Shown here one piece after another: positions 1 through 64,000 of a stretch of DNA of 64,000 nt. The notes beneath the pieces were generated by a model, which was not told the origin of the DNA, ran no database searches, and saw nothing but the letters and a program-made list of their open reading frames with translations. The translations under genes and the position numbers were made by a program. Source of the stretch: Desulfuromusa sp. (GTDB lineage Bacteria; Desulfobacterota; Desulfuromonadia; Desulfuromonadales; Geopsychrobacteraceae); the NCBI GenBank assembly GCA_027858895.1, contig JAQIBX010000178.1, positions 193-64,192 on the forward strand, read 5' to 3'. The stretch's first letter is position 1. Each line of letters starts with the position of its first letter.

Positions 1-81
1 TCTGCACTCATGAGTGTTGTTGCTTCGTTAGACATTCTCTACCCTCTCACTGCAAATATATAAATCATAGCCTCTTCCAAA

Positions 82-133
82 ATGAAATGAGTCTGAAGGG
101 GCCCTCGTGTTTCTAACATGAAATGAGTCTGAA
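82..133. repeat. Direct duplication of the 16-mer atgaaatgagtctgaa (82-97 and 118-133)
   Basis: Two exact 16-nt copies 36 nt apart at the left IS end. They could be tandem transposase-binding sites or a relic second end. Confidence 0.6.
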
Positions 134-146
134 CAAAAAGTCTGAA
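123..146. repeat. Left terminal inverted repeat of the IS
   Basis: atgagtctgaa-N6-gtctgaa. Its reverse complement recurs at 1394-1417 (ttcagac-N6-ttcagactcat), giving 18 of 24 positions matched with identical spacing. Confidence 0.6.
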
Positions 147-164
147 AGCGTTCATGATGAAAGG

Positions 165-1282
165 ATGAAAATCATTATGAATGTTAAACGCCGCCAGACC
201 CTCCAGCAGGTCACCGACTTTCTCCATGGTAGTGGCGCCTTTGAGCCCGCTCCAGCAACCCAGAAAGAACGTTACCAGTAACCCTGCGTCATTTCCGCTA
301 TGGCAGTGAGAAGGGGCTACTGATAGCTTACCTGTGCCGCCTCAGCGGTTATTCTCGTCAGCAGATCACGCGTCTGATCAAGCGCTTCCGTAAACAGGGA
401 AAGCTAACCTGGGACGTCTCTCCAGCCAAAGGCTTTGTCTCTCGCTACACAGCTGAGGATATTCGCTTGCTGGCTGAGATTGACACCTTGCATGATACCC
501 CGTCGGGACCCGCCGTTAAAAAGCTCTGTGAACGAGCCTGGCTGCGCTTCGGAGAGCAACGCTATGAACAGATTGCGGGGATTTCCGTTGCCCATCTCTA
601 CAACCTGCGCAAACGGAGTGAATATCGCAAGGTTCGAATCGTCCATGAGAAAACCCGGCCAACAAAAAACACCATCGGGATCCGACGCAAACCAGCCCCA
701 CAAGGGCGACCGGGGTTTATCCGTATCGACACGGTTCACCACGGTGATCGAGATGGAGCCAAAGGTCTCTATCACATCAATGCGGTGGATGAAGTGACCC
801 AGCTTGAGGTGGTGTTCACCGTTGAGCGCATCTCAGAACAATTTATGATTCCGGCACTGGCTGCTCTGCTTGAAACATTCCCGATTCAGATCCTCGGTTT
901 CCATGCCGACAACGGCTCAGAGTATATCAATCGCCACGTTGCAGAACTCCTGGAAAAACTGAGGATTGAGCTGACTAAATCACGCTCAAGGCACTGCAAC
1001 GATAATGCTCTGGCTGAATCAAAAAATACTGCTGTTGTGCGAAAAATCCTTGGTTATTGCCATATCCCGCAAAAGTTCGCTCCACAGGTGAACCGCTTTA
1101 ATCAGGACCATCTGGTTCCTTACATCAATTATCATCGCCCTTGTTTCTTTCCAGAAACCTTTACTGATGCCAAAGGCCGACAGCGTAAGCGTTATCGATA
1201 TCAACAGATGACAACGCCCTACGAAAAGCTGAAATCACTTTCGGATGCTGAACAATATCTTAAGCCTGGGCTCTCTTTTTAA
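165..1282 (+). pseudogene. DDE (rve-type) transposase apparently split by a frameshift
   Basis: Frame 3 reads ATG165..TAA281 = MKIIMNVKRRQTLQQVTDFLHGSGAFEPAPATQKERYQ*. Frame 2 is open from 245 and continues TLRHFRYGSEKGLLIAYLCRLSGYSRQQITRLIKRF (HTH-like) into the tracked ORF 467-1282. That ORF carries the rve-like core (IDTVHHGD..GLYHINAVDEVTQ, HADNGSEYIN, CNDNALAES). No ATG opens frame 2 before 467. Confidence 0.55.
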
Positions 1283-1393
1283 TTGTTGGATGACATTGCC
1301 TACGCGATTAGCGATAATGAAGCGGCAAAGCGTCTGCAAAAAGCAAGGCATCAACTCTTTGAATCTATCGATGAACGTTTACTCGCTGGTTGA

Positions 1394-1417
1394 TTCAGAC
1401 CCGCTCTTCAGACTCAT
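1394..1417. repeat. Right terminal inverted repeat of the IS
   Basis: ttcagacccgctcttcagactcat is the inverted partner of 123-146. Confidence 0.6.
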
Positions 1418-1593
1418 CTTCGGATTGGAATAGACTATCATACCTCAATTGTCAAACGTATACACACTAATAAGGTTTACAATTTATTTTTATTATTCAA
1501 ACAAAGTACCGTGTCATTCTGTAGTATATGTAAAGTGCATTATTCATATTTAACTATAAAATGGCTTTCCCCTTGCTTATCAACTTCCTTTTA

Positions 1594-1627
1594 ACCAAAA
1601 AAAGGCACCTCGAATGAGGTGCCTTTT
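1594..1627 (-). terminator. Intrinsic terminator of the atp operon
   Basis: Stem aaaggcacctc / gaggtgccttt (1601-1626) with loop gaat. On the minus strand it is followed by a T-run, about 30 nt downstream of the atpC stop. Confidence 0.75.
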
Positions 1628-1654
1628 GTATCAACAATAGTAGCTATTTCGTAT

Positions 1655-2065
1655 TTACCGACCGTTACCGGCCACCTGAATCCGAATCAGGGCTCTCTGC
1701 AGAGCCGCTTCCATGATCATATACTTCTTATCTTCATGCGGTAAGGTCTTAAGAGCATCTTCTGCGCGCCCCAGAGCGGCTTTGGCACGAGCCAAATCGA
1801 TCTCATCTGCAGTTTCCGCCGTATCGACCAGAACTGTTACTGTATCCTCTTCGACTTCAAGATACCCCCAGTTCACTACAATATGAAAAACCTCATTACC
1901 CTTTTTATAGGTTAATTCCCCAACTTTTAACGTGGTCAGCAGTGGGGTGTGGCCCGGCAACAAACCTAGTTCACCGACAAATCCCGGAGCAGTAATTTCA
2001 TCGACCTCCTCCGAGAGAACTCGCTTATACGGAGTGACCATTTCAAGTTTTAGCTTATCAGCCAT
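1655..2065 (-). CDS. atpC: F1 ATP synthase epsilon subunit
   Basis: 136 aa, the last gene after atpD, with size and sequence typical of the epsilon subunit. Confidence 0.9.
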   Translation of the reverse strand: MADKLKLEMVTPYKRVLSEEVDEITAPGFVGELGLLPGHTPLLTTLKVGELTYKKGNEVFHIVVNWGYLEVEEDTVTVLVDTAETADEIDLARAKAALGRAEDALKTLPHEDKKYMIMEAALQRALIRIQVAGNGR

Positions 2066-2106
2066 TGCGACTGTCCTTTACGTTTGAATCTAGTCTTTCA
2101 GGCCAA

Positions 2107-3573
<1,467 letters not shown>

Positions 3574-4446
3574 TTATTTAATAGATTCTGCACCAGAGAT
3601 GATTTCCATCAACTCTTTGGTGATCGCGGCCTGACGTGCACGGTTATACTGCAGCGTCAATTTACCGATCATTTCTGAAGCATTCCGGCTGGCGCTGTCC
3701 ATCGATGCCATCCGGGCGCCCTGTTCTGAAGCATTTGATTCAAGTAAAGCACGGAAGATCTGCACTTCGACCATCTTCGGTAACAACTGAGACAGAACCT
3801 CACCCTGGTCTGGTTCATAGATATAATCGATACTAGTATCCTGGAGCTCTTCATCAGTCTCTTTAGATTGAATTGGCAGCATTCTCTCAACCGTGACAAT
3901 CTGCACAATGGCACTCTGGAAAGCATTGTAGATAACATAAACCGCATCGTACTTTTCCGCGCTGTAAGCATCGACAACTTCTTGCCCAATTAATTGAGCC
4001 GTCTTATAGGTTGCATCAGCGGTGATGTTTTCATGAACCTTAGTAATTTTGTCACCGACTCGATTTTTGAGAAAATCACGCCCTTTACGACCAATAATCA
4101 TCAGGTCGATAGCATCAAAACCCTGCTCGTTAGCACGGATAAAACGCTCGGCTTCTTTCGACACGTTTGCATTGAAGCCACCACAAAGACCACGATCAGC
4201 TGTCATCAATACAACCAAAGCTCGCCCGGTACCGCGCTGATTGAGCAATGCATGGCCATCAATGTCTTCACGCTGAGCCAAGTGTGATACCACCGAATGC
4301 AGCTTTTCCGCATAGGGACGAGCAGCAACGGCAGCCTCTTGCGCCCGACGCAATTTAGCTGCGGCGACCATCTTCATCGCTTTAGTGATCTGCTGGGTAT
4401 TTTTTACCGAGCCGATCCGTTTTTTTATGTCCTTCAGACTTGGCAT
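3574..4446 (-). CDS. atpG: F1 ATP synthase gamma subunit
   Basis: 290 aa with N-terminus [36 protein letters not shown]. Confidence 0.95.
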
Positions 4447-4466
4447 CTGTTCAAACCTTTATAAAA

Positions 4467-5984
<1,518 letters not shown>

Positions 5985-6527
5985 TTACCCCTTTGCTAAG
6001 GTCTCTGCAATTCGTTTCAGCTGGGTTTTCACACTGCCGTCAAATAGTTTGCCGCTCATCTCAACCTGCAGACCACCGATCAGCGATTTATCTGTTTCCA
6101 CACTGAGTACTACCTGCTTCCCGGTCTGCTTCTCCAGCCCCTGCTGAATGGCATCGGCCCGCTTACTACTCAACTTATTTGCCGCTTTCATTCTGGCGCG
6201 AACAACACCAGACAGTTCATCCGCAAATTTACAATAATTGCTATTGATTTCTGGCAGATAAATAATCCGCCCTTTTTCTAGGAGCAGATCGAGGAAATTA
6301 CGCATCCCGCCACTCAACTTGAGATGTTCAACTATGTCATGCATGATTGCCGATTTTTTTCCCAGAGGAAAGGTCGGACTGTCGAGTAACAAGCGCAACA
6401 AGTCTTCTCTTTTTAGTACCGTTACAACTCCAGCCAGCTCTTCGGCGTATCGCTCAACTTGCTTCTCTGCAACAGCAATATTCAACAACGCTTTGGCGTA
6501 TCTTATAGAAATCGCACTGTTACTCAA
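5985..6527 (-). CDS. atpH: F1 ATP synthase delta (OSCP) subunit
   Basis: 180 aa with N-terminus SIRYAKALL. It sits between the b and alpha subunits and has a 4-nt overlap with atpF. Confidence 0.9.
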   Translation of the reverse strand: MSNSAISIRYAKALLNIAVAEKQVERYAEELAGVVTVLKREDLLRLLLDSPTFPLGKKSAIMHDIVEHLKLSGGMRNFLDLLLEKGRIIYLPEINSNYCKFADELSGVVRARMKAANKLSSKRADAIQQGLEKQTGKQVVLSVETDKSLIGGLQVEMSGKLFDGSVKTQLKRIAETLAKG

Positions 6528-7105
6528 TGTAGCTCTCCCACCTTTTGCATATACTCGTCAATCAGACGGGTATCATCGTCCTTGGTGAAGTTCTTTTTCA
6601 ACAGGTCCTCGGCAACATCAACCGCCAATTGCACTGCCTCCCGTTGAAGCTCTGTCCGGGCCTTGGCCACTTCGAGTGCAGCTGCCTTCTCTGCGTCCTG
6701 CTCAATTTGTACGGCCATCTGTTTTGCACTTTCAATGATTTTTATTTTTTCCAATTCCCCTTCACGGCGAATAGAATCACTGATTTCCGCAATTTCTTCG
6801 GTAGCGCGAGCCAGTTTGCGATCGTACTCAGCGAATTTAGCTTCAGCTTCTTCCTTGATCTGTTTCGCTGCAGCGAGTGACTTTTCAATTTCTTCCCGTC
6901 GCCCGGCCAGCCCTTTTTTGATTGGTTTATTTAAAAAATAAACCAGAATGGCAACGACAATTGAAAAATTAAAGACCCGATACAGAAAATCTTTTATCAG
7001 GACACCACTCTCAACCCCGTGACCATCGCCTGCGGCAAAAACAGCCCCACTGACTAGCCCAACAAGGAGCAACGATAAAAGAACGGCTTTTATTTGACTG
7101 TGCAT
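6524..7105 (-). CDS. atpF: Fo ATP synthase b subunit
   Basis: 193 aa with an N-terminal TM segment followed by a long charged coiled coil. Confidence 0.85.
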   Translation of the reverse strand: MHSQIKAVLLSLLLVGLVSGAVFAAGDGHGVESGVLIKDFLYRVFNFSIVVAILVYFLNKPIKKGLAGRREEIEKSLAAAKQIKEEAEAKFAEYDRKLARATEEIAEISDSIRREGELEKIKIIESAKQMAVQIEQDAEKAAALEVAKARTELQREAVQLAVDVAEDLLKKNFTKDDDTRLIDEYMQKVGELH

Positions 7106-7126
7106 AGATCTTAAACCTTCCTTGCC

Positions 7127-7555
7127 TTAAGCCAATTCACGGCCAAGAATTTTTGTAGCAATTTGTCCGGCCAATGATTTTGCTTCGCTTTTCAAGGTTT
7201 TGCTAGCACCATCTGCCTCGTTAGCAACCTGACTTTTAATCACTTGCAATCGGCTTGTGGCTTTCCCATGAGCGTCCGCAAGAATTCTTGCTTCTTCTTC
7301 GCTGGCAGCTTTTTTTAGTTTATTCCGCGCTTCATTGGCCTGGTTCCGGGCTTCATTGAGCTGCTGCTGATAGCGTTGCATTTTTTCATCAATATCAGCT
7401 TCCAGATTCTTTGCCGCAGCATGCGAACTAGATATAGTCTCACGCCGCTCATCGATGATCTTTTTCAGTGGCCGATAAAGTAATTTATTCAGAATAATCA
7501 GGAGGATAATGAAGTTTAGGAACTGTAGACCAAGGGTCCAGTCAACGCTTATCAC
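7127..7555 (-). CDS. Fo ATP synthase b' subunit (second b-type stalk subunit)
   Basis: 142 aa with a single TM (FLNFIILLIILNKLLYRPL) plus a coiled coil. It lies directly upstream of atpF. Confidence 0.8.
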   Translation of the reverse strand: MISVDWTLGLQFLNFIILLIILNKLLYRPLKKIIDERRETISSSHAAAKNLEADIDEKMQRYQQQLNEARNQANEARNKLKKAASEEEARILADAHGKATSRLQVIKSQVANEADGASKTLKSEAKSLAGQIATKILGRELA

Positions 7556-7739
7556 CTAGCTTACCTCTTTATGTTCAGGATTGTGTTTCCGGTATACTGT
7601 ATACAGACACCGCATCGTAATGACGTTACTATAGGGGTTCAGATCAAGGAACGAATAGCTATCATAATTCAGCGATCCATGTCAAGCATCTGTTCTTCTT
7701 GGTGTGTATTTTTGCGGTTGGGTATCTTTTTGCAACAAC

Positions 7740-8177
7740 CTATTTCTTTTTCCCCTCGATAGCCTTTGGCTCCGCTGTCACCTTTACCGGCCCCGGCATC
7801 TTGATTTCTCCATTAAAGATGACCTTTTCATCAATTTTTAACGCTGGCGCTTCAATGCTTCCCTCAACCTGTGCTGGCGCACGTAATTCTACCATCGTGG
7901 TTGCCTTGATATCTCCCTTAAAACGACCACTGAAAATTAATGCTCCAACATGGATACTCCCTTCAATCTCAGCAGACTCACCAACAACAAGTGTGTCGCT
8001 TGAGTTGATTTCACCAGTAAAGATTCCGTCGAGACGTACCATTTCATCAAAGCTTAGTTTTCCTTCAAACCGACTTCCCGTTCCCAGAAACGCTTTAATC
8101 TCCGCCTTGTCAATCGCAATCGGCTTTTTCATTTTAGCTTGCTCCTGTTTTTTACCACCAAACATTGTCTTCACCAC
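7740..8177 (-). CDS. Bactofilin (polymer-forming cytoskeletal protein, DUF583)
   Basis: 145 aa with beta-helix repeats such as GTGSRFEGKLSFDEMVRLDGIFTGEI..VVGESAEIEGSIHV and a Lys-rich tail. The start is uncertain; ATG 8165 (MFGGKK) is an alternative. Confidence 0.8.
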   Translation of the reverse strand: MVKTMFGGKKQEQAKMKKPIAIDKAEIKAFLGTGSRFEGKLSFDEMVRLDGIFTGEINSSDTLVVGESAEIEGSIHVGALIFSGRFKGDIKATTMVELRAPAQVEGSIEAPALKIDEKVIFNGEIKMPGPVKVTAEPKAIEGKKK

Positions 8178-8203
8178 TTTCCATTTAATTTATCATTGAT
8201 AAC

Positions 8204-9064
8204 TTAAACACCAAGTAATTCAAGGATTCTACTTAACTCGTCCTGGTCATGGTAGCTGATTTCTATCCGTCCACCCTTATCTTTGCAGTGCAGTTTCACC
8301 TGGGTTCCCAATTGTTGCCGAAGACTATTTTCAAGTTCAAGCTGATTTGGATCTACCCGCTTTTCAACAACCTTTTTGTTAATCTGTGTCCCAAACATTT
8401 TTTTTATTTTTTTAATCAATTTTTCGGTTTCGCGAACCGACAATTTTCTTCTGATGATTTCCTGGCTAGCTTCGATAATATCTTCTTCGTTCTCCAGAGC
8501 TAACAAGGCTCGAGCATGCCCCATACTCAGACGATTTTCAGCAAGATCATTTTTGACCTTTTCTGGTAAGCGTAACAACCTTAAAGCATTGGCGACCGTC
8601 GAACGATCTTTTCCAACCCGCTTTGCAACCTCTTCCTGCAGCAGATCGAAACTGTCCATCAAATAGCGGTATGCTCCCGCTTCTTCCAAGGGGTTGAGGT
8701 CTTCTCGCTGAATATTTTCTATCAGTGCAATTTCCAGCGCCCAATCTTCAGTAACATCCTGAATAACGACGGGAACCCGCTCTAATCCGGCCTTCTGTGC
8801 CGCCCGCCAGCGTCTTTCACCAGCAATAATCTGATAGTGATCCTCTTGGCGCCGTACCACTAATGGCTGGATTATCCCCTTCTCTTCAATAGAAGCGACC
8901 AGTTCAGCCATCTTACTGTCATCAAAGGTTTTACGTGGCTGTCGATGATGTGGCTTAAGTTCTTCAATCGGACAGGAGAAGTATTTTTTTCCCCCCTCCT
9001 GGGCAGCGGAACTCAAAAGAGCACCCATCCCCCTTCCCAGCGCGGGACGTTTCACCTTAACCAT
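8204..9064 (-). CDS. parB: Chromosome partitioning protein ParB
   Basis: Contains the GERRWRAA motif and an HTH. The start was chosen at MVKVKRPALGRG (ATG 9064), overlapping the parA stop as ATGGTTAA. The tracked ORF start at 9214 would run 150 nt into parA. Confidence 0.9.
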   Translation of the reverse strand: MVKVKRPALGRGMGALLSSAAQEGGKKYFSCPIEELKPHHRQPRKTFDDSKMAELVASIEEKGIIQPLVVRRQEDHYQIIAGERRWRAAQKAGLERVPVVIQDVTEDWALEIALIENIQREDLNPLEEAGAYRYLMDSFDLLQEEVAKRVGKDRSTVANALRLLRLPEKVKNDLAENRLSMGHARALLALENEEDIIEASQEIIRRKLSVRETEKLIKKIKKMFGTQINKKVVEKRVDPNQLELENSLRQQLGTQVKLHCKDKGGRIEISYHDQDELSRILELLGV

Positions 9065-9827
9065 GAGCCCCTCCTGCCAGGACTTCCTGTGCCAGATCCA
9101 TATAGGCCTGCGCACCCCGCGAAGCAATATCATACAGCAAAACCGGCTGTCCATAACTTGGGGCCTCTGAAAGCCTGACGTTACGTGGCACGACCGTACG
9201 AAAAACCTTGTCACCGAAATGGGCCCTTATTTCATCACTCACCAGATGACAAAGATTGTTTCGCCCATCAAACATGGTCAGTAAAATACCATTGATATCA
9301 AGTTGCGGATTTAATTCCTGTTGTACCAGTCGTATTGTTTGCATCAATTGACCAAGCCCTTCCATCGCGTAAAACTCACATTGCAATGGAACCAACACTG
9401 AATTTGCAGCCGATAGGGCGTTGACTGTCAGCAAATTGAGTGAAGGGGGACAATCAATAATCACATATTCGTAGCTTTCAACCAGTTCTTCTATGGCAAA
9501 CTTTAGCTGTTTTTCTCGATTTGATTTATTGATCAGCTCAATCTCTGCACCAATTAAATTAGTGTTGGACGGCAAGACGTCCAGATACTCTAATGCTGAC
9601 TTTTGCAATACCTTATGAGCTTTTTCTTCCCCGAGAAGAACATTGTAAACAGTTGAAATAACTTCGGTTTTATCAATCCCAAGACCACTACATGCATTTG
9701 CCTGAGGATCCATGTCAATCAATAAGGTTTTCTTTTCTGCGGCGGCCAAAGATGCGGCCAGATTGACAGCTGTTGTGGTTTTACCAACCCCGCCCTTCTG
9801 ATTTGCAATGGCTATAATCTTTGCCAT
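9057..9827 (-). CDS. parA: Chromosome partitioning ATPase ParA/Soj
   Basis: 256 aa with the deviant Walker A KGGVGKTT. Confidence 0.95.
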   Translation of the reverse strand: MAKIIAIANQKGGVGKTTTAVNLAASLAAAEKKTLLIDMDPQANACSGLGIDKTEVISTVYNVLLGEEKAHKVLQKSALEYLDVLPSNTNLIGAEIELINKSNREKQLKFAIEELVESYEYVIIDCPPSLNLLTVNALSAANSVLVPLQCEFYAMEGLGQLMQTIRLVQQELNPQLDINGILLTMFDGRNNLCHLVSDEIRAHFGDKVFRTVVPRNVRLSEAPSYGQPVLLYDIASRGAQAYMDLAQEVLAGGAHG

Positions 9828-9963
9828 TTATGGCACTCCTTTAATCGGTTGAAAAACCAGCAAAAATTAAAAAACATTCTAAGGTAGAGACAGACAAAGA
9901 GCAGGAGGATATCATATGTTTGGGCAAAATTCAGCCCTTATTGTCATCCAACTTTCATGATGT

Positions 9964-10608
9964 TTACTTTTTCAGGATTACAAGTTGTCTTTCGGCAGAA
10001 GAAAAAGGCAGCTCGTATGCAATAACTTCCCAATCGTAAAAATTCTTTTGTTTAATCATTTTCTCTGCAGCTCTGAGTTCTTCCCGTCCCTCTGGACCCT
10101 TCATTGCCACTAAGCGCCCTCCTGGCTTTAACCAGGGGGCAGCATATCTGAGCGAAATATCCAGAGAAGAAAAAGCACGGCTTAGCACAAGATCATACTT
10201 TTCTTGTTCAAGAGCTGTTTGCGTTAGATTTTCAATTCGTGATTGCATAACCGTAAGATTGTTGAGTTGCAGCAATCTCTTGATATGTTTTTGAAAGTTT
10301 ATTTTTTTCCCAACACTATCTATCGAGAGAACCTTAAGATTTGTGTCAGCGATTGCTAACGGAATCCCCGGCAAACCGCCACCCGAACCGATATCGATAA
10401 TTTTTTTTGCATCACCCAGATGCGGCAACAGCAGTAATGAATCAAGCAGATGTTTTTCTATGGCTTCATCACGATTTCTGATTGAGGTCAGATTAACCCG
10501 TTGGTTCCAGCGCAACAACTCATCGAGAAAATCTAGTTCTTTCTGTATGATATGATCAGACAACAGCAGGTTAAGTTGGGCTAAACCCTCTGCAAATCGA
10601 CTAGACAT
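9964..10608 (-). CDS. rsmG: 16S rRNA (guanine527-N7)-methyltransferase RsmG (GidB)
   Basis: Contains the SAM-binding motif DIGSGGGLPGIPLA. The start was taken at MSSRF (10608), overlapping the mnmG stop as ATGTCTAG. Confidence 0.9.
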   Translation of the reverse strand: MSSRFAEGLAQLNLLLSDHIIQKELDFLDELLRWNQRVNLTSIRNRDEAIEKHLLDSLLLLPHLGDAKKIIDIGSGGGLPGIPLAIADTNLKVLSIDSVGKKINFQKHIKRLLQLNNLTVMQSRIENLTQTALEQEKYDLVLSRAFSSLDISLRYAAPWLKPGGRLVAMKGPEGREELRAAEKMIKQKNFYDWEVIAYELPFSSAERQLVILKK

Positions 10609-12472
10609 GGTATTTTTTACGTAAATAAATCTGGATAACAGCAATCGCCGCCGGTGTCACACCTTGTATTCTCCCTGCCTGCCCAAGGCTTATCGGTCGG
10701 ATCTTTTTTAATTTTTCTCGAACCTCGGTTGAAATACTTGGGATGACAGCATAGTCAATATCGTCAGGAAGTTTTATATCTTCTTGCTCTCGATACCTCT
10801 CAACCTGCTCTAGTTGCCTCTTAATATAACCTTCATATTTTACCGCGATCTCGACCTGCTCAAGCGCTTGTGGCAAAAACAAACCGAGCTCAGGGCAGAT
10901 TTCTTTTATTTGCTTGATAGTAATCTCTGGTCGTCTCAGCAGTAATTCCAGGCTCACACCACTCTTCAAAGCTCCCAAATCAAACCGGTCCACAATCTCC
11001 TTGTCGGCTGAAGTAATAGCTTTTGTCTTTATTATCTGAGTAGCGGCGCCAACCTGTTTCTGTTTTTCAAGGTAGCGTTCCCACCTTGCATCACTCACCA
11101 AACCAATTTTACGTCCAAGCTCCGTCAACCTTTGGTCAGCATTATCTTCACGCAGCAGCAGCCGATATTCTGATCGTGAAGTAAACATCCTATATGGATC
11201 TATCGTTGGCTGGGTTATCAAATCATCAACCATCACCCCGAGATAACCCTCATCGCGACCAATAATAACCGATTCTTTTTCTTGGCATTGATGTGCTGCA
11301 TTGATTCCTGCCAGCAACCCCTGCCCGGCGGCTTCCTCATAACCCGAGGTCCCGTTTATCTGACCGGCATGAAACAAACCCGCAACCGCCCTAGTTTCCA
11401 GGGTTGCCCTCAGCTGCATCGGCTCAACAAAATCGTACTCAATGGCATATCCAGGCCGCATTATTTCGACCCGTTCAAACCCAGTCATCGATCTAAAATA
11501 GGCGAGTTGAACATCAGCGGGTAGGGAGGTTGATAGACCACTTGGGTACATTTCACTCCCCTTGATACCTTCTGGTTCAATAAAAGACTGGTGGCTTTTT
11601 TTGTCAGGAAAACGAACCACCTTATCTTCTATAGAGGGACAGTAGCGCGGACCCATCCCCTCAATAACTCCCGCAAACAACGGCGACTTATCTAAGTTAT
11701 CGCGTATTATCTGGTGGGTTGTTTCGTTTGTTTCTGCGATAAAACAATCAACCTGCTTTCTCTCTATTTTGTCCGTCATAAAGGAAAACGGCTTTATCAC
11801 CCTATCCCCTGGCTGTCTTTCTAATTTTGAAAAATCGATTGACCGGGCAGATAAACGTGCCGGTGTTCCGGTTTTCAAACGGCCAAGCCTCAAACCCAGA
11901 GCCCCCAAAGAAGAGGATATCCCCTCAGCAGAGGGTTCACCAGCTCGCCCTCCAGCATAATTCTTCAAACCAACATGAATCAAACCGCGCATAAACGTGC
12001 CCGTAGTCAAGACAACTGTCATGCCGTAAAAACTCAAGCCTTCGCGGGTCTTAACCCCAACGACACGATTTTCTTTTACCATCAACTCATCAACCAACCC
12101 TTGCTTCAAATCAAGCAACGGTTCTTTTTCTATTATATTTTTCATCCGCGCGCTGTAAGCCATTCTGTCAGCTTGCGCCCGCGCCGCACGAACCGCTGGT
12201 CCCTTACGCATGTTAAGCCTGCGGAACTGAATTCCAGTCGCGTCGATATTCAAACCCATCTCACCACCAAGGGCATCAATCTCATGAACCAAGTGTCCCT
12301 TCGCCAAACCACCAATCGAAGGGTTGCAAGACATTTGCGCAACCGTATCCAGCCCAATAGTTAGTAGTAGTGTCGTGCAACCCATGCGTGCCGCCGCCAA
12401 GGCAGCCTCACAACCAGCATGTCCAGCACCAACAACAACAACCTGGTAATCTTTTAAATAACTACTCATCAC
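10601..12472 (-). CDS. mnmG: tRNA uridine 5-carboxymethylaminomethyl modification enzyme MnmG (GidA)
   Basis: 623 aa with the FAD-binding motif VVVVGAGHAGCEAA. Confidence 0.97.
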   Translation of the reverse strand: MMSSYLKDYQVVVVGAGHAGCEAALAAARMGCTTLLLTIGLDTVAQMSCNPSIGGLAKGHLVHEIDALGGEMGLNIDATGIQFRRLNMRKGPAVRAARAQADRMAYSARMKNIIEKEPLLDLKQGLVDELMVKENRVVGVKTREGLSFYGMTVVLTTGTFMRGLIHVGLKNYAGGRAGEPSAEGISSSLGALGLRLGRLKTGTPARLSARSIDFSKLERQPGDRVIKPFSFMTDKIERKQVDCFIAETNETTHQIIRDNLDKSPLFAGVIEGMGPRYCPSIEDKVVRFPDKKSHQSFIEPEGIKGSEMYPSGLSTSLPADVQLAYFRSMTGFERVEIMRPGYAIEYDFVEPMQLRATLETRAVAGLFHAGQINGTSGYEEAAGQGLLAGINAAHQCQEKESVIIGRDEGYLGVMVDDLITQPTIDPYRMFTSRSEYRLLLREDNADQRLTELGRKIGLVSDARWERYLEKQKQVGAATQIIKTKAITSADKEIVDRFDLGALKSGVSLELLLRRPEITIKQIKEICPELGLFLPQALEQVEIAVKYEGYIKRQLEQVERYREQEDIKLPDDIDYAVIPSISTEVREKLKKIRPISLGQAGRIQGVTPAAIAVIQIYLRKKYHV

Positions 12473-12488
12473 ACACCATGCGTCTCAA

Positions 12489-12504
12489 TGTTTCACGTGA
12501 AACA
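12489..12504. promoter_or_regulatory. parS centromere site (ParB binding)
   Basis: TGTTTCACGTGAAACA is a perfect 16-bp palindrome matching the canonical parS consensus TGTTNCACGTGAAACA. It lies in the 33-nt mnmE-mnmG spacer, about 3 kb from parAB. Confidence 0.85.
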
Positions 12505-12505
12505 T

Positions 12506-13879
12506 TTATTTGCCTATACAAAAACCAGAAAAAATATCGTCCAACAAAGATTCGGTAGTGGTCTCACCAGAAATTTGGCCTAAATGATAAAGAACCTCAC
12601 GAAGATCAAAAGCCAACAACTCCAAAGAGGTATCACCGGCCAAAGAGTCGGTAGCCCTACCTAACCCATCCAAACAGAAGAGCAGTGCTTCGTGGTGGCG
12701 ACGCTCCGTCAACATAACCGATTCAGAGGATGATAAATAATCTCCAACAAGAAAAGTAGAGATGCCGTCGCGTAGTTGATCAAGGCCCTCTTCTGTTTTT
12801 GCTGAGACTTCATATGTAGGAAAATCACTGAAAGAAGCAACCACTGCGTCAGCCTTAATATCTTTTTTAGTAAAAACCAAAAACGTTGGCGTGCCAACAC
12901 ACCGCCCTAGAACATATCGGTCTTGTTCGTCTATTTCTCTACTCGCGTCTACCACCAGTAAAACCAAATCAGCCAAGGAAAGCTTATTTTCTGCCCGGCG
13001 TATACCCTCAACCTCAACAACATCTTCCGACTCACGTAAACCAGCCGTATCAACCAGACACACCGGAACCCCATTTATCGTCAGCCCCTCCTCAAGAAGG
13101 TCGCGTGTCGTTCCTGGCACCGCGGTGACAATGGCACGCTCCTCACCTAAAAGGGCATTCAACAAAGAACTCTTCCCGGCATTTGGCTGGCCCACAAGGA
13201 GAATCGAAGCGCCCTCAGACAAGACCCTTCCACAGTCGTAACTAGCTGTTATAGTTAATATTTCCGAGTTAACGCGTGCTATTGTCGTAGTAATTTTCCG
13301 AAGGTCTTCCGCTGGCAAATCCTCCTCAGGAAAATCGATCCAAGCCTCAACTAAAACCAAAACCTGCTTTAAAGCAGCTGCAAATAAATAGATCTCACGA
13401 CTCAAAACGCCATCAACCTGCATTAGAGCCAATTTTCGCGAAGAATCTGTTTTAGCATGAATAAGGCTGGAAACGGCTTCGGCCTGAGATAAGTCCAGAC
13501 GACCACTCATATATGCCCGGTAAGTAAACTCACCTGGTTCAGCGAGTCGAATGCCATGAGACAGATAAAGAGAGATGATGGATTTAACAACCTGCTGGCT
13601 GCCATGACATTGAATTTCTACAACATCATCACGGGTATAGGTATGGGGGGCAGCCATATAAACCGCCATCACCTCGTCTATCACGCAACCCGTATTATCC
13701 CGCAGGGTTCCATGATAAAGGTGATGTGATTCAAGCTCTGTGACTTTAGCGGATGGTTGAAAATAATGTAAAAGTGCCGCCTGGGCGTCGGCACCAGAAA
13801 TACGGACAATGGCAATGCCGCCCTCTCCAGGTGCGGTTGCGGGCGCAATAATCGTGTCAGTCGTGTTCATCTGTGCCAA
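12506..13879 (-). CDS. mnmE: tRNA modification GTPase MnmE (TrmE)
   Basis: 457 aa with G-domain motifs GQPNAGKSSLLN and DTAGLR, plus the C-terminal CIGK. Confidence 0.95.
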   Translation of the reverse strand: MAQMNTTDTIIAPATAPGEGGIAIVRISGADAQAALLHYFQPSAKVTELESHHLYHGTLRDNTGCVIDEVMAVYMAAPHTYTRDDVVEIQCHGSQQVVKSIISLYLSHGIRLAEPGEFTYRAYMSGRLDLSQAEAVSSLIHAKTDSSRKLALMQVDGVLSREIYLFAAALKQVLVLVEAWIDFPEEDLPAEDLRKITTTIARVNSEILTITASYDCGRVLSEGASILLVGQPNAGKSSLLNALLGEERAIVTAVPGTTRDLLEEGLTINGVPVCLVDTAGLRESEDVVEVEGIRRAENKLSLADLVLLVVDASREIDEQDRYVLGRCVGTPTFLVFTKKDIKADAVVASFSDFPTYEVSAKTEEGLDQLRDGISTFLVGDYLSSSESVMLTERRHHEALLFCLDGLGRATDSLAGDTSLELLAFDLREVLYHLGQISGETTTESLLDDIFSGFCIGK

Positions 13880-13887
13880 CCAACATA

Positions 13888-15486
13888 TCAGTCAGGCTGG
13901 CGACGAATAAGGTACTGCTGGAGGATTGTGAGAAGGTTATTCGTCAGCCAGTAAAGAACCAGTCCCGATGGAAAATTAAGGAACATGAAAGTAAAAACCA
14001 CCGGCATCATTAACATGATCTTTTCTTGGGTGGGGTCCATATTGGTTGGTGTCATTTTCTGTTGTAAAAACATAGTCACACCCATAATTAGCGGTGTCAC
14101 ATAATAGGGATCTTTCGCAGACAGGTCTGTTATCCAAAGCATAAATGGGGCATGACGTAATTCAATAGATCCCAGTAGAACCCTATATAAGGCGAAAAAA
14201 ACCGGGATTTGTATTACCATCGGCAAACAACCACCTAAGGGATTAACCTTGTTCTCCTTATAGAAGGACATCATTTCCTGGTTTAGCTTCTGCTTGTCCT
14301 TCCCGTGCTTTTCACGCATTTTCTTCATTTCTGGTTGAAGCTTTTGCATGCCCTTCATCGACTTATAGCTTTTTTGCGTTAGCGGCCAGAAAATCAACTT
14401 TATACAAAACGTCAAGAGGATAATTGAAAAACCATAATTCCCGATAAAACCATAGAAAAACTTAAGAACAACCATTAATGGCTTAGAAAGTGGATGGAAA
14501 AAACCATAGTGAATAGCTTCTTCAAACTGATGTCCACCCGCCAACAAAAATTCATCTTCTTTGGGACCAAAATAAGAAGAATAATTAAATGAGGTTTTTT
14601 GCTCGGTCAAAAGGCTTATCTGCGCTGAAGTAAATTTATTTTCAACAAACCCAAGACCCGAAGTAATATAAAGCTGTTCAGAAGAATCTTGAGGGCTTAT
14701 GGCATTTAAGAAGTACTTGCTTGCATATCCAGACCAAATAATATTGTTTTTATAAATACGCGGCGACTTATCCAAATCACCAGGCTTATCTTCACTTAAG
14801 TCTTCCCCATCATATGTAACAGGGCCAACAAAGGTATACATCCGGGACTTATCATCTTTATCCCAAGGAGTAATCAATGAAAGACTAAGCTTACCGTTAA
14901 CTGGATTGTGAGAATTATTGGTGAGCTGGATATTAAGGTCGAAAGAATATGAAGAAGGATAAAAGGTGAAAGTTTTAACAATAATTAGATCGTTTATAGA
15001 GGCAACAAAACTTACAACAATATTCTCATCATTAACCTCTATTTTTTTTCTTTTATCAAGAAGTTTATAAGACAAGTTAGCTGGAATATATAGGCCATCA
15101 CTGCCAGAAGCTTTTAAGGTTGACAGTTCAAAATTATCACTATAAAAAAGGGTATATAGCTCTGAATCTGGATTGTTTGTTTTATTGTATTTCTTTAGGA
15201 CAATCGAACGAACGGTTGCTCCAACCGTTGACATTTTGACCTCATAATAATCAGAAGAAACGGTTAGAAACGATTCTTCCTGATTGTTATTAACTATAAG
15301 GTCGGAACCTGTTGTGTCTGAAGCCGCCACAACAGGAGCGACAGCCGGCTCTGTTGGCGTTTCTTGGGTAACCTTTTCAACGACCGCAACCTGTTGTACC
15401 TGTCTTTGCGGTGTAAAAAAAAGACTGTATCCCGACCAAAGAAGAACAATGAGAACAACAGCAAGTATTGTACGGTTATTATCCAT
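13888..15486 (-). CDS. yidC: Membrane protein insertase YidC
   Basis: 532 aa with an N-terminal TM, a large periplasmic domain and the conserved C-terminal 5-TM core (PLGGCLPMVIQIPVFFALY). Confidence 0.95.
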   Translation of the reverse strand: MDNNRTILAVVLIVLLWSGYSLFFTPQRQVQQVAVVEKVTQETPTEPAVAPVVAASDTTGSDLIVNNNQEESFLTVSSDYYEVKMSTVGATVRSIVLKKYNKTNNPDSELYTLFYSDNFELSTLKASGSDGLYIPANLSYKLLDKRKKIEVNDENIVVSFVASINDLIIVKTFTFYPSSYSFDLNIQLTNNSHNPVNGKLSLSLITPWDKDDKSRMYTFVGPVTYDGEDLSEDKPGDLDKSPRIYKNNIIWSGYASKYFLNAISPQDSSEQLYITSGLGFVENKFTSAQISLLTEQKTSFNYSSYFGPKEDEFLLAGGHQFEEAIHYGFFHPLSKPLMVVLKFFYGFIGNYGFSIILLTFCIKLIFWPLTQKSYKSMKGMQKLQPEMKKMREKHGKDKQKLNQEMMSFYKENKVNPLGGCLPMVIQIPVFFALYRVLLGSIELRHAPFMLWITDLSAKDPYYVTPLIMGVTMFLQQKMTPTNMDPTQEKIMLMMPVVFTFMFLNFPSGLVLYWLTNNLLTILQQYLIRRQPD

Positions 15487-15488
15487 TT

Positions 15489-15719
15489 TTATATATCCTG
15501 ATTTTTAACAATAGGTACGGGATCAAAGCCACCAGCATGATATGGATGACACTTGAGTATACGTTTAACGGCTAAGCAACTGCCTTTAAATACTCCAAAA
15601 GAGAGAATACTTTCACGTGCATAACTAGAGCATGTTGGGTAAAATCTGCAAGATTGGGGGGTAAAGGGCGATATGCAATAACGGTAAATATCGATCAATA
15701 ATATAAATAAAAATTTCAT
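15489..15719 (-). CDS. yidD: Membrane protein insertion efficiency factor YidD
   Basis: 76 aa with the motif [11 protein letters not shown]. Confidence 0.9.
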
Positions 15720-16063
15720 TTTTTATCAATCGACTTCACGAAAATATTATTTAAATCCGAATATATTTCTGAAGATGAAAGCAGAGCTGAACTTCGTTTA
15801 GCAATGACAGAATAATCCTTCAAACTCGGATAGTCTGAGTAATTTTTACGAAAAAACTCGCGCATTAAGCGTTTAATTCTATTCCGCTGAACAGCATTAC
15901 CGACCTTACGACTGACAGTAACACCGAGCCGGCTATTATCTTCTGAATTTGCAAAAACCAGAAGCACAAAATGGGGTGTATTAAATTTACACCCCATTTT
16001 TCTGACCAACCGATATTCCCAGGATTTATGTAAACGGCAAAATCCAGGATAACATTCGTCCAT
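15716..16063 (-). CDS. rnpA: RNase P protein component
   Basis: 115 aa and basic, with the motif [16 protein letters not shown]. It lies between rpmH and yidD. Confidence 0.9.
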
Positions 16064-16065
16064 AA

Positions 16066-16218
16066 TTACTTGATCGGTATAGCAACCGTCAGTAATTTAC
16101 GGCCGCGAGCGCGCCGACTATTTATCATCTTTCGACCCGCCTTGGTTTGCATTTTGGATCTAAAGCCGTGTGTTCGCTTGCGCTTAATGCGACTTGGTTG
16201 AAATGTACGCTTAGACAT
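16066..16218 (-). CDS. rpmH: 50S ribosomal protein L34
   Basis: Not in the ORF track because it is under 60 aa. Hand translation of the minus strand gives [60 protein letters not shown] lies 6 nt upstream. Confidence 0.95.
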
Positions 16219-16422
16219 ATTTTCCTCCTCTCTCTAAACTGACAAAGCGATATTTATAGCCATATAAGTAAAAATATGTCAACTAAATATCCAATAAAAA
16301 TATGCTGGTAGATATTTACAATAAGCATTATAGTTGGTGGTTGTATCTGTATAAAATTAAAATGGCCAATAAAAAGCTTTGTCGTTGTGATTAAAAAAAC
16401 TTATAAACATGTGTTAACAAGT

Positions 16423-16431
16423 TGTGGATAA
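16423..16431 (-). promoter_or_regulatory. Perfect DnaA box overlapping the dnaA start codon
   Basis: TGTGGATAA is the reverse complement of TTATCCACA, and GTG 16424 is the ORF start. Degenerate 7/9 boxes lie nearby: TTATAAACA (16401-16409) and TGTGATTAA (16386-16394). Confidence 0.6.
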
Positions 16432-17764
16432 AAAAATGAAAAAGATTTGGCTGGAAACATTAGAAATATTAAAATCTAAAATAAGTGAGCAAAATATTTC
16501 TACCTGGATAACTCCTATTCATCCGTTAAAAATAATTGGAAATCAGTTAACAGTTGAAGTTCCAAATAAATTTATAAAAGATTGGTTGAATGACAATTAT
16601 AAAAATATTATCGAAGAAACCCTTTCAGATGTAGGAACTTTAAACTACATAATAAATATAAAAGTTAATAAAAAAACAATAATTGAAAACAAAAATGAAC
16701 CTTTAAAAATAGAAACAACCAAAAAAAACATTACTGTTGAATATCGGCCAGATATAAACCCTAAGTATACATTTGATACGTTTGTATCGGGGACATCAAA
16801 CCAGTTTGCACATGCCGCCGCAATGGCTGTAGCTAACAACCCCGCAACAACCTATAATCCACTATTTATTTATGGCGGTGTAGGTTTAGGTAAAACACAT
16901 CTTATAAATGCAATAGGAAATGAAATATACAAAAATAACAATGCAACAAAAATATGCTATTATTCTTCGGAAAAATTTACAAATGAGCTCATAAATTCAC
17001 TTAGACACGCAAAAATGAATGAATTTAGAAACAAATTTAGGTCTATTGATGTTTTATTAATAGATGATATTCAATTTATTGCCGGTAAAAAGAGCACTCA
17101 AGAAGAATTTTTTCATACCTTTAATGCTTTATATGAATCACATAAACAAATAATAGTTACTTCTGATAAATTTCCAAAAGAAATACCAGATTTAGAAGAA
17201 AGATTAAGATCTAGATTTGAGTGGGGTTTAATTGCTGATATACAAGCGCCTGATACAGAAACAAAACAAGCAATACTTAGTATGAAAGCAGATCAGAATA
17301 ATATTAAATTACCAGAAGATGTTATATTTTTTCTAGCTAATGCAGTTTCAAATAACGTTCGAGAATTAGAGGGTTATCTTATTAGAATAGGGGCTTATTC
17401 TAGTCTTACATCAACACCAATTAATATAGAAATGGCCAAAAAAGTTCTTAAAGATATATTGGTTGAAAATAGTAGAGAAATAACTATAGATAAAATTCAA
17501 AAAAAAATAGCAGATCATTATCAAATAAAAACAATAGAGCTTAAATCATCAAAACGTTTAAAAAACATTGTTTTTCCTAGACAAGTAGCTATGTATATTT
17601 GCCGTAAATTAACTAATTTATCATACCCAGAAATAGGTAATAAATTTGGTGGAAAAGATCATTCAACAATTATACATGCCGTAAAAAAAATAGAAAGAAC
17701 AATGAAAGAAGATTTACAAATAAAAACAACTATAGATAAAATCATTGAAAACTTGAGTTTATAG
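16424..17764 (+). CDS. dnaA: Chromosomal replication initiator DnaA
   Basis: 446 aa with Walker A GGVGLGKTHL, Walker B LLIDDIQF, and the DNA-binding signature KDHSTIIHAVKKIE. The start is GTG 16424 or ATG 16436. The gene is extremely AT-rich. Confidence 0.95.
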   Translation: MDKKMKKIWLETLEILKSKISEQNISTWITPIHPLKIIGNQLTVEVPNKFIKDWLNDNYKNIIEETLSDVGTLNYIINIKVNKKTIIENKNEPLKIETTKKNITVEYRPDINPKYTFDTFVSGTSNQFAHAAAMAVANNPATTYNPLFIYGGVGLGKTHLINAIGNEIYKNNNATKICYYSSEKFTNELINSLRHAKMNEFRNKFRSIDVLLIDDIQFIAGKKSTQEEFFHTFNALYESHKQIIVTSDKFPKEIPDLEERLRSRFEWGLIADIQAPDTETKQAILSMKADQNNIKLPEDVIFFLANAVSNNVRELEGYLIRIGAYSSLTSTPINIEMAKKVLKDILVENSREITIDKIQKKIADHYQIKTIELKSSKRLKNIVFPRQVAMYICRKLTNLSYPEIGNKFGGKDHSTIIHAVKKIERTMKEDLQIKTTIDKIIENLSL

Positions 17765-17786
17765 TTGTTGATAAATAATATTAATC

Positions 17787-17905
17787 ATTAACAAATAAAA
17801 TTATTAACAAAAAACTAAAAATATAAACGTTAAATTAACAGGTATAAAATTATAAAAATTATATGTTTTTCAATGATTTAGATAACATATCAACCAATTA
17901 ACAGG
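17787..17905. repeat. Four ATTAACA-core repeats in the dnaA-dnaN spacer
   Basis: ATTAACA occurs at 17787, 17803 (within TTATTAACA), 17834 and 17897. The 10-mer aattaacagg occurs twice (17833-17842 and 17896-17905). Confidence 0.5.
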
Positions 17906-17973
17906 CACTACTAATACTACTGATTTTATAATAAATAAATATAATAGAAATAGAGAATGTTGATGGAGGTTCT

Positions 17974-19089
17974 ATGCAATTTTTGATTAGTAGAGATGTT
18001 TTTTTGGAAGGTTTGAATAAAGTTCAAGGTATTGTAGAAAAAAGACATACCATCCCAATCTTAGCTAATGTTTTAATTGAGGCTGCTAATAACGAAATTA
18101 CGATAACGGCAACGGATCTAGAAGTGGGTCTAAAATCAAAATATAAGGCTAAAGTTATCGATGAAGGAAAAATAACAGTATCAGCAAAAAAAATGTATGA
18201 AATAATTAAGGAACTTCCTGATCAGGAAATTAAATTTAATTCTAAAAATAATTTTTGGGTTGAAATAAAGTGCCATAAATCACTTTTTAATTTAGTTGGT
18301 TTGTCACCTGATGAATTTCCAAAATTTCCAGATATTGTATTAGAAAAAAATAGTATAGATAAAAATATTTTAAATGAAATGATAGAAAAAACTTTATTTT
18401 CTGTATCAAGTGATGAAACTAAGTTCAATTTAACTGGTATATATATAAAGGCAAATAAAATAGATAACAGTTATAAATTAATATTTGTTTCTACCGATGG
18501 ACATAGATTATCTATGATTCAAAGAAATTTAGAAAATGATTTAGATGATAGATATATGGAAGGTTTTATTTTACCTAAGAAAGGTATTATAGAATTAAAA
18601 AAATTATTAGAGACATTGGATGGAAATATTAATATAGGAATATCGGATAATAATTTTTCTGTAAGTAATAAAAAAACAACATTAATTATGAGAATGGTTG
18701 ATGGTGATTTTCCTGATTATAAAAGAGTTATTCCGGACACAGGAAAAAATGCAGCAGTTATAAATAAAAATTTATTTTTACATGCTTTAAAAAGAATATC
18801 TGTATTATCTAGTGAAAAATCTAAAGGAGTAAAAACAAGTTTAAAAAAAGACACACTGATTTTAAGTTCTTCGAATCCTGATTTAGGGGATGCAAAAGAA
18901 GAAATAGATATAATATATAATGGAGACGATATTTCCATAGGTTTTAATGCTAAATATATAATTGAAATATTACAGAGCATAAAAAATGAGAATATAATTT
19001 TTAATTTGAAAGATAATATTTCCCCAGGAAGAATAAATCCGGAAAATGACGAAGATCATATTTCAGTTATTATGCCTATGCGCTTATAA
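17974..19089 (+). CDS. dnaN: DNA polymerase III beta sliding clamp
   Basis: 371 aa with N-terminus MQFLISRDVFLEGLNKVQGIVEKRHTIPILANVLIEA and C-terminal end VIMPMRL. AT-rich. Confidence 0.95.
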   Translation: MQFLISRDVFLEGLNKVQGIVEKRHTIPILANVLIEAANNEITITATDLEVGLKSKYKAKVIDEGKITVSAKKMYEIIKELPDQEIKFNSKNNFWVEIKCHKSLFNLVGLSPDEFPKFPDIVLEKNSIDKNILNEMIEKTLFSVSSDETKFNLTGIYIKANKIDNSYKLIFVSTDGHRLSMIQRNLENDLDDRYMEGFILPKKGIIELKKLLETLDGNINIGISDNNFSVSNKKTTLIMRMVDGDFPDYKRVIPDTGKNAAVINKNLFLHALKRISVLSSEKSKGVKTSLKKDTLILSSSNPDLGDAKEEIDIIYNGDDISIGFNAKYIIEILQSIKNENIIFNLKDNISPGRINPENDEDHISVIMPMRL

Positions 19090-19097
19090 TTTTTTAA

Positions 19098-22570
<3,473 letters not shown>

Positions 22571-22583
22571 TCAATAAAAAATA

Positions 22584-22603
22584 AAACTTCCTTTTGGAAG
22601 TTT
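22584..22603 (+). other. Short intercistronic hairpin between gyrB and gyrA
   Basis: aaacttcc-tttt-ggaagttt is an 8-bp stem lying immediately before the gyrA RBS GGAGGA. No T-run follows, so it is not called a terminator. Confidence 0.3.
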
Positions 22604-22614
22604 GGAGGAATTAG

Positions 22615-25125
22615 ATGCTGTCAGAGCAGAACAAAGTCACGGTAAATATTGTCGATGAAATGCGTAAATCCTATATGGATTACGCCATGAGCGTTATTAT
22701 TGGTCGGGCATTACCCGATGTCCGCGACGGCCTTAAACCGGTCCACCGACGCATTTTGTTTGCCATGCATGATCTCAATAATGATTTCAATAAGCCTTAT
22801 AAAAAATCGGCTCGGGTGGTTGGTGACGTCATAGGTAAATACCATCCACATGGTGATAGCGCTGTATATGACTCTATCGTGCGGATGGCGCAGAGTTTTT
22901 CGATGCGCCACCCTTTGGTTGATGGTCAGGGTAATTTCGGTTCCGTTGATGGTGATTCTGCCGCGGCAATGCGCTATACCGAAATTAGAATGGATAGGCT
23001 TGCCCATGAACTGTTGAACGACATTGACAAAGAAACGGTCGATTTCGGCCCCAACTACGATGATTCTTTGGAAGAGCCACTGGTTCTTCCCTGTAAGTAT
23101 CCCAATCTACTGGTGAATGGTTCTGAGGGGATAGCGGTTGGGATGGCAACCAAAATACCTCCCCATAATTTAGGTGAGGTGATTGATGGCTTGATTGCGT
23201 TGATTGACGATCCACGCATCAGCATTGATGAACTTATAGATCTAATTCCTGGGCCCGACTTTCCGACGGCTGGTTTTATCAATGGAAAAGAGGCGATTTG
23301 TCAAGCCTACAAGAGTGGTCGTGGCATTATCCAGATGCGTGCCAGAGCGTTGGTTGAAATTGACCGACGTAGCGGCAGAGAAGCTATTATTATTACCGAA
23401 CTTCCTTATCAAGTGAATAAAGCCCGGCTGATCGAAAAGATTGCCGATCTGGTTAAAGACAAGAAAATCGAAGGTATCTCTGATCTACGTGATGAATCAG
23501 ACCGTGAGGGCATGCGGGTTGTTATCGAGCTGAAGAGAGACATGATCCCCGGGGTTGTTTTGAACCAGCTCTACAAGATGACCGTCATGCAAAGCTCTTT
23601 CGGTATTATTATGCTGGCGATTGTTTCCGGGCAGCCTAAGATTCTCAACTTACGCGAAGTGCTTGATTGCTTTATTGATCATCGCAGAGAAATAGTTACC
23701 CGACGGTGTGTTTTTGAGCTGAAAAAAGCTGAAGCACGAGCTCATATTCTTTACGGTTTAAAACTGGCGCTGGAAAATCTGGATGAAGTCATTCAGATCA
23801 TTAAGGGAAGTGAAACCCCGGCTGAGGCCAAGCACGGTTTGAAGGCGCGGTTTTCTTTTTCAGAGATTCAAGCGCAAGCCATTCTTGATATGCGCTTGCA
23901 CCGCCTGACCGGACTTGAACAAAATAAAATTATTGAGGAATTGACACAACTTCTGGCACAGATCAGCCGCTTGAAGGAAATTTTAGCCAGCGAGGTGGAA
24001 ATTCTCAATATCATAAAGGTGGAATTGATTGAATTGAAGGATAAATTTGCCAACCCAAGACGGACGGAAATTCTCGACCGAAGTGCAGATTTAACTTTAG
24101 AGGATATGATTGTTGAGGAAGATATGGTCGTGACCGTGACCCATGGGGGCTATATCAAGCGGAATGCTGTGTCGCTTTATCGTGCTCAAAGACGCGGAGG
24201 AAAAGGATCGAGCGGCGTTAAGCCGAAGGAAGAGGATTTTGTTGAAAATCTGTTTGTTGCCTCAACTCACGCCTATATTCTTATTTTTACCAACCGAGGG
24301 AAGGTTTATTGGCTTAAAGTTCACGAAATCCCTCAGGGCGGTCGAGCTTCGCGGGGTAAGGCAATTGTCAATCTGTTACAGCTGGCAGCCGAAGAAAGGG
24401 TGATGACAATTCTTCCGGTCAATAGTTTTGAAAAAGATCAATATATTGTCACGGCAACGGCACGCGGAATTATCAAGAAAACCGAGCTGATGGCTTATTC
24501 CCATCCGCGAGTCGGTGGTATTATCGCATTGAATATTGATGAGGGGGATAGCCTGATAGAGGCACGCCTTACTGATGGTGGGCGCGACTTATTGTTGGCC
24601 AGTCGCAACGGCAAATCAATTCGTTTCCCGGAAAGTGACGTCCGTTCAGTGGGGCGTCCGGCTCGTGGGGTGAGAGGGATAACCCTGGCAGCGGATGATG
24701 TTGTGATTGGGCTGCAGTCGGTTACAGCAAATACTGTCTTGGCGTTGGTGACTGTTACGGAAAATGGTTATGGTAAGCGGACCGATATCGGCGAGTATCG
24801 GGTTCAAAGTCGGGGCGGCAAAGGAATTATCACCATCAAAACCAGTGAGCGTAATGGCGGTGTGGTTGCTATCAGGATGGTGGATGACGAGTCTGATTTA
24901 ATGTTTATCACTAATCGTGGTAAATTGTTGCGGACCAAGGTGAAAAATATTCGCGCCATCGGGCGGAACACTCAAGGTGTGCGGATGATGGTGTTGGAAA
25001 ATGACGAGCTGATTGTCTCGGTTGCTAAATTGGCAGAGAAGGATACCGCAGGTGATGTTGCACCGGATGAAGAAGCAACTGAAGCGGGAGTTGAAACAAC
25101 AAGAAACCAAGACGAAGACGTCTAG
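22615..25125 (+). CDS. gyrA: DNA gyrase subunit A
   Basis: 836 aa with the active-site region [11 protein letters not shown], a C-terminal beta-pinwheel and an acidic tail. Confidence 0.97.
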
Positions 25126-25933
25126 CCGCAAACGTTGGATTCTTTCAGTTCTGGTTGTCTTGGTTTTAACAACCAGCTTGTTCCTGGTTTACCGTCGACA
25201 GCAGTTTACAGCACCTCAGCGATTATTTGCCAAGGGAATTGAGCTGGAGAGCTTGGGGAAGATAAGTGCTGCTGAAAAGAGCTATCAGGAAATTTATCAA
25301 AATTATCCCCAAGCTCCGGAAGCGGTAGAAGCTTTATTAAGAATAGGTAAGCTCTGGCAGCACGATCATCAAGATGAGCAAATGGCGCTGCTCAACTACC
25401 TGAAATTAGAACACGATTATCCAGATAGCCCGCTTGTTCTACCAGCACGTGAAGAAGCAGCACAGATTGTCAAACACACGCTGCGCGATTATTCCCAGGC
25501 GATTGTATTGTATCAACGCCTGCTCGATTTAAATATGGGAACCCCCGATCTATACTATTATGAAATAGCCGATTGCTATTTTCGTCTCGAAAACTATCCT
25601 CAAGCGCGGATAGAATTAGAAACATTGCTTGCAACCTTCCCTCACAGCCCCCTTGCTCCCGATGTGTTATACCGTAAGGGAGGAATTTTACTGTTGGAGG
25701 GGCGGGCAGAAGATGCGCAGCAAGATTGGCAGTCTTTGATTGAACAATACCCGGATAGTAAGTACCGTATTCAGGCTGAGTTCGATTTGGCAAAACTTCT
25801 GGAAGAAGAAGAACATCTAACAGAAGCCTTGCAGCGCTATCGGCAACTTGAGGGTTTTTCACAACCTTTATTATTAAAAGAAAAAATTAAGCACCTGGAG
25901 CGGCGGATTGCAGAGAAGAAAGAGGCTATCTAG
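25055..25933 (+). CDS. Membrane-anchored tetratricopeptide-repeat protein
   Basis: One TM segment ([19 protein letters not shown]) followed by TPR-like repeats. The start is uncertain (ATG 25055 or 25067, or GTG 25052), and every option overlaps the gyrA 3' end. Confidence 0.6.
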
Positions 25934-26941
25934 ATGGAGACAAACATCGCTGTTATTGGCGCCGGAAGCTGGGGAACGACGTTAGCCAATCTATTAGCTG
26001 AAAAAGGTTATCCGGTAACGCTCTGGTGTTATGAAAAAGATCTTGCTGAGCGGATCCAGCAGTCGAAAATCAACGATCTTTATCTGCCGCAGGTTCGTCT
26101 TTCTAAAAAGTTACAAGCAACCAGCAGCCTAAAGGCCACTGTCTCTGAAAAACAGCTGCTTTTATTTGTCACACCCTCTCAGGTGACCCGCCAGATCGTG
26201 CAGCAAGCGCTGCCGAACCTTTTCCCACAAGCTTTGATTGTTTCTGCATCCAAAGGAATTGAAAATGACAGCCTGATGTTGTTATCTCAGGTATTTGAGG
26301 AGCTCCTTCCAGAGCGGATGCACCGCCAACTTGGCTTTCTCTCTGGCCCATCCTTTGCGAAAGAAGTGAGTTCTGGTATGCCGACAGCTGTTGTTGCGGC
26401 AGCTCGGGATGCTGTTGTTGCCGCAGAGATTCAAAAAATATTTAGCACTGACAAGTTTCGAGTTTATACCCATAATGATATTATCGGTGTCGAGCTAGGT
26501 GGTGCGATGAAGAATGTTATTGCCCTGGCTGCTGGTGTTGCGGATGGCCTCGGGTTTGGACATAACACACGAGCTGCACTGATTACGCGCGGTTTGGCTG
26601 AAATGACCAGACTGGGGATGAAGCTTGGTGGTGCAGCAGAGACGTTTGCTGGATTGGCGGGGATGGGAGATTTGGTTCTGACTTGTACAGGCGATCTGTC
26701 ACGGAATCGCAGTGTCGGCATTGAACTGGGTAAGGGAAGAACAATAGAGGAGATTTTAGAGGGGATGCAGATGATAGCGGAAGGGGTTAAAACCACCCTG
26801 TCAGCATATCAGCTAGCGGGCAAGTTAGGGGTAGAGGTGCCGATTATTGAACAGATGTATCTCATTCTTTATCAAGGCAAGGATCCACATCAGGCCGTTT
26901 CCGATTTGATGTTGCGTGATTTGCGGGCGGAAGCACTTTAG
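25934..26941 (+). CDS. gpsA: NAD(P)H-dependent glycerol-3-phosphate dehydrogenase
   Basis: 335 aa with the motifs GAGSWGTTLA and NVIALAAG. Confidence 0.93.
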   Translation: METNIAVIGAGSWGTTLANLLAEKGYPVTLWCYEKDLAERIQQSKINDLYLPQVRLSKKLQATSSLKATVSEKQLLLFVTPSQVTRQIVQQALPNLFPQALIVSASKGIENDSLMLLSQVFEELLPERMHRQLGFLSGPSFAKEVSSGMPTAVVAAARDAVVAAEIQKIFSTDKFRVYTHNDIIGVELGGAMKNVIALAAGVADGLGFGHNTRAALITRGLAEMTRLGMKLGGAAETFAGLAGMGDLVLTCTGDLSRNRSVGIELGKGRTIEEILEGMQMIAEGVKTTLSAYQLAGKLGVEVPIIEQMYLILYQGKDPHQAVSDLMLRDLRAEAL

Positions 26942-26950
26942 AGAGGGACC

Positions 26951-27511
26951 ATGAAACAATTATTATTGCTGATGAGCTGTTTTTTTCTTTTGTCTGGTGC
27001 TGTTTATGCCGGGCCGGTGGTAGAAATGAAAACCAGCTTGGGATCCATACAGATTGAATTGAACACAGACAAAGCACCCCTGTCGGTGAAAAACTTTCTT
27101 GAGTATGTTGATCAGAAGTTTTATGACGGAACCATTTATCATCGTGTGATCAGAAATTTTATGATTCAAGGTGGCGGCTTTGATCAATACGAAAAAAGGA
27201 AAGAGCCACTAGGTCCGATAAAGAATGAAGCGGATAATGGTTTGAAAAATAAAAAAGGGAGTATCTCTATGGCACGTACCGGTGTCGTAGATAGCGCTAC
27301 CAGCCAATTTTTTATCAACTTAGTTGATAATGATGCCTTGAATCACCGTGGAACCACAGCAAGAGATTTTGGCTATGCCGTTTTCGGGCAGGTTATTGCC
27401 GGGATGGATGTAGTTGAAAAAATTGGCGCTGTAAAAACAATTTCAAAAAGCTCTTTGTTCAGGGATTATCCTGAACCACAGGTTATTGTTGAGTCTGTTC
27501 GCAGGCTATAA
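26951..27511 (+). CDS. Periplasmic cyclophilin-type peptidyl-prolyl cis-trans isomerase
   Basis: Signal peptide plus the motifs YHRVIRNFMIQGGGF and SMARTG..DSATSQFFIN. Confidence 0.9.
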   Translation: MKQLLLLMSCFFLLSGAVYAGPVVEMKTSLGSIQIELNTDKAPLSVKNFLEYVDQKFYDGTIYHRVIRNFMIQGGGFDQYEKRKEPLGPIKNEADNGLKNKKGSISMARTGVVDSATSQFFINLVDNDALNHRGTTARDFGYAVFGQVIAGMDVVEKIGAVKTISKSSLFRDYPEPQVIVESVRRL

Positions 27512-27550
27512 TCGAGCTAAGCTGGCCGATTCAGTCCAAAGGGGCGAGTC

Positions 27551-28294
27551 ATGTCGACGTTCCGGATCATGAGTTATCATATCAATGGCGGCCGAAATGC
27601 TGCCGGCGAGCTTGCTCCTGAGCTTTGCGCTGCAGTGATTCGTGCTCAAGAGCCTGAACTTGTCATGTTGCAGCGGGTTGGATCGCCGATTGGATTGAAC
27701 TCTGTTGATCGGTTGGCTGAACGGGTTGGTTTGCCAGCTTATGGATCTGATTCGGAAGGGGGCTGTGCCTTCTTATCTCGCTACCCTTTACATCATATCC
27801 AGGAGCTTCAACTTGGGTTTGGCGGCCAATGTATTCAAGCTGACCTTGAGCATGAGAACGAGAGGATCCATCTATTTAATTTAACCCTTTCCTGGGATAT
27901 TCGCCAGCGTCGTGAGCAGGTTAAGCTCCTGATGGGGGAAAAGCTGCTGAATAACCCTTATCTGCCATGCGCAACAATTATCTGTGGCGATTTTGGGCTA
28001 CCTTTGTGGGGGAGCGGTCAAGTTCCTCTCAATGAACATCTTAAGCGTGCTAACTTTCCTGTCTGGCGTGCTAATTTCCCCGGAAAGATACCGATCTGGG
28101 GGCGTGACCGGGTTTATTTTCGTGGTCCAATCAAAGCGCTATCAGGCAATGTTCTCATGACTGCTGAGGCGCGTAAGGCGTCTACACACCTGCCCCTGGT
28201 TCTTACTGTTGAAACAAGCGATACCCGTGAAGTTTTAACAATCAAAAAAACTGCTCGGGTTTCCCCCAAACAACCCAATCCGGTTTGTGGATAA
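27551..28294 (+). CDS. Endonuclease/exonuclease/phosphatase (EEP) family protein
   Basis: 247 aa with an EEP-like layout (SYHINGG.., LQRV, ICGDFG). This is a family-level call only. Confidence 0.6.
   Translation: MSTFRIMSYHINGGRNAAGELAPELCAAVIRAQEPELVMLQRVGSPIGLNSVDRLAERVGLPAYGSDSEGGCAFLSRYPLHHIQELQLGFGGQCIQADLEHENERIHLFNLTLSWDIRQRREQVKLLMGEKLLNNPYLPCATIICGDFGLPLWGSGQVPLNEHLKRANFPVWRANFPGKIPIWGRDRVYFRGPIKALSGNVLMTAEARKASTHLPLVLTVETSDTREVLTIKKTARVSPKQPNPVCG
28286..28294 (-). promoter_or_regulatory. Isolated perfect DnaA box at the 3' end of the EEP gene
   Basis: TGTGGATAA, the last codons plus the stop of ORF 27551-28294. Functionality is unknown. Confidence 0.3.
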
Positions 28295-28325
28295 GTTTTA
28301 TCTGCCATCAGAAAAAGATTCCAAC

Positions 28326-28967
28326 ATGAAAAAAGCGGAACAAGCACTGCAATTGTTGCAAGCGCTCAAAAACGTTTATCCAGCGGCTCACTGTGCACTC
28401 ATCTATCGGAACCCATGGCAGCTACTGGTTGCAACGATTCTTTCGGCACAATGTACCGATAAGCGGGTCAATCTGGTCACCGAAAAGCTTTTTAAAATTC
28501 TCCCCAGTCCGGAGCAGATGGCCGCAGCCAGTCAGGAACAGGTGGAAGATTTGATCCATTCCACCGGTTTTTTTCGAAATAAGGCTAAAAATTTGATTCG
28601 TTGTGCTGAACAGGTGTTGACACGCCATCAGGGTGAGGTTCCAGCAGATCTCGATGCTTTGGTTGCGTTAAATGGAGTTGGTCGAAAAACTGCCAATGTC
28701 GTTCTGGGCAATGCGTATGAGATTCCTGGAATGGTCGTCGATACTCATGTCAAACGGTTGGCTCGCCGGTTTGGCTGGACGAAATCAAACAATCCGGAAC
28801 AAATAGAAAGAGAATTAAGTCGCTTGCTACCAGCGTCCGATTGGACTCAGTGTGGCCATACTTTAATTGCTCACGGTCGAGCACGCTGCAAAGCCCCCAC
28901 CCCAACCTGTAGCTCCTGCCCCATCATAGATCTCTGTCCTCGCATAGGTGTGGACAATTCACGGTAA
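28326..28967 (+). CDS. nth: Endonuclease III
   Basis: Contains LVATILSAQCTD, the HhH motif LNGVGRKTANVV and the 4Fe-4S loop CKAPTPTCSSCPIIDLC. The start was chosen at MKKAEQ (28326). Confidence 0.92.
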   Translation: MKKAEQALQLLQALKNVYPAAHCALIYRNPWQLLVATILSAQCTDKRVNLVTEKLFKILPSPEQMAAASQEQVEDLIHSTGFFRNKAKNLIRCAEQVLTRHQGEVPADLDALVALNGVGRKTANVVLGNAYEIPGMVVDTHVKRLARRFGWTKSNNPEQIERELSRLLPASDWTQCGHTLIAHGRARCKAPTPTCSSCPIIDLCPRIGVDNSR

Positions 28968-29032
28968 GGGCCTTGGTCGGTTTTGACGAAAAGGTCGCTA
29001 GGAAAGATTGAACTTGTGGCAAGTAGATAAAT

Positions 29033-29068
29033 AAAAAGCTCCGCAACAGATGTTGCGAAGCTTTTTTG
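29033..29068. terminator. Bidirectional intrinsic terminator between nth (+) and the csp gene (-)
   Basis: Stem aagctccgcaac / gttgcgaagctt flanked by an A-run and a T-run. Confidence 0.7.
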
Positions 29069-29123
29069 GTTTACCCTCAAAGATTCTATTACCGGCAGTT
29101 GAAACTGTCGACAACGATCAAAT

Positions 29124-29324
29124 TTAAGCTTTCATTACGTTCGCGGATTGCGGACCTTTATCTCCTTGGATTACATCAAAAGTCACTCGATCGCCTTCAG
29201 CCAGGGACTTGAACCCTTCTGATTGGATCGCTGAAAAGTGAACAAAAACATCTGGACCATTGTCTTGCTCAATAAAACCAAACCCTTTAGAATCATTAAA
29301 CCACTTTACTGTACCTTCTGCCAT
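29124..29324 (-). CDS. Cold-shock protein (CspA family)
   Basis: 66 aa with [15 protein letters not shown] (RNP1) and VFVHFS (RNP2). Confidence 0.95.
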
Positions 29325-29552
29325 GCTGTTGCTCCTTATACGTTTTTACGAGGGTAACCGAGACACGATAGCTTCGTTTCTAGCACAGGCTAATTTTAAA
29401 AACAACGTTATTTTTTAATGATATGCTTATCTTTTCTAGCAAAGTACCCAAACTAACAGTAGATATTTTTTCCAAGCTTTTTGCTGAACAACACATAGCC
29501 GCACAATATTAAGTGTAGTTGTCTCTATCTGTCTGGAATTTTGTTGGAATTT

Positions 29553-29581
29553 TTGACGCTCTACAGGGGAAAGTGTATCAT
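29553..29581 (+). promoter_or_regulatory. Candidate sigma-70 promoter for acnA
   Basis: TTGACG, a 17-nt spacer, then TATCAT, about 80 nt upstream of ATG 29659. Confidence 0.4.
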
Positions 29582-29658
29582 GTTATCAGCAAGTCTTTTT
29601 CTTCATTTAAAAACTGAGTCATCGCGTGCATATATAAACTTTTCAGAGGAGGTCGCCG

Positions 29659-32313
29659 ATGAATGGCAACTCATTTAACAGTGCAAAAACCCTGAATGTT
29701 GCAGGGCGTCAATATCGATACCAGAGTCTCAAAGCTGTTGCCGCTAATGGTCACAGTGATTTGGAGGCTCTTCCATTTACAATCAAGGTGCTCCTGGAAA
29801 ACTTGCTGCGCAAGGAAGATGGTGAAGCGGTCAAGCGCAGCGACATAGAAGCCGTTGCCACCTGGCAGCCAGATCAGGATCAAACCGGCGAGATTTCCTA
29901 TAGTCCGGCTCGCGTTTTAATGCAGGATTTTACCGGGGTTCCGGCAATTGTTGATTTGGCAGCGATGCGGGATGCAGTCGCCAGAAACGGCGGTGATCCG
30001 GCAAAAATAAATCCGCAAATCCCGGTTGATCTGGTGATCGACCATTCAGTTATGGTCGATCAATTTGGCAAACCCGGTGCTTTGGCTGCTAACGTAGAAA
30101 AGGAGATGGTGCGTAACCGTGAACGGTATGCTTTTTTGCGCTGGGGGCAGAAGGCTTTTAATAACTTCCGTGTCGTGCCACCTGGAACCGGTATTTGTCA
30201 CCAGGTCAATCTGGAATATCTCGCCCAAGCGGTCTGGAGTCAAGAGGTTGATGGGGAAACCTGGGTCTACCCAGATACTCTGGTTGGAACTGACAGCCAC
30301 ACCACCATGATCAATGGTCTCGGGGTGCTCGGTTGGGGTGTTGGCGGGATTGAAGCTGAAGCAGCCATGCTGGGGCAGCCGATTTCTATGTTGATTCCCG
30401 AAGTCATCGGGTTCCGTTTAACCGGACAGCTCAGTGAAGGAATTACTGCTACAGACCTTGTATTGACAGTAACGCAGCAGCTGCGCGCCCATGGGGTGGT
30501 GGGTAAATTTGTGGAATTTTTCGGTGTCGGTTTGTCCCAACTACCACTGGCCGATCGCGCAACGATTGCCAATATGGCACCCGAATACGGCGCAACCTGC
30601 GGATTCTTCCCGATCGATCAAATCACTCTCGATTATCTGACTCTGTCCGGGCGCAGTGCAGAAACCGTGGCACTGGTTGAAGCTTATTGTAAAGAACAGG
30701 GGTTGTGGCGTAGTGATGAACTCCCCGATCCCCGCTATAGCGCGGTTCTGGAACTTGATCTGGCAACGGTCAAACCGAGTTTAGCGGGACCGAAGCGTCC
30801 GCAGGACCGGGTCGTCTTGGAAAAGATGCGTAGCGCCACAGAAGATATTTTTCCTGAAGCAGATTCGGAGAACGGGGTTGCAATTTCTGGCAGTACAGAC
30901 GAGCTGAATCATGGTGACGTCGTCATTGCGGCAATTACTTCCTGTACCAATACCTCCAATCCTGCGGTCATGATGGCTGCAGGATTGGTCGCAAAAAAGG
31001 CGGTTGAAAAAGGGTTGCAGCAAAAGCCCTGGGTAAAAACATCGTTGGCACCAGGCTCTAAGGTGGTTACGGATTATCTGGCTAAAGCCGGATTACAGAA
31101 CTATCTCGACCAGCTCGGTTTCAATATCGTTGGTTATGGTTGTACAACCTGTATCGGTAATTCAGGTCCACTGACCGGTCCGATTGCTGAAGCGATTGAT
31201 GCTGGAGATTTAACCGTCTGTTCGGTTCTTTCTGGAAACCGTAACTTCGAAGGGCGAATCCATGCCCAGGCCAAAGCAAATTGGCTTGCTTCTCCACCCT
31301 TGGTTGTTGCCTTTACCCTTGCGGGCACCACCCGCATTGATCTGACCAGTGAGCCGCTCGGTGTCGACAGTTCTGGTGAGCCGGTTTATTTGAAGGATAT
31401 CTGGCCAAGTAATGCCGAGGTAGCAGAAATGGTTGCGTTGGTTAATGCGCAGATGTTCCTCAAAGAATATGCAGAAGTGTTTACCGGGGACGAGAGTTGG
31501 CGCAGCCTTCCGGTACCGGAAGGGTTAACATATGCTTGGGACCCTGATTCCACCTACATCCGTCCTCCTTCTTTCTTTGATCGATTGCAGGTTTCAAAAA
31601 TCTATCCCGGCTTTGAGCAAGCGAAGGTACTTGCACTGCTTGGTGATTCGATAACCACCGATCATATCTCCCCCGCAGGGTCGATTAACGCAACCAGTCC
31701 AGCAGGTCAATATCTCCAGGAGCATCAAATAGCAGAGCAGGGTTTCAATTCCTACGGATCGCGACGTGGCAACCACGAAGTAATGATGCGCGGCACCTTT
31801 GCCAATATTCGTCTGCGAAATAAAATGCTGCCCGGGACTGAAGGAGGAGTGACAAAATATCTGCTGACCGGTGAGGAGATGAGTATCTTTGCGGCTGCAA
31901 ATCTCTATCAAGCTGAACAGATTCCGTTGGTTGTTATTGCGGGGAAGGAATATGGCACCGGCTCCAGCCGTGACTGGGCAGCCAAGGGAACCCAGCTACT
32001 CGGGGTCAAAGCGGTTCTGGCTGAAAGCTACGAGCGGATCCATCGTTCCAATCTGGTCGGGATGGGAGTGCTCCCGCTCCAGTTTTTGGCTGGATCTTCA
32101 GCTGAAAGCCTCCACCTGGATGGCAGTGAAACATTTAGTTTGCCGGCTGTCGATGGTCTGAAGTCAAAACAGCTGCTGACCTTAACCATGACTCGTGTCG
32201 ATGGTAGGCAGGAAAAACTCGAGGTTCTGTGTCGTGTGGATACGGACCGGGAAGTGACATTTTTCGAGAGCGGCGGAATTCTTAATCATGTGTTGTTGGA
32301 GTTGATAAAGTAA
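29659..32313 (+). CDS. acnA: Aconitate hydratase A
   Basis: 884 aa with Fe-S ligand motifs ITSCTNTSNP and GCTTCIGNSG. Confidence 0.95.
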   Translation: MNGNSFNSAKTLNVAGRQYRYQSLKAVAANGHSDLEALPFTIKVLLENLLRKEDGEAVKRSDIEAVATWQPDQDQTGEISYSPARVLMQDFTGVPAIVDLAAMRDAVARNGGDPAKINPQIPVDLVIDHSVMVDQFGKPGALAANVEKEMVRNRERYAFLRWGQKAFNNFRVVPPGTGICHQVNLEYLAQAVWSQEVDGETWVYPDTLVGTDSHTTMINGLGVLGWGVGGIEAEAAMLGQPISMLIPEVIGFRLTGQLSEGITATDLVLTVTQQLRAHGVVGKFVEFFGVGLSQLPLADRATIANMAPEYGATCGFFPIDQITLDYLTLSGRSAETVALVEAYCKEQGLWRSDELPDPRYSAVLELDLATVKPSLAGPKRPQDRVVLEKMRSATEDIFPEADSENGVAISGSTDELNHGDVVIAAITSCTNTSNPAVMMAAGLVAKKAVEKGLQQKPWVKTSLAPGSKVVTDYLAKAGLQNYLDQLGFNIVGYGCTTCIGNSGPLTGPIAEAIDAGDLTVCSVLSGNRNFEGRIHAQAKANWLASPPLVVAFTLAGTTRIDLTSEPLGVDSSGEPVYLKDIWPSNAEVAEMVALVNAQMFLKEYAEVFTGDESWRSLPVPEGLTYAWDPDSTYIRPPSFFDRLQVSKIYPGFEQAKVLALLGDSITTDHISPAGSINATSPAGQYLQEHQIAEQGFNSYGSRRGNHEVMMRGTFANIRLRNKMLPGTEGGVTKYLLTGEEMSIFAAANLYQAEQIPLVVIAGKEYGTGSSRDWAAKGTQLLGVKAVLAESYERIHRSNLVGMGVLPLQFLAGSSAESLHLDGSETFSLPAVDGLKSKQLLTLTMTRVDGRQEKLEVLCRVDTDREVTFFESGGILNHVLLELIK

Positions 32314-32345
32314 CAAATTTTAGCGGTATTAAATGGATTTATTCC

Positions 32346-32376
32346 GGGTGCAGTTACATTGCTGCACCCGTTTTTT
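32346..32376 (+). terminator. Intrinsic terminator after acnA
   Basis: gggtgcag-ttacattg-ctgcaccc followed by gttttttat. Confidence 0.75.
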
Positions 32377-33085
32377 ATTCTACGGCTAGGATTTCCAGGA
32401 CAATCAACCGATCTTCTTCGACTTTCCAGCGAATATTATAGCAATCTAACAGCGCGCCATACTCCTGTAAATCTTTCTTGTTTCCTCGATAGGCTGGGCG
32501 TGGGTCCAGGCTGAGGGCTTCCCGAACCAATGTCTCCAGCTCTGGAGAGACCTTTTGGTAGAGAATGATTTGTTTCTGCGCGATGGCGGTAAATTCAACC
32601 AGCAGGTTTGGTTTTGGTGCCTCTTCAGCAAAGCCGCCCGTTGCATCCGGAACGCTATCACCATAGGGGATATAGGGTTTGATATCGAGGATCGGGGTGC
32701 CATCGATCAGGTCTGCTCCCAGCACTTCCAGTGAAACAGCTCCTTTATCAATGTTGATAGAGAGTAATTTAACTGCAGAGAGGCCAATTGGGTTAGGTCG
32801 AAACGGTGATCTGGAAGCGTAGACTCCAACCCGCTGGTTGCCACCTAAACGGGGTGGGCGAACGGTCGGTTTCCATTCCTTTTGCCAATTCTGATGAAAC
32901 AGAAAAATCAACCAGAGATGGCTGAATCCTTCTAAGCCACGAACCGCTTCCGGGGTAGCAAAGTCAGGAGCAAAATCAATCCGGGCGCGAATGGATGGGG
33001 CCAAACCCGGTTGGCGCGGGGTGGCAAATTTTTCCTTAAATGGAGTGTGGATGATGGCGATCGGTTCGAGGGCGTAGTTCATCAT
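32375..33085 (-). CDS. trmO: tRNA (N6-threonylcarbamoyladenosine(37)-N6)-methyltransferase TrmO (TsaA/YaeB family)
   Basis: 236 aa with IAIIHTPFKEKFATPRQP and RPNPIGLS motifs. Confidence 0.8.
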   Translation of the reverse strand: MMNYALEPIAIIHTPFKEKFATPRQPGLAPSIRARIDFAPDFATPEAVRGLEGFSHLWLIFLFHQNWQKEWKPTVRPPRLGGNQRVGVYASRSPFRPNPIGLSAVKLLSINIDKGAVSLEVLGADLIDGTPILDIKPYIPYGDSVPDATGGFAEEAPKPNLLVEFTAIAQKQIILYQKVSPELETLVREALSLDPRPAYRGNKKDLQEYGALLDCYNIRWKVEEDRLIVLEILAVE

Positions 33086-33096
33086 AGCCTCTGCTT

Positions 33097-34098
33097 TTAG
33101 TTGGTTCTTTGTCCGGGGGCTTTACCTTTTCTGCTGCTCAACCAGACACCGCAGAAAACCAATCCGCAGGCCAGCCACTGCGACATGTTTAGTTTGTCGC
33201 CAAGGATAACCATGCCCAGAATAACGCTGAAAACCGGAATCAGGTTCACATATCCTGCGGCACGACTGGCGGGAATGCGGCTGACGCCATAATTAAAACA
33301 GCCATAGGCACCGAAGGTGATCAGGGTTCCCAGATAAATCACAGCCAGTGCCGGGGTTGTATCCCAGATGATAGGCCACTCGACACCGGGGAGGAACAGA
33401 AAGGGAAAAAAGAATAGACTGCCAATAAATGCTTGAAAAGCGGTCAGGAAAAGTGGCGGGTAATTGTTGGTCAGATGTTTAAGCGAAACCGTACAACCGG
33501 CGGCAAAAACCATCGCCAAAAACTCAAAAAAATTCCCTACTAAAGGGTTAGGTGCATTTACGTGGGTGTCACTTGCCAGACTAAGCCAGCAGGCACCGAT
33601 AATTGCAATGGTGAACCCGACCAGCGTTTGTTGGCTGATGCTCTCTTTCAATAGGCTCCACGCCAGAATTGCCACCAGTAACGGGAGCATGGCGGTAATC
33701 ATTCCTGCTTGTGAGGCACTGGTGAGTTCCAGGGCCTTGGCTTCAAAGACATAATAAAGGCAAGGTTCGCAGATTCCCATAATCAAAAAATATTTGAGAT
33801 CGCGCCGGCGCCAGGGGATTTTACGGAAAGAGGGGATAAATACCACAAAACAGAGGCTGGCAATAAACATCCGCCCGAAAATAACCTGCATCGGGTGATA
33901 ACCCTGAAAAGCCAGCTTCAGGGCAACAAAAGAGCTGGCCCAGAGCAACATGGCTGTGATCAGGCTGATGGTCGGTAGTAAGCGACGGGTTTCTTCAGTC
34001 AAAGGGAGCTCCGAGGGTGAGGATTCAAACGGAGCTAAAGATAGTCTGGTTAAGGTTAAGATGCCACAAAAATCGGGGGAAGAGCAGTTGTTGATCAT
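33097..34098 (-). CDS. EamA/DMT-family transporter
   Basis: About 10 TM helices in two EamA-like halves. The real start is probably internal (TTG at 34002, preceded by GGAG). Confidence 0.75.
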   Translation of the reverse strand: MINNCSSPDFCGILTLTRLSLAPFESSPSELPLTEETRRLLPTISLITAMLLWASSFVALKLAFQGYHPMQVIFGRMFIASLCFVVFIPSFRKIPWRRRDLKYFLIMGICEPCLYYVFEAKALELTSASQAGMITAMLPLLVAILAWSLLKESISQQTLVGFTIAIIGACWLSLASDTHVNAPNPLVGNFFEFLAMVFAAGCTVSLKHLTNNYPPLFLTAFQAFIGSLFFFPFLFLPGVEWPIIWDTTPALAVIYLGTLITFGAYGCFNYGVSRIPASRAAGYVNLIPVFSVILGMVILGDKLNMSQWLACGLVFCGVWLSSRKGKAPGQRTN

Positions 34099-34168
34099 CT
34101 ACCGGAAAATGAACAGCTAGAGCCTTAGACTAGACAAGTTAAGCATTACAATCAATTTTTGGGCCAGC

Positions 34169-34204
34169 AAAGGATCTTCACCTTATTGCAGATGAAGATC
34201 CTTT
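34169..34204 (-). other. 12-bp perfect hairpin between the mini-lipoprotein gene and the EamA gene
   Basis: aaaggatcttca-N12-tgaagatccttt. No clear U-run follows on the minus strand, so it could be an attenuator or a stability element. Confidence 0.35.
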
Positions 34205-34221
34205 GTGGATCATGGGTAAGA

Positions 34222-34359
34222 TTAACGGCCGGGTTCTTGGTGCTCTTGGGCATCAAAGACCTGGCCACAGGAAGGACACTTAACCATGTGTGGTGTTGCG
34301 CAGGCTGATAGTGCAAAAGCCATAACCAACAGAATTCCCCAAATTTTAATTTTCTTCAT
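34222..34359 (-). CDS. 45-aa putative lipoprotein with a CxxC knuckle
   Basis: MKKIKIWGILLVMAFALSAC (signal peptide plus lipobox LSAC) followed by ATPHMVKCPSCGQVFDAQEHQEPGR. A strong RBS AAAGGAGAAAAACC precedes ATG 34359. Confidence 0.6.
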   Translation of the reverse strand: MKKIKIWGILLVMAFALSACATPHMVKCPSCGQVFDAQEHQEPGR

Positions 34360-34624
34360 GGTTTTTCTCCTTTTAGTGAGGGTTTCTCTTTTGAGCTGAT
34401 AATGAACAATCAACCCGAAACAGACCTATTTAGCTGAGCCGGAAAATCCAGTCATTTGTCAAATTACAGTTCTTACAGCCTGAAACTTTGACTACTTTTA
34501 CTCAGCTTGAAAGTTATTCTAAAGAAATTGATGGTGCAGGAATGTAAGCCGGGAGACAATCTGAGGGATTTTTTATTTTATGCGAAAAAAGGGATATAAA
34601 GCAGTCGATCAATAGAACTCAGAA

Positions 34625-35299
34625 TTATTGCCGAAGTGTTTCGAGATTTGGGAGCAATAAGGATCGGTAGGATGTTTCCACCAGCCCGGCACGTTTCAAA
34701 AGACCAAGTTCTTCAGCAACAGATTCGCGGGTTGCGCCAACGAGATAAGCAATGTCTTTTTGGGTGATCGAAAGCCTTACTTTTCCGCCCGCCTCTGGAA
34801 TGCCATGTTTTTCGGCTAGGCGGATTAACGCTGTACGCACTCTTTCAGCAACGGATTGGTACGTGAGATCCTGTAGCCGGGATTCCATTTCCCGCAAGCG
34901 GAAACCAATCAGTTTCATGACCTTAAAGGTCAATTCCTGATGCTCAACAAGAAATTTTTGAAATTTATCTCGTGGGAAAATACAGACCAAACTATCTTCT
35001 GTGGCTTCAGCAAAATGGGAGCGTTGTTGTTCGTCGGTCAAAGCAAGTTCGCCGAAAATTTCACCTGGGCCAAGAACATCAAGAGTAATTTCATCACCAT
35101 CCTGATTGACCCTTCCCAGCCGGACTTTACCCTCCTTAACCAGATAAATCTTGTCGCTTAACTCGTCAGATAAATAAAACTGGTGCTTACGCCGGCAGGT
35201 CACCATTTTGCTGATTTCTGCAAGCCATTCGTGTTCTTCTTCGCTTAAACTCGAAAACAGCCCGCCGGTTTTTTTGATGTACCAGATTTTTTGTTCCAT
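34625..35299 (-). CDS. CRP/FNR-family transcriptional regulator
   Basis: 224 aa with a cNMP-binding-like fold (LVKEGKVRL..GEIFGE) and a C-terminal HTH (TQKDIAYLVGATRESVAEEL). It has no N-terminal Cys cluster, so it is not a classical O2-sensing FNR. Confidence 0.85.
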   Translation of the reverse strand: MEQKIWYIKKTGGLFSSLSEEEHEWLAEISKMVTCRRKHQFYLSDELSDKIYLVKEGKVRLGRVNQDGDEITLDVLGPGEIFGELALTDEQQRSHFAEATEDSLVCIFPRDKFQKFLVEHQELTFKVMKLIGFRLREMESRLQDLTYQSVAERVRTALIRLAEKHGIPEAGGKVRLSITQKDIAYLVGATRESVAEELGLLKRAGLVETSYRSLLLPNLETLRQ

Positions 35300-35829
35300 T
35301 AGGTCCTCACAGATTCCAAGTAGCTTAGAGCAATCATATCAGCATCCTTAATAACAACAAGGGGAAAACAGCTAAGTCTCATCCCGAGGATCGGCTCTTA
35401 CAATTTCCAAACTAAGGAACAGGCTTTTTGGTCGATAAGTTTGACTTGGTCGTATTGATTGGGTTTCTACGCAGACCCGCTAAATAAATAGCCATGCTGA
35501 AGTGCTTATCATTCCCGCCAATACATGACAAAAAAGGTCGGTATTCCGCTGTTCAATGTGCTATATTCCACAGAACAGGCTTTTAATCTTTCAAAGAGTT
35601 CCTTAACGGACTGTTTTTATTTGAATAAAAAGTTGGCAGATGGTTGATAAATAAGTTTGTCAAGTTTAATAAGCATACAATACAAACTTGCCTAAACTAC
35701 GAAAAGGGGTTGTTTACAATTCCTGTCATGCGCGGATGGAACTTTGGCCGCCAAAGGACGTCTTATTTGTATCCTGGGGCACAGAGATGAATTGCGTACT
35801 CAGGTTAACTGTTATTGAAGGGGGAAAAT

Positions 35830-36651
35830 ATGCGTTCTATTCCCAAAATTTTATTCATCACGATCCTTCTGTTGATCGTTAGCACCAACGTTTACGCTGC
35901 GCCGAAAGCTGAACTCTGGCCGCGCTGGCAGGTAAACGCTGCGCCGAGCAGTGTCCGCGTCGACCACTCCGCCTGGGCACAATTTCTGGATAAATACTTA
36001 GTTGTCGGCAAGGTCGGGTCAGCAAACCTGGTTCGCTATGCCGAGGTCAGTTCTGCGGATAAAGACTCTCTCGCACAATACCTTACCGAACTGAGCGCCG
36101 TGCCGATGTCAAAACTCAACCGCGCCGAACAAAAATCTACCTGGATCAATCTCTACAATGCCCTGACCGTCCATACGATTCTTGACCACTATCCGGTCAA
36201 GAGCATCCGGGATATCAGCTCTGGTTGGTTCAGCGGTGGCCCCTGGGATTTGAAACTGGTCAGAGTGGAAGAAATCGAACTGTCTCTCAACGATATCGAG
36301 CATCGTATTCTGCGGCCGATCTGGCAGGACAACCGGGTCCACTATGCCGTGAATTGTGCCAGTCTGGGCTGCCCGAATCTACAGTCGGAACCCTTCACCG
36401 CCGAAAACAGCGAACGGCTACTCACAGAAGCTGCCCGCGATTTTATTAATAGTCCTCGCGGAGTTGATATTAACGACAAGCGTCTGCTTCTTTCAAGTAT
36501 CTACGAATGGTTTCAGGTCGATTTTGGTGCTTCTGAGACGGCCCTGCTAAGTCATCTTGAACGGTTTGCTGCGGCCGATTTAGCTGCTAATTTGAAGAAT
36601 TATCGAGGGACTATTTCCTATCAGTACAACTGGGACTTAAACAAAGAATAG
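35830..36651 (+). CDS. Secreted DUF547-domain protein
   Basis: Signal peptide MRSIPKILFITILLLIVSTNVYA. Contains WINLYNALTV and HYAVNCASLGCPNL, which I recall as typical of DUF547. Confidence 0.7.
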   Translation: MRSIPKILFITILLLIVSTNVYAAPKAELWPRWQVNAAPSSVRVDHSAWAQFLDKYLVVGKVGSANLVRYAEVSSADKDSLAQYLTELSAVPMSKLNRAEQKSTWINLYNALTVHTILDHYPVKSIRDISSGWFSGGPWDLKLVRVEEIELSLNDIEHRILRPIWQDNRVHYAVNCASLGCPNLQSEPFTAENSERLLTEAARDFINSPRGVDINDKRLLLSSIYEWFQVDFGASETALLSHLERFAAADLAANLKNYRGTISYQYNWDLNKE

Positions 36652-36687
36652 ATTGTTAGTTCAAACCTTACTCCGGAGTTTTCACCC

Positions 36688-38070
36688 ATGGATTACTACC
36701 TCCCGGTTTTCGCCGGTGTCATCGCCCTGGCCTCAGTCATCCTCGCACCTAAGGCTGAAAATGCAGGTGCTTTTTTTCAAGGGCTTAGTGCGACAGGGCG
36801 ACAGCCTGGTTTGCTGGCTCTCACCCTTTCTCAGGTGACCACCTGGATCTTTGCCCGTTCGCTGATGAACGCCGCGATCCTTGGTTTCTATTATGGAATC
36901 TGGGGCACTTTGGCCTACGCCTTTTACTATTTTTCTTTTTTGACAGGGGGAAGGATCGTTGACAGCCTGCGTTTTGAGCATGGCTGCAGCAGCGTTCAGG
37001 ATTTCCTGCGCAACCGGTTCGGCCACTGGGGGACCGGCTGCTACAATTTTGTCATCGGCATTCGATTGATTAGTGAGGTCTTCGCAAACCTGCTGGTTAT
37101 CGGTATCCTTTTCGGCGTCGCTGGCAGCACCGCTTACACCTGGACGATTCTCGCCTTCTCAGCCATTACCCTCTTCTATTCAATGCTCGGTGGTCTGCGC
37201 GCTTCGTTGCGCACCGATGTGTTTCAAATGGTGATCTTTCTCGGCACCCTGATACTGCTGATTGCGCTGGTCGTTTTCAATCAAAATATCTCTTTAGGTG
37301 ATCTCGCCTTTAAGCCCTTTGTCTTCGATCAGCCCGGGCCGATTTTGATGCTGGTCGCATTGTTGCAAGTCTGGAGCTACCCGATGCACGACCCGGTGAT
37401 GATGGATCGCGGCTTTCTCGCTGACCGTGAGACGACACGCAAGAGTTTTCAACACGCCGCCTGGATCAGCATCATCTGCATTGTCGCCTTCGGTTGCCTT
37501 GGTGTCCTGGCTGGTGCGCATGCGGTTAAGGGGGCAAGCATGAACGAGACCCTGATCCTTCTGCTGGGAACGGCACCGATGATGCTCTTCAATGCTGCGC
37601 TGGTGATTTCGGCCATGTCGACTCTCGACAGCACCCTGTCGAGTTCGGCTAAACTGCTGGCGGTTGATATGGCTGTGATGAAGATGAGTCTGCGCAACGG
37701 CCGCGCGGTGATGGCGGCGTTCATGTTGATCGGGCTCATGCTGGTTTTCTGGGGGAACAAGGATCTGTTCAGCGCGGTAGCTGTCAGCGGCACCGCCTCG
37801 CTCTATCTGGCACCGGTGATCTTCTTCTCCCTCTGGGGCAAGCGCGACAATATTCCGCTCTGGAGTTACCTGTTCAGTTTTGTACTGGCGATTGCCGCCG
37901 CAGCTCTCTACTTTACTGAGTCGAGCGGCTACAGCCAACTCCTCGGCGATGCGCACAAGTACACCAAGTTGCTCTATCTGACCGTTAGCGTACTCGGTCT
38001 CGGCTGCCTAGGTTTCTGGCTGGGCGGGAAAACCACGCCACAGGCGGAACAAAAGGATCAGATTGCATGA
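36688..38070 (+). CDS. Sodium:solute symporter (SSS)-like polytopic membrane protein
   Basis: 460 aa with about 12-13 TM helices and the motif MLGGLRASLRTDVFQ, reminiscent of the SSS family. The substrate is unknown. Confidence 0.5.
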   Translation: MDYYLPVFAGVIALASVILAPKAENAGAFFQGLSATGRQPGLLALTLSQVTTWIFARSLMNAAILGFYYGIWGTLAYAFYYFSFLTGGRIVDSLRFEHGCSSVQDFLRNRFGHWGTGCYNFVIGIRLISEVFANLLVIGILFGVAGSTAYTWTILAFSAITLFYSMLGGLRASLRTDVFQMVIFLGTLILLIALVVFNQNISLGDLAFKPFVFDQPGPILMLVALLQVWSYPMHDPVMMDRGFLADRETTRKSFQHAAWISIICIVAFGCLGVLAGAHAVKGASMNETLILLLGTAPMMLFNAALVISAMSTLDSTLSSSAKLLAVDMAVMKMSLRNGRAVMAAFMLIGLMLVFWGNKDLFSAVAVSGTASLYLAPVIFFSLWGKRDNIPLWSYLFSFVLAIAAAALYFTESSGYSQLLGDAHKYTKLLYLTVSVLGLGCLGFWLGGKTTPQAEQKDQIA

Positions 38071-38951
38071 GTGAATCGGCCCAACCCTTGGATCTTGGAC
38101 GGTTGAGCGGGCCGGTGCTGGTTTTCGGTGGCCCCTACAGTAATCTGGCCGCCACCCGGGCGATGCGGCAGCGGGCTGATGATCTGCAGATTCCCTCAGC
38201 GCAAGTCATCTGTACGGGTGATGTGATCGCCTACTGCGCGGAACCGCAGGAAACTCTGCAACTGATTCGCAACTGGGGAATTTCTGTGGTACAGGGCAAT
38301 TGCGAAGAGTCGCTGGGGGCTGATGCTCCCGACTGCGGCTGCGGTTTTGCAGAGGGGACAACCTGCTCACTGCTCTCGGTGGAATGGTACCAGTACGCCA
38401 CCCGCAAGATCTCGACCGATGACCGGGTCTGGATGCAGAACTTGCCCAGATCGATAACCTTCAAGTTGGCCGGTCGCACCCTCAAAGTCGTCCACGGTGG
38501 CGTCAACCAGAATAACCGTTTTATCTTTCCCTCAACCCCGGAGGCGGTGAAGCGCGAGGAATTGGATCTGGCCGACAGCGACATCTTGATTGGTGGACAC
38601 AGCGGCATCCCCTGGGGGCAGAAAATTGATCAGCGGGTCTGGCTTAACTCCGGAGTCATCGGCCTTCCCGCCAACGATGGCACCCCGGACGGATGGTTTC
38701 TGCTGCTTAGCCCAGAGAGGGGTGACATCCGTTGCAACTGGCAGCGGTTAAGCTATGCGGCCGTTCAAGCTGGCCACAATATGTGTGAAGCCGGATTACA
38801 GTCGGGCTATGCCAAAACGCTGGTGACCGGTCTTTGGCCCAGCATGGATGTCCTTCCTGTTGCCGAGAGGAGCCGGCGTGGAAAAGCCATCGTAATGGAA
38901 GATTTAGTGTACACAGGGCGGAGTTCCTGGGCCCATGATCCGATCATCTAG
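38067..38951 (+). CDS. Cytoplasmic metallophosphoesterase-family protein
   Basis: 294 aa with a calcineurin-like motif series (GDVIAYC, QGNCE, VVHGG, GGHSG). It has a 4-nt overlap with the upstream gene. Confidence 0.65.
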   Translation: MSESAQPLDLGRLSGPVLVFGGPYSNLAATRAMRQRADDLQIPSAQVICTGDVIAYCAEPQETLQLIRNWGISVVQGNCEESLGADAPDCGCGFAEGTTCSLLSVEWYQYATRKISTDDRVWMQNLPRSITFKLAGRTLKVVHGGVNQNNRFIFPSTPEAVKREELDLADSDILIGGHSGIPWGQKIDQRVWLNSGVIGLPANDGTPDGWFLLLSPERGDIRCNWQRLSYAAVQAGHNMCEAGLQSGYAKTLVTGLWPSMDVLPVAERSRRGKAIVMEDLVYTGRSSWAHDPII

Positions 38952-39606
38952 ACAGCCTCTAAAAAATGCTTTTGGCTGTCTCTGGCTAGGCCTGTTTTTG
39001 CTGGCCCTAGTGCTCTGGTGGCGCTCGGGCATTGCCTTGACGGCAATCCCGGCTTTGCTTGAACACTGGTTGTCCGAGGTCGGATTGTTCAAGGCTGCGC
39101 TGATTTATATTGTTATCTATGCCGTGCGGCCACTGATTCTTTTTCCTGCAACTCTGTTGACTGTAGCATCAGGCCTGATCTTCGGCCCCTGGCTAGGAAC
39201 CCTCTTTACTATTATTGGTGAAAACGCCAGCGCCAACGTTGGGTTTACTCTAGTTCGCTGGTTTGGCCGAGAAACCGTGGAGGCACATTCAACGGAGTGG
39301 CTTAGCCGGTGGGATGAAAAACTGAAACAGAATGGCATCGTTGCAGTCATGACTATGCGGTTACTTATGTTGCCCTTTGATGCGGTTAACTTTGGCTGCG
39401 GACTGACCGCTATTCGTCATCGCGATTATGCGATCGGTACCTTTACCGGCATTCTCCCTTCGCTGATCGGTTTTGTCCTGCTCGGGGGTGTCGCAGCCTC
39501 GGGAGTACAAAACCGCATCCTGGTGTTGAGTTTGTCTGCCCTTTTTATGTTGCTCGGTTTCGGTTTTGCTCGTTACCTCAAGCGCCGGGAAGTCGCAATT
39601 AAATAA
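38935..39606 (+). CDS. TVP38/TMEM64 (DedA superfamily) membrane protein
   Basis: 223 aa, multi-TM, with DedA/SNARE-associated-like motifs (PATLLTVASGLIFGPWLG). It has a 17-nt overlap with the upstream gene. Confidence 0.7.
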   Translation: MIRSSRQPLKNAFGCLWLGLFLLALVLWWRSGIALTAIPALLEHWLSEVGLFKAALIYIVIYAVRPLILFPATLLTVASGLIFGPWLGTLFTIIGENASANVGFTLVRWFGRETVEAHSTEWLSRWDEKLKQNGIVAVMTMRLLMLPFDAVNFGCGLTAIRHRDYAIGTFTGILPSLIGFVLLGGVAASGVQNRILVLSLSALFMLLGFGFARYLKRREVAIK

Positions 39607-39624
39607 TATTGAAAGAAGATACCC

Positions 39625-40290
39625 ATGAATACCCTGACGGTCCGTAATGTTATTTTTAGAACCGATGAGCTGTTTGAGCTGCAGCTTGAGCGCGGTGACG
39701 TCCAGTTTGAACCGGGTGCCTGTGTGGCACTATTTAGCAATAGCACTGAATCGCGTCCCTACAGCATTGCCGCTGGAACAGGGGAAGAGATTCTGCGTTT
39801 CCTGATCCGACGGGTTTCAAACGGCATCGTCAGCAATTGGCTGGCACAGCGTAAGCCGGGGGATAAGGTATCGGCCAGCGCACCTTTCGGCTGGTTCCGG
39901 CCCGGTCGCGCCGTCGCCGGGACACGTAGCGTTTTTATTGCCACCGGAACCGGCATCGCCCCCTTTTTGAGCTACCTCCGCAGTAACCCTCAACGTCTGC
40001 CAGAACTCTGCCTCTATGGAGTGCGTCGGCAGACGGAAGCTTTCAACCTTGAAGAACTACAGCAGATCGATAATTTTCGTCTGGCTCTGTCCCAGGAAGA
40101 AGTCAACGGCCACTTTCATGGGCGTATCACCGGACTGCTGGAACAGATCCCTTTTGCAGATGACATCCACTATTATCTTTGCGGACTCGATACCATGATC
40201 GACGAAACCAGCATTTGGCTGGAAAATCATGGTGTCGCCTACACGCAAATTCACCGGGAGATCTTTTTTTATGAAGATGGACAACTCTAA
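39625..40290 (+). CDS. Ferredoxin-NADP reductase-like FAD/NAD(P)-binding oxidoreductase
   Basis: 221 aa with RPYSIA (the RxYS FAD motif) and ATGTGIAPFLSY (NAD(P) motif). Confidence 0.75.
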   Translation: MNTLTVRNVIFRTDELFELQLERGDVQFEPGACVALFSNSTESRPYSIAAGTGEEILRFLIRRVSNGIVSNWLAQRKPGDKVSASAPFGWFRPGRAVAGTRSVFIATGTGIAPFLSYLRSNPQRLPELCLYGVRRQTEAFNLEELQQIDNFRLALSQEEVNGHFHGRITGLLEQIPFADDIHYYLCGLDTMIDETSIWLENHGVAYTQIHREIFFYEDGQL

Positions 40291-41182
40291 CCAATGGCAT
40301 TGTACCAGTCAGAATGAACCACGCGGTTATATCCAGCCGCAAAGTCTTGATGAACTCTGGTTTCATGCTGGAACCAACTGCAACCTGCGCTGCCCTTTTT
40401 GTCTTGAAGGATCTAAGCCGGGGGACAATCGCATTGAATTTCTGACCCTGACTGACGCCCGGCGTTTTATGGATGAAGCGCTGGAGTTTGGGGTTAAAAA
40501 GTTCTCTTTCACTGGCGGCGAACCCTTCGTCAATCCCGAGTTCATTCAGATTCTCGACTATGCCTTGGAGCTCCGCCCCTGTCTGGTATTGACTAACGCC
40601 ACCGAACCGCTGATGAATCAAATTGGCGATGTGCTCCCTTTGCTGGACAGGCCGAACTCTTTAAACTTCCGGGTCAGTCTCGATCACCCGGATCCGGTCA
40701 AACATGACGAATCGCGCGGGCGGGGGAACTTTAGAAAAGCCCTCGCCACACTGGGACGCCTTTATCGGGAGGGCTTCGGCGTGTCGATTGCCCGACTGAT
40801 GCTGTCCGGCGAAGACAGTGCCACCGTGGATTGCGCCTATACCCCCTATTTCGAATCCGCCGGAGTACCGCTCGACCTGACGATCATCAAATTCCCCGAT
40901 TTTCATCTGCCCGGCTCTCTCCCCCAGGTTGCGGAGATCACTGAAACCTGCATGACCCGCTATTTAAGTGCCGAACAGCGTGATAAATTCATGTGCAACT
41001 TCAGCAAGATGATCGTCAGGAAGAATGGTCAATGCGGGGTCTACGCCTGTACCTTGGTCGATGATGTCGAAAACTACGATCTTGGCAAAACCCTGCACGA
41101 AGCGATGGAAAAACGTGTTCTGTTGGGACATCATCGCTGTTACTCCTGTTTTGCCGGTGGTGCCAGTTGCTCTGAGGGGTGA
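40271..41182 (+). CDS. Radical SAM enzyme with a Cys-rich C-terminal domain (possibly ArsS/TIGR04167-like)
   Basis: CNLRCPFC is the CX3CX2C motif, and GGEPF is also present. The C-terminal Cys cluster reads CGVYACTLVDD...HHRCYSCFAGGASCSEG. The start (ATG 40271 or 40277) overlaps the upstream stop. Confidence 0.75.
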   Translation: MKMDNSNQWHCTSQNEPRGYIQPQSLDELWFHAGTNCNLRCPFCLEGSKPGDNRIEFLTLTDARRFMDEALEFGVKKFSFTGGEPFVNPEFIQILDYALELRPCLVLTNATEPLMNQIGDVLPLLDRPNSLNFRVSLDHPDPVKHDESRGRGNFRKALATLGRLYREGFGVSIARLMLSGEDSATVDCAYTPYFESAGVPLDLTIIKFPDFHLPGSLPQVAEITETCMTRYLSAEQRDKFMCNFSKMIVRKNGQCGVYACTLVDDVENYDLGKTLHEAMEKRVLLGHHRCYSCFAGGASCSEG

Positions 41183-41300
41183 GCTGGAACCAACTCAGTT
41201 TTTCAGAGAGGGCACGTCTGACCTTCTAGAGTCTTAGGCGAGCCATTGTAGTGCTGCTTGTTGACAACCAAAAAGAAGACATGATAGGTTATGTTTAAAT

Positions 41301-41318
41301 AAACCGAACGGTCTGTTT
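41301..41318. promoter_or_regulatory. Candidate TetR operator (imperfect palindrome)
   Basis: AAACCGAACGGTCTGTTT is self-complementary at 14 of 18 positions. It lies 17 nt upstream of the tetR ATG and downstream of a TTGACA (41261-41266). Confidence 0.3.
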
Positions 41319-41334
41319 TTTTGGAGGCAAGGTT

Positions 41335-41934
41335 ATGGCAACAAAAGGTGAACAAACCAGAGAAAAAATACTGAAAGAGGCCAATCAGGTATTTAAGTGC
41401 AAAGGCTTTGGTGCAACCACGATCAACGACCTTCTTGCCGCTTCAGGGACAACAAAAGGAAATCTTTATTTTCATTTTTCCGACAAGGAAGCCATTGGTT
41501 TAGAAGTCCTTAGAGGCGAACAGCAATCGTTTTACCGGTTCCTTGAGCAAGCTTTTCAAGGGAAATCACCAGCTGCGGGTCTGGATAATTTTTTTCAAAA
41601 AGCGCTGGAAAAACAATCTCGTCAAGGTTTTGTCGGTGGTTGTTTGTTTGGTAATACAGCTCTCGAAACCAGTGATACGGCGCCGGTTTTCGCCGGTCTG
41701 GTTCAGGAGGTTTTCGCCGAATGGATTAGAAAGTTTGAGCAGCAAATTACCTTAGCCCAGGGTGTTGAACAGATCCGCACCGATGTCTCGGCCGGTGAAC
41801 TTGCCGAAATGGTGGTCGCAACAATTGAAGGGGGCATTATGCAATCTCGATTACAGAAATCCGAAACACCCTTAAAACGCTCTCTGGAGACCTTGAGAAA
41901 GGTTCTGGAGCTGAAGACACAACCTCATAATTAA
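41335..41934 (+). CDS. TetR/AcrR-family transcriptional regulator
   Basis: 199 aa with an N-terminal HTH (FKCKGFGATTINDLLAASGTTKGNLYFHF). Confidence 0.9.
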   Translation: MATKGEQTREKILKEANQVFKCKGFGATTINDLLAASGTTKGNLYFHFSDKEAIGLEVLRGEQQSFYRFLEQAFQGKSPAAGLDNFFQKALEKQSRQGFVGGCLFGNTALETSDTAPVFAGLVQEVFAEWIRKFEQQITLAQGVEQIRTDVSAGELAEMVVATIEGGIMQSRLQKSETPLKRSLETLRKVLELKTQPHN

Positions 41935-41954
41935 TTTATAGAAAGGGCATCATC

Positions 41955-42482
41955 ATGGCACGAATTTCAATGGTTGAGCCAACCTCGGCCGATAGTCAGG
42001 TACAGGAACTGTTCGCAGAAATTAACGCAGCTTTTGGCCGGATCCCCAATTTATTCAAAGTTTATGCTCATCACCCACCGCTTCTGGAAGCGAACTGGCA
42101 TAAGGTTAAACGGGTGATGATGGAGGGGGTTTTACCCCGAAAAGTGAAAGAATCGATCGCTGTTTTGGTCTCGATGGATAATAGCTGTAGCTATTGCATT
42201 GCTGCTCATGAAGGAGCATTGCAGAGCATCGGGATTTCATCTGAAGAGATTCAGATGATTAAAACTGATCTTGATAGTGCTGACTTTACCGAGAAGGAAA
42301 AAGCCCTCATCAAGTTCGCGCGTAAGGCAAACTCTGCCCCTTTACAAGTGACCGATGAAGAAGTTGGAATCGCCCGTACCGCTGGGGCAACAGATGCAGA
42401 ACTTGTTGAGGCTCTGGGAGTTATGGAGGTTTTCACCGCATTTAACAAATTTTTAGATACTCTTCAGGTTGAACTTGGATAA
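41955..42482 (+). CDS. Carboxymuconolactone decarboxylase / AhpD-like family protein
   Basis: 175 aa with the CxxC-type motif NSCSYCIAAHEG. Confidence 0.75.
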   Translation: MARISMVEPTSADSQVQELFAEINAAFGRIPNLFKVYAHHPPLLEANWHKVKRVMMEGVLPRKVKESIAVLVSMDNSCSYCIAAHEGALQSIGISSEEIQMIKTDLDSADFTEKEKALIKFARKANSAPLQVTDEEVGIARTAGATDAELVEALGVMEVFTAFNKFLDTLQVELG

Positions 42483-42511
42483 CGGTGTAACAATTTCTAA
42501 AAGGCAAAGTT

Positions 42512-44653
42512 ATGAATAGTCGTACTACCAAAATAAGTATTCTAGCGGTCATTGTTGTCCTGGTTGCCAGTTTTTTCATCTTTGATCTGGGGCAATATTT
42601 GACTTTGGGTTATCTCAAAAGCCAGCAACAGGTCTTTAATGACTATTATCAGCAGAACCGGTTTTCGACCTTGCTGATTTATTTTGTTATTTACATCCTG
42701 GTCACGGCTATGTCTCTGCCGGGGGCAGCAGTGATGACCCTTGCCGGTGGAGCACTGTTTGGCCTCTGGACCGCTGTGGTTGTGGTCAGCTTTGCCAGCA
42801 GCATCGGTGCAACTCTGGCATTTTTGGTTTCGCGTTTTCTGTTGCGCGATTGGGTGCAAGGAAAGTTCGGCGATAAGTTGCAGGCAATCAACGATGGGGT
42901 AGAGAAAGAAGGCGCCTTCTACCTTTTTTCTCTCCGTCTGGTTCCCCTGTTTCCGTTTTTTGTCATCAATCTGGTGATGGGACTGACACCGCTCAAAACC
43001 TCTCTTTATTACATTGTCAGCCAGGTTGGGATGTTGGCTGGAACCTTTGTTTACGTCAATGCTGGAACCCAGATCGGCCAACTTGAAAGTGCCGGTGGCA
43101 TTCTGTCTCCCGGTCTTTTGATCTCTTTTGCCCTGCTTGGCATATTTCCTCTCCTCGCAAAGCGGATTCTTGGGGTTTTCCAAGCGCGAAAAGTTTTTGC
43201 CGGGCATCAAAAACCGCAAAAGTTTGACTATAATTTGGTGGTACTGGGTGCCGGAAGTGGTGGTTTGGTCAGTTCTTATATCGCAGCAGCCGTCAAAGCA
43301 AAAGTGGCATTGATTGAAAAGCACAAGATGGGTGGCGATTGTCTTAACACCGGTTGTGTTCCGAGCAAGGCTCTGCTGCGGAGCGCCAAGATGCTCTCTT
43401 ATGCAAAACGGGCCAAGGAATTTGGTTTTGAAAAGACCGAGGTAGAATTCGATTTTGCCAAGGTCATGGAGCGGGTACAGCAGAAAATCGATCAGATAGA
43501 GCCACATGATTCGGTAGAGCGCTATACCAGTCTCGGCGTTGAGGTGATTGAAGGGGAAGCAAAAATAACCTCTCCCTGGACAGTTGAAGTCAACGGGAAA
43601 ACCTTATCGACCCGAAGCATTATTATCGCCACAGGAGCAAAACCCTTTGTTCCACCGATCAAAGGATTGGATCAAATTGATTATCTGACCTCAGATAATT
43701 TGTGGTCACTGCGGGAGCTTCCGGGAAAACTGGTTGTGCTGGGCGGTGGACCGATTGGTAGTGAGATGACTCAGGCGTTTGCCCGGTTGGGGAGTCAAGT
43801 GACACAGGTTGAAATGGGCTCCCGTATCGTTGGGCGTGAAGACCCTGAGGTCGGTGATTTTATTCAGCAGAAATTTGAAGAGGATGGAGTTCAGGTTCTG
43901 ACCGAACACCAGGCGCAAGAAGTACGGGTTGATAGCGATCACAAATGGTTGGTGTGTGAACATCGTGGGGAGAAAATTGAAATTGAATTTGATCAGCTCC
44001 TGATTGCGGTTGGTCGTAAAGCAAATGTGACCGGGTTCGGGTTGGAAGAGCTGGGTGTTGAGATTGCCCCACGTGGAACCGTTGTCAGCGATCCTTTTCT
44101 GCGGACGAACTTCCCCAATATCTTATGTGCTGGGGATGTCACTGGTCCTTATCAGTTCACCCATACTGCTGCACATCAGGCCTGGTATGCTGCGGTTAAT
44201 GCTTTGTTTGGACAGTTCAAGAGTTTTAAGGTCGACTACCGGGTAATTCCCTGGTGCACCTTTACCGATGCTGAAGTTGCCAGGGTCGGTCTCAATGAAA
44301 CAGAAGCAAAAGAACAGGGAATCCCGTTTGAAATTACTCGCTACGGAATTGACGATCTAGACCGGGCGATTGCCGACAGTGAAGATCATGGTTGGGTCAA
44401 GATCCTCACCAAGCCAGGGTCTGATAAGATTCTAGGTGTGACAATCGTTGGTACTCACGCTGGAGATCTACTCGCAGAGTATGTCCTGGCGATGAAGTAT
44501 AAGCTCGGTCTGAATAAAATTCTCGGGACGATTCATACCTATCCGACTCTATCCGAGATGAATAAATATGCTGCCGGTGAATGGAAGCGGGCGCATACTC
44601 CAGAAAAGCTTCTCGGCTGGGTAGAAAAATATCATACTTGGCGCAGAGGATAA
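42512..44653 (+). CDS. Fusion of a TVP38/DedA membrane domain with a class-I pyridine nucleotide-disulfide oxidoreductase (MerA/Lpd-like)
   Basis: The N-terminal ~230 aa are multi-TM. They are followed by VVLGAGSGG, the redox-active disulfide GGDCLNTGCVPSK, a second dinucleotide fold VVLGGGPIGSE and a dimerisation-domain HTYPT-type ending. Confidence 0.8.
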   Translation: MNSRTTKISILAVIVVLVASFFIFDLGQYLTLGYLKSQQQVFNDYYQQNRFSTLLIYFVIYILVTAMSLPGAAVMTLAGGALFGLWTAVVVVSFASSIGATLAFLVSRFLLRDWVQGKFGDKLQAINDGVEKEGAFYLFSLRLVPLFPFFVINLVMGLTPLKTSLYYIVSQVGMLAGTFVYVNAGTQIGQLESAGGILSPGLLISFALLGIFPLLAKRILGVFQARKVFAGHQKPQKFDYNLVVLGAGSGGLVSSYIAAAVKAKVALIEKHKMGGDCLNTGCVPSKALLRSAKMLSYAKRAKEFGFEKTEVEFDFAKVMERVQQKIDQIEPHDSVERYTSLGVEVIEGEAKITSPWTVEVNGKTLSTRSIIIATGAKPFVPPIKGLDQIDYLTSDNLWSLRELPGKLVVLGGGPIGSEMTQAFARLGSQVTQVEMGSRIVGREDPEVGDFIQQKFEEDGVQVLTEHQAQEVRVDSDHKWLVCEHRGEKIEIEFDQLLIAVGRKANVTGFGLEELGVEIAPRGTVVSDPFLRTNFPNILCAGDVTGPYQFTHTAAHQAWYAAVNALFGQFKSFKVDYRVIPWCTFTDAEVARVGLNETEAKEQGIPFEITRYGIDDLDRAIADSEDHGWVKILTKPGSDKILGVTIVGTHAGDLLAEYVLAMKYKLGLNKILGTIHTYPTLSEMNKYAAGEWKRAHTPEKLLGWVEKYHTWRRG

Positions 44654-44723
44654 TTTCCGCCAGGTTATAAATCCGCAGAAAAAGAATCAACATTTTTCAA
44701 AACTATTTTCACAGGAGTTACCA

Positions 44724-45185
44724 ATGAAACAATTAAGTTTATTGCTCGTATTGTGTTTTGTCCTCATCAGCACTTCCACCGTTTTGGCTGCAGATGGTCT
44801 TACTTCTCTCAAAAGTTCTTATTCTCCAGCGGAAACCATGAATCGTTTTGAAGCCATTGCCAAGCAAAAAGGGTTGAATATTTTTGCCCGCATCAATCAC
44901 ACTGCCGGCGCCGCGAAGATAGGGAAAACCCTGCGTCCGACTGAAGTATTGATCTTCGGTAACCCTCAGGGAGGTACCCCGTTTATTGAGTGCGCTCAGA
45001 CGGTCGGAATCGATTTGCCACTCAAGGTTCTTGTCTGGGAAGACGCTGACGGGCAGGTGTGGCTTGGATATAACGATCCGGTTTATCTGGCACAGCGGCA
45101 TGGAGTTGCGCAATGTCCGGCAGCTGGGAAGCTCGGTAAGGCTCTGGCTGGACTATCAAAAGCTGCTCTGATGGTAGAAAAGTGA
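44724..45185 (+). CDS. Secreted DUF302-domain protein
   Basis: Signal peptide, then a DUF302-like core (VLIFGNPQGGTPFI..DLPLKVLVWED). Confidence 0.65.
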   Translation: MKQLSLLLVLCFVLISTSTVLAADGLTSLKSSYSPAETMNRFEAIAKQKGLNIFARINHTAGAAKIGKTLRPTEVLIFGNPQGGTPFIECAQTVGIDLPLKVLVWEDADGQVWLGYNDPVYLAQRHGVAQCPAAGKLGKALAGLSKAALMVEK

Positions 45186-45550
45186 TAAAAACCATCTGGG
45201 GTTTTATCTTCCTGCTTTTTTTGGTATTTCCCGCTCTGCTTTTCGCTGGTGAAGCGGATGTCATCAGAGTCGAGGTTGATAAGTCCGGCAGTGTGTATAA
45301 TTTTAACGTGACGGTTAAACACGGCGATGAAGGTTGGCAACATTATGCCAACAAGTGGGATGTTGTCAGCCCCGCTGGTCAAGTGCTGGGAACCCGGGTT
45401 CTCTACCATCCACATGTCAACGAACAACCCTTTACCCGCAGCCTGTCAGGGGTTGCTATCGATGCGGGAATAAGTTCAGTGATTATCCGTGCCTACGATC
45501 TGGTGCATGGCTACGGCGGAGCAGAAATGAGTGTCGAATTGCCCAGATAA
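45182..45550 (+). CDS. Secreted hypothetical protein, no recognisable family
   Basis: 122 aa with a signal peptide and His-rich motifs (KHGDEGWQHY, YHPHVNEQPF). The GTG start overlaps the DUF302 stop (GTGA). Confidence 0.55.
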   Translation: MIKTIWGFIFLLFLVFPALLFAGEADVIRVEVDKSGSVYNFNVTVKHGDEGWQHYANKWDVVSPAGQVLGTRVLYHPHVNEQPFTRSLSGVAIDAGISSVIIRAYDLVHGYGGAEMSVELPR

Positions 45551-45592
45551 AACTTATATTCGGGGGCTTGAAATGAAAATCCGGATCAGCCT

Positions 45593-46714
45593 ATGAAACT
45601 GTTTTTTTTGCTATTCCTGGCCACCTATGGTGGCATGCATGCCTTGGTCTTCTGGGGCTTTCACCCTCTACTCAAGGGACACCCGGCCCTTCCGTCTTTG
45701 ACCTGGATCTGGATGGTGGGGATGATCGCTGCTCCCCTGCTGGTCAGACTCTGTGATCGATCCGGATTAGAAGCCTTGGCTCGTGGTCTCGCCTGGGTTA
45801 GTTATAGCTGGATGGGGGTGGTTTTTATCGCCTTCAGTCTGTTTACCTTGGTCGGGCTCTGGGAGTTGATGGTTCGCTTGGCGAACCGGCTGTTGCCGCA
45901 ACTGCCGAACCTTTCCCTGCACGGAGCAGTGACGGCGACCGTGGTTCTGTTTGTCGTTATTGCTGCCAGCTTTTATGGAATCTACGAAGCGAACAACCTG
46001 CGGATCGAGCGGATACGAATTGTTACCCCGCGACTGCCATCCGGCACAGCACCGATCCGCATTGCACAAGTTTCTGACCTCCATCTCGGGTTGATTCATC
46101 GGGACGAGGCCTTGGCACCAATTGTCAGCCGACTTCAGGATCTTCAGCCCGATCTGCTGGTTGCCACCGGGGATATCGTCGATGCTCAACTTAACCACTT
46201 GGATGAGCTGGTGGAACTCTGGCAGCGCATTGATCCACCGCTCGGCAAATATGCTGTCACAGGCAATCATGAATATTATGCAGGTCTTGATCAGGCGCTA
46301 GATTTTCTGCGCCGCAGTGGCTTTAAGGTGTTGCGCAACCGCGATATGAAGGTCGGGGAGTGGCTCAAGGTGGTCGGGGTTGATGATCCGGCGCGGCGCG
46401 GCATCCCCGATGAAGACGGGGCATTAGGTGAACGTTCAGAACTGTTCACCTTACTGCTTAAACATCGCCCGGACTTTGTAGAGACCTCACTGGGAAAATT
46501 CGACCTGCAGCTCTCGGGGCATGCTCACCGAGGTCAGATGTTTCCATTCAACCTGCTGACCGCCATTAAGCACCCGCGGCAGAACGGTCTCTACCCGTTA
46601 GCAAGCGGCCAGGACCTCTACGTAAGCCGTGGCACCGGCACTTGGGGCCCACCGATGCGGATTCTTTCGCCACCGGAGATAACTCTGTTCGAAATTGTTC
46701 CAGAAACGCCCTGA
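45593..46714 (+). CDS. Membrane-anchored metallophosphoesterase
   Basis: About 4 N-terminal TM helices, then the motifs DLHLG, GDIVD, GNHEYY and GHAHRG. Confidence 0.8.
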   Translation: MKLFFLLFLATYGGMHALVFWGFHPLLKGHPALPSLTWIWMVGMIAAPLLVRLCDRSGLEALARGLAWVSYSWMGVVFIAFSLFTLVGLWELMVRLANRLLPQLPNLSLHGAVTATVVLFVVIAASFYGIYEANNLRIERIRIVTPRLPSGTAPIRIAQVSDLHLGLIHRDEALAPIVSRLQDLQPDLLVATGDIVDAQLNHLDELVELWQRIDPPLGKYAVTGNHEYYAGLDQALDFLRRSGFKVLRNRDMKVGEWLKVVGVDDPARRGIPDEDGALGERSELFTLLLKHRPDFVETSLGKFDLQLSGHAHRGQMFPFNLLTAIKHPRQNGLYPLASGQDLYVSRGTGTWGPPMRILSPPEITLFEIVPETP

Positions 46715-46735
46715 TCCTTCCAAGGACAGTCACAA

Positions 46736-46777
46736 ACCTGAAAAGGCCCCGATCTTATGATCGAGGCCTTTTCAGGT
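46736..46777. terminator. Bidirectional terminator hairpin between convergent genes
   Basis: acctgaaaaggcc...ggccttttcaggt is a 13-bp outer stem with an inner cgatc/gatcg stem. Confidence 0.65.
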
Positions 46778-46799
46778 TTAGCGTTAGAGGAAGGGGATA

Positions 46800-49244
46800 C
46801 TAAAGCTTTTCTTCCATATCCAAACGGAAAAAATCTCGCGCTTTTAGTTGTTTATCGCTACTCATTCTGGTAGGAGCGGTGCCTGGGGCAAAGACTTCGA
46901 AATAAGCCAGTTCGCTGTCGTCTGCCAGAAGCAGCCCATTCTCCTTGTCGATTGGATGAAACTCAATACTATCGGGAACATGAAAATTTTCCACCGGGTA
47001 TTGTTTGGCGGCTTCTTTCATAAAGTCAACCCAGGCAGGTGCTGCAGCTCGCGAGCCGGTCTCACTTTTTCCCAGTGGCCGTTCCTGATCGTAGCCGACC
47101 CAGGAAACACAGGCAAGTTGCGGGATAAAACCAATATACCAGGCATCTTTCAAGTCGTTGGTGGTACCGGTTTTCCCCGCTGAAGGACGCTTAATTGCCT
47201 TGGCTCGCCAGCCGGTTCCTTCCCTGACGACGCTTTCCATGATATTGGTGATCAGGTATGCAGTTTCCGGTGAGATCACCCGCCGTGGTGGCTTACGGAT
47301 CAGGTGCTGATCAGCTGCCATGCCATTGACAAAGTCAGCTGGATCGATCGATTCCAGAATCCGACCGTTTCTGTCACGAATTCTCGTGATATAGGTTGGT
47401 GGTACCAGCACCCCCCCGTTAGCAAAAACAGTATAAGCTGTCAGCAGCTCCAGTGGAGTGATGGCAGTTGATCCAAGAGCCATGGACAGATCTCTCTGTT
47501 GAGGCGTTTCAACACCAAGTTTTTTGATATAGTTAGCTGCATAGTTGACCCCGATATCTTCCAGAATTTTGATCGTCACGACATTGCGTGAATGAGCCAA
47601 CGCATAACGGAACCGGGTCGGACCGTAGAACTTTTCTTCGTAGTTTCTTGGTTTCCATTCTTCCAGCTTACCGGTGTCAATTTGTCTGTTTTCGTAGATC
47701 AGTGGCGTATCGAGAATAATGCTGGCAGGGGTATAGCCGCGATCAAGAGCAGCGGCGTAAATCAGCGGTTTAATGGCAGAGCCGGGCAGGCGTTTGGATT
47801 GAATTGCGCGGTTGAACTGACTTTCTTTGAAATCATAACCACCAACCATTGCCTTGATTTGTCCACTAAAGGGGTCGATGGCGACCAACGCTCCCTGTGC
47901 AAGTGGCGCTTGCTCCAGGCTGAGCTTTATCACCTTGGGTTCTAGATCAAGAACTTTGACGTCAATCAGTGAGCCAAGGGGGAACAGAGTCAGTTTCTTC
48001 TCGCCGGCATTGCCAAGGGGTTCGACAGAATCATCGACAAATTTGATTGGTGCTGCCCATTTTGATTCCTTGATCGAAATGGCACCCTGTTTTTCACCAA
48101 TCTTGCAAAGGAGTAGATCCCCTTCTTGTCCGACAATGATCGCTTGCGTGAAGCTGCCATTGGTTAAAGGCTCATCGGTAAATTGCTCCATTTGATTGGT
48201 TAAAAATTCTTCAGTTGCCGTTTCATCAAGAACTTGCTGTGCACCACGGTAGCCACGACGTTTGTCGTGGTTCTGCAAATTATTTTTAACTGCCTGGCGG
48301 GCCACCTGTTGCATCGGCAGATTGATACTGGTTTCAACCTGTAAACCGCCATTATAAAGGAGCTCTTCACCGAAGCGTTCTTCCAGGTAGCGGCGAACCT
48401 GTTCATTGAAGTAAGCAGTGACCTCTAGCAGGTTGTTCAGGCGCGGCTTAATAGCGACTTCTTCCTGAGCTGCCTGGCTATATTCCTCCGGGGTAATGAA
48501 ACCTTCTTCTACCATCCGGCCAAGAACATATTTCTGCCGTTTCATGGCGAGCTCGTAATTGCGATAGGGAGAGTAACGGCTGGGAGCCTGTGGTAATCCC
48601 GCAAGAATAGCCGATTCCGCCAAGGTCAATTCCTCGACATTTTTATCGAAATAGTTTTCCGATGCCGCTTCGACGCCGTAGGCTCGATGGCCAAGATAGA
48701 TCTGATTCAAGTAAAGATAGAGAATATCCTGTTTAGTCAGAGTTTTTTCCATCCGCCAGGCAAGGATTGCTTCTTTAAATTTGCGGGTGAAGGTTCGCTC
48801 TGAGGTCAATAACAACTTTTTTGCAACCTGCTGGGTGATAGTGCTGCCACCCTGAGCAATGCCACCGGCTTTGACATTTTTTAGTGCTGCCCGCAGGATC
48901 GAGATAAAATCGATTCCCTGATGCTTGAAGAAGCTTGAATCTTCGGCCGCAACAAAGGCTTGCACCAGCTGTTTAGGCATCTTTTCGTAGGGCACTAAAA
49001 TACGCCGTTCACGGGAATATTCAGCGATGATAGAACCGTCATCGGCGAAGATACTGGTAATCAGTGGAGGCTGATAATCGGATAGGGTTTCAACCTTTGG
49101 CAGGGTTGTCGAGACGTAAAAATAAGCGCCGACCAAGAGCGCAGCACCAAGCAGGGGCATGCCTAGCAGGAAGAATAAAATATATTTCAAGGAGTGATTC
49201 ATTTTATCTTTTAAGTCGAAAAAGGATAAGTTTTGTTTGAGCAT
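46800..49244 (-). CDS. mrcA: Penicillin-binding protein 1A (bifunctional transglycosylase/transpeptidase)
   Basis: Glycosyltransferase motifs EDSSFFKHQGID and RKFKE, and transpeptidase motifs SAIKP, SRN and KTGTT. An alternative start lies at 49202. Confidence 0.92.
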   Translation of the reverse strand: MLKQNLSFFDLKDKMNHSLKYILFFLLGMPLLGAALLVGAYFYVSTTLPKVETLSDYQPPLITSIFADDGSIIAEYSRERRILVPYEKMPKQLVQAFVAAEDSSFFKHQGIDFISILRAALKNVKAGGIAQGGSTITQQVAKKLLLTSERTFTRKFKEAILAWRMEKTLTKQDILYLYLNQIYLGHRAYGVEAASENYFDKNVEELTLAESAILAGLPQAPSRYSPYRNYELAMKRQKYVLGRMVEEGFITPEEYSQAAQEEVAIKPRLNNLLEVTAYFNEQVRRYLEERFGEELLYNGGLQVETSINLPMQQVARQAVKNNLQNHDKRRGYRGAQQVLDETATEEFLTNQMEQFTDEPLTNGSFTQAIIVGQEGDLLLCKIGEKQGAISIKESKWAAPIKFVDDSVEPLGNAGEKKLTLFPLGSLIDVKVLDLEPKVIKLSLEQAPLAQGALVAIDPFSGQIKAMVGGYDFKESQFNRAIQSKRLPGSAIKPLIYAAALDRGYTPASIILDTPLIYENRQIDTGKLEEWKPRNYEEKFYGPTRFRYALAHSRNVVTIKILEDIGVNYAANYIKKLGVETPQQRDLSMALGSTAITPLELLTAYTVFANGGVLVPPTYITRIRDRNGRILESIDPADFVNGMAADQHLIRKPPRRVISPETAYLITNIMESVVREGTGWRAKAIKRPSAGKTGTTNDLKDAWYIGFIPQLACVSWVGYDQERPLGKSETGSRAAAPAWVDFMKEAAKQYPVENFHVPDSIEFHPIDKENGLLLADDSELAYFEVFAPGTAPTRMSSDKQLKARDFFRLDMEEKL

Positions 49245-49400
49245 TGTGCCAATGCTGAATAATTATTGGATTTATAACACGCAGCTGGTGTTGGAGCAAT
49301 AGATTGCGGGCTTGACCGAACTTAAATGTTCAGCCTATTCTCCCTCTACTAATTATCTCTACAATTGAAGGCGTGATGAATTTATGAAAGAAGGTTGGCA

Positions 49401-50075
49401 ATGAAAAAAGCGGTCATTCTCTATAGCGGTGGTCTCGATTCGACTACCTGTATGGCAATTGCTCGCGATCAGGGTTTTGTGCCCTATGCTCTCAGTTTTG
49501 CCTATGGCCAACGACATACGATCGAACTGGAAAAAGCTCGTGACTATGCTCCATTGATCGGGGCTATAGAGCACATGGTGATTGATATCGACCTTCGCAA
49601 AATGGGTGGAAGTGCCCTGACTGCAGACATTGATGTGCCTAAAAATGGGTTAGCAGAGGGTGAAATCCCGATCACTTATGTTCCTGCTCGCAATACAATC
49701 TTCCTCTCGTTTGCTCTTGGTTGGGCCGAGGTTCTCGGCGCTTCGGATATTTATATCGGTGTCAACGCCCTCGATTACTCCGGTTATCCCGATTGCCGTC
49801 CCGAATTTATTCAGGCTTTTGAACAAATGGCGAACCTGGCAACCAAAGCTGGGGTTGAGGGGTGCCCCTATCACATCCATGCGCCCTTGCTCAATTTGAC
49901 CAAAGCACAAATTATTCAACAAGGGCTGGCGCTGGGGGTCGATTATCATCTCACCCATTCTTGCTATGATCCCACGCCGGAAGGTCTATCCTGCGGCTTG
50001 TGTGATTCCTGCCGACTGCGTTTGCAGGGTTTTGCTGCTGCAGGACAGGAGGATCCGATTCCCTATGCCTCATGA
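49401..50075 (+). CDS. queC: 7-cyano-7-deazaguanine synthase
   Basis: PP-loop SGGLDSTT and a C-terminal Zn-binding cluster (CGLCDSC). The start was taken at ATG 49401. Confidence 0.92.
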
Positions 50076-50862
50076 TGAAAAAAAACTGTTGATGGCCGAT
50101 ATGCAGCAGAGTCGGGATACGCGCAATATCGCAATCGATAAAGTCGGTGTGAAAGATATCCGCTATCCGATCGTGGTGCTTGATAAACATCGTGAACAGC
50201 AGCATACGGTAGCCAAGATCAATATGTTTGTGGATCTCCCCGAGCATTTTAAGGGGACTCATATGAGTCGTTTTATTGAAGTGCTTAACCTTTATCATGG
50301 CGCAATCAGCGTTGAAAACATGGAAACCATCCTTGCTGAAATGAAATCCCGCTTAGGCTCTGCCCGGGCACACTTAGAGCTTGATTTCCCCTATTTTATT
50401 GAAAAACAGGCCCCAGTGTCTGGTGCTCGTAGTTTGCTGGAATATCAATGTCGTATGATTGGTACGCAGGCGGAAAATTTTGATTTTATCCTCGAGGCGA
50501 GCGTCCCCGTAACATCTCTATGCCCCTGTTCCAAGGAGATTAGCGAGCGTGGTGCCCATAATCAGCGTAGCATTGTGACTGTACAGATCAGATACTCCGA
50601 GCATGTCTGGTTGGAGGATCTGATTCAGTGGGTCGAAGAATGTGCCAGCTGCCAGGTTTATGCGCTGCTTAAGCGTGAGGATGAAAAGGCGGTGACAGAA
50701 CAAGCCTATGACAACCCAATGTTTGTTGAGGATATGGTGCGTGCGGTCACCGAAAAGTTGTGTGCTGTCGAACAAATCAGCTGGTTCAAGATTCAATGTG
50801 AGAATTTCGAATCGATCCACAATCATTCTGCTTACGCCATGATTGAGGGGCGAAACACCTAG
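50065..50862 (+). CDS. folE2: GTP cyclohydrolase FolE2 (type IB)
   Basis: Contains [15 protein letters not shown] and FKGTHMSRF. The start at MPHDEKK (50065) overlaps the queC stop by 11 nt. Confidence 0.85.
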
Positions 50863-50863
50863 A

Positions 50864-50893
50864 CGTGGATAACCCTGTGGATAAAGTGGATAA
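50864..50893 (-). promoter_or_regulatory. Cluster of three same-orientation DnaA boxes
   Basis: CGTGGATAA (50864), TGTGGATAA (50876, perfect) and AGTGGATAA (50885) are reverse complements of TTATCCAC[G/A/T]. A weaker TGTGGATGG lies at 51067-51075. Confidence 0.6.
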
Positions 50894-51036
50894 CTCTCGA
50901 CAGAAACAGGGCAAAAAGCAGAAAAGTAGAAATATCGAAGGGCGTCAATTAATTTGAAAGCCTTTTATAAGTAGTCCTTGTGCCGTCAAATTTCTCAAGA
51001 GTTTGTTGTCGGTCGGGGCTGATCCCAGTCTATCCC

Positions 51037-51065
51037 TTGACTTGTTTTGACAGCTACCGGATAAT
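51037..51065 (+). promoter_or_regulatory. Candidate sigma-70 promoter upstream of tolQ
   Basis: TTGACT, a 17-nt spacer, then GATAAT. It is immediately followed by a DnaA-box-like TGTGGATGG. Confidence 0.35.
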
Positions 51066-51263
51066 CTGTGGATGGCGTGGTCAAATGTGACGTCAGGTGT
51101 CGCAGCAGTTTTTCAGGGCTTTGACGCACCATGTATGCCTTCAGCTCCTAGACTGCTATGACGCCTTGTGGGCAGGAAATGTTCCTTAGCCGATATGTTT
51201 TTTTTGCTGATGATTTAAATTATACTGGGCAGTTTTACTGCCCCTTCTAAAAGGAGAAAGCTT

Positions 51264-51941
51264 TTGCTGGATCTGGTATTTAACGCCGGGCCGGTTGTCA
51301 AACTGGTTCTGCTCATTCTGGTCTATTTTTCGCTCGTATCTTGGGCAATTATCTTTTACAAGGTTTCAGTCATTCAGCGAGCGATCGCAGAATCGGATCG
51401 TTTTCTCGATTTTTTCTGGGCGAAAAAGCGCTTTGATCTGGTCGGGCAGGGAATCAAGGAGTTCAGCCACTCACCGATCGCCAATCTGTTCCGCGAGGGT
51501 TATCATGAGATGCTGCAATTTAAAAAGAAAAATTTGGATCCGACCGAACCGGGTGATTTTTCTTTAAAAATGGATACAACGGAGATGGTGGGTCGAGCAT
51601 TGCGACGTGCCACAACCCAAGAGACGCAACGGTTGGAAAAATATCTGACTTTCTTGGCGACAACTGGTTCTATCGCTCCCTTTATCGGTCTGTTCGGAAC
51701 CGTCTGGGGAATTATGGATGCTTTTCAAGGTATCGGAACGACTGGCAGTGCATCGCTTGCCGTTGTTGCTCCAGGTATTTCCGAAGCTTTAATTGCGACC
51801 GCGATGGGTTTGGCAGCAGCGATTCCAGCCGTTATGGGCTATAACCATTTTCTCAACAAGGTTAACATTCTGATTGGTGAGATGGATAACTTCAGTCAGG
51901 AGCTTCTGAATATCGTTGAGCGGATGGAGCGGGGAAACTAG
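51264..51941 (+). CDS. tolQ: Tol-Pal system protein TolQ (MotA/TolQ/ExbB family)
   Basis: 225 aa with 3 TM helices, a TTG start, and the motif APGISEALIATAMGL. Confidence 0.9.
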   Translation: MLDLVFNAGPVVKLVLLILVYFSLVSWAIIFYKVSVIQRAIAESDRFLDFFWAKKRFDLVGQGIKEFSHSPIANLFREGYHEMLQFKKKNLDPTEPGDFSLKMDTTEMVGRALRRATTQETQRLEKYLTFLATTGSIAPFIGLFGTVWGIMDAFQGIGTTGSASLAVVAPGISEALIATAMGLAAAIPAVMGYNHFLNKVNILIGEMDNFSQELLNIVERMERGN

Positions 51942-52364
51942 ATGGAAGCAGGACGCCCATCCAGTGGTCGACGCAGCAGCATGTCCCAGATCAACGTGAC
52001 TCCCTTTGTCGATGTCATGCTGGTGCTGTTGATTATCTTTATGGTTACGGCTCCGATGCTTGATCAGGGTGTCGAAGTTAACCTTCCCGAAGTAGCCGAA
52101 GCTCCAGGGTTGCCGGTACAGCAGGAACCATTAGTGGTGACGATAGAGAAGAGTGGTCAGATTTTGATCGGCAAGGCCAAGATTGATCAGCTGTCAAAAC
52201 TGGGACCAGTCATTCAGCAAGCGTTGAAGGGTAAGCCGGATCGCGAAGTTTTTCTGGAGGCGGATGAGAAAGTTGCCTACGGTCGAGTAGTGCAGGTGAT
52301 GGCGGCAGTGAAAAAAGCCGGGGTAGAAAAGCTCGGAATGGTGACCCGCCTCCCTGAGGAATAA
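51942..52364 (+). CDS. tolR: Tol-Pal system protein TolR (ExbD family)
   Basis: 140 aa with the motif INVTPFVDVMLVLLIIFMV. Confidence 0.9.
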   Translation: MEAGRPSSGRRSSMSQINVTPFVDVMLVLLIIFMVTAPMLDQGVEVNLPEVAEAPGLPVQQEPLVVTIEKSGQILIGKAKIDQLSKLGPVIQQALKGKPDREVFLEADEKVAYGRVVQVMAAVKKAGVEKLGMVTRLPEE

Positions 52365-52374
52365 CGGCTAACCC

Positions 52375-53259
52375 ATGGAATCTTCACGCAAACAACGCTG
52401 GCAGCAGCTGCAGTCAGTGTTTGAACCCGGTTTTAAGCAGATGCTGCTGGTTTCAATCCTGCTCCATTTGCTATTGCCGATTCTTTACTACGCCCCCTTT
52501 TTCCCCAAGCGTGAAATAGAGAAGCCACCGGTTTATCGGGTCAATCTGGTAAATAAAATAGTTAAGAATCCCCAGGCCGGGCGTCCTGAAGCTGCTCCGG
52601 TGACAAAAAAACCGGAAGTTAAGCCAAAACCCAAACCTAAACCCAAACCTAAACCCAAACCGGTGGTCAAGCCAATTCCAATTCCTCCAAAACCAGTGCC
52701 GGTTAAGCCAGAACCAAAGCCAAAGCCAGAACCAGAACCAAAAGCGGTAAAAGAAAAGCCGCAGCCTAAACCGAAACCGGCAGTTTCTAAGGCACAGGAA
52801 AATACTCTGCAGCAACGCTTGGACCAGCTTCGAGCAGCGCAGGATAAAAAAGCGAGTGAACAGGCCAGAAAAGACCGGATCGCAGCTCTGAAAGCAGATG
52901 CTCTTGCCGAAAGCAGCAATATTGAATCTCCAGTTGCCGAGGCACCGGTTGGTATGGCAGACGGCAAAGGTGATGAAGCAGGTGTCAGTGCTATTGCTTT
53001 TGTTCAAGAATTTATTCAACAGCAGTGGAGTTTTTCAAAGTATCAGGCCTCAGGAAACCCAGAAGCTGAGGTGAAGTTGTTTTATAATGCTGCTGGAACG
53101 TTGCTTCACTATAAATTTTTGAAACAGTCTGGGAACAGTGCTTTTGACGAGTCACTGACTCGGGCTATCACGAAATCTAAGCAATTGCCCCAGCCGCTTC
53201 CGCAATCAATGGAGTTTCATATTTTCTTCAATCTTAAGGATATGTTGGACAAGCCATGA
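52375..53259 (+). CDS. tolA: TolA-like protein (TM anchor, Lys/Pro-rich linker, TonB_C-like C-terminus)
   Basis: It occupies the tolA position between tolR and tolB and has the matching architecture. Confidence 0.8.
   Translation: MESSRKQRWQQLQSVFEPGFKQMLLVSILLHLLLPILYYAPFFPKREIEKPPVYRVNLVNKIVKNPQAGRPEAAPVTKKPEVKPKPKPKPKPKPKPVVKPIPIPPKPVPVKPEPKPKPEPEPKAVKEKPQPKPKPAVSKAQENTLQQRLDQLRAAQDKKASEQARKDRIAALKADALAESSNIESPVAEAPVGMADGKGDEAGVSAIAFVQEFIQQQWSFSKYQASGNPEAEVKLFYNAAGTLLHYKFLKQSGNSAFDESLTRAITKSKQLPQPLPQSMEFHIFFNLKDMLDKP
52605..52785 (+). repeat. Coding low-complexity (KP)n / (EP)n repeat inside tolA
   Basis: aaacc[c/t] hexamer repeats at 52621-52662 encode KPKPKPKPKPKPKP. The surrounding K/P/E-rich linker extends the tract. 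Confidence 0.8.
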
Positions 53260-54563
53260 GATATTTAAAAATAAGTTTTTTTAGCCTAATGATTCTATAT
53301 TTGCTCTGTTCAGCTGCAATTGCTGCCAGAATTGAAATCAGTGCCCCGGGGGAGCAAACAATTCCCCTTGCCATGACCCGTTTGTTGCCCATGGGTGTTG
53401 GAGCAGTGCAACCGGCAGTGGTGGAGGAGTTTCAGCAAGTGCTGCAAAGCGATCTTGACTTGTCTGGATTGTTCGATCTGGTCGATCCTGCTGCTTTTTT
53501 GAATGATGCAACAAAACTAGGACTGCGTAGAACAGATATAGATTTTAACCAGTGGCGGATGCTCGGATCTGAAGCGTTGATTAAAGGTGGCTATAGCGTT
53601 TCATCGGGACAACTGACGATTGAATTGCGACTGTTTGATGTGATAACCCATCGGCTGCTGACCGGGCGGCGCTATGTTGGGAAGTTGACCGATGTGCGTA
53701 AAATTGCCCATACCTTTGCCGATCAGGTGTTACTGAGTTTGACTGGCGAAATGGGCCCATTTTCTACTAAGATTGCCTATATCTCCAAGCGAACCGGCCG
53801 CAAAGAGCTTTATATGATGGATGTTGATGGGCATCAGCCGATCCGCATGACTGATCATCGCTCTATTGTTCTGAACCCCGACTTTTCGCCAACCCGGAAA
53901 GAATTGATTTTCACCTCCTACAATAAAGGCAATCCCGATCTCTATCGTAAGGAAATCTACACCGGGCGCGAATCGCGTTTGTCGCTCAAGCAAGGGCTTA
54001 ATATTGGCGGGCGCTACAGTCCAGATGGGCGGGAAATAGCAATCACACTGTCTAAGGATGAAAATTCGGAGATTTATCTGATTGGCACTGATGGGACAAT
54101 TCATCGACGCTTAACCAATCACTATAGTATCGATGTCGATCCAAGCTGGAGCCCAAAGGGAAACAAGATCGCATTTGTTTCTGATCGACGCGGGAATCCC
54201 AATATTTTTATTGTCGATATCCATACCCTTGGAGTGACCCGTTTGACCCATGAAGGAAAGTATAATGCAACTCCGGCCTGGAGTCCCAAAGGGGGACGAA
54301 TCGCTTATTCACGGATGGATAATGGTGTTTTTAATGTTTTTACTATTCGTGAGGATGGAACCGATGAGCGACAGTTGACTTTCGGCAAGGGCAGCAAAGA
54401 GCATCCGCGCTGGAGCCCGGATGGGCGGTTTTTGATCTATTCCAAGGATCTGAATGGGGGGGGAAGGTCGATCTGGATTATGCGGGCCGATGGGACTGGA
54501 GCTAAAAGAATTTCGGCTCGCGGTGGAAATGATTCCCATCCCGCTTGGTCGGGTCGCTGGTAG
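53256..54563 (+). CDS. tolB: Tol-Pal system beta-propeller protein TolB
   Basis: 435 aa with a signal peptide and repeated P.WSPDG/PAWSP blades. Confidence 0.93.
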   Translation: MRYLKISFFSLMILYLLCSAAIAARIEISAPGEQTIPLAMTRLLPMGVGAVQPAVVEEFQQVLQSDLDLSGLFDLVDPAAFLNDATKLGLRRTDIDFNQWRMLGSEALIKGGYSVSSGQLTIELRLFDVITHRLLTGRRYVGKLTDVRKIAHTFADQVLLSLTGEMGPFSTKIAYISKRTGRKELYMMDVDGHQPIRMTDHRSIVLNPDFSPTRKELIFTSYNKGNPDLYRKEIYTGRESRLSLKQGLNIGGRYSPDGREIAITLSKDENSEIYLIGTDGTIHRRLTNHYSIDVDPSWSPKGNKIAFVSDRRGNPNIFIVDIHTLGVTRLTHEGKYNATPAWSPKGGRIAYSRMDNGVFNVFTIREDGTDERQLTFGKGSKEHPRWSPDGRFLIYSKDLNGGGRSIWIMRADGTGAKRISARGGNDSHPAWSGRW

Positions 54564-54680
54564 CGTTCTTAATCTTCCTGTAAACGGGTGTTGTTTTTAT
54601 GTTGGGCTTCTGTATAATAGCCTTGATACTTTAGAAAACTGAACTTTAAATTTATCGCAAATGCGAAAGGAGTGATTTAC

Positions 54681-55241
54681 ATGTTCAAATCAACCATTAC
54701 CCGTCTGGTGCTGACTCTCTTTGTCCTGACCCTTCTGGCTTCAGGCTGTGCCAAGAAACCGGTAGCTGAGCAACCGACAATGACTGAACAACCTGCTGTT
54801 GAAATGCAGCAGCAACAACCTGCAGCAGTTGTTGAGCAGCAGGTTTCTGACACCGCGCCCGCTTATGATGCTGCAGCTGTTGCTAGAGCAGCTGAGCTTG
54901 CTGCCTCCAGTGGTTTGGAGCGGATCCATTTTGCTTTTGACCAGTATGTGCTGACCGATGCAGCCAAAAGCATCTTGGTAAGCAATGCCGGTTTACTTAG
55001 AGCCGCCCCTGTTGTTAAAGTTTTGATCGAAGGGCACTGCGATGAGCGTGGTTCCGATGAGTACAACCTGGCGCTGGGTGAGAAGCGTGCCTTGGCAGCC
55101 AAGAATTACCTGCTTTCTCTCGGCGTTGCTGCTGAGCGGATGAACGTTATTTCTTACGGTGAAGAGATGCCTATCGATTCTGCCCGTACTAAAGAAGCCT
55201 GGGCTAAAAACCGTCGGGCTAATTTTAAAGTTAAGCGTTAG
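54681..55241 (+). CDS. pal: Peptidoglycan-associated lipoprotein Pal (OmpA-like)
   Basis: Lipobox LLASGC and an OmpA_C domain (GHCDERGSDEYNLALGEKRA, NRRANF). An AGGAG RBS precedes ATG 54681. Confidence 0.9.
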   Translation: MFKSTITRLVLTLFVLTLLASGCAKKPVAEQPTMTEQPAVEMQQQQPAAVVEQQVSDTAPAYDAAAVARAAELAASSGLERIHFAFDQYVLTDAAKSILVSNAGLLRAAPVVKVLIEGHCDERGSDEYNLALGEKRALAAKNYLLSLGVAAERMNVISYGEEMPIDSARTKEAWAKNRRANFKVKR

Positions 55242-55260
55242 GTTGTATCGTTAATCAATC

Positions 55261-55292
55261 AGGCCGCTCATTTTTCTGAGCGGCCTTTTTTG
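55261..55292 (+). terminator. Intrinsic terminator after pal
   Basis: aggccgctca-N6-tgagcggcct followed by tttttt. Confidence 0.8.
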
Positions 55293-55317
55293 TTTCAGGT
55301 TCCCAGGAGAAAATCCG

Positions 55318-56118
55318 ATGCGATTTATATTAATATTAGTGAGTTTGTTGTTGCTGGTTGGCTGCTTACCACCAAGTCAGGATCAGTTGCGGATGGAAAT
55401 GGATCTGGAGCAGATGAAGCGCCGTCTGGCTCAAGTGGAAGTGCAGAAGGTGGAGACGTCACAAGTAGAAATGGCCGGTGGAGACACGCAACAGCGCCAG
55501 GGTGCTGAATTGCTCGCTGGACTTGATAATCTTCGGGTAGAGTTCCAGTCGGTTAACGGGCGTATAGATGATTTAGGTCGGGATAACCGGGCGTTGGCTG
55601 ACGAGCTGCAACTGATCAAAGATGATATGGGATTACAGCTGAGTTCTCTCTCCAATCGGTTTGTTGAACTGGAACAACAAGTTTCCAGCCAGGAGACAAT
55701 AGTACAATCACAGCAACAACCGGAGCAGAAAGGTGAACCAGAGCTGACAGCAGAGCAGCTCTACCAGGATGCGATCGAATTAATCCGCAACCAAAAGCAA
55801 TTTGCTGAAGGACGCAAGATGCTGGAGTCTTTTGCCCATAAATACCCAGAGCATGACTTACACGTCAATGCCCTTTACTGGATTGGTGAAGCCCTTTATG
55901 GTGAGAAGAAGTATGAGTTGGCGATTCTGCAGTTTCAGGATGTTATCAGTAAGTACGCCTCCCATTCCAAAGCCTCTGCGGCGATGCTGAAACAGGCATT
56001 GGCTTTTAATGCTTTGGGGGATGGTGAAAACGCTAGAACAACGATGCAGAAAGTGATTGAAGAATATCCCGAATCGACACAAGCTGCTACAGCGAAAAAG
56101 TATTTGGAAACAAATTAA
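55318..56118 (+). CDS. ybgF: Tol-Pal system protein YbgF/CpoB (coiled coil plus TPR)
   Basis: 266 aa with a signal/lipoprotein-like N-terminus (LLVGC), a coiled coil and C-terminal TPR repeats (ALYWIGEALYG). Confidence 0.8.
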   Translation: MRFILILVSLLLLVGCLPPSQDQLRMEMDLEQMKRRLAQVEVQKVETSQVEMAGGDTQQRQGAELLAGLDNLRVEFQSVNGRIDDLGRDNRALADELQLIKDDMGLQLSSLSNRFVELEQQVSSQETIVQSQQQPEQKGEPELTAEQLYQDAIELIRNQKQFAEGRKMLESFAHKYPEHDLHVNALYWIGEALYGEKKYELAILQFQDVISKYASHSKASAAMLKQALAFNALGDGENARTTMQKVIEEYPESTQAATAKKYLETN

Positions 56119-56151
56119 GTAGAGCTGATACCGAGCCACGAAGTCACAAAT

Positions 56152-56199
56152 AAAAAAAGCAGGGCAACCAATATCCGTTTGGTTGCCCTGCTTTTTTTA
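56152..56199. terminator. Bidirectional terminator between ybgF (+) and the antiporter gene (-)
   Basis: aaaaaaa-gcagggcaacca-N9-tggttgccctgc-ttttttt. Confidence 0.8.
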
Positions 56200-57933
56200 T
56201 TCATCCAAATCCATACGTCGAAAAGCTGCAAGAACATCATTCTGGCTGAGGATGCCAAGTAATTTTTTGGGTTCTCCCGGGTCAATAACCGGAAAATAAC
56301 TGATATTGCGTTTTTTCTGGAAGGTTTTGAGTGCTTCTCGAAGCGGGGTGTCAGGGGGGATTGCATGGCGTACTGGGGAAACCAGATCACGGGCGACGAG
56401 TAGAGCTGACAGGGACTGATCAAACAGCAGGTTGCGGATCTCTGTGTAGTTAATAATGCCGACGAAGTTGTGGTCATCATCGACAACTGGGAAACGATCG
56501 TAGCGACTGTGAGCAATAATATTTAACAGCTCTTGAAATGCTGTGCCATGGTGGATCGTTTCAACATTAAGACGCATGACATGGCGAACCAGGATGTCAC
56601 CTGGATTCTCCATTTTATGCCCAGCAGGCAGGCCGAGGTTATTGCGAAAATGGTTGGCAACGCTATGCAGCCCTTCCATCCCACTTTGTGGTCCCCGCTT
56701 GCGTAATAATGAAAGTAATGGAACTTCTCCTGCCTTAACCAATCCGCAGCGAACTGCCAGCGGACCGATCAACTCAAAGATCACAACTGAACCGAGAATG
56801 ATCGTCTCGACCAATTTGCCACCTTCTGGCCACTGCTGTGACAGGGTTGCTGCGAGTCCGATAGCCATCCCGGCCTGGGCAAGCAACGTCATGCCGACCC
56901 AGGCTTGTTCACGTTGGCCGAACTTTCCCAAGCGGGCACCGAGGGCGGCGCCAGCGAGTTTTCCACAGGTTCTGGCAAGAACATAAGTTACGCCTAGCAG
57001 ACCGATATGTGCCAGCGTATCAATATGTAAATTGGCGCCAGCCAGGACGAAAAATACAACATATAGAGGGTAGTCAACTTCGTTCAGAGCTTTTACCAGC
57101 CGGGTCCAACGCGGCGAACTATCGGCCAGAATCATCCCTAAAGCCAGGCAGGACAGCAGCGGTTCCAATCCAAGCGCGCGGCTGATAACGGCAACTGCCG
57201 TCACTCCGCCAAGCAGCAGAATTTTATGCTCACTGGGCAGCTCCATCCGTTGAGCCCAGAGTGACATGATGAAGCCGAACCCGCCACCTAGGATTAAAGG
57301 AAGACAGAGTTGATAGATAATCGTAACAAATCCACCATCGGGAGCGACTAACAATTGGGCGGCAACCGAAAAAACGAAGACAGAAAGAAGGTTATTCAGG
57401 CTGACCAGGGTCAGTAATAAGCTGGTGATCGGGCCTTCAGCTTCATACTCACGAACCACCATCAAGGTTGCTGCCGGAGCGGTGGCAATACTGATGGTTC
57501 CGGTAAAGATGCCAAACATCAGGGAGGTTTGTCCAAGGCTCAAGCCGGCGACAACCTGCTGGACCATGAATTGATTGACAATAAAAACAGCAGCACCGAC
57601 CAAGAAGCCGGTCAGGATTGACTCAGTGAATGAAAAAATAAAGATACGTTGCTTCCAGCGGCGCAGATTTTCAGTGCGTAGCTGTCCACCAATATTCATC
57701 AGGATTAATGCCAGGGCAACATCTGAAATCAGTCGCAGGTCTTTCAACGCAGAGTACGAGACCAGTTGCGGAAGATTGAGCTGCCCAGCAAAAGAAGGCC
57801 CGACCAGCACCCCGGCCAACAGATAACCGGTGACGCGGGGAATTCGGCAGAAAGTGGCAAATCGACCGCCAATCAGGGCGGCGAGCAAGATCACGGCCAG
57901 GGCGGAAATTATTTGAAAAGAATCTACTGGCAT
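56197..57933 (-). CDS. Cation:proton antiporter (CPA-type) with C-terminal CBS-domain pair
   Basis: 578 aa: about 12 TM helices, then two CBS-like modules (VMRLNVETIHHGTAF..., RYDRFPVVDDDHNFVGIIN...). Confidence 0.75.
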   Translation of the reverse strand: MPVDSFQIISALAVILLAALIGGRFATFCRIPRVTGYLLAGVLVGPSFAGQLNLPQLVSYSALKDLRLISDVALALILMNIGGQLRTENLRRWKQRIFIFSFTESILTGFLVGAAVFIVNQFMVQQVVAGLSLGQTSLMFGIFTGTISIATAPAATLMVVREYEAEGPITSLLLTLVSLNNLLSVFVFSVAAQLLVAPDGGFVTIIYQLCLPLILGGGFGFIMSLWAQRMELPSEHKILLLGGVTAVAVISRALGLEPLLSCLALGMILADSSPRWTRLVKALNEVDYPLYVVFFVLAGANLHIDTLAHIGLLGVTYVLARTCGKLAGAALGARLGKFGQREQAWVGMTLLAQAGMAIGLAATLSQQWPEGGKLVETIILGSVVIFELIGPLAVRCGLVKAGEVPLLSLLRKRGPQSGMEGLHSVANHFRNNLGLPAGHKMENPGDILVRHVMRLNVETIHHGTAFQELLNIIAHSRYDRFPVVDDDHNFVGIINYTEIRNLLFDQSLSALLVARDLVSPVRHAIPPDTPLREALKTFQKKRNISYFPVIDPGEPKKLLGILSQNDVLAAFRRMDLDE

Positions 57934-58080
57934 GACAAACCATTGTTAAAGTATCGTTACTATGGATAGCCAAACTATCGTACTTTTTTGCCATAATATC
58001 ATGTTTATCAGCAAGTAGTGTTGAAAATGGAATCGTTGGGCTGTAGCTCTTGGCAGGCTGGAAAAGAAAGGTGAGAAAGT

Positions 58081-58830
58081 ATGGCAAGCACTTCAGTTTC
58101 TCTTTGCTGTGTTGGAACCGGTGATGCTTTTGGTAGTGGCGGTCGCTTAAATAGCTGCTTTCACCTTCATTCGACGGCCGGACAGATGCTGATCGATTGT
58201 GGTTGTTCCAGCTTGATCGGTATGCAGCGCTGTGGAGTGATTCCAGCTGAGATTGACACAGTGGTTATCAGCCATCTGCATGGAGATCATTTTGGCGGTA
58301 TTCCTTATTTACTGCTGGAAGGGAAATATGCCAGTCAGCGCACCAGACCTTTGACCCTGATCGGCCCACCAGGATTGCAGCAGCGGGTTGAAGCCGCTGC
58401 TGATGCGCTCTATCCTGGAATGGTCGATAAAAAATTTAACTTTCCGATCAAATATCTGGCGCTCGATCCGAAACAACCTTTACAGATAAATTCTCTGCAG
58501 GTTGAGTGTTTTCGAGTCAAGCACGGCAGCAGCAAGCATGCCTATGGGTTGCGGGTTGGCGTCGCCGGAAAGATTATCGGTTATACTGGTGATACGGAAT
58601 GGACTGATAATCTGATTCCTTTGGCGCAGGGGAGTGACCTGTTAATTGCCGAATGTTTTGCTTACGACGATCCGGTTCCTTCGCATCTGGACTACCGGAC
58701 GCTGCTGAAACAACGGTCAAGGTTAGGGTGCCGGAAATTGGTCTTGACCCATATGGGCCCGGAAATGCTAGCTCGGCTTGATCAACTTGAGCTGGATACA
58801 GTCACTGATGGCGACACGATAAAGCTCTGA
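58081..58830 (+). CDS. MBL-fold metallo-hydrolase
   Basis: 249 aa with the HxHxDH motif (SHLHGDHFGG). Confidence 0.8.
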   Translation: MASTSVSLCCVGTGDAFGSGGRLNSCFHLHSTAGQMLIDCGCSSLIGMQRCGVIPAEIDTVVISHLHGDHFGGIPYLLLEGKYASQRTRPLTLIGPPGLQQRVEAAADALYPGMVDKKFNFPIKYLALDPKQPLQINSLQVECFRVKHGSSKHAYGLRVGVAGKIIGYTGDTEWTDNLIPLAQGSDLLIAECFAYDDPVPSHLDYRTLLKQRSRLGCRKLVLTHMGPEMLARLDQLELDTVTDGDTIKL

Positions 58831-58916
58831 TGAAATCTTGGGGGGAGAAGATTTTTTCAGATCCTATTTGTCTATGGGAGATAGACACTTACTCGACAAA
58901 ATAAACAGGAGAAATT

Positions 58917-59420
58917 ATGAAAATTGTGACAGCGGTACTGTTGATGATTCCAATGCTAGTATCACATGCGTTTGCACTGGAGTATGAAATTAACGTCGCT
59001 CGAAGAGGGGGGAACCTGTATTGGGCAGCAGCGGAGAAAATTTATATCCAGACGGAATATTGTTTTGAGGATGCTGAGACCGCAGCCCTGCTTTTGCGGA
59101 TGGACGGCGACAGCGGAGAGATCACTTTTAATGAATCCGGGGTTAAATGTGATGTTAAGATGGTCTACGGACAAACACAACTGCAGGCCGGTGAGTATCG
59201 AATAAAGGTCAACTGGGAAGATGATAATTGGTATAGGATAGAGGGTCAGGAGGTCGCTTTAAATACTAATGGCTGTCTGAGTATGGTTGAAAGTATGGAG
59301 GGGAGATTGCAGATAAATGAAGAGGGCCCATCGATTTTATCCTTGCCCGACGCCGATGAAGAATGCACGGTTGACGGAGTTTTCTCCAAAGCAAAAATAG
59401 AAATAACGCAAGGAGAATGA
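58917..59420 (+). CDS. Secreted hypothetical protein, no recognisable family
   Basis: 167 aa with a signal peptide (LVSHAFA). A good RBS (AGGAGAAATT) precedes the ATG. Confidence 0.6.
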   Translation: MKIVTAVLLMIPMLVSHAFALEYEINVARRGGNLYWAAAEKIYIQTEYCFEDAETAALLLRMDGDSGEITFNESGVKCDVKMVYGQTQLQAGEYRIKVNWEDDNWYRIEGQEVALNTNGCLSMVESMEGRLQINEEGPSILSLPDADEECTVDGVFSKAKIEITQGE

Positions 59421-59510
59421 CAGGTACCATCGCATCCTGAACTTAATTATTCAGGGGTGATATTACGGTAATCAGGGCATTTGTACTCAGTGATGCTTGG
59501 AATTCATCTG

Positions 59511-59541
59511 AAAAAAGGGCAGCCAATCGGCTGCCCTTTAA
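59511..59541 (-). terminator. Intrinsic terminator for the minus-strand small-protein genes
   Basis: gggcagcc-aatc-ggctgccc, with a U-run when read on the minus strand. Confidence 0.65.
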
Positions 59542-59548
59542 AATACCA

Positions 59549-59581
59549 GCGGGGACAGAATTTAACCTGTCCCCGTTTTTT
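59549..59581 (+). terminator. Intrinsic terminator for ORF 58917-59420
   Basis: cggggacag-N8-ctgtccccg followed by ttttttg. Confidence 0.7.
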
Positions 59582-59593
59582 GTTATTTATGTC

Positions 59594-59815
59594 TTAGTTC
59601 TTTGCTTCAGCAGTCTTGCGAGTTCCTTCAACAGCAGCTTTAGTCATACCGAACAGGGTCAATACAGCAGGAACCAGTTGAGCAACGATCAGCAGAGCAC
59701 AGAAGCCGACAAACAACAGAACCAGAATGCCACTGTTGTAAGTTTGGGTTGTGTCAACAGCGAAGGCAGGTACGGCGAACAGGATCAGGCTGAGTGTTGT
59801 GATGATTGCTTTCAT
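59594..59815 (-). CDS. Small exported single-TM protein, paralogue 1
   Basis: 73 aa with signal peptide ...VPAFA, a conserved TM (LFVGFCALLIVAQLVPA) and a basic tail. An AGGAG RBS is present. Confidence 0.65.
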   Translation of the reverse strand: MKAIITTLSLILFAVPAFAVDTTQTYNSGILVLLFVGFCALLIVAQLVPAVLTLFGMTKAAVEGTRKTAEAKN

Positions 59816-59897
59816 GATGATCTCCTTTAAAATAGTTTAGTTTTTGTATGATTTGTTTCTTCCGAGATGATCACATCCCGGAAGATTTAATTATCTT

Positions 59898-60122
59898 TTA
59901 GTGGGTGGTAACTTCTTTAGTGTCACGTCCAAATAGTCCTTTAAGAATCCCGACCAGCATGATCGTTGCTGGAACCAGTTGGCAGACAATGATCAGAGCA
60001 AAGAAGCCGATGAACAAGGAGAGGAGTAAGCCACCGCCGCTTGCACTGCTGTTACCTGCTGCAAAAGCAGAAGAAGAAAAAGTGATCAGGGCGATTAAGG
60101 TATTACGTAAAGTGTTTTTCAT
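59898..60122 (-). CDS. Small exported single-TM protein, paralogue 2
   Basis: 74 aa with signal peptide ...SSAFA, TM LFIGFFALIIVCQLVPA and a basic tail. A GGAGGA RBS is present. Confidence 0.65.
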   Translation of the reverse strand: MKNTLRNTLIALITFSSSAFAAGNSSASGGGLLLSLFIGFFALIIVCQLVPATIMLVGILKGLFGRDTKEVTTH

Positions 60123-60180
60123 GGCGTCCTCCGCATTTATGTTTGTTGGCTTTTTGTTTCGCTATTGACCTAGATATAAA

Positions 60181-60196
60181 GCAGTGTCCGTGCCAA
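60181..60196 (-). promoter_or_regulatory. Sigma-54 (RpoN) -24/-12 promoter
   Basis: The minus strand reads TTGGCACGGACACTGCT against the consensus YTGGCACGrNNNTTGCW, with only one mismatch (C for T in TTGC). It lies about 58 nt upstream of ATG 60122. Confidence 0.7.
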
Positions 60197-60461
60197 GTCT
60201 TGAGAATAAAACTGAAAACACCCTTAACAAGCTGAAATATATAGTTAAATAAATATATTTACAGATAGAATGTCACCCTATCCGCAAAAGTCTCTGTATA
60301 AAGAGGGCATACAGTTGGGGAAAGTAAATCGGGGGAGATGATCATTGGTGTAAACTATAACTATCTGAAATAAAGTACCTTTTTTTGATAAAGCAGGGGT
60401 GTATATTTTTATTCTGTTAAATATTTTATTTATGCACAGGGAAGGGCTTTTTTTATAAAGA

Positions 60462-60965
60462 TTAGAGTTTTTGCTGTTTTTCCATCACGGCTTCAACCAG
60501 CAAGCCGATCGGAACGGCCAAGGCGATAGTGACCAGCGCTCGTCCGAGGGCAAACGGCCAGCCAAGAAATTCCACTTCAAGGGGGATCATCTGCAACTTA
60601 ACCGCATAACTGGTCAGAACAATGGTAATGACCGCCCAGCGAGCCCCACGTTTTTGTATTTCCATGAGCAAAGGAAAGATAATGTAAGCTGGTCCGATCA
60701 ACAGAGTGCCACATAATGCTGCAATCACAAGACTTTTTATTCCCCCTTCACGACCCAGCAGACGAACGATAACATCCCTGCTAATCCAGATTTGCAACAA
60801 ACCGACCAAGCTGAACACGGCAATAATCAATAAGAGAACAGATGAAAAAGTGGTCGCTGCAGTGAACAAAGCCCGCCCTGCCCGTTCCGGGTTGGTCAGA
60901 AAGACCAAAGCATAGATAAGAATGGTTGAGAAAAATAACCACTGGGTGCGAAGCAGTGACATCAT
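60462..60965 (-). CDS. Permease half-protein (UPF0718/ArsP-like), subunit 2
   Basis: 167 aa with about 4-5 TM helices and a 4-nt overlap with the upstream half. The family call is from memory. Confidence 0.5.
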   Translation of the reverse strand: MMSLLRTQWLFFSTILIYALVFLTNPERAGRALFTAATTFSSVLLLIIAVFSLVGLLQIWISRDVIVRLLGREGGIKSLVIAALCGTLLIGPAYIIFPLLMEIQKRGARWAVITIVLTSYAVKLQMIPLEVEFLGWPFALGRALVTIALAVPIGLLVEAVMEKQQKL

Positions 60966-61444
60966 AGCAGCAATCCCAAAATCAGCCCGGATAGCATGGC
61001 GGCGATAAGGGTGATTCCATTACGTAACAGCGCAAAACGTGGCCCAAAGGTGGCCGCTTCAAAAGGCATAGTGATAACCCCAACTGAGATCCAGCTGAAA
61101 ATGAATGCTGCAATAGCCGGCGGCCAGGCACCGGCCTTAAGAAGGGTTTCTGCCAGAGGGTAAGCTGCCAGAGGTGGTCCGATGGAGACAGCACCGGCAA
61201 AAGAGCTGATGACAAGAGAAATGAGACCACTCGATTTTCCGAGAAAAAGGGCAATCAGTTCCGGGGGAATAAATTCCTGAAACAAGCCGACCAGCCCAAA
61301 AATGGCGATGAGGAACGGTAATAACTTAAACAAAGATTGCCAGGACAATCGAAGCGATTGAAGGACTTTTGTTCGATCAATAGGCCACAATATCGTGTAG
61401 CAAATGATGATGATAATAAGGTAAATCAACCCGACTGAGAACAT
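60962..61444 (-). CDS. Permease half-protein (UPF0718/ArsP-like), subunit 1
   Basis: 160 aa with about 4-5 TM helices, paired with ORF 60462-60965. Confidence 0.5.
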   Translation of the reverse strand: MFSVGLIYLIIIIICYTILWPIDRTKVLQSLRLSWQSLFKLLPFLIAIFGLVGLFQEFIPPELIALFLGKSSGLISLVISSFAGAVSIGPPLAAYPLAETLLKAGAWPPAIAAFIFSWISVGVITMPFEAATFGPRFALLRNGITLIAAMLSGLILGLLL

Positions 61445-61464
61445 AGGATTCCTTGCCAGGAGTA

Positions 61465-62427
61465 TCAGGCAACTCGGTTTTGAGGGGCATCATTTTGAAA
61501 TGCAGCAATATTGGCAACCACAATATCGAGCAAACGTTGTCGTGCTTCAGTGGTCGCCCAGGCGATATGTGGTGTGATAAGGCAGTTTGGTGCAGAAAAC
61601 AGAGGGTTGTTACCATCTGGGGGTTCCTGGGACAGGACATCCGTGGCATAGCCCCCGAGATAGCCTTCTTCGAGAGCTTCGGCAACGGCCACTTCATTGA
61701 TCAGCTGGCCACGGCCGGTATTGATCAATATGGCTCCTTGTTTGACGCGTGCCAATCGAGCGGTATTCACCAGATTCTCGGTTTTTTCTGTGAGTGGACA
61801 ATTGAGGCTGATGATATCGGAATCGGAAAATAATTTGTCAATATCAACAAATTCAAACTCTCCTTTTTGCTGATACTTTTCTGGATGGGCAGTCTGTACC
61901 AGAACCTGCATGCCAAAGGCTTTTGCAATTTTTGCCACCTGTTGACCAATCTGTCCGTAGCCAACCACACCAAGGGTTTTCCCCGCCAGTTCAATTAAAG
62001 GACGATCCTTGAAACTGAAGTCAGGGCAAGTGACCCAGTCTCCTTTTCGTACCATTTCGGCATGGTGGCCAACCTGTTGGGTCATCTCCAGCAACAGGGC
62101 AAACACCATCTGCACAACCGATCCGGTGCCGTAACCGGGAACATTTGTTACAACGATATTATGCTGTTTAGCCGCCTCCAGATCGACAACATTAACCCCA
62201 GTTGCGATCACGCCAATATATTGCAGTTTGGGCAACCTGGCTAAGGTGTCGGCAGAAATGACGATTTTATTGGTCAGTAAAATCTCCGCGTCGCGCGCCC
62301 TATCAACAATCTGTTCGAGTTCTGTGCGTGGATGAATAACACATGATCCCAATTCTTTTAACGGAGCCCAATTGAGATCTCCGGGATTGAGGGTGTAGCC
62401 ATCCAGAGCAACAATTTTCATGATCAA
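61465..62427 (-). CDS. D-isomer-specific 2-hydroxyacid dehydrogenase (glycerate dehydrogenase/hydroxypyruvate reductase-like)
   Basis: 320 aa with the NAD-binding motif GVVGYGQIGQQVA and the conserved C-terminal motif ITPHIAWAT. Confidence 0.85.
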   Translation of the reverse strand: MIMKIVALDGYTLNPGDLNWAPLKELGSCVIHPRTELEQIVDRARDAEILLTNKIVISADTLARLPKLQYIGVIATGVNVVDLEAAKQHNIVVTNVPGYGTGSVVQMVFALLLEMTQQVGHHAEMVRKGDWVTCPDFSFKDRPLIELAGKTLGVVGYGQIGQQVAKIAKAFGMQVLVQTAHPEKYQQKGEFEFVDIDKLFSDSDIISLNCPLTEKTENLVNTARLARVKQGAILINTGRGQLINEVAVAEALEEGYLGGYATDVLSQEPPDGNNPLFSAPNCLITPHIAWATTEARQRLLDIVVANIAAFQNDAPQNRVA

Positions 62428-63131
62428 TCCTTTTTTATAGTGCCGCTGCCGAACAGTTCAGACAATGCTTGTTTTTCTTCTTTGGTGACAATATCAACGC
62501 TTGGAAAATCTGCGTGGCAGACCCGATTGCGCCCGGTTTCTTTTGCCTGGTAAAGATATTTATCGGCTTGTTTAACCAGCTCTTCTACGCTGGTGTGCTG
62601 TTTATCCATGTAGGTTGTAATACCCAGACTGACTGTTATTCTCAGTGGTTGCCCGGCAATGTCTAAAGGGGATTGTTCTATCCCTTGCCTGATACGTTCA
62701 GCGACCGGATGGCAAGCTGCCAGACTGGTGTCGGGGAGGATAACGGCAAATTCTTCTCCACCGTAACGGCATGGGATATCCAATTTGCGCACGGTTTGTT
62801 GCAGTAGACGAGACAAGTGGACTAAGGCTTGGTTGCCAATTTCATGTCCCCATTGATCGTTGACCTTTTTAAAAAAATCAATATCGAGCATAATCAGGGA
62901 TGTTGGCAGACCGCTACGCTGGGTTCGTTCAATCTCTTGTTCCAGAGCCTGAAAAAAATAACGATAGTTGGCAATACCGGTCAGGGGATCTGTGCGTACC
63001 AGGCTGGATAACTCTGCTAAATTTAAACGTAATTCGGCAACTTCAGTCGCTATTGGGCAGTCAGTTTCGCCGACGGGACAGATTGGTGAAGACTGTTGGG
63101 GTGGCGGTGGTTCTTCTTGATTAAGAATCAT
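62424..63131 (-). CDS. Diguanylate cyclase (stand-alone GGDEF domain)
   Basis: 235 aa with the active site GGEEF and the I-site RKLD five residues upstream. Only about 55 aa precede the domain, so there is no sensor domain. Confidence 0.88.
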   Translation of the reverse strand: MILNQEEPPPPQQSSPICPVGETDCPIATEVAELRLNLAELSSLVRTDPLTGIANYRYFFQALEQEIERTQRSGLPTSLIMLDIDFFKKVNDQWGHEIGNQALVHLSRLLQQTVRKLDIPCRYGGEEFAVILPDTSLAACHPVAERIRQGIEQSPLDIAGQPLRITVSLGITTYMDKQHTSVEELVKQADKYLYQAKETGRNRVCHADFPSVDIVTKEEKQALSELFGSGTIKKD

Positions 63132-63146
63132 GCTGCTTTTATATGC

Positions 63147-63175
63147 AAATATCGATCAGGGATCAATCGATATTT
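63147..63175. repeat. Perfect 10-bp inverted repeat in the HDOD-GGDEF spacer
   Basis: aaatatcgat-cagggatca-atcgatattt. Confidence 0.6.
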
Positions 63176-63230
63176 CAAATAAATCTGGCTTTGCCATCGT
63201 ATAACTGTTTACCGAAAAGCACAGGCGGGA

Positions 63231-64000
63231 TCAATTCAGGGCTTCGGAGAGTTCGGCGCTTTGCTGCAGAGCCTGCTCAATCAATGGCAACAGCGTTTTG
63301 TGATCAAGATTAAACAATTGTGCGGCAGCTTGGGCCAAGTCAGCGGCAGAATCTTTTTCCAGATTCCCTTCCATTAAGGCAGCAATTTTAACGGAAACAG
63401 GGATATCCTGATTTTCCGCTTCATGATGCTCCCCAATTCCCATAATCAAGGCCTCGGGGAATCCCCAGTGCTCAGCCATCTGCGCACCAAGAGTTGCATG
63501 ATCGATCCCGAATAACTGCAGTTCCTGTTCCGCCAGGTTAATTTTTTCGGTTTGCCAGCGTTGATAAAGGGTCCGATAGCGATCCCCTTCACGGTTTGCC
63601 AATATCGGGATCGCTATGTTTTGCAGTAAGCCGATAGTAAACACATCACTCTGGGTGCTTGGGTGCAAGGTTGTTTCTAATATTCTCGCCACAGCTGCTT
63701 GACGGGATGCTGTTTTCCAGAATTGAGCCATGTCGAACCAGGCCGCTTGCTTATTCATAGCCAGGTTGTTTTTTACGGCGACCGAAAGAACCAGAGATTC
63801 CAGGCGCCCGCGCCCCATCAGATTGACGGCGTGTTTGATGTTACTGACCTGTCGTGATAAGCCGAAGGCGGAAGAATTAACTGTTTTGAGAACCCGGATA
63901 TGCAGGCCGGGATCACGTTCCAGTTCTGTGGCAAGTTCGTCAATACTAATTTCAGGATCACGCAGTTTGCCGAGCAGACTGACCACTGCTGAAGAGAAAC
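63231..64000 (-). CDS. HDOD-domain protein (5' end runs off the window)
   Basis: Contains the HDOD-like motif DPGLHIRVLKTVNSSAFGL. The reading frame stays open upstream of the tracked GTG (63986) to position 64000. Confidence 0.75.
   Translation of the reverse strand, partial: FSSAVVSLLGKLRDPEISIDELATELERDPGLHIRVLKTVNSSAFGLSRQVSNIKHAVNLMGRGRLESLVLSVAVKNNLAMNKQAAWFDMAQFWKTASRQAAVARILETTLHPSTQSDVFTIGLLQNIAIPILANREGDRYRTLYQRWQTEKINLAEQELQLFGIDHATLGAQMAEHWGFPEALIMGIGEHHEAENQDIPVSVKIAALMEGNLEKDSAADLAQAAAQLFNLDHKTLLPLIEQALQQSAELSEALN

Follow-up and report, generated by a model that had tools for sequence, protein, structure and literature searches.

A cluster of plus-strand genes in a Desulfuromusa sp. 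genome (contig JAQIBX010000178.1; the 64,000-nucleotide stretch analysed here is called the window) is probably an undescribed membrane-linked system by which anaerobes make or handle organic arsenic compounds, because its radical SAM (rSAM) enzyme elsewhere replaces, or is fused with, arsenic-modifying enzymes. By context, the cluster maps onto the ArsM/ArsS organoarsenical pathway, and an rSAM-centred module of this type is the explanation that we favour as a whole, at somewhat better than an even chance. The first-pass annotation, made from the sequence alone, had been unable to map the cluster to a described pathway; indeed, no window protein attains the curated cut-off of a pathway-specific model, but the genomic context does point to one. 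Its guess of an envelope-linked redox system, possibly for metalloids, is supported by gene neighbourhoods, in which rSAM orthologues adjoin or are fused to ArsM, adjoin genes for TIGR04282/TIGR04283 transferases and replace ArsS. The guess is thereby narrowed to arsenic, and the selenium, tellurium and lipid-carrier variants gained no specific support.

Layout of the cluster and its regulatory DNA

ORF calls bear out the layout described earlier: twelve co-directional ORFs lie in 35830-46714, with four overlaps (38067/38070, 38935/38951, 40271/40290, where 40271 is the rSAM start, and 45182/45185) and gaps of 18-70 nt, the exception being a 152-nt spacer upstream of tetR. Pfam and NCBIfam profile searches of all cluster proteins, a check that had been suggested, reproduced every domain call, and in the translated sequences one can recognise the redox motifs CLNTGC and CSYC as well as signal-like segments at the N-termini. 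The first gene encodes a DUF547 protein that has a CX4C motif and begins with a signal-like segment (35830..36651; Pfam 88 bits), for which we prefer the ATG at 35830, which follows GGGGG, over the mechanical TTG at 35815. It is followed by a 460-aa SSS-like polytopic membrane protein, a candidate transporter with a weak match to Pfam SSF (36688..38070; 27 bits), a cytoplasmic Metallophos_2 phosphoesterase with GNCE and CGCGF motifs (38067..38951), a stand-alone DedA/VTT membrane protein (38935..39606; VTT_dom, 85 bits), an FNR-like flavoreductase (39625..40290; FAD_binding_6 and NAD_binding_1) and a 303-aa radical SAM core enzyme (40271..41182; Pfam Radical_SAM). Beyond the spacer (41183..41334) lie genes for a TetR-family regulator (41335..41934; TetR_N and TetR_C_13), an AhpD/CMD protein with the CxxC motif CSYC (41955..42482), a fusion of DedA/VTT with a pyridine-nucleotide disulfide oxidoreductase (DedA-PNDR, 42512..44653; VTT, Pyr_redox_2 and Pyr_redox_dim), a DUF302 protein with a signal-like N-terminus (44724..45185; Pfam 82.6 bits), a familyless, signal-bearing 122-aa protein with the motif YHPHVNEQPF (45182..45550) and, as gene 12, a membrane-anchored LpxG/YaeI-like metallophosphoesterase (45593..46714; NCBIfam LpxG 104 bits against a cut-off of 350, YaeI 71 against 188). 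A hairpin (46730..46786), with hairpin-type chance matches to Rfam on both strands, separates gene 12 from the convergent PBP1A ORF (46800-49244) and is likely a bidirectional terminator closing the cluster.

Several details of the earlier reading have to be revised. The DedA and phosphoesterase modules had been called duplicated; the DedA domains share 27% identity across 125 residues (BLASTP), as old paralogues do, and the phosphoesterases, one YfcE-like and the other LpxG/YaeI-like, are unrelated beyond the superfamily (pairwise E = 0.18). The 122-aa protein, described as His-rich, has only 5 His. The divergent regulator (34625..35299, minus strand; Pfam cNMP_binding and HTH_Crp_2) does belong to the Crp family, but its translation lacks the N-terminal Cys cluster of the FNR type.

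In the 530-bp control region between crp and DUF547 (35300..35829), an Rfam scan found no riboswitch and a consensus promoter scan gave no signal above shuffled expectation. The tetR spacer contains a site resembling a promoter, TTGACA-N18-TAGGTT, and a near-palindrome of 18 bp, AAACCGAACGGTCTGTTT, which is a putative TetR operator; both are kept in two related loci (L005 and L006), in which the 5' portion of the spacer is not conserved. TetR is present in nine rSAM loci and in four ArsS loci (L078, L082, L083 and L106), and Crp homologues adjoin rSAM or ArsS in thirteen (L004, L008, L010, L012, L013, L014, L019, L020, L075, L078, L082, L083 and L106).

Co-conservation around the reductase and radical SAM genes

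We compared 152 related loci, namely 72 genome loci around rSAM orthologues and 80 metagenome loci around DUF547. Across the 72 genome loci, ten of the twelve genes recur together with crp, in orders that mix the two halves of the cluster. Examples are SSS-MPE2-FNR-rSAM-DedAPNDR-DUF302 (L003), crp<>DUF547-FNR-rSAM-DedA-DedAPNDR-DUF302-122aa in D. kysingii (L014), DedAPNDR-DUF547-SSS-MPE2-Grx-OsmC-FNR-rSAM in the isolate Geopsychrobacter electrodiphilus (L155), and a further locus, L070. Gene 12 apart, the module is a single shuffled unit across the Desulfuromonadales. Because genes of the two halves interleave in other genomes, we read 35830-45550, with the divergent crp, as one functional module built around the FNR-like reductase and the rSAM enzyme; the two sub-operons proposed earlier persist at the regulatory level, through the promoter and operator in the spacer, but not functionally. 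Nor do all twelve genes form one set: gene 12, although adjacent and co-directional, has no homologue in the 72 rSAM or 80 DUF547 loci, and in D. kysingii PBP1A comes immediately after the 122-aa gene, so that the membership of gene 12 is doubtful.

Could several unrelated small operons simply have come to lie side by side? The internal promoter/operator upstream of tetR, the isolated gene 12 and the consensus scans, which showed no signal enrichment, are compatible with this, but the joint recurrence of ten genes and crp, variously ordered, extends over dozens of loci from different genera, and that of the core over different phyla. Unless these loci are assembly artefacts, the neighbourhood data contradict a fortuitous adjacency, and we regard it as very improbable.

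The partners recur in smaller sets. The SSS-like gene, whose stop overlaps the Metallophos_2 start (38067/38070), is always paired with a Metallophos_2 gene (11 rSAM loci, L081 and G. electrodiphilus). The stand-alone DedA is present in L004, L014 and L075. The neighbours of rSAM include a DedA-PNDR homologue, fused or split, in 16-17 loci, among them loci from Pontiella, Deferribacteraceae and Planctomycetota; DUF547 adjoins DedA/PNDR in 19-24 of the 80 metagenome loci, is fused to GH15 in L082 and, like DedA and PNDR, recurs near FNR-rSAM in other phyla. Its motif NCASxGCP (C176/C181) is invariant (alignments A1/A4), and its AlphaFold model (pLDDT 82.9, pTM 0.83) has no solved relative (best Foldseek PDB E = 2.7). 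DUF302, which matches 7TJ1 in the PDB, follows DedA-PNDR in L003, L005, L007, L014 and L018. The 122-aa protein, with no Pfam, NCBIfam or PDB match, is a lineage-restricted DUF302 companion, with homologues only in Desulfuromusa-like loci (L003, L005, L007 and L014).

The FNR-like gene has RPYS (FAD) and GTGIAPF (NAD(P)H) motifs and no ferredoxin domain in Pfam or NCBIfam. It lies directly upstream of rSAM in 25 of the 72 loci, in at least five phyla; the last nucleotides of the gene run past the rSAM start (40271/40290), and the pair is translationally coupled. We propose that the flavoreductase is a dedicated electron donor to the rSAM enzyme. The latter has a CX3CX2C motif (C37/C41/C44), six further invariant cysteines (C227, C242, C260, C290, C293 and C300) and the C-terminus HHRCYSCFAGGASCSEG; the nearest folds to its AlphaFold model (pLDDT 82.6) are SkfB, BlsE and MoaA. 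With 55-83% identity across phyla (alignment A2), and with its best NCBIfam matches far below the cut-offs (Rv1681, 89 against 380 bits; ArsS, 52 against 300), it represents, judged by sequence, a highly conserved and uncurated family.

The radical SAM family and arsenic

In other phyla, a full-length ArsM adjoins the FNR-rSAM pair in 13 of the 72 loci, in the order ArsM-FNR-rSAM or rSAM-ArsM (Lentisphaeria, Verrucomicrobiota, Planctomycetota, Chitinivibrionales, Kiritimatiellales and Opitutales), and the rSAM enzymes of these loci are 57-69% identical to that of the window. This methyltransferase aligns along its whole length with a solved ArsM (5EVJ, 370 bits); the four cysteines that bind arsenic are all retained, as is the ArsM C-terminal domain. 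ArsM is fused to rSAM in P0255 and P0241, the latter with 59% identity to the rSAM of the window, and in reverse order in P0245; in a sister subfamily, rSAM is fused to an orthologous Metallophos_2 domain (P0277 and P0281), TIGR04282 (P0282; 163 bits against 134) and HD_3 (P0295). In six loci, rSAM-DedA-PNDR is followed by a fused TIGR04282+TIGR04283 protein that passes the curated cut-offs of both models, although their "arsenosugar" names derive from co-occurrence with ArsS rather than from assays.

A syntenic Desulfuromonadales block, TetR-AhpD-Crp-X-cytP460-DedA/PNDR, contains in its middle position either a genuine ArsS (L078, L083, L082 and L106; TIGR04167, 363 bits against 300) or the window rSAM family (L019 and L008). 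Between the two versions the flanks are 65-68% (TetR), 78% (AhpD), 76-78% (Crp), 58-60% (cytochrome-P460-like) and 77-78% (DedA-PNDR) identical, the overall range being given as 60-78%. AhpD orthologues (61-87% identity) accompany both rSAM types, and the window DedA-PNDR is 70% identical to the ArsS-adjacent copy in L083. The ArsS versions also carry ArsM and a MIP channel, and in none of the 72 loci does ArsS occur within 10 kb of the window family. This family is thus the genomic counterpart of ArsS: it takes the ArsS slot, adjoins or is fused to ArsM, and shares accessory genes.

DedA-PNDR, AhpD-like, DUF547 and DUF302, joined in relatives by glutaredoxin, OsmC and peroxiredoxin-like proteins, could instead form a general thiol, oxidant or electrophile stress module. 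It would detoxify peroxides, reactive chlorine or sulfur species, or electrophiles under an AcuR-like, electrophile-sensing TetR, with the rSAM pair a neighbour of separate or repair function. AhpD scores above the cut-off of TIGR01926, "peroxidase-related enzyme" (91.8 against 81.8 bits), AcuR is the best NCBIfam match of TetR, G. electrodiphilus has Grx and OsmC in its cluster, in other phyla the neighbours include peroxiredoxin-like and thioredoxin-like proteins, and the window holds no arsenic-specific gene. PNDR, a class-I disulfide oxidoreductase with the CLNTGC motif, without a MerA-type C-terminal Cys pair and closest to MerA and Lpd in the PDB (~240-280 bits), reaches 219-230 bits with the models for RclA and hypothiocyanous-acid reductase, but these scores are far under the cut-offs (650-740). 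Such a module would leave unexplained the translational coupling of rSAM inside the cluster, the exchange with ArsS in one slot, the arrival of ArsM, MIP and TIGR04282/3 beside the same genes, and the rSAM fusions to ArsM, Metallophos_2 and TIGR04282; we consider it unlikely.

ArsM enzymes methylate Sb(III) too, and an involvement in selenite uptake has been reported for DedA. The same machinery might therefore serve antimony, selenium, tellurium or sulfur species, with the rSAM enzyme forming a C-Se, C-Sb or C-S bond. Selenoprotein versions of many partner families in NCBIfam (for example AhpD-related, ArsM-fusion and ArsS models) and an in-frame TGA in the ArsS copies of L078, L083 and L088 agree with this. 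Against it, the MIP channel, a classical route for As(OH)3, sits in the ArsS versions, and the window cluster has no selenium-utilisation genes or SECIS-type features. The only characterised relatives or analogues (ArsM structures, ArsS) act on arsenic (PMC13598754), and we judge another target a little less likely still than a stress module.

A modification of envelope lipids or glycans has also to be considered, in which DedA would flip polyprenyl-phosphate or a lipid-linked sugar, the GT2/DUF2064 proteins of relatives build the sugar, the phosphoesterases (including gene 12) trim, rSAM modify the sugar or lipid, and the ArsM-like proteins be ordinary methyltransferases. The two DedA domains, a split DedA in L057 weakly matching UptA (35 bits), the LpxG/YaeI-like gene 12, the GH15+DUF547 and GT-DUF547 associations, a membrane GT2 after rSAM in relatives and pentose-phosphate genes beside rSAM in Omnitrophota fit this scheme. 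The conserved arsenic-binding cysteines and ArsM C-terminal domain, the ArsS swap and the lack of co-conservation of gene 12 speak against it, and we find it improbable as a full account; it is partly a sub-case of the organoarsenical reading, because an arsenosugar or arsenolipid product would fit it as well.

A possible route and comparison with ArsS

In an organoarsenical module, a trivalent arsenical, either arsenite or a methylated As(III) species, would be captured on cysteines, possibly including the invariant C-terminal CX2CX6C triad; the FNR-like protein would pass NAD(P)H electrons to the rSAM [4Fe-4S] cluster, and a SAM-derived radical would form a C-As bond. Metallophos_2 and its paired SSS-like permease might process and move a nucleoside-like product or a precursor. 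The membrane-tethered disulfide reductase of DedA-PNDR, the second DedA and the cytoplasmic AhpD-like CxxC protein may keep arsenic-thiol species reduced and move them across or along the membrane, with the exported DUF547 (CX4C), DUF302 and 122-aa proteins sharing this role, and TetR and Crp would control expression. The roles of DedA-PNDR, DUF547, DUF302, SSS-like and Metallophos_2 proteins are ones that we infer. A tblastn search of the 64-kb window found no ArsM, TIGR04282/3 transferase, MIP channel or thioredoxin-like partner; because arsM, the transferases and an aquaporin are missing there, the Desulfuromusa version may be a trimmed pathway acting on arsenite or imported methylarsenicals, or depend on genes elsewhere in the genome.

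For the window cluster itself, we infer its role in arsenic metabolism, the reaction catalysed and what the accessory proteins do, because the rSAM enzyme fails ArsS membership and genes for ArsM, a glycosyltransferase or an aquaporin are missing from the window. No ArsM lies near a window-type rSAM among the Desulfuromonadales loci, no canonical ars resistance gene turned up in the sample of flanking genes, and all arsenic-linked partners are absent in 18 of 32 well-flanked loci, for example in Omnitrophota (with pentose-phosphate genes) and Hydrogenedentota.

ArsS adenosylates DMAs(III) to DDMAA, adding the 5'-deoxyadenosyl group of SAM to dimethylarsenite (PMC13598754; PMC12159101). Its catalysis is redox-neutral (PMC13598754), whereas a dedicated reductase accompanies the window enzyme, which hints at a different chemistry. 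Genuine ArsS often occurs with a small CMD protein only, without DedA-PNDR or DUF547. The window enzyme has no PF12345/DUF3641 domain, and its profile-profile alignment with ArsS spans a 138-column core only. Its C-terminal cysteines nevertheless parallel those of ArsS, MC..C..CxxC..C/U with similar spacing, the final triad being CX2CX6C in the window family and CX2CX7U in ArsS.

Composition and control of the cluster

All twelve plus-strand open reading frames (ORFs) of the first-pass annotation, with the overlaps and short gaps listed in it, are present at 35830-46714, and its domain calls for the twelve were each reproduced by Pfam and NCBIfam. In order, they encode a DUF547 protein; a 460-aa membrane protein with weak SSF similarity (SSS-like); a Metallophos_2 enzyme; a VTT/DedA protein; an FNR-like FAD/NAD(P)H reductase without a ferredoxin domain; a 303-aa radical SAM protein (rSAM, 40271-41182); TetR; an AhpD/CMD protein with a CxxC motif; a DedA domain joined to a class-I disulfide oxidoreductase with the motif CLNTGC (DedA-PNDR, where PNDR is pyridine-nucleotide disulfide oxidoreductase); a DUF302 protein; a 122-aa protein of no family; and a membrane LpxG/YaeI-like phosphoesterase. 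When the twelve proteins were searched against the Pfam and NCBIfam models, no pathway-specific equivalog was found, and only TIGR01926 and generic domains passed their cut-offs. The VTT domain (PF09335) scored 84.9 bits in gene 4 and 73.9 bits in gene 9, against a Pfam gathering score of 33.9. The AhpD-like protein, in which a CSYC motif is present, belongs to TIGR01926 (91.8 bits, cut-off 81.8) and falls below the cut-off of TIGR04169 (24.8 bits against 120). A sequence search of the PDB returned only generic relatives for the rSAM, Metallophos_2, 122-aa and DUF302 proteins.

The DUF547 protein (35830-36651) has a confident AlphaFold model (pLDDT 82.9, pTM 0.83), but the PDB holds nothing of similar structure (best E = 2.7), so that the fold offers no functional hint. 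In relatives, DUF547 is found fused to a GH15 glucoamylase/trehalase-like domain (metagenome locus L082:11506-14166), and longer fusions adjoin PNDR (L090:5313-6920); these fusions hint at sugar-related chemistry.

The first-pass annotation had described the DedA and phosphoesterase genes as duplicated modules. The DedA pair shares only 27% identity, and the two phosphoesterases, which lack significant similarity to each other (E = 0.18), belong to different subfamilies; a recent duplication was rejected on these pairwise comparisons. Nor do the twelve genes form one unit, for none of the 152 related loci that were examined contains a homologue of gene 12, which was rejected as a member of the module. 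In Desulfuromusa kysingii, a PBP1A gene lies directly after the gene for the 122-aa protein. The larger ORFs that flank the cluster are housekeeping genes: TrmO, EamA and aconitase upstream, and PBP1A, FolE2 and Tol-Pal downstream; none of these is a canonical ars resistance gene (ArsR, ArsB/Acr3 or ArsC). The divergently transcribed regulator is of the Crp family, as had been proposed, but lacks the cysteine cluster of the FNR type.

The division into two sub-operons can be retained in part. The 152-nt spacer before tetR contains TTGACA-N18-TAGGTT and an 18-bp near-palindrome, both of which two relatives retain, unlike the remainder of the spacer, so that separate regulation of the second half is plausible. 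The two halves are nevertheless functionally one unit, because the gene orders of relatives mix them; rSAM is directly followed by DedA-PNDR at L003, L007, L069 and L070 (genome loci around rSAM orthologues). The promoter-like sequence and the near-palindrome, AAACCGAACGGTCTGTTT, lie at 41255-41325 and are common to L005 and L006. The near-palindrome is a candidate TetR operator that could serve to find the inducing ligand. An Rfam scan of 34000-47500 detected no riboswitch, and consensus scans for promoters and terminators gave fewer sites than the shuffled expectation.

Two further observations concern the window itself. Antisense ORFs of 164-321 aa at 37294-37956(-), 42542-43507(-) and 40127-40621(-) overlap the SSS-like, DedA-PNDR and FNR-like/rSAM genes; they are most likely non-coding shadows, since they have no family support and their translations are of low complexity and rich in Arg, His and Gln. 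At 16200-20200, dnaA (16424-17764), dnaN (17974-19089) and recF (19098-20171) occupy a sharply bounded block of 16-30% GC, with a third-codon-position GC of 0.08-0.16 and a FYMINK content of 42-56%. The surrounding genome has about 47% GC, and gyrB, immediately downstream, has a GC3 of 0.39. The cumulative GC-skew minimum and a switch in gene strand fall in the same interval. The block is no artefact of the window, because the same DnaN, RecF and GyrB proteins are recorded in several public assemblies, one of them a 65,294-bp contig. It looks as if core replication genes have been replaced by copies from a very AT-rich donor.

The radical SAM family and its genomic partners

The rSAM protein is highly conserved. 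Its homologues are 96% and 94% identical in Desulfuromusa metagenome-assembled genomes, 83% in D. kysingii DSM 7343, 77% in Pelovirga, and 54-69% in Lentisphaeria, Verrucomicrobiota, Planctomycetota, Chitinivibrionales, Hydrogenedentota, Omnitrophota, Deferribacteraceae and others. The mean column identity of the alignment is 69%, and its invariant cysteines comprise C37, C41 and C44 of the SAM cluster (CX3CX2C, present as CNLRCPFC and invariant in alignments A2 and A5) together with C227, C242, C260, C290, C293 and C300. A search of 1.84 billion representatives returned 73 clusters at E <= 1e-30. No curated model claims this family; the best are Rv1681 (89 bits, cut-off 380) and ArsS (52 bits, cut-off 300). 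By its AlphaFold model (pLDDT 82.6), the protein is similar to twitch/SPASM-type enzymes that carry auxiliary clusters, namely SkfB, BlsE and MoaA (TM ~0.55), and the fold search returned such generic enzymes alone. A role as a peptide maturase, hinted at by weak matches to SPASM maturases, was set aside: no precursor-like gene recurs nearby, and the enzymes encoded around rSAM act on small molecules.

ORF calling, BLAST and clustering were applied to 72 genome loci, and the genes of the module were found to recur together around rSAM orthologues in other genomes. The FNR-like gene lies directly upstream of rSAM in 25 of the 72 loci, in at least five phyla, and DedA/PNDR, fused or split, adjoins in 16-17. 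The SSS-like and Metallophos_2 genes, invariably paired, occur in 10-11 loci, in the Desulfuromonadales only. Less frequent are a thioredoxin/DsbH-like protein and TetR (9/72 each), a DUF2064+GT2 fusion (6/72), Crp (5-7/72), the AhpD-like protein (5-6/72), and DUF547 and DUF302 (5/72 each). The fullest cluster, that of Pontiella (L033), contains Trx-like, DUF547, rSAM, methyltransferase, peroxiredoxin-like, DedA, PNDR and DUF2064+GT2 genes, and the order in Geopsychrobacter electrodiphilus is DedA-PNDR, DUF547, SSS-like, Metallophos_2, Grx, hydrolase-OsmC, FNR-like and rSAM.

A methyltransferase is present in 13 of the 72 loci, and it is a real ArsM: the match to the solved Chlamydomonas enzyme (5EVJ, 370 bits) is full-length, and all four arsenic-binding cysteines are kept. 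ArsM thus lies within 5 kb of rSAM in 18% of cases, against well under 1% expected, by a rough estimate, for a once-per-genome gene. The DUF2064+GT2 fusion exceeds the curated cut-offs of both TIGR04282 and TIGR04283, families that NCBI names "arsenosugar biosynthesis glycosyltransferase", names that themselves rest on co-occurrence. ArsM, TIGR04282/3 and the MIP (aquaporin-type) channel are absent from the window, as judged by tblastn, and from every Desulfuromonadales locus with a window-type rSAM; among 32 well-flanked loci, 18 have no arsenic-linked partner nearby. At five Omnitrophota loci (L034, L039, L040, L042 and L052), where all these partners are missing, the rSAM orthologue has split transketolase, transaldolase and 6-phosphogluconolactonase/NagB-like genes as its neighbours, followed by thiolase and FadB; this context may point to pentose (5-deoxyribose?) metabolism or simply to operons that happen to adjoin.

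Gene fusions independently tie rSAM to ArsM, to the Metallophos_2 enzyme of the window and to the "arsenosugar" transferase. Among distant members of the family, the proteins P0241 and P0255 are ArsM+rSAM fusions, and P0245 has the order rSAM+ArsM; the rSAM part of P0241 shares 59% identity with the window protein and has HHRCYVCFSHGSSCSEG as its C-terminal sequence. Other fusions come from a sister subfamily (37-39% identity, C-terminus HPHCxxFCVLGGASC). Here, P0277 and P0281 are Metallophos_2+rSAM proteins, whose phosphoesterase is clearly orthologous to window gene 3 (motifs GGPYSNL, GNCEESL and DCGCGF), and P0282 is TIGR04282+rSAM (163 bits for TIGR04282 against 134). In P0295, rSAM is followed by an HD_3 phosphohydrolase (HD_3/YfbR-like 5'-deoxynucleotidase) domain. 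In P0308, it is fused to a flavoprotein (Pyr_redox_3) domain. The last two suggest nucleotide-type intermediates and a built-in electron supply.

A DUF547-anchored metagenome scan yielded 80 loci, among which DedA/PNDR adjoins DUF547 in 19-24, a genuine ArsS is present in 5 and a window-type rSAM in 4; one locus, L075, repeats the window order gene for gene. At L083:5491-6705, the protein scores 363 bits against TIGR04167 (cut-off 300) and is a genuine ArsS, with the expected selenocysteine site at its C-terminal end (CFACTAGSGFT-TGA-GG). The block around it consists of TetR, Crp, ArsS, a cytochrome-P460-like protein, DedA-PNDR and DUF547; L078 has AhpD in addition, with ArsM and a MIP channel downstream. 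At L019 and L008, the block reads TetR, AhpD, Crp, window-type rSAM, cytochrome-P460-like and DedA-PNDR. Between L078 and L019, the flanking proteins are 68% (TetR), 78% (AhpD), 78% (Crp), 60% (cytochrome-P460-like) and 78.5% (DedA-PNDR) identical, whereas the central enzymes share about 25% identity, in the radical SAM core only. One radical SAM enzyme has been cleanly displaced by another within a conserved context. This displacement is the strongest argument that ArsS and the window-type rSAM do the same or a closely related job. No ArsS was found within 10 kb of a window-type rSAM in any of the 72 loci, and genuine ArsS is frequently accompanied by a small CMD protein alone.

The exported cytochrome-P460-family protein (about 180 aa, haem motif CINCH) directly follows rSAM or ArsS in many Desulfuromonadales versions. 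It occurs at L008, L010, L019, L032, L075, L083, L078 and L106 and is missing from the window; at L075 its gene takes the position between EamA and crp that corresponds to a 525-bp gap in the window (34099-34624). The ArsS genes of the DUF547 loci (L083:6700-6720, L078 and L088) all stop at an in-frame TGA within CxACTAGSGFT-TGA-GG, which is the known selenocysteine position; gene callers consequently clip ArsS by a few residues.

A possible role in organoarsenical metabolism

The module is thus co-conserved. At the genomic level, its core enzyme and ArsS are interchangeable, and the core enzyme is linked to ArsM by both adjacency and fusion. The metalloid chemistry guessed at in the first-pass annotation is narrowed to arsenic by this genomic context, and that interpretation as a whole finds partial support. 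Our main explanation, which we hold with moderate confidence and which covers the genes at 35830-45550 together with crp, is that these genes form a module centred on the FNR-like protein and rSAM, a counterpart of the ArsM/ArsS organoarsenical systems. The FNR-like protein, which has the motifs RPYS and GTGIAPF and whose stop overlaps the start of rSAM, would pass electrons from NAD(P)H to the cluster, and rSAM would act on an As(III) species bound to thiols, forming a C-As bond. The Metallophos_2 enzyme and the SSS-like permease may process and transport a nucleoside-like intermediate or product. The DedA-PNDR, DedA, AhpD-like, exported DUF547 (with an invariant CX4C), DUF302 and 122-aa proteins would look after redox state and membrane passage. 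Arsenic is the best-supported rather than a demonstrated substrate, since the window lacks ArsM, TIGR04282/3 and MIP, 18 of 32 well-flanked loci are partnerless, the TIGR04282/3 names derive from co-occurrence, and ArsS often occurs with a small CMD protein alone.

The reaction of ArsS, by which DMAs(III) is adenosylated to DDMAA, is redox-neutral (PMC13598754; PMC12159101), and ArsS loci have no dedicated reductase, so the chemistry of rSAM may differ in its electron balance. A bolder reading, which we consider rather unlikely, is that rSAM is not just a second ArsS but carries out a different, net-reductive reaction on arsenic, with accessories that form an unrecognised membrane pathway of anaerobes for arsenic-thiol or arsenonucleoside trafficking. 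Such a reaction would explain why the rSAM family alone has a dedicated NAD(P)H-dependent reductase. Candidates are the synthesis of a new organoarsenical (a trivalent adenosyl-arsenical, or arsenite adenosylated directly without methylation) and anaerobic C-As cleavage. The trafficking pathway would then include DedA-PNDR, DUF547, whose fold has no solved relative, DUF302 and the SSS-like/Metallophos_2 pair.

Organoarsenicals, including methylarsenicals, arsenosugars, arsenolipids and arsinothricin, shape the toxicity and mobility of arsenic. To our knowledge, radical SAM enzymes form C-As bonds by only two described routes, those of ArsS and ArsL, and ArsS has been studied chiefly in oxygenic phototrophs. 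The present observations point to a third, highly conserved radical SAM family, which swaps with ArsS and fuses with ArsM and is spread across anaerobes (Desulfuromonadales, the Lentisphaerota/Verrucomicrobiota/Planctomycetota group, Hydrogenedentota and Omnitrophota). Should the arsenic link be right, sediments and aquifers, the settings in which the mobilisation of arsenic counts most, would harbour a hidden potential to make or turn over organoarsenicals. Several widespread "unknowns", DUF547, DedA-PNDR fusions, DUF302 and TIGR04282/3, also gain a first functional context. Cultured hosts suited to tests are Geopsychrobacter electrodiphilus DSM 16401, Desulfuromusa kysingii DSM 7343 and Pelovirga terrestris.

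Comparison with known systems

The closest parallel is ArsS itself (TIGR04167; Radical_SAM + DUF3641/PF12345). Like the window rSAM, it has a CX3CX2C radical SAM core and a Cys-rich C-terminal part, whose CxxC...C/U ending is similar at motif level; like some orthologues of the window rSAM, it adjoins ArsM; and it occupies the identical slot in syntenic blocks. The two also have AhpD-like, TetR, Crp, cytochrome-P460-like, DedA-PNDR, DUF547 and TIGR04282/3 neighbours in common. On the other hand, the window rSAM is only about 25% identical to ArsS, in the core, has Cys instead of Sec, and comes with a translationally coupled FNR-like reductase of its own, for which ArsS loci have no equivalent. 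It scores 52.4 bits against TIGR04167 and its relatives 46-47 bits, far from the cut-off of 300, and DUF3641, present in all ArsS homologues, gave no match in it at E <= 0.01. The C-terminal cysteines run parallel (C256, C271, C307, C310 and U318 in ArsS; C242, C260, C290, C293 and C300 in the window protein), and the terminal motifs are alike, CYACTAGSGFTU in ArsS and CYSCFAGGASC in rSAM. The full motif is HHRCYSCFAGGASCSEG (CX2CX6C, invariant) in the window rSAM and EHCYACTAGSGFT-U-GG (CX2CX7U) in ArsS. This is a motif-level resemblance only, because the hhalign profile comparison aligned core columns 29-172 alone (138 core columns) and stopped short of the C-terminal domain. Given the failed membership, the motif-level cysteine parallel and the twitch/SPASM-type fold, the rSAM family is placed outside ArsS here and regarded as its distant paralogue or analogue. 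Linkage of the rSAM family to ArsM is seen in 13 of the 72 loci and in the fusions P0241, P0245 and P0255, with none in the window or the family's Desulfuromonadales loci.

The cyanobacterial ArsM/ArsS arsenosugar clusters and the NCBIfam "arsenosugar biosynthesis" set (TIGR04167, TIGR04169, TIGR04282, TIGR04283 and NF038099) show the same recurring combination of methyltransferase, radical SAM enzyme, AhpD-like protein, two transferases and phosphoesterase, and relatives of the window carry TIGR04282/3 above the cut-off and full-length ArsM. The window differs in having no ArsM or transferases over its whole length (tblastn) and an AhpD-like protein of TIGR01926 instead of TIGR04169. Its DedA, DedA-PNDR, DUF547, SSS-like, DUF302 and FNR-like reductase genes are extras with no described arsenosugar role. 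In the ArsL/ArsM/ArsQ arsinothricin cluster, a noncanonical radical SAM enzyme with a C-terminal cysteine motif joins an ACP group to arsenic, making a C-As bond, beside a methyltransferase and a permease (PMC8552651; bioRxiv 10.1101/2024.02.01.577332). In this case, no sequence relationship was detected, the permease type differs, and the ArsM-like neighbours fall below the arsinothricin ArsM model (162 against 500). Of the curated models, Rv1681 (MoeX, NF049973) gives the window rSAM and each of its relatives their highest score, in the core only, at 76-105 bits against a cut-off of 380, and none is a member.

As for the disulfide oxidoreductase, the window PNDR resembles MerA, Lpd, GR and RclA in its CxxxxC redox disulfide, FAD and NAD(P)H domains and dimerisation domain, and its best PDB match is mercuric reductase (278 bits). 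DedA-PNDR falls below the MerA cut-off (TIGR02053, 398 bits against 454) and differs from MerA in having no NmerA domain, a C-terminus (...EKYHTWRRG) without a Cys pair, and a VTT/DedA membrane domain at its N-terminus; its split PNDR orthologues belong to the uncharacterised NF004991 subfamily (744 against 620). In the curated models and the library of literature searched, we found no description of the rSAM family or the module, of the ArsS swap, or of an arsenic role for DedA-PNDR or DUF547. A system of ArsM and a radical SAM C-As enzyme is known as a kind; the rSAM family, its reductase partner and the membrane accessory set are not.
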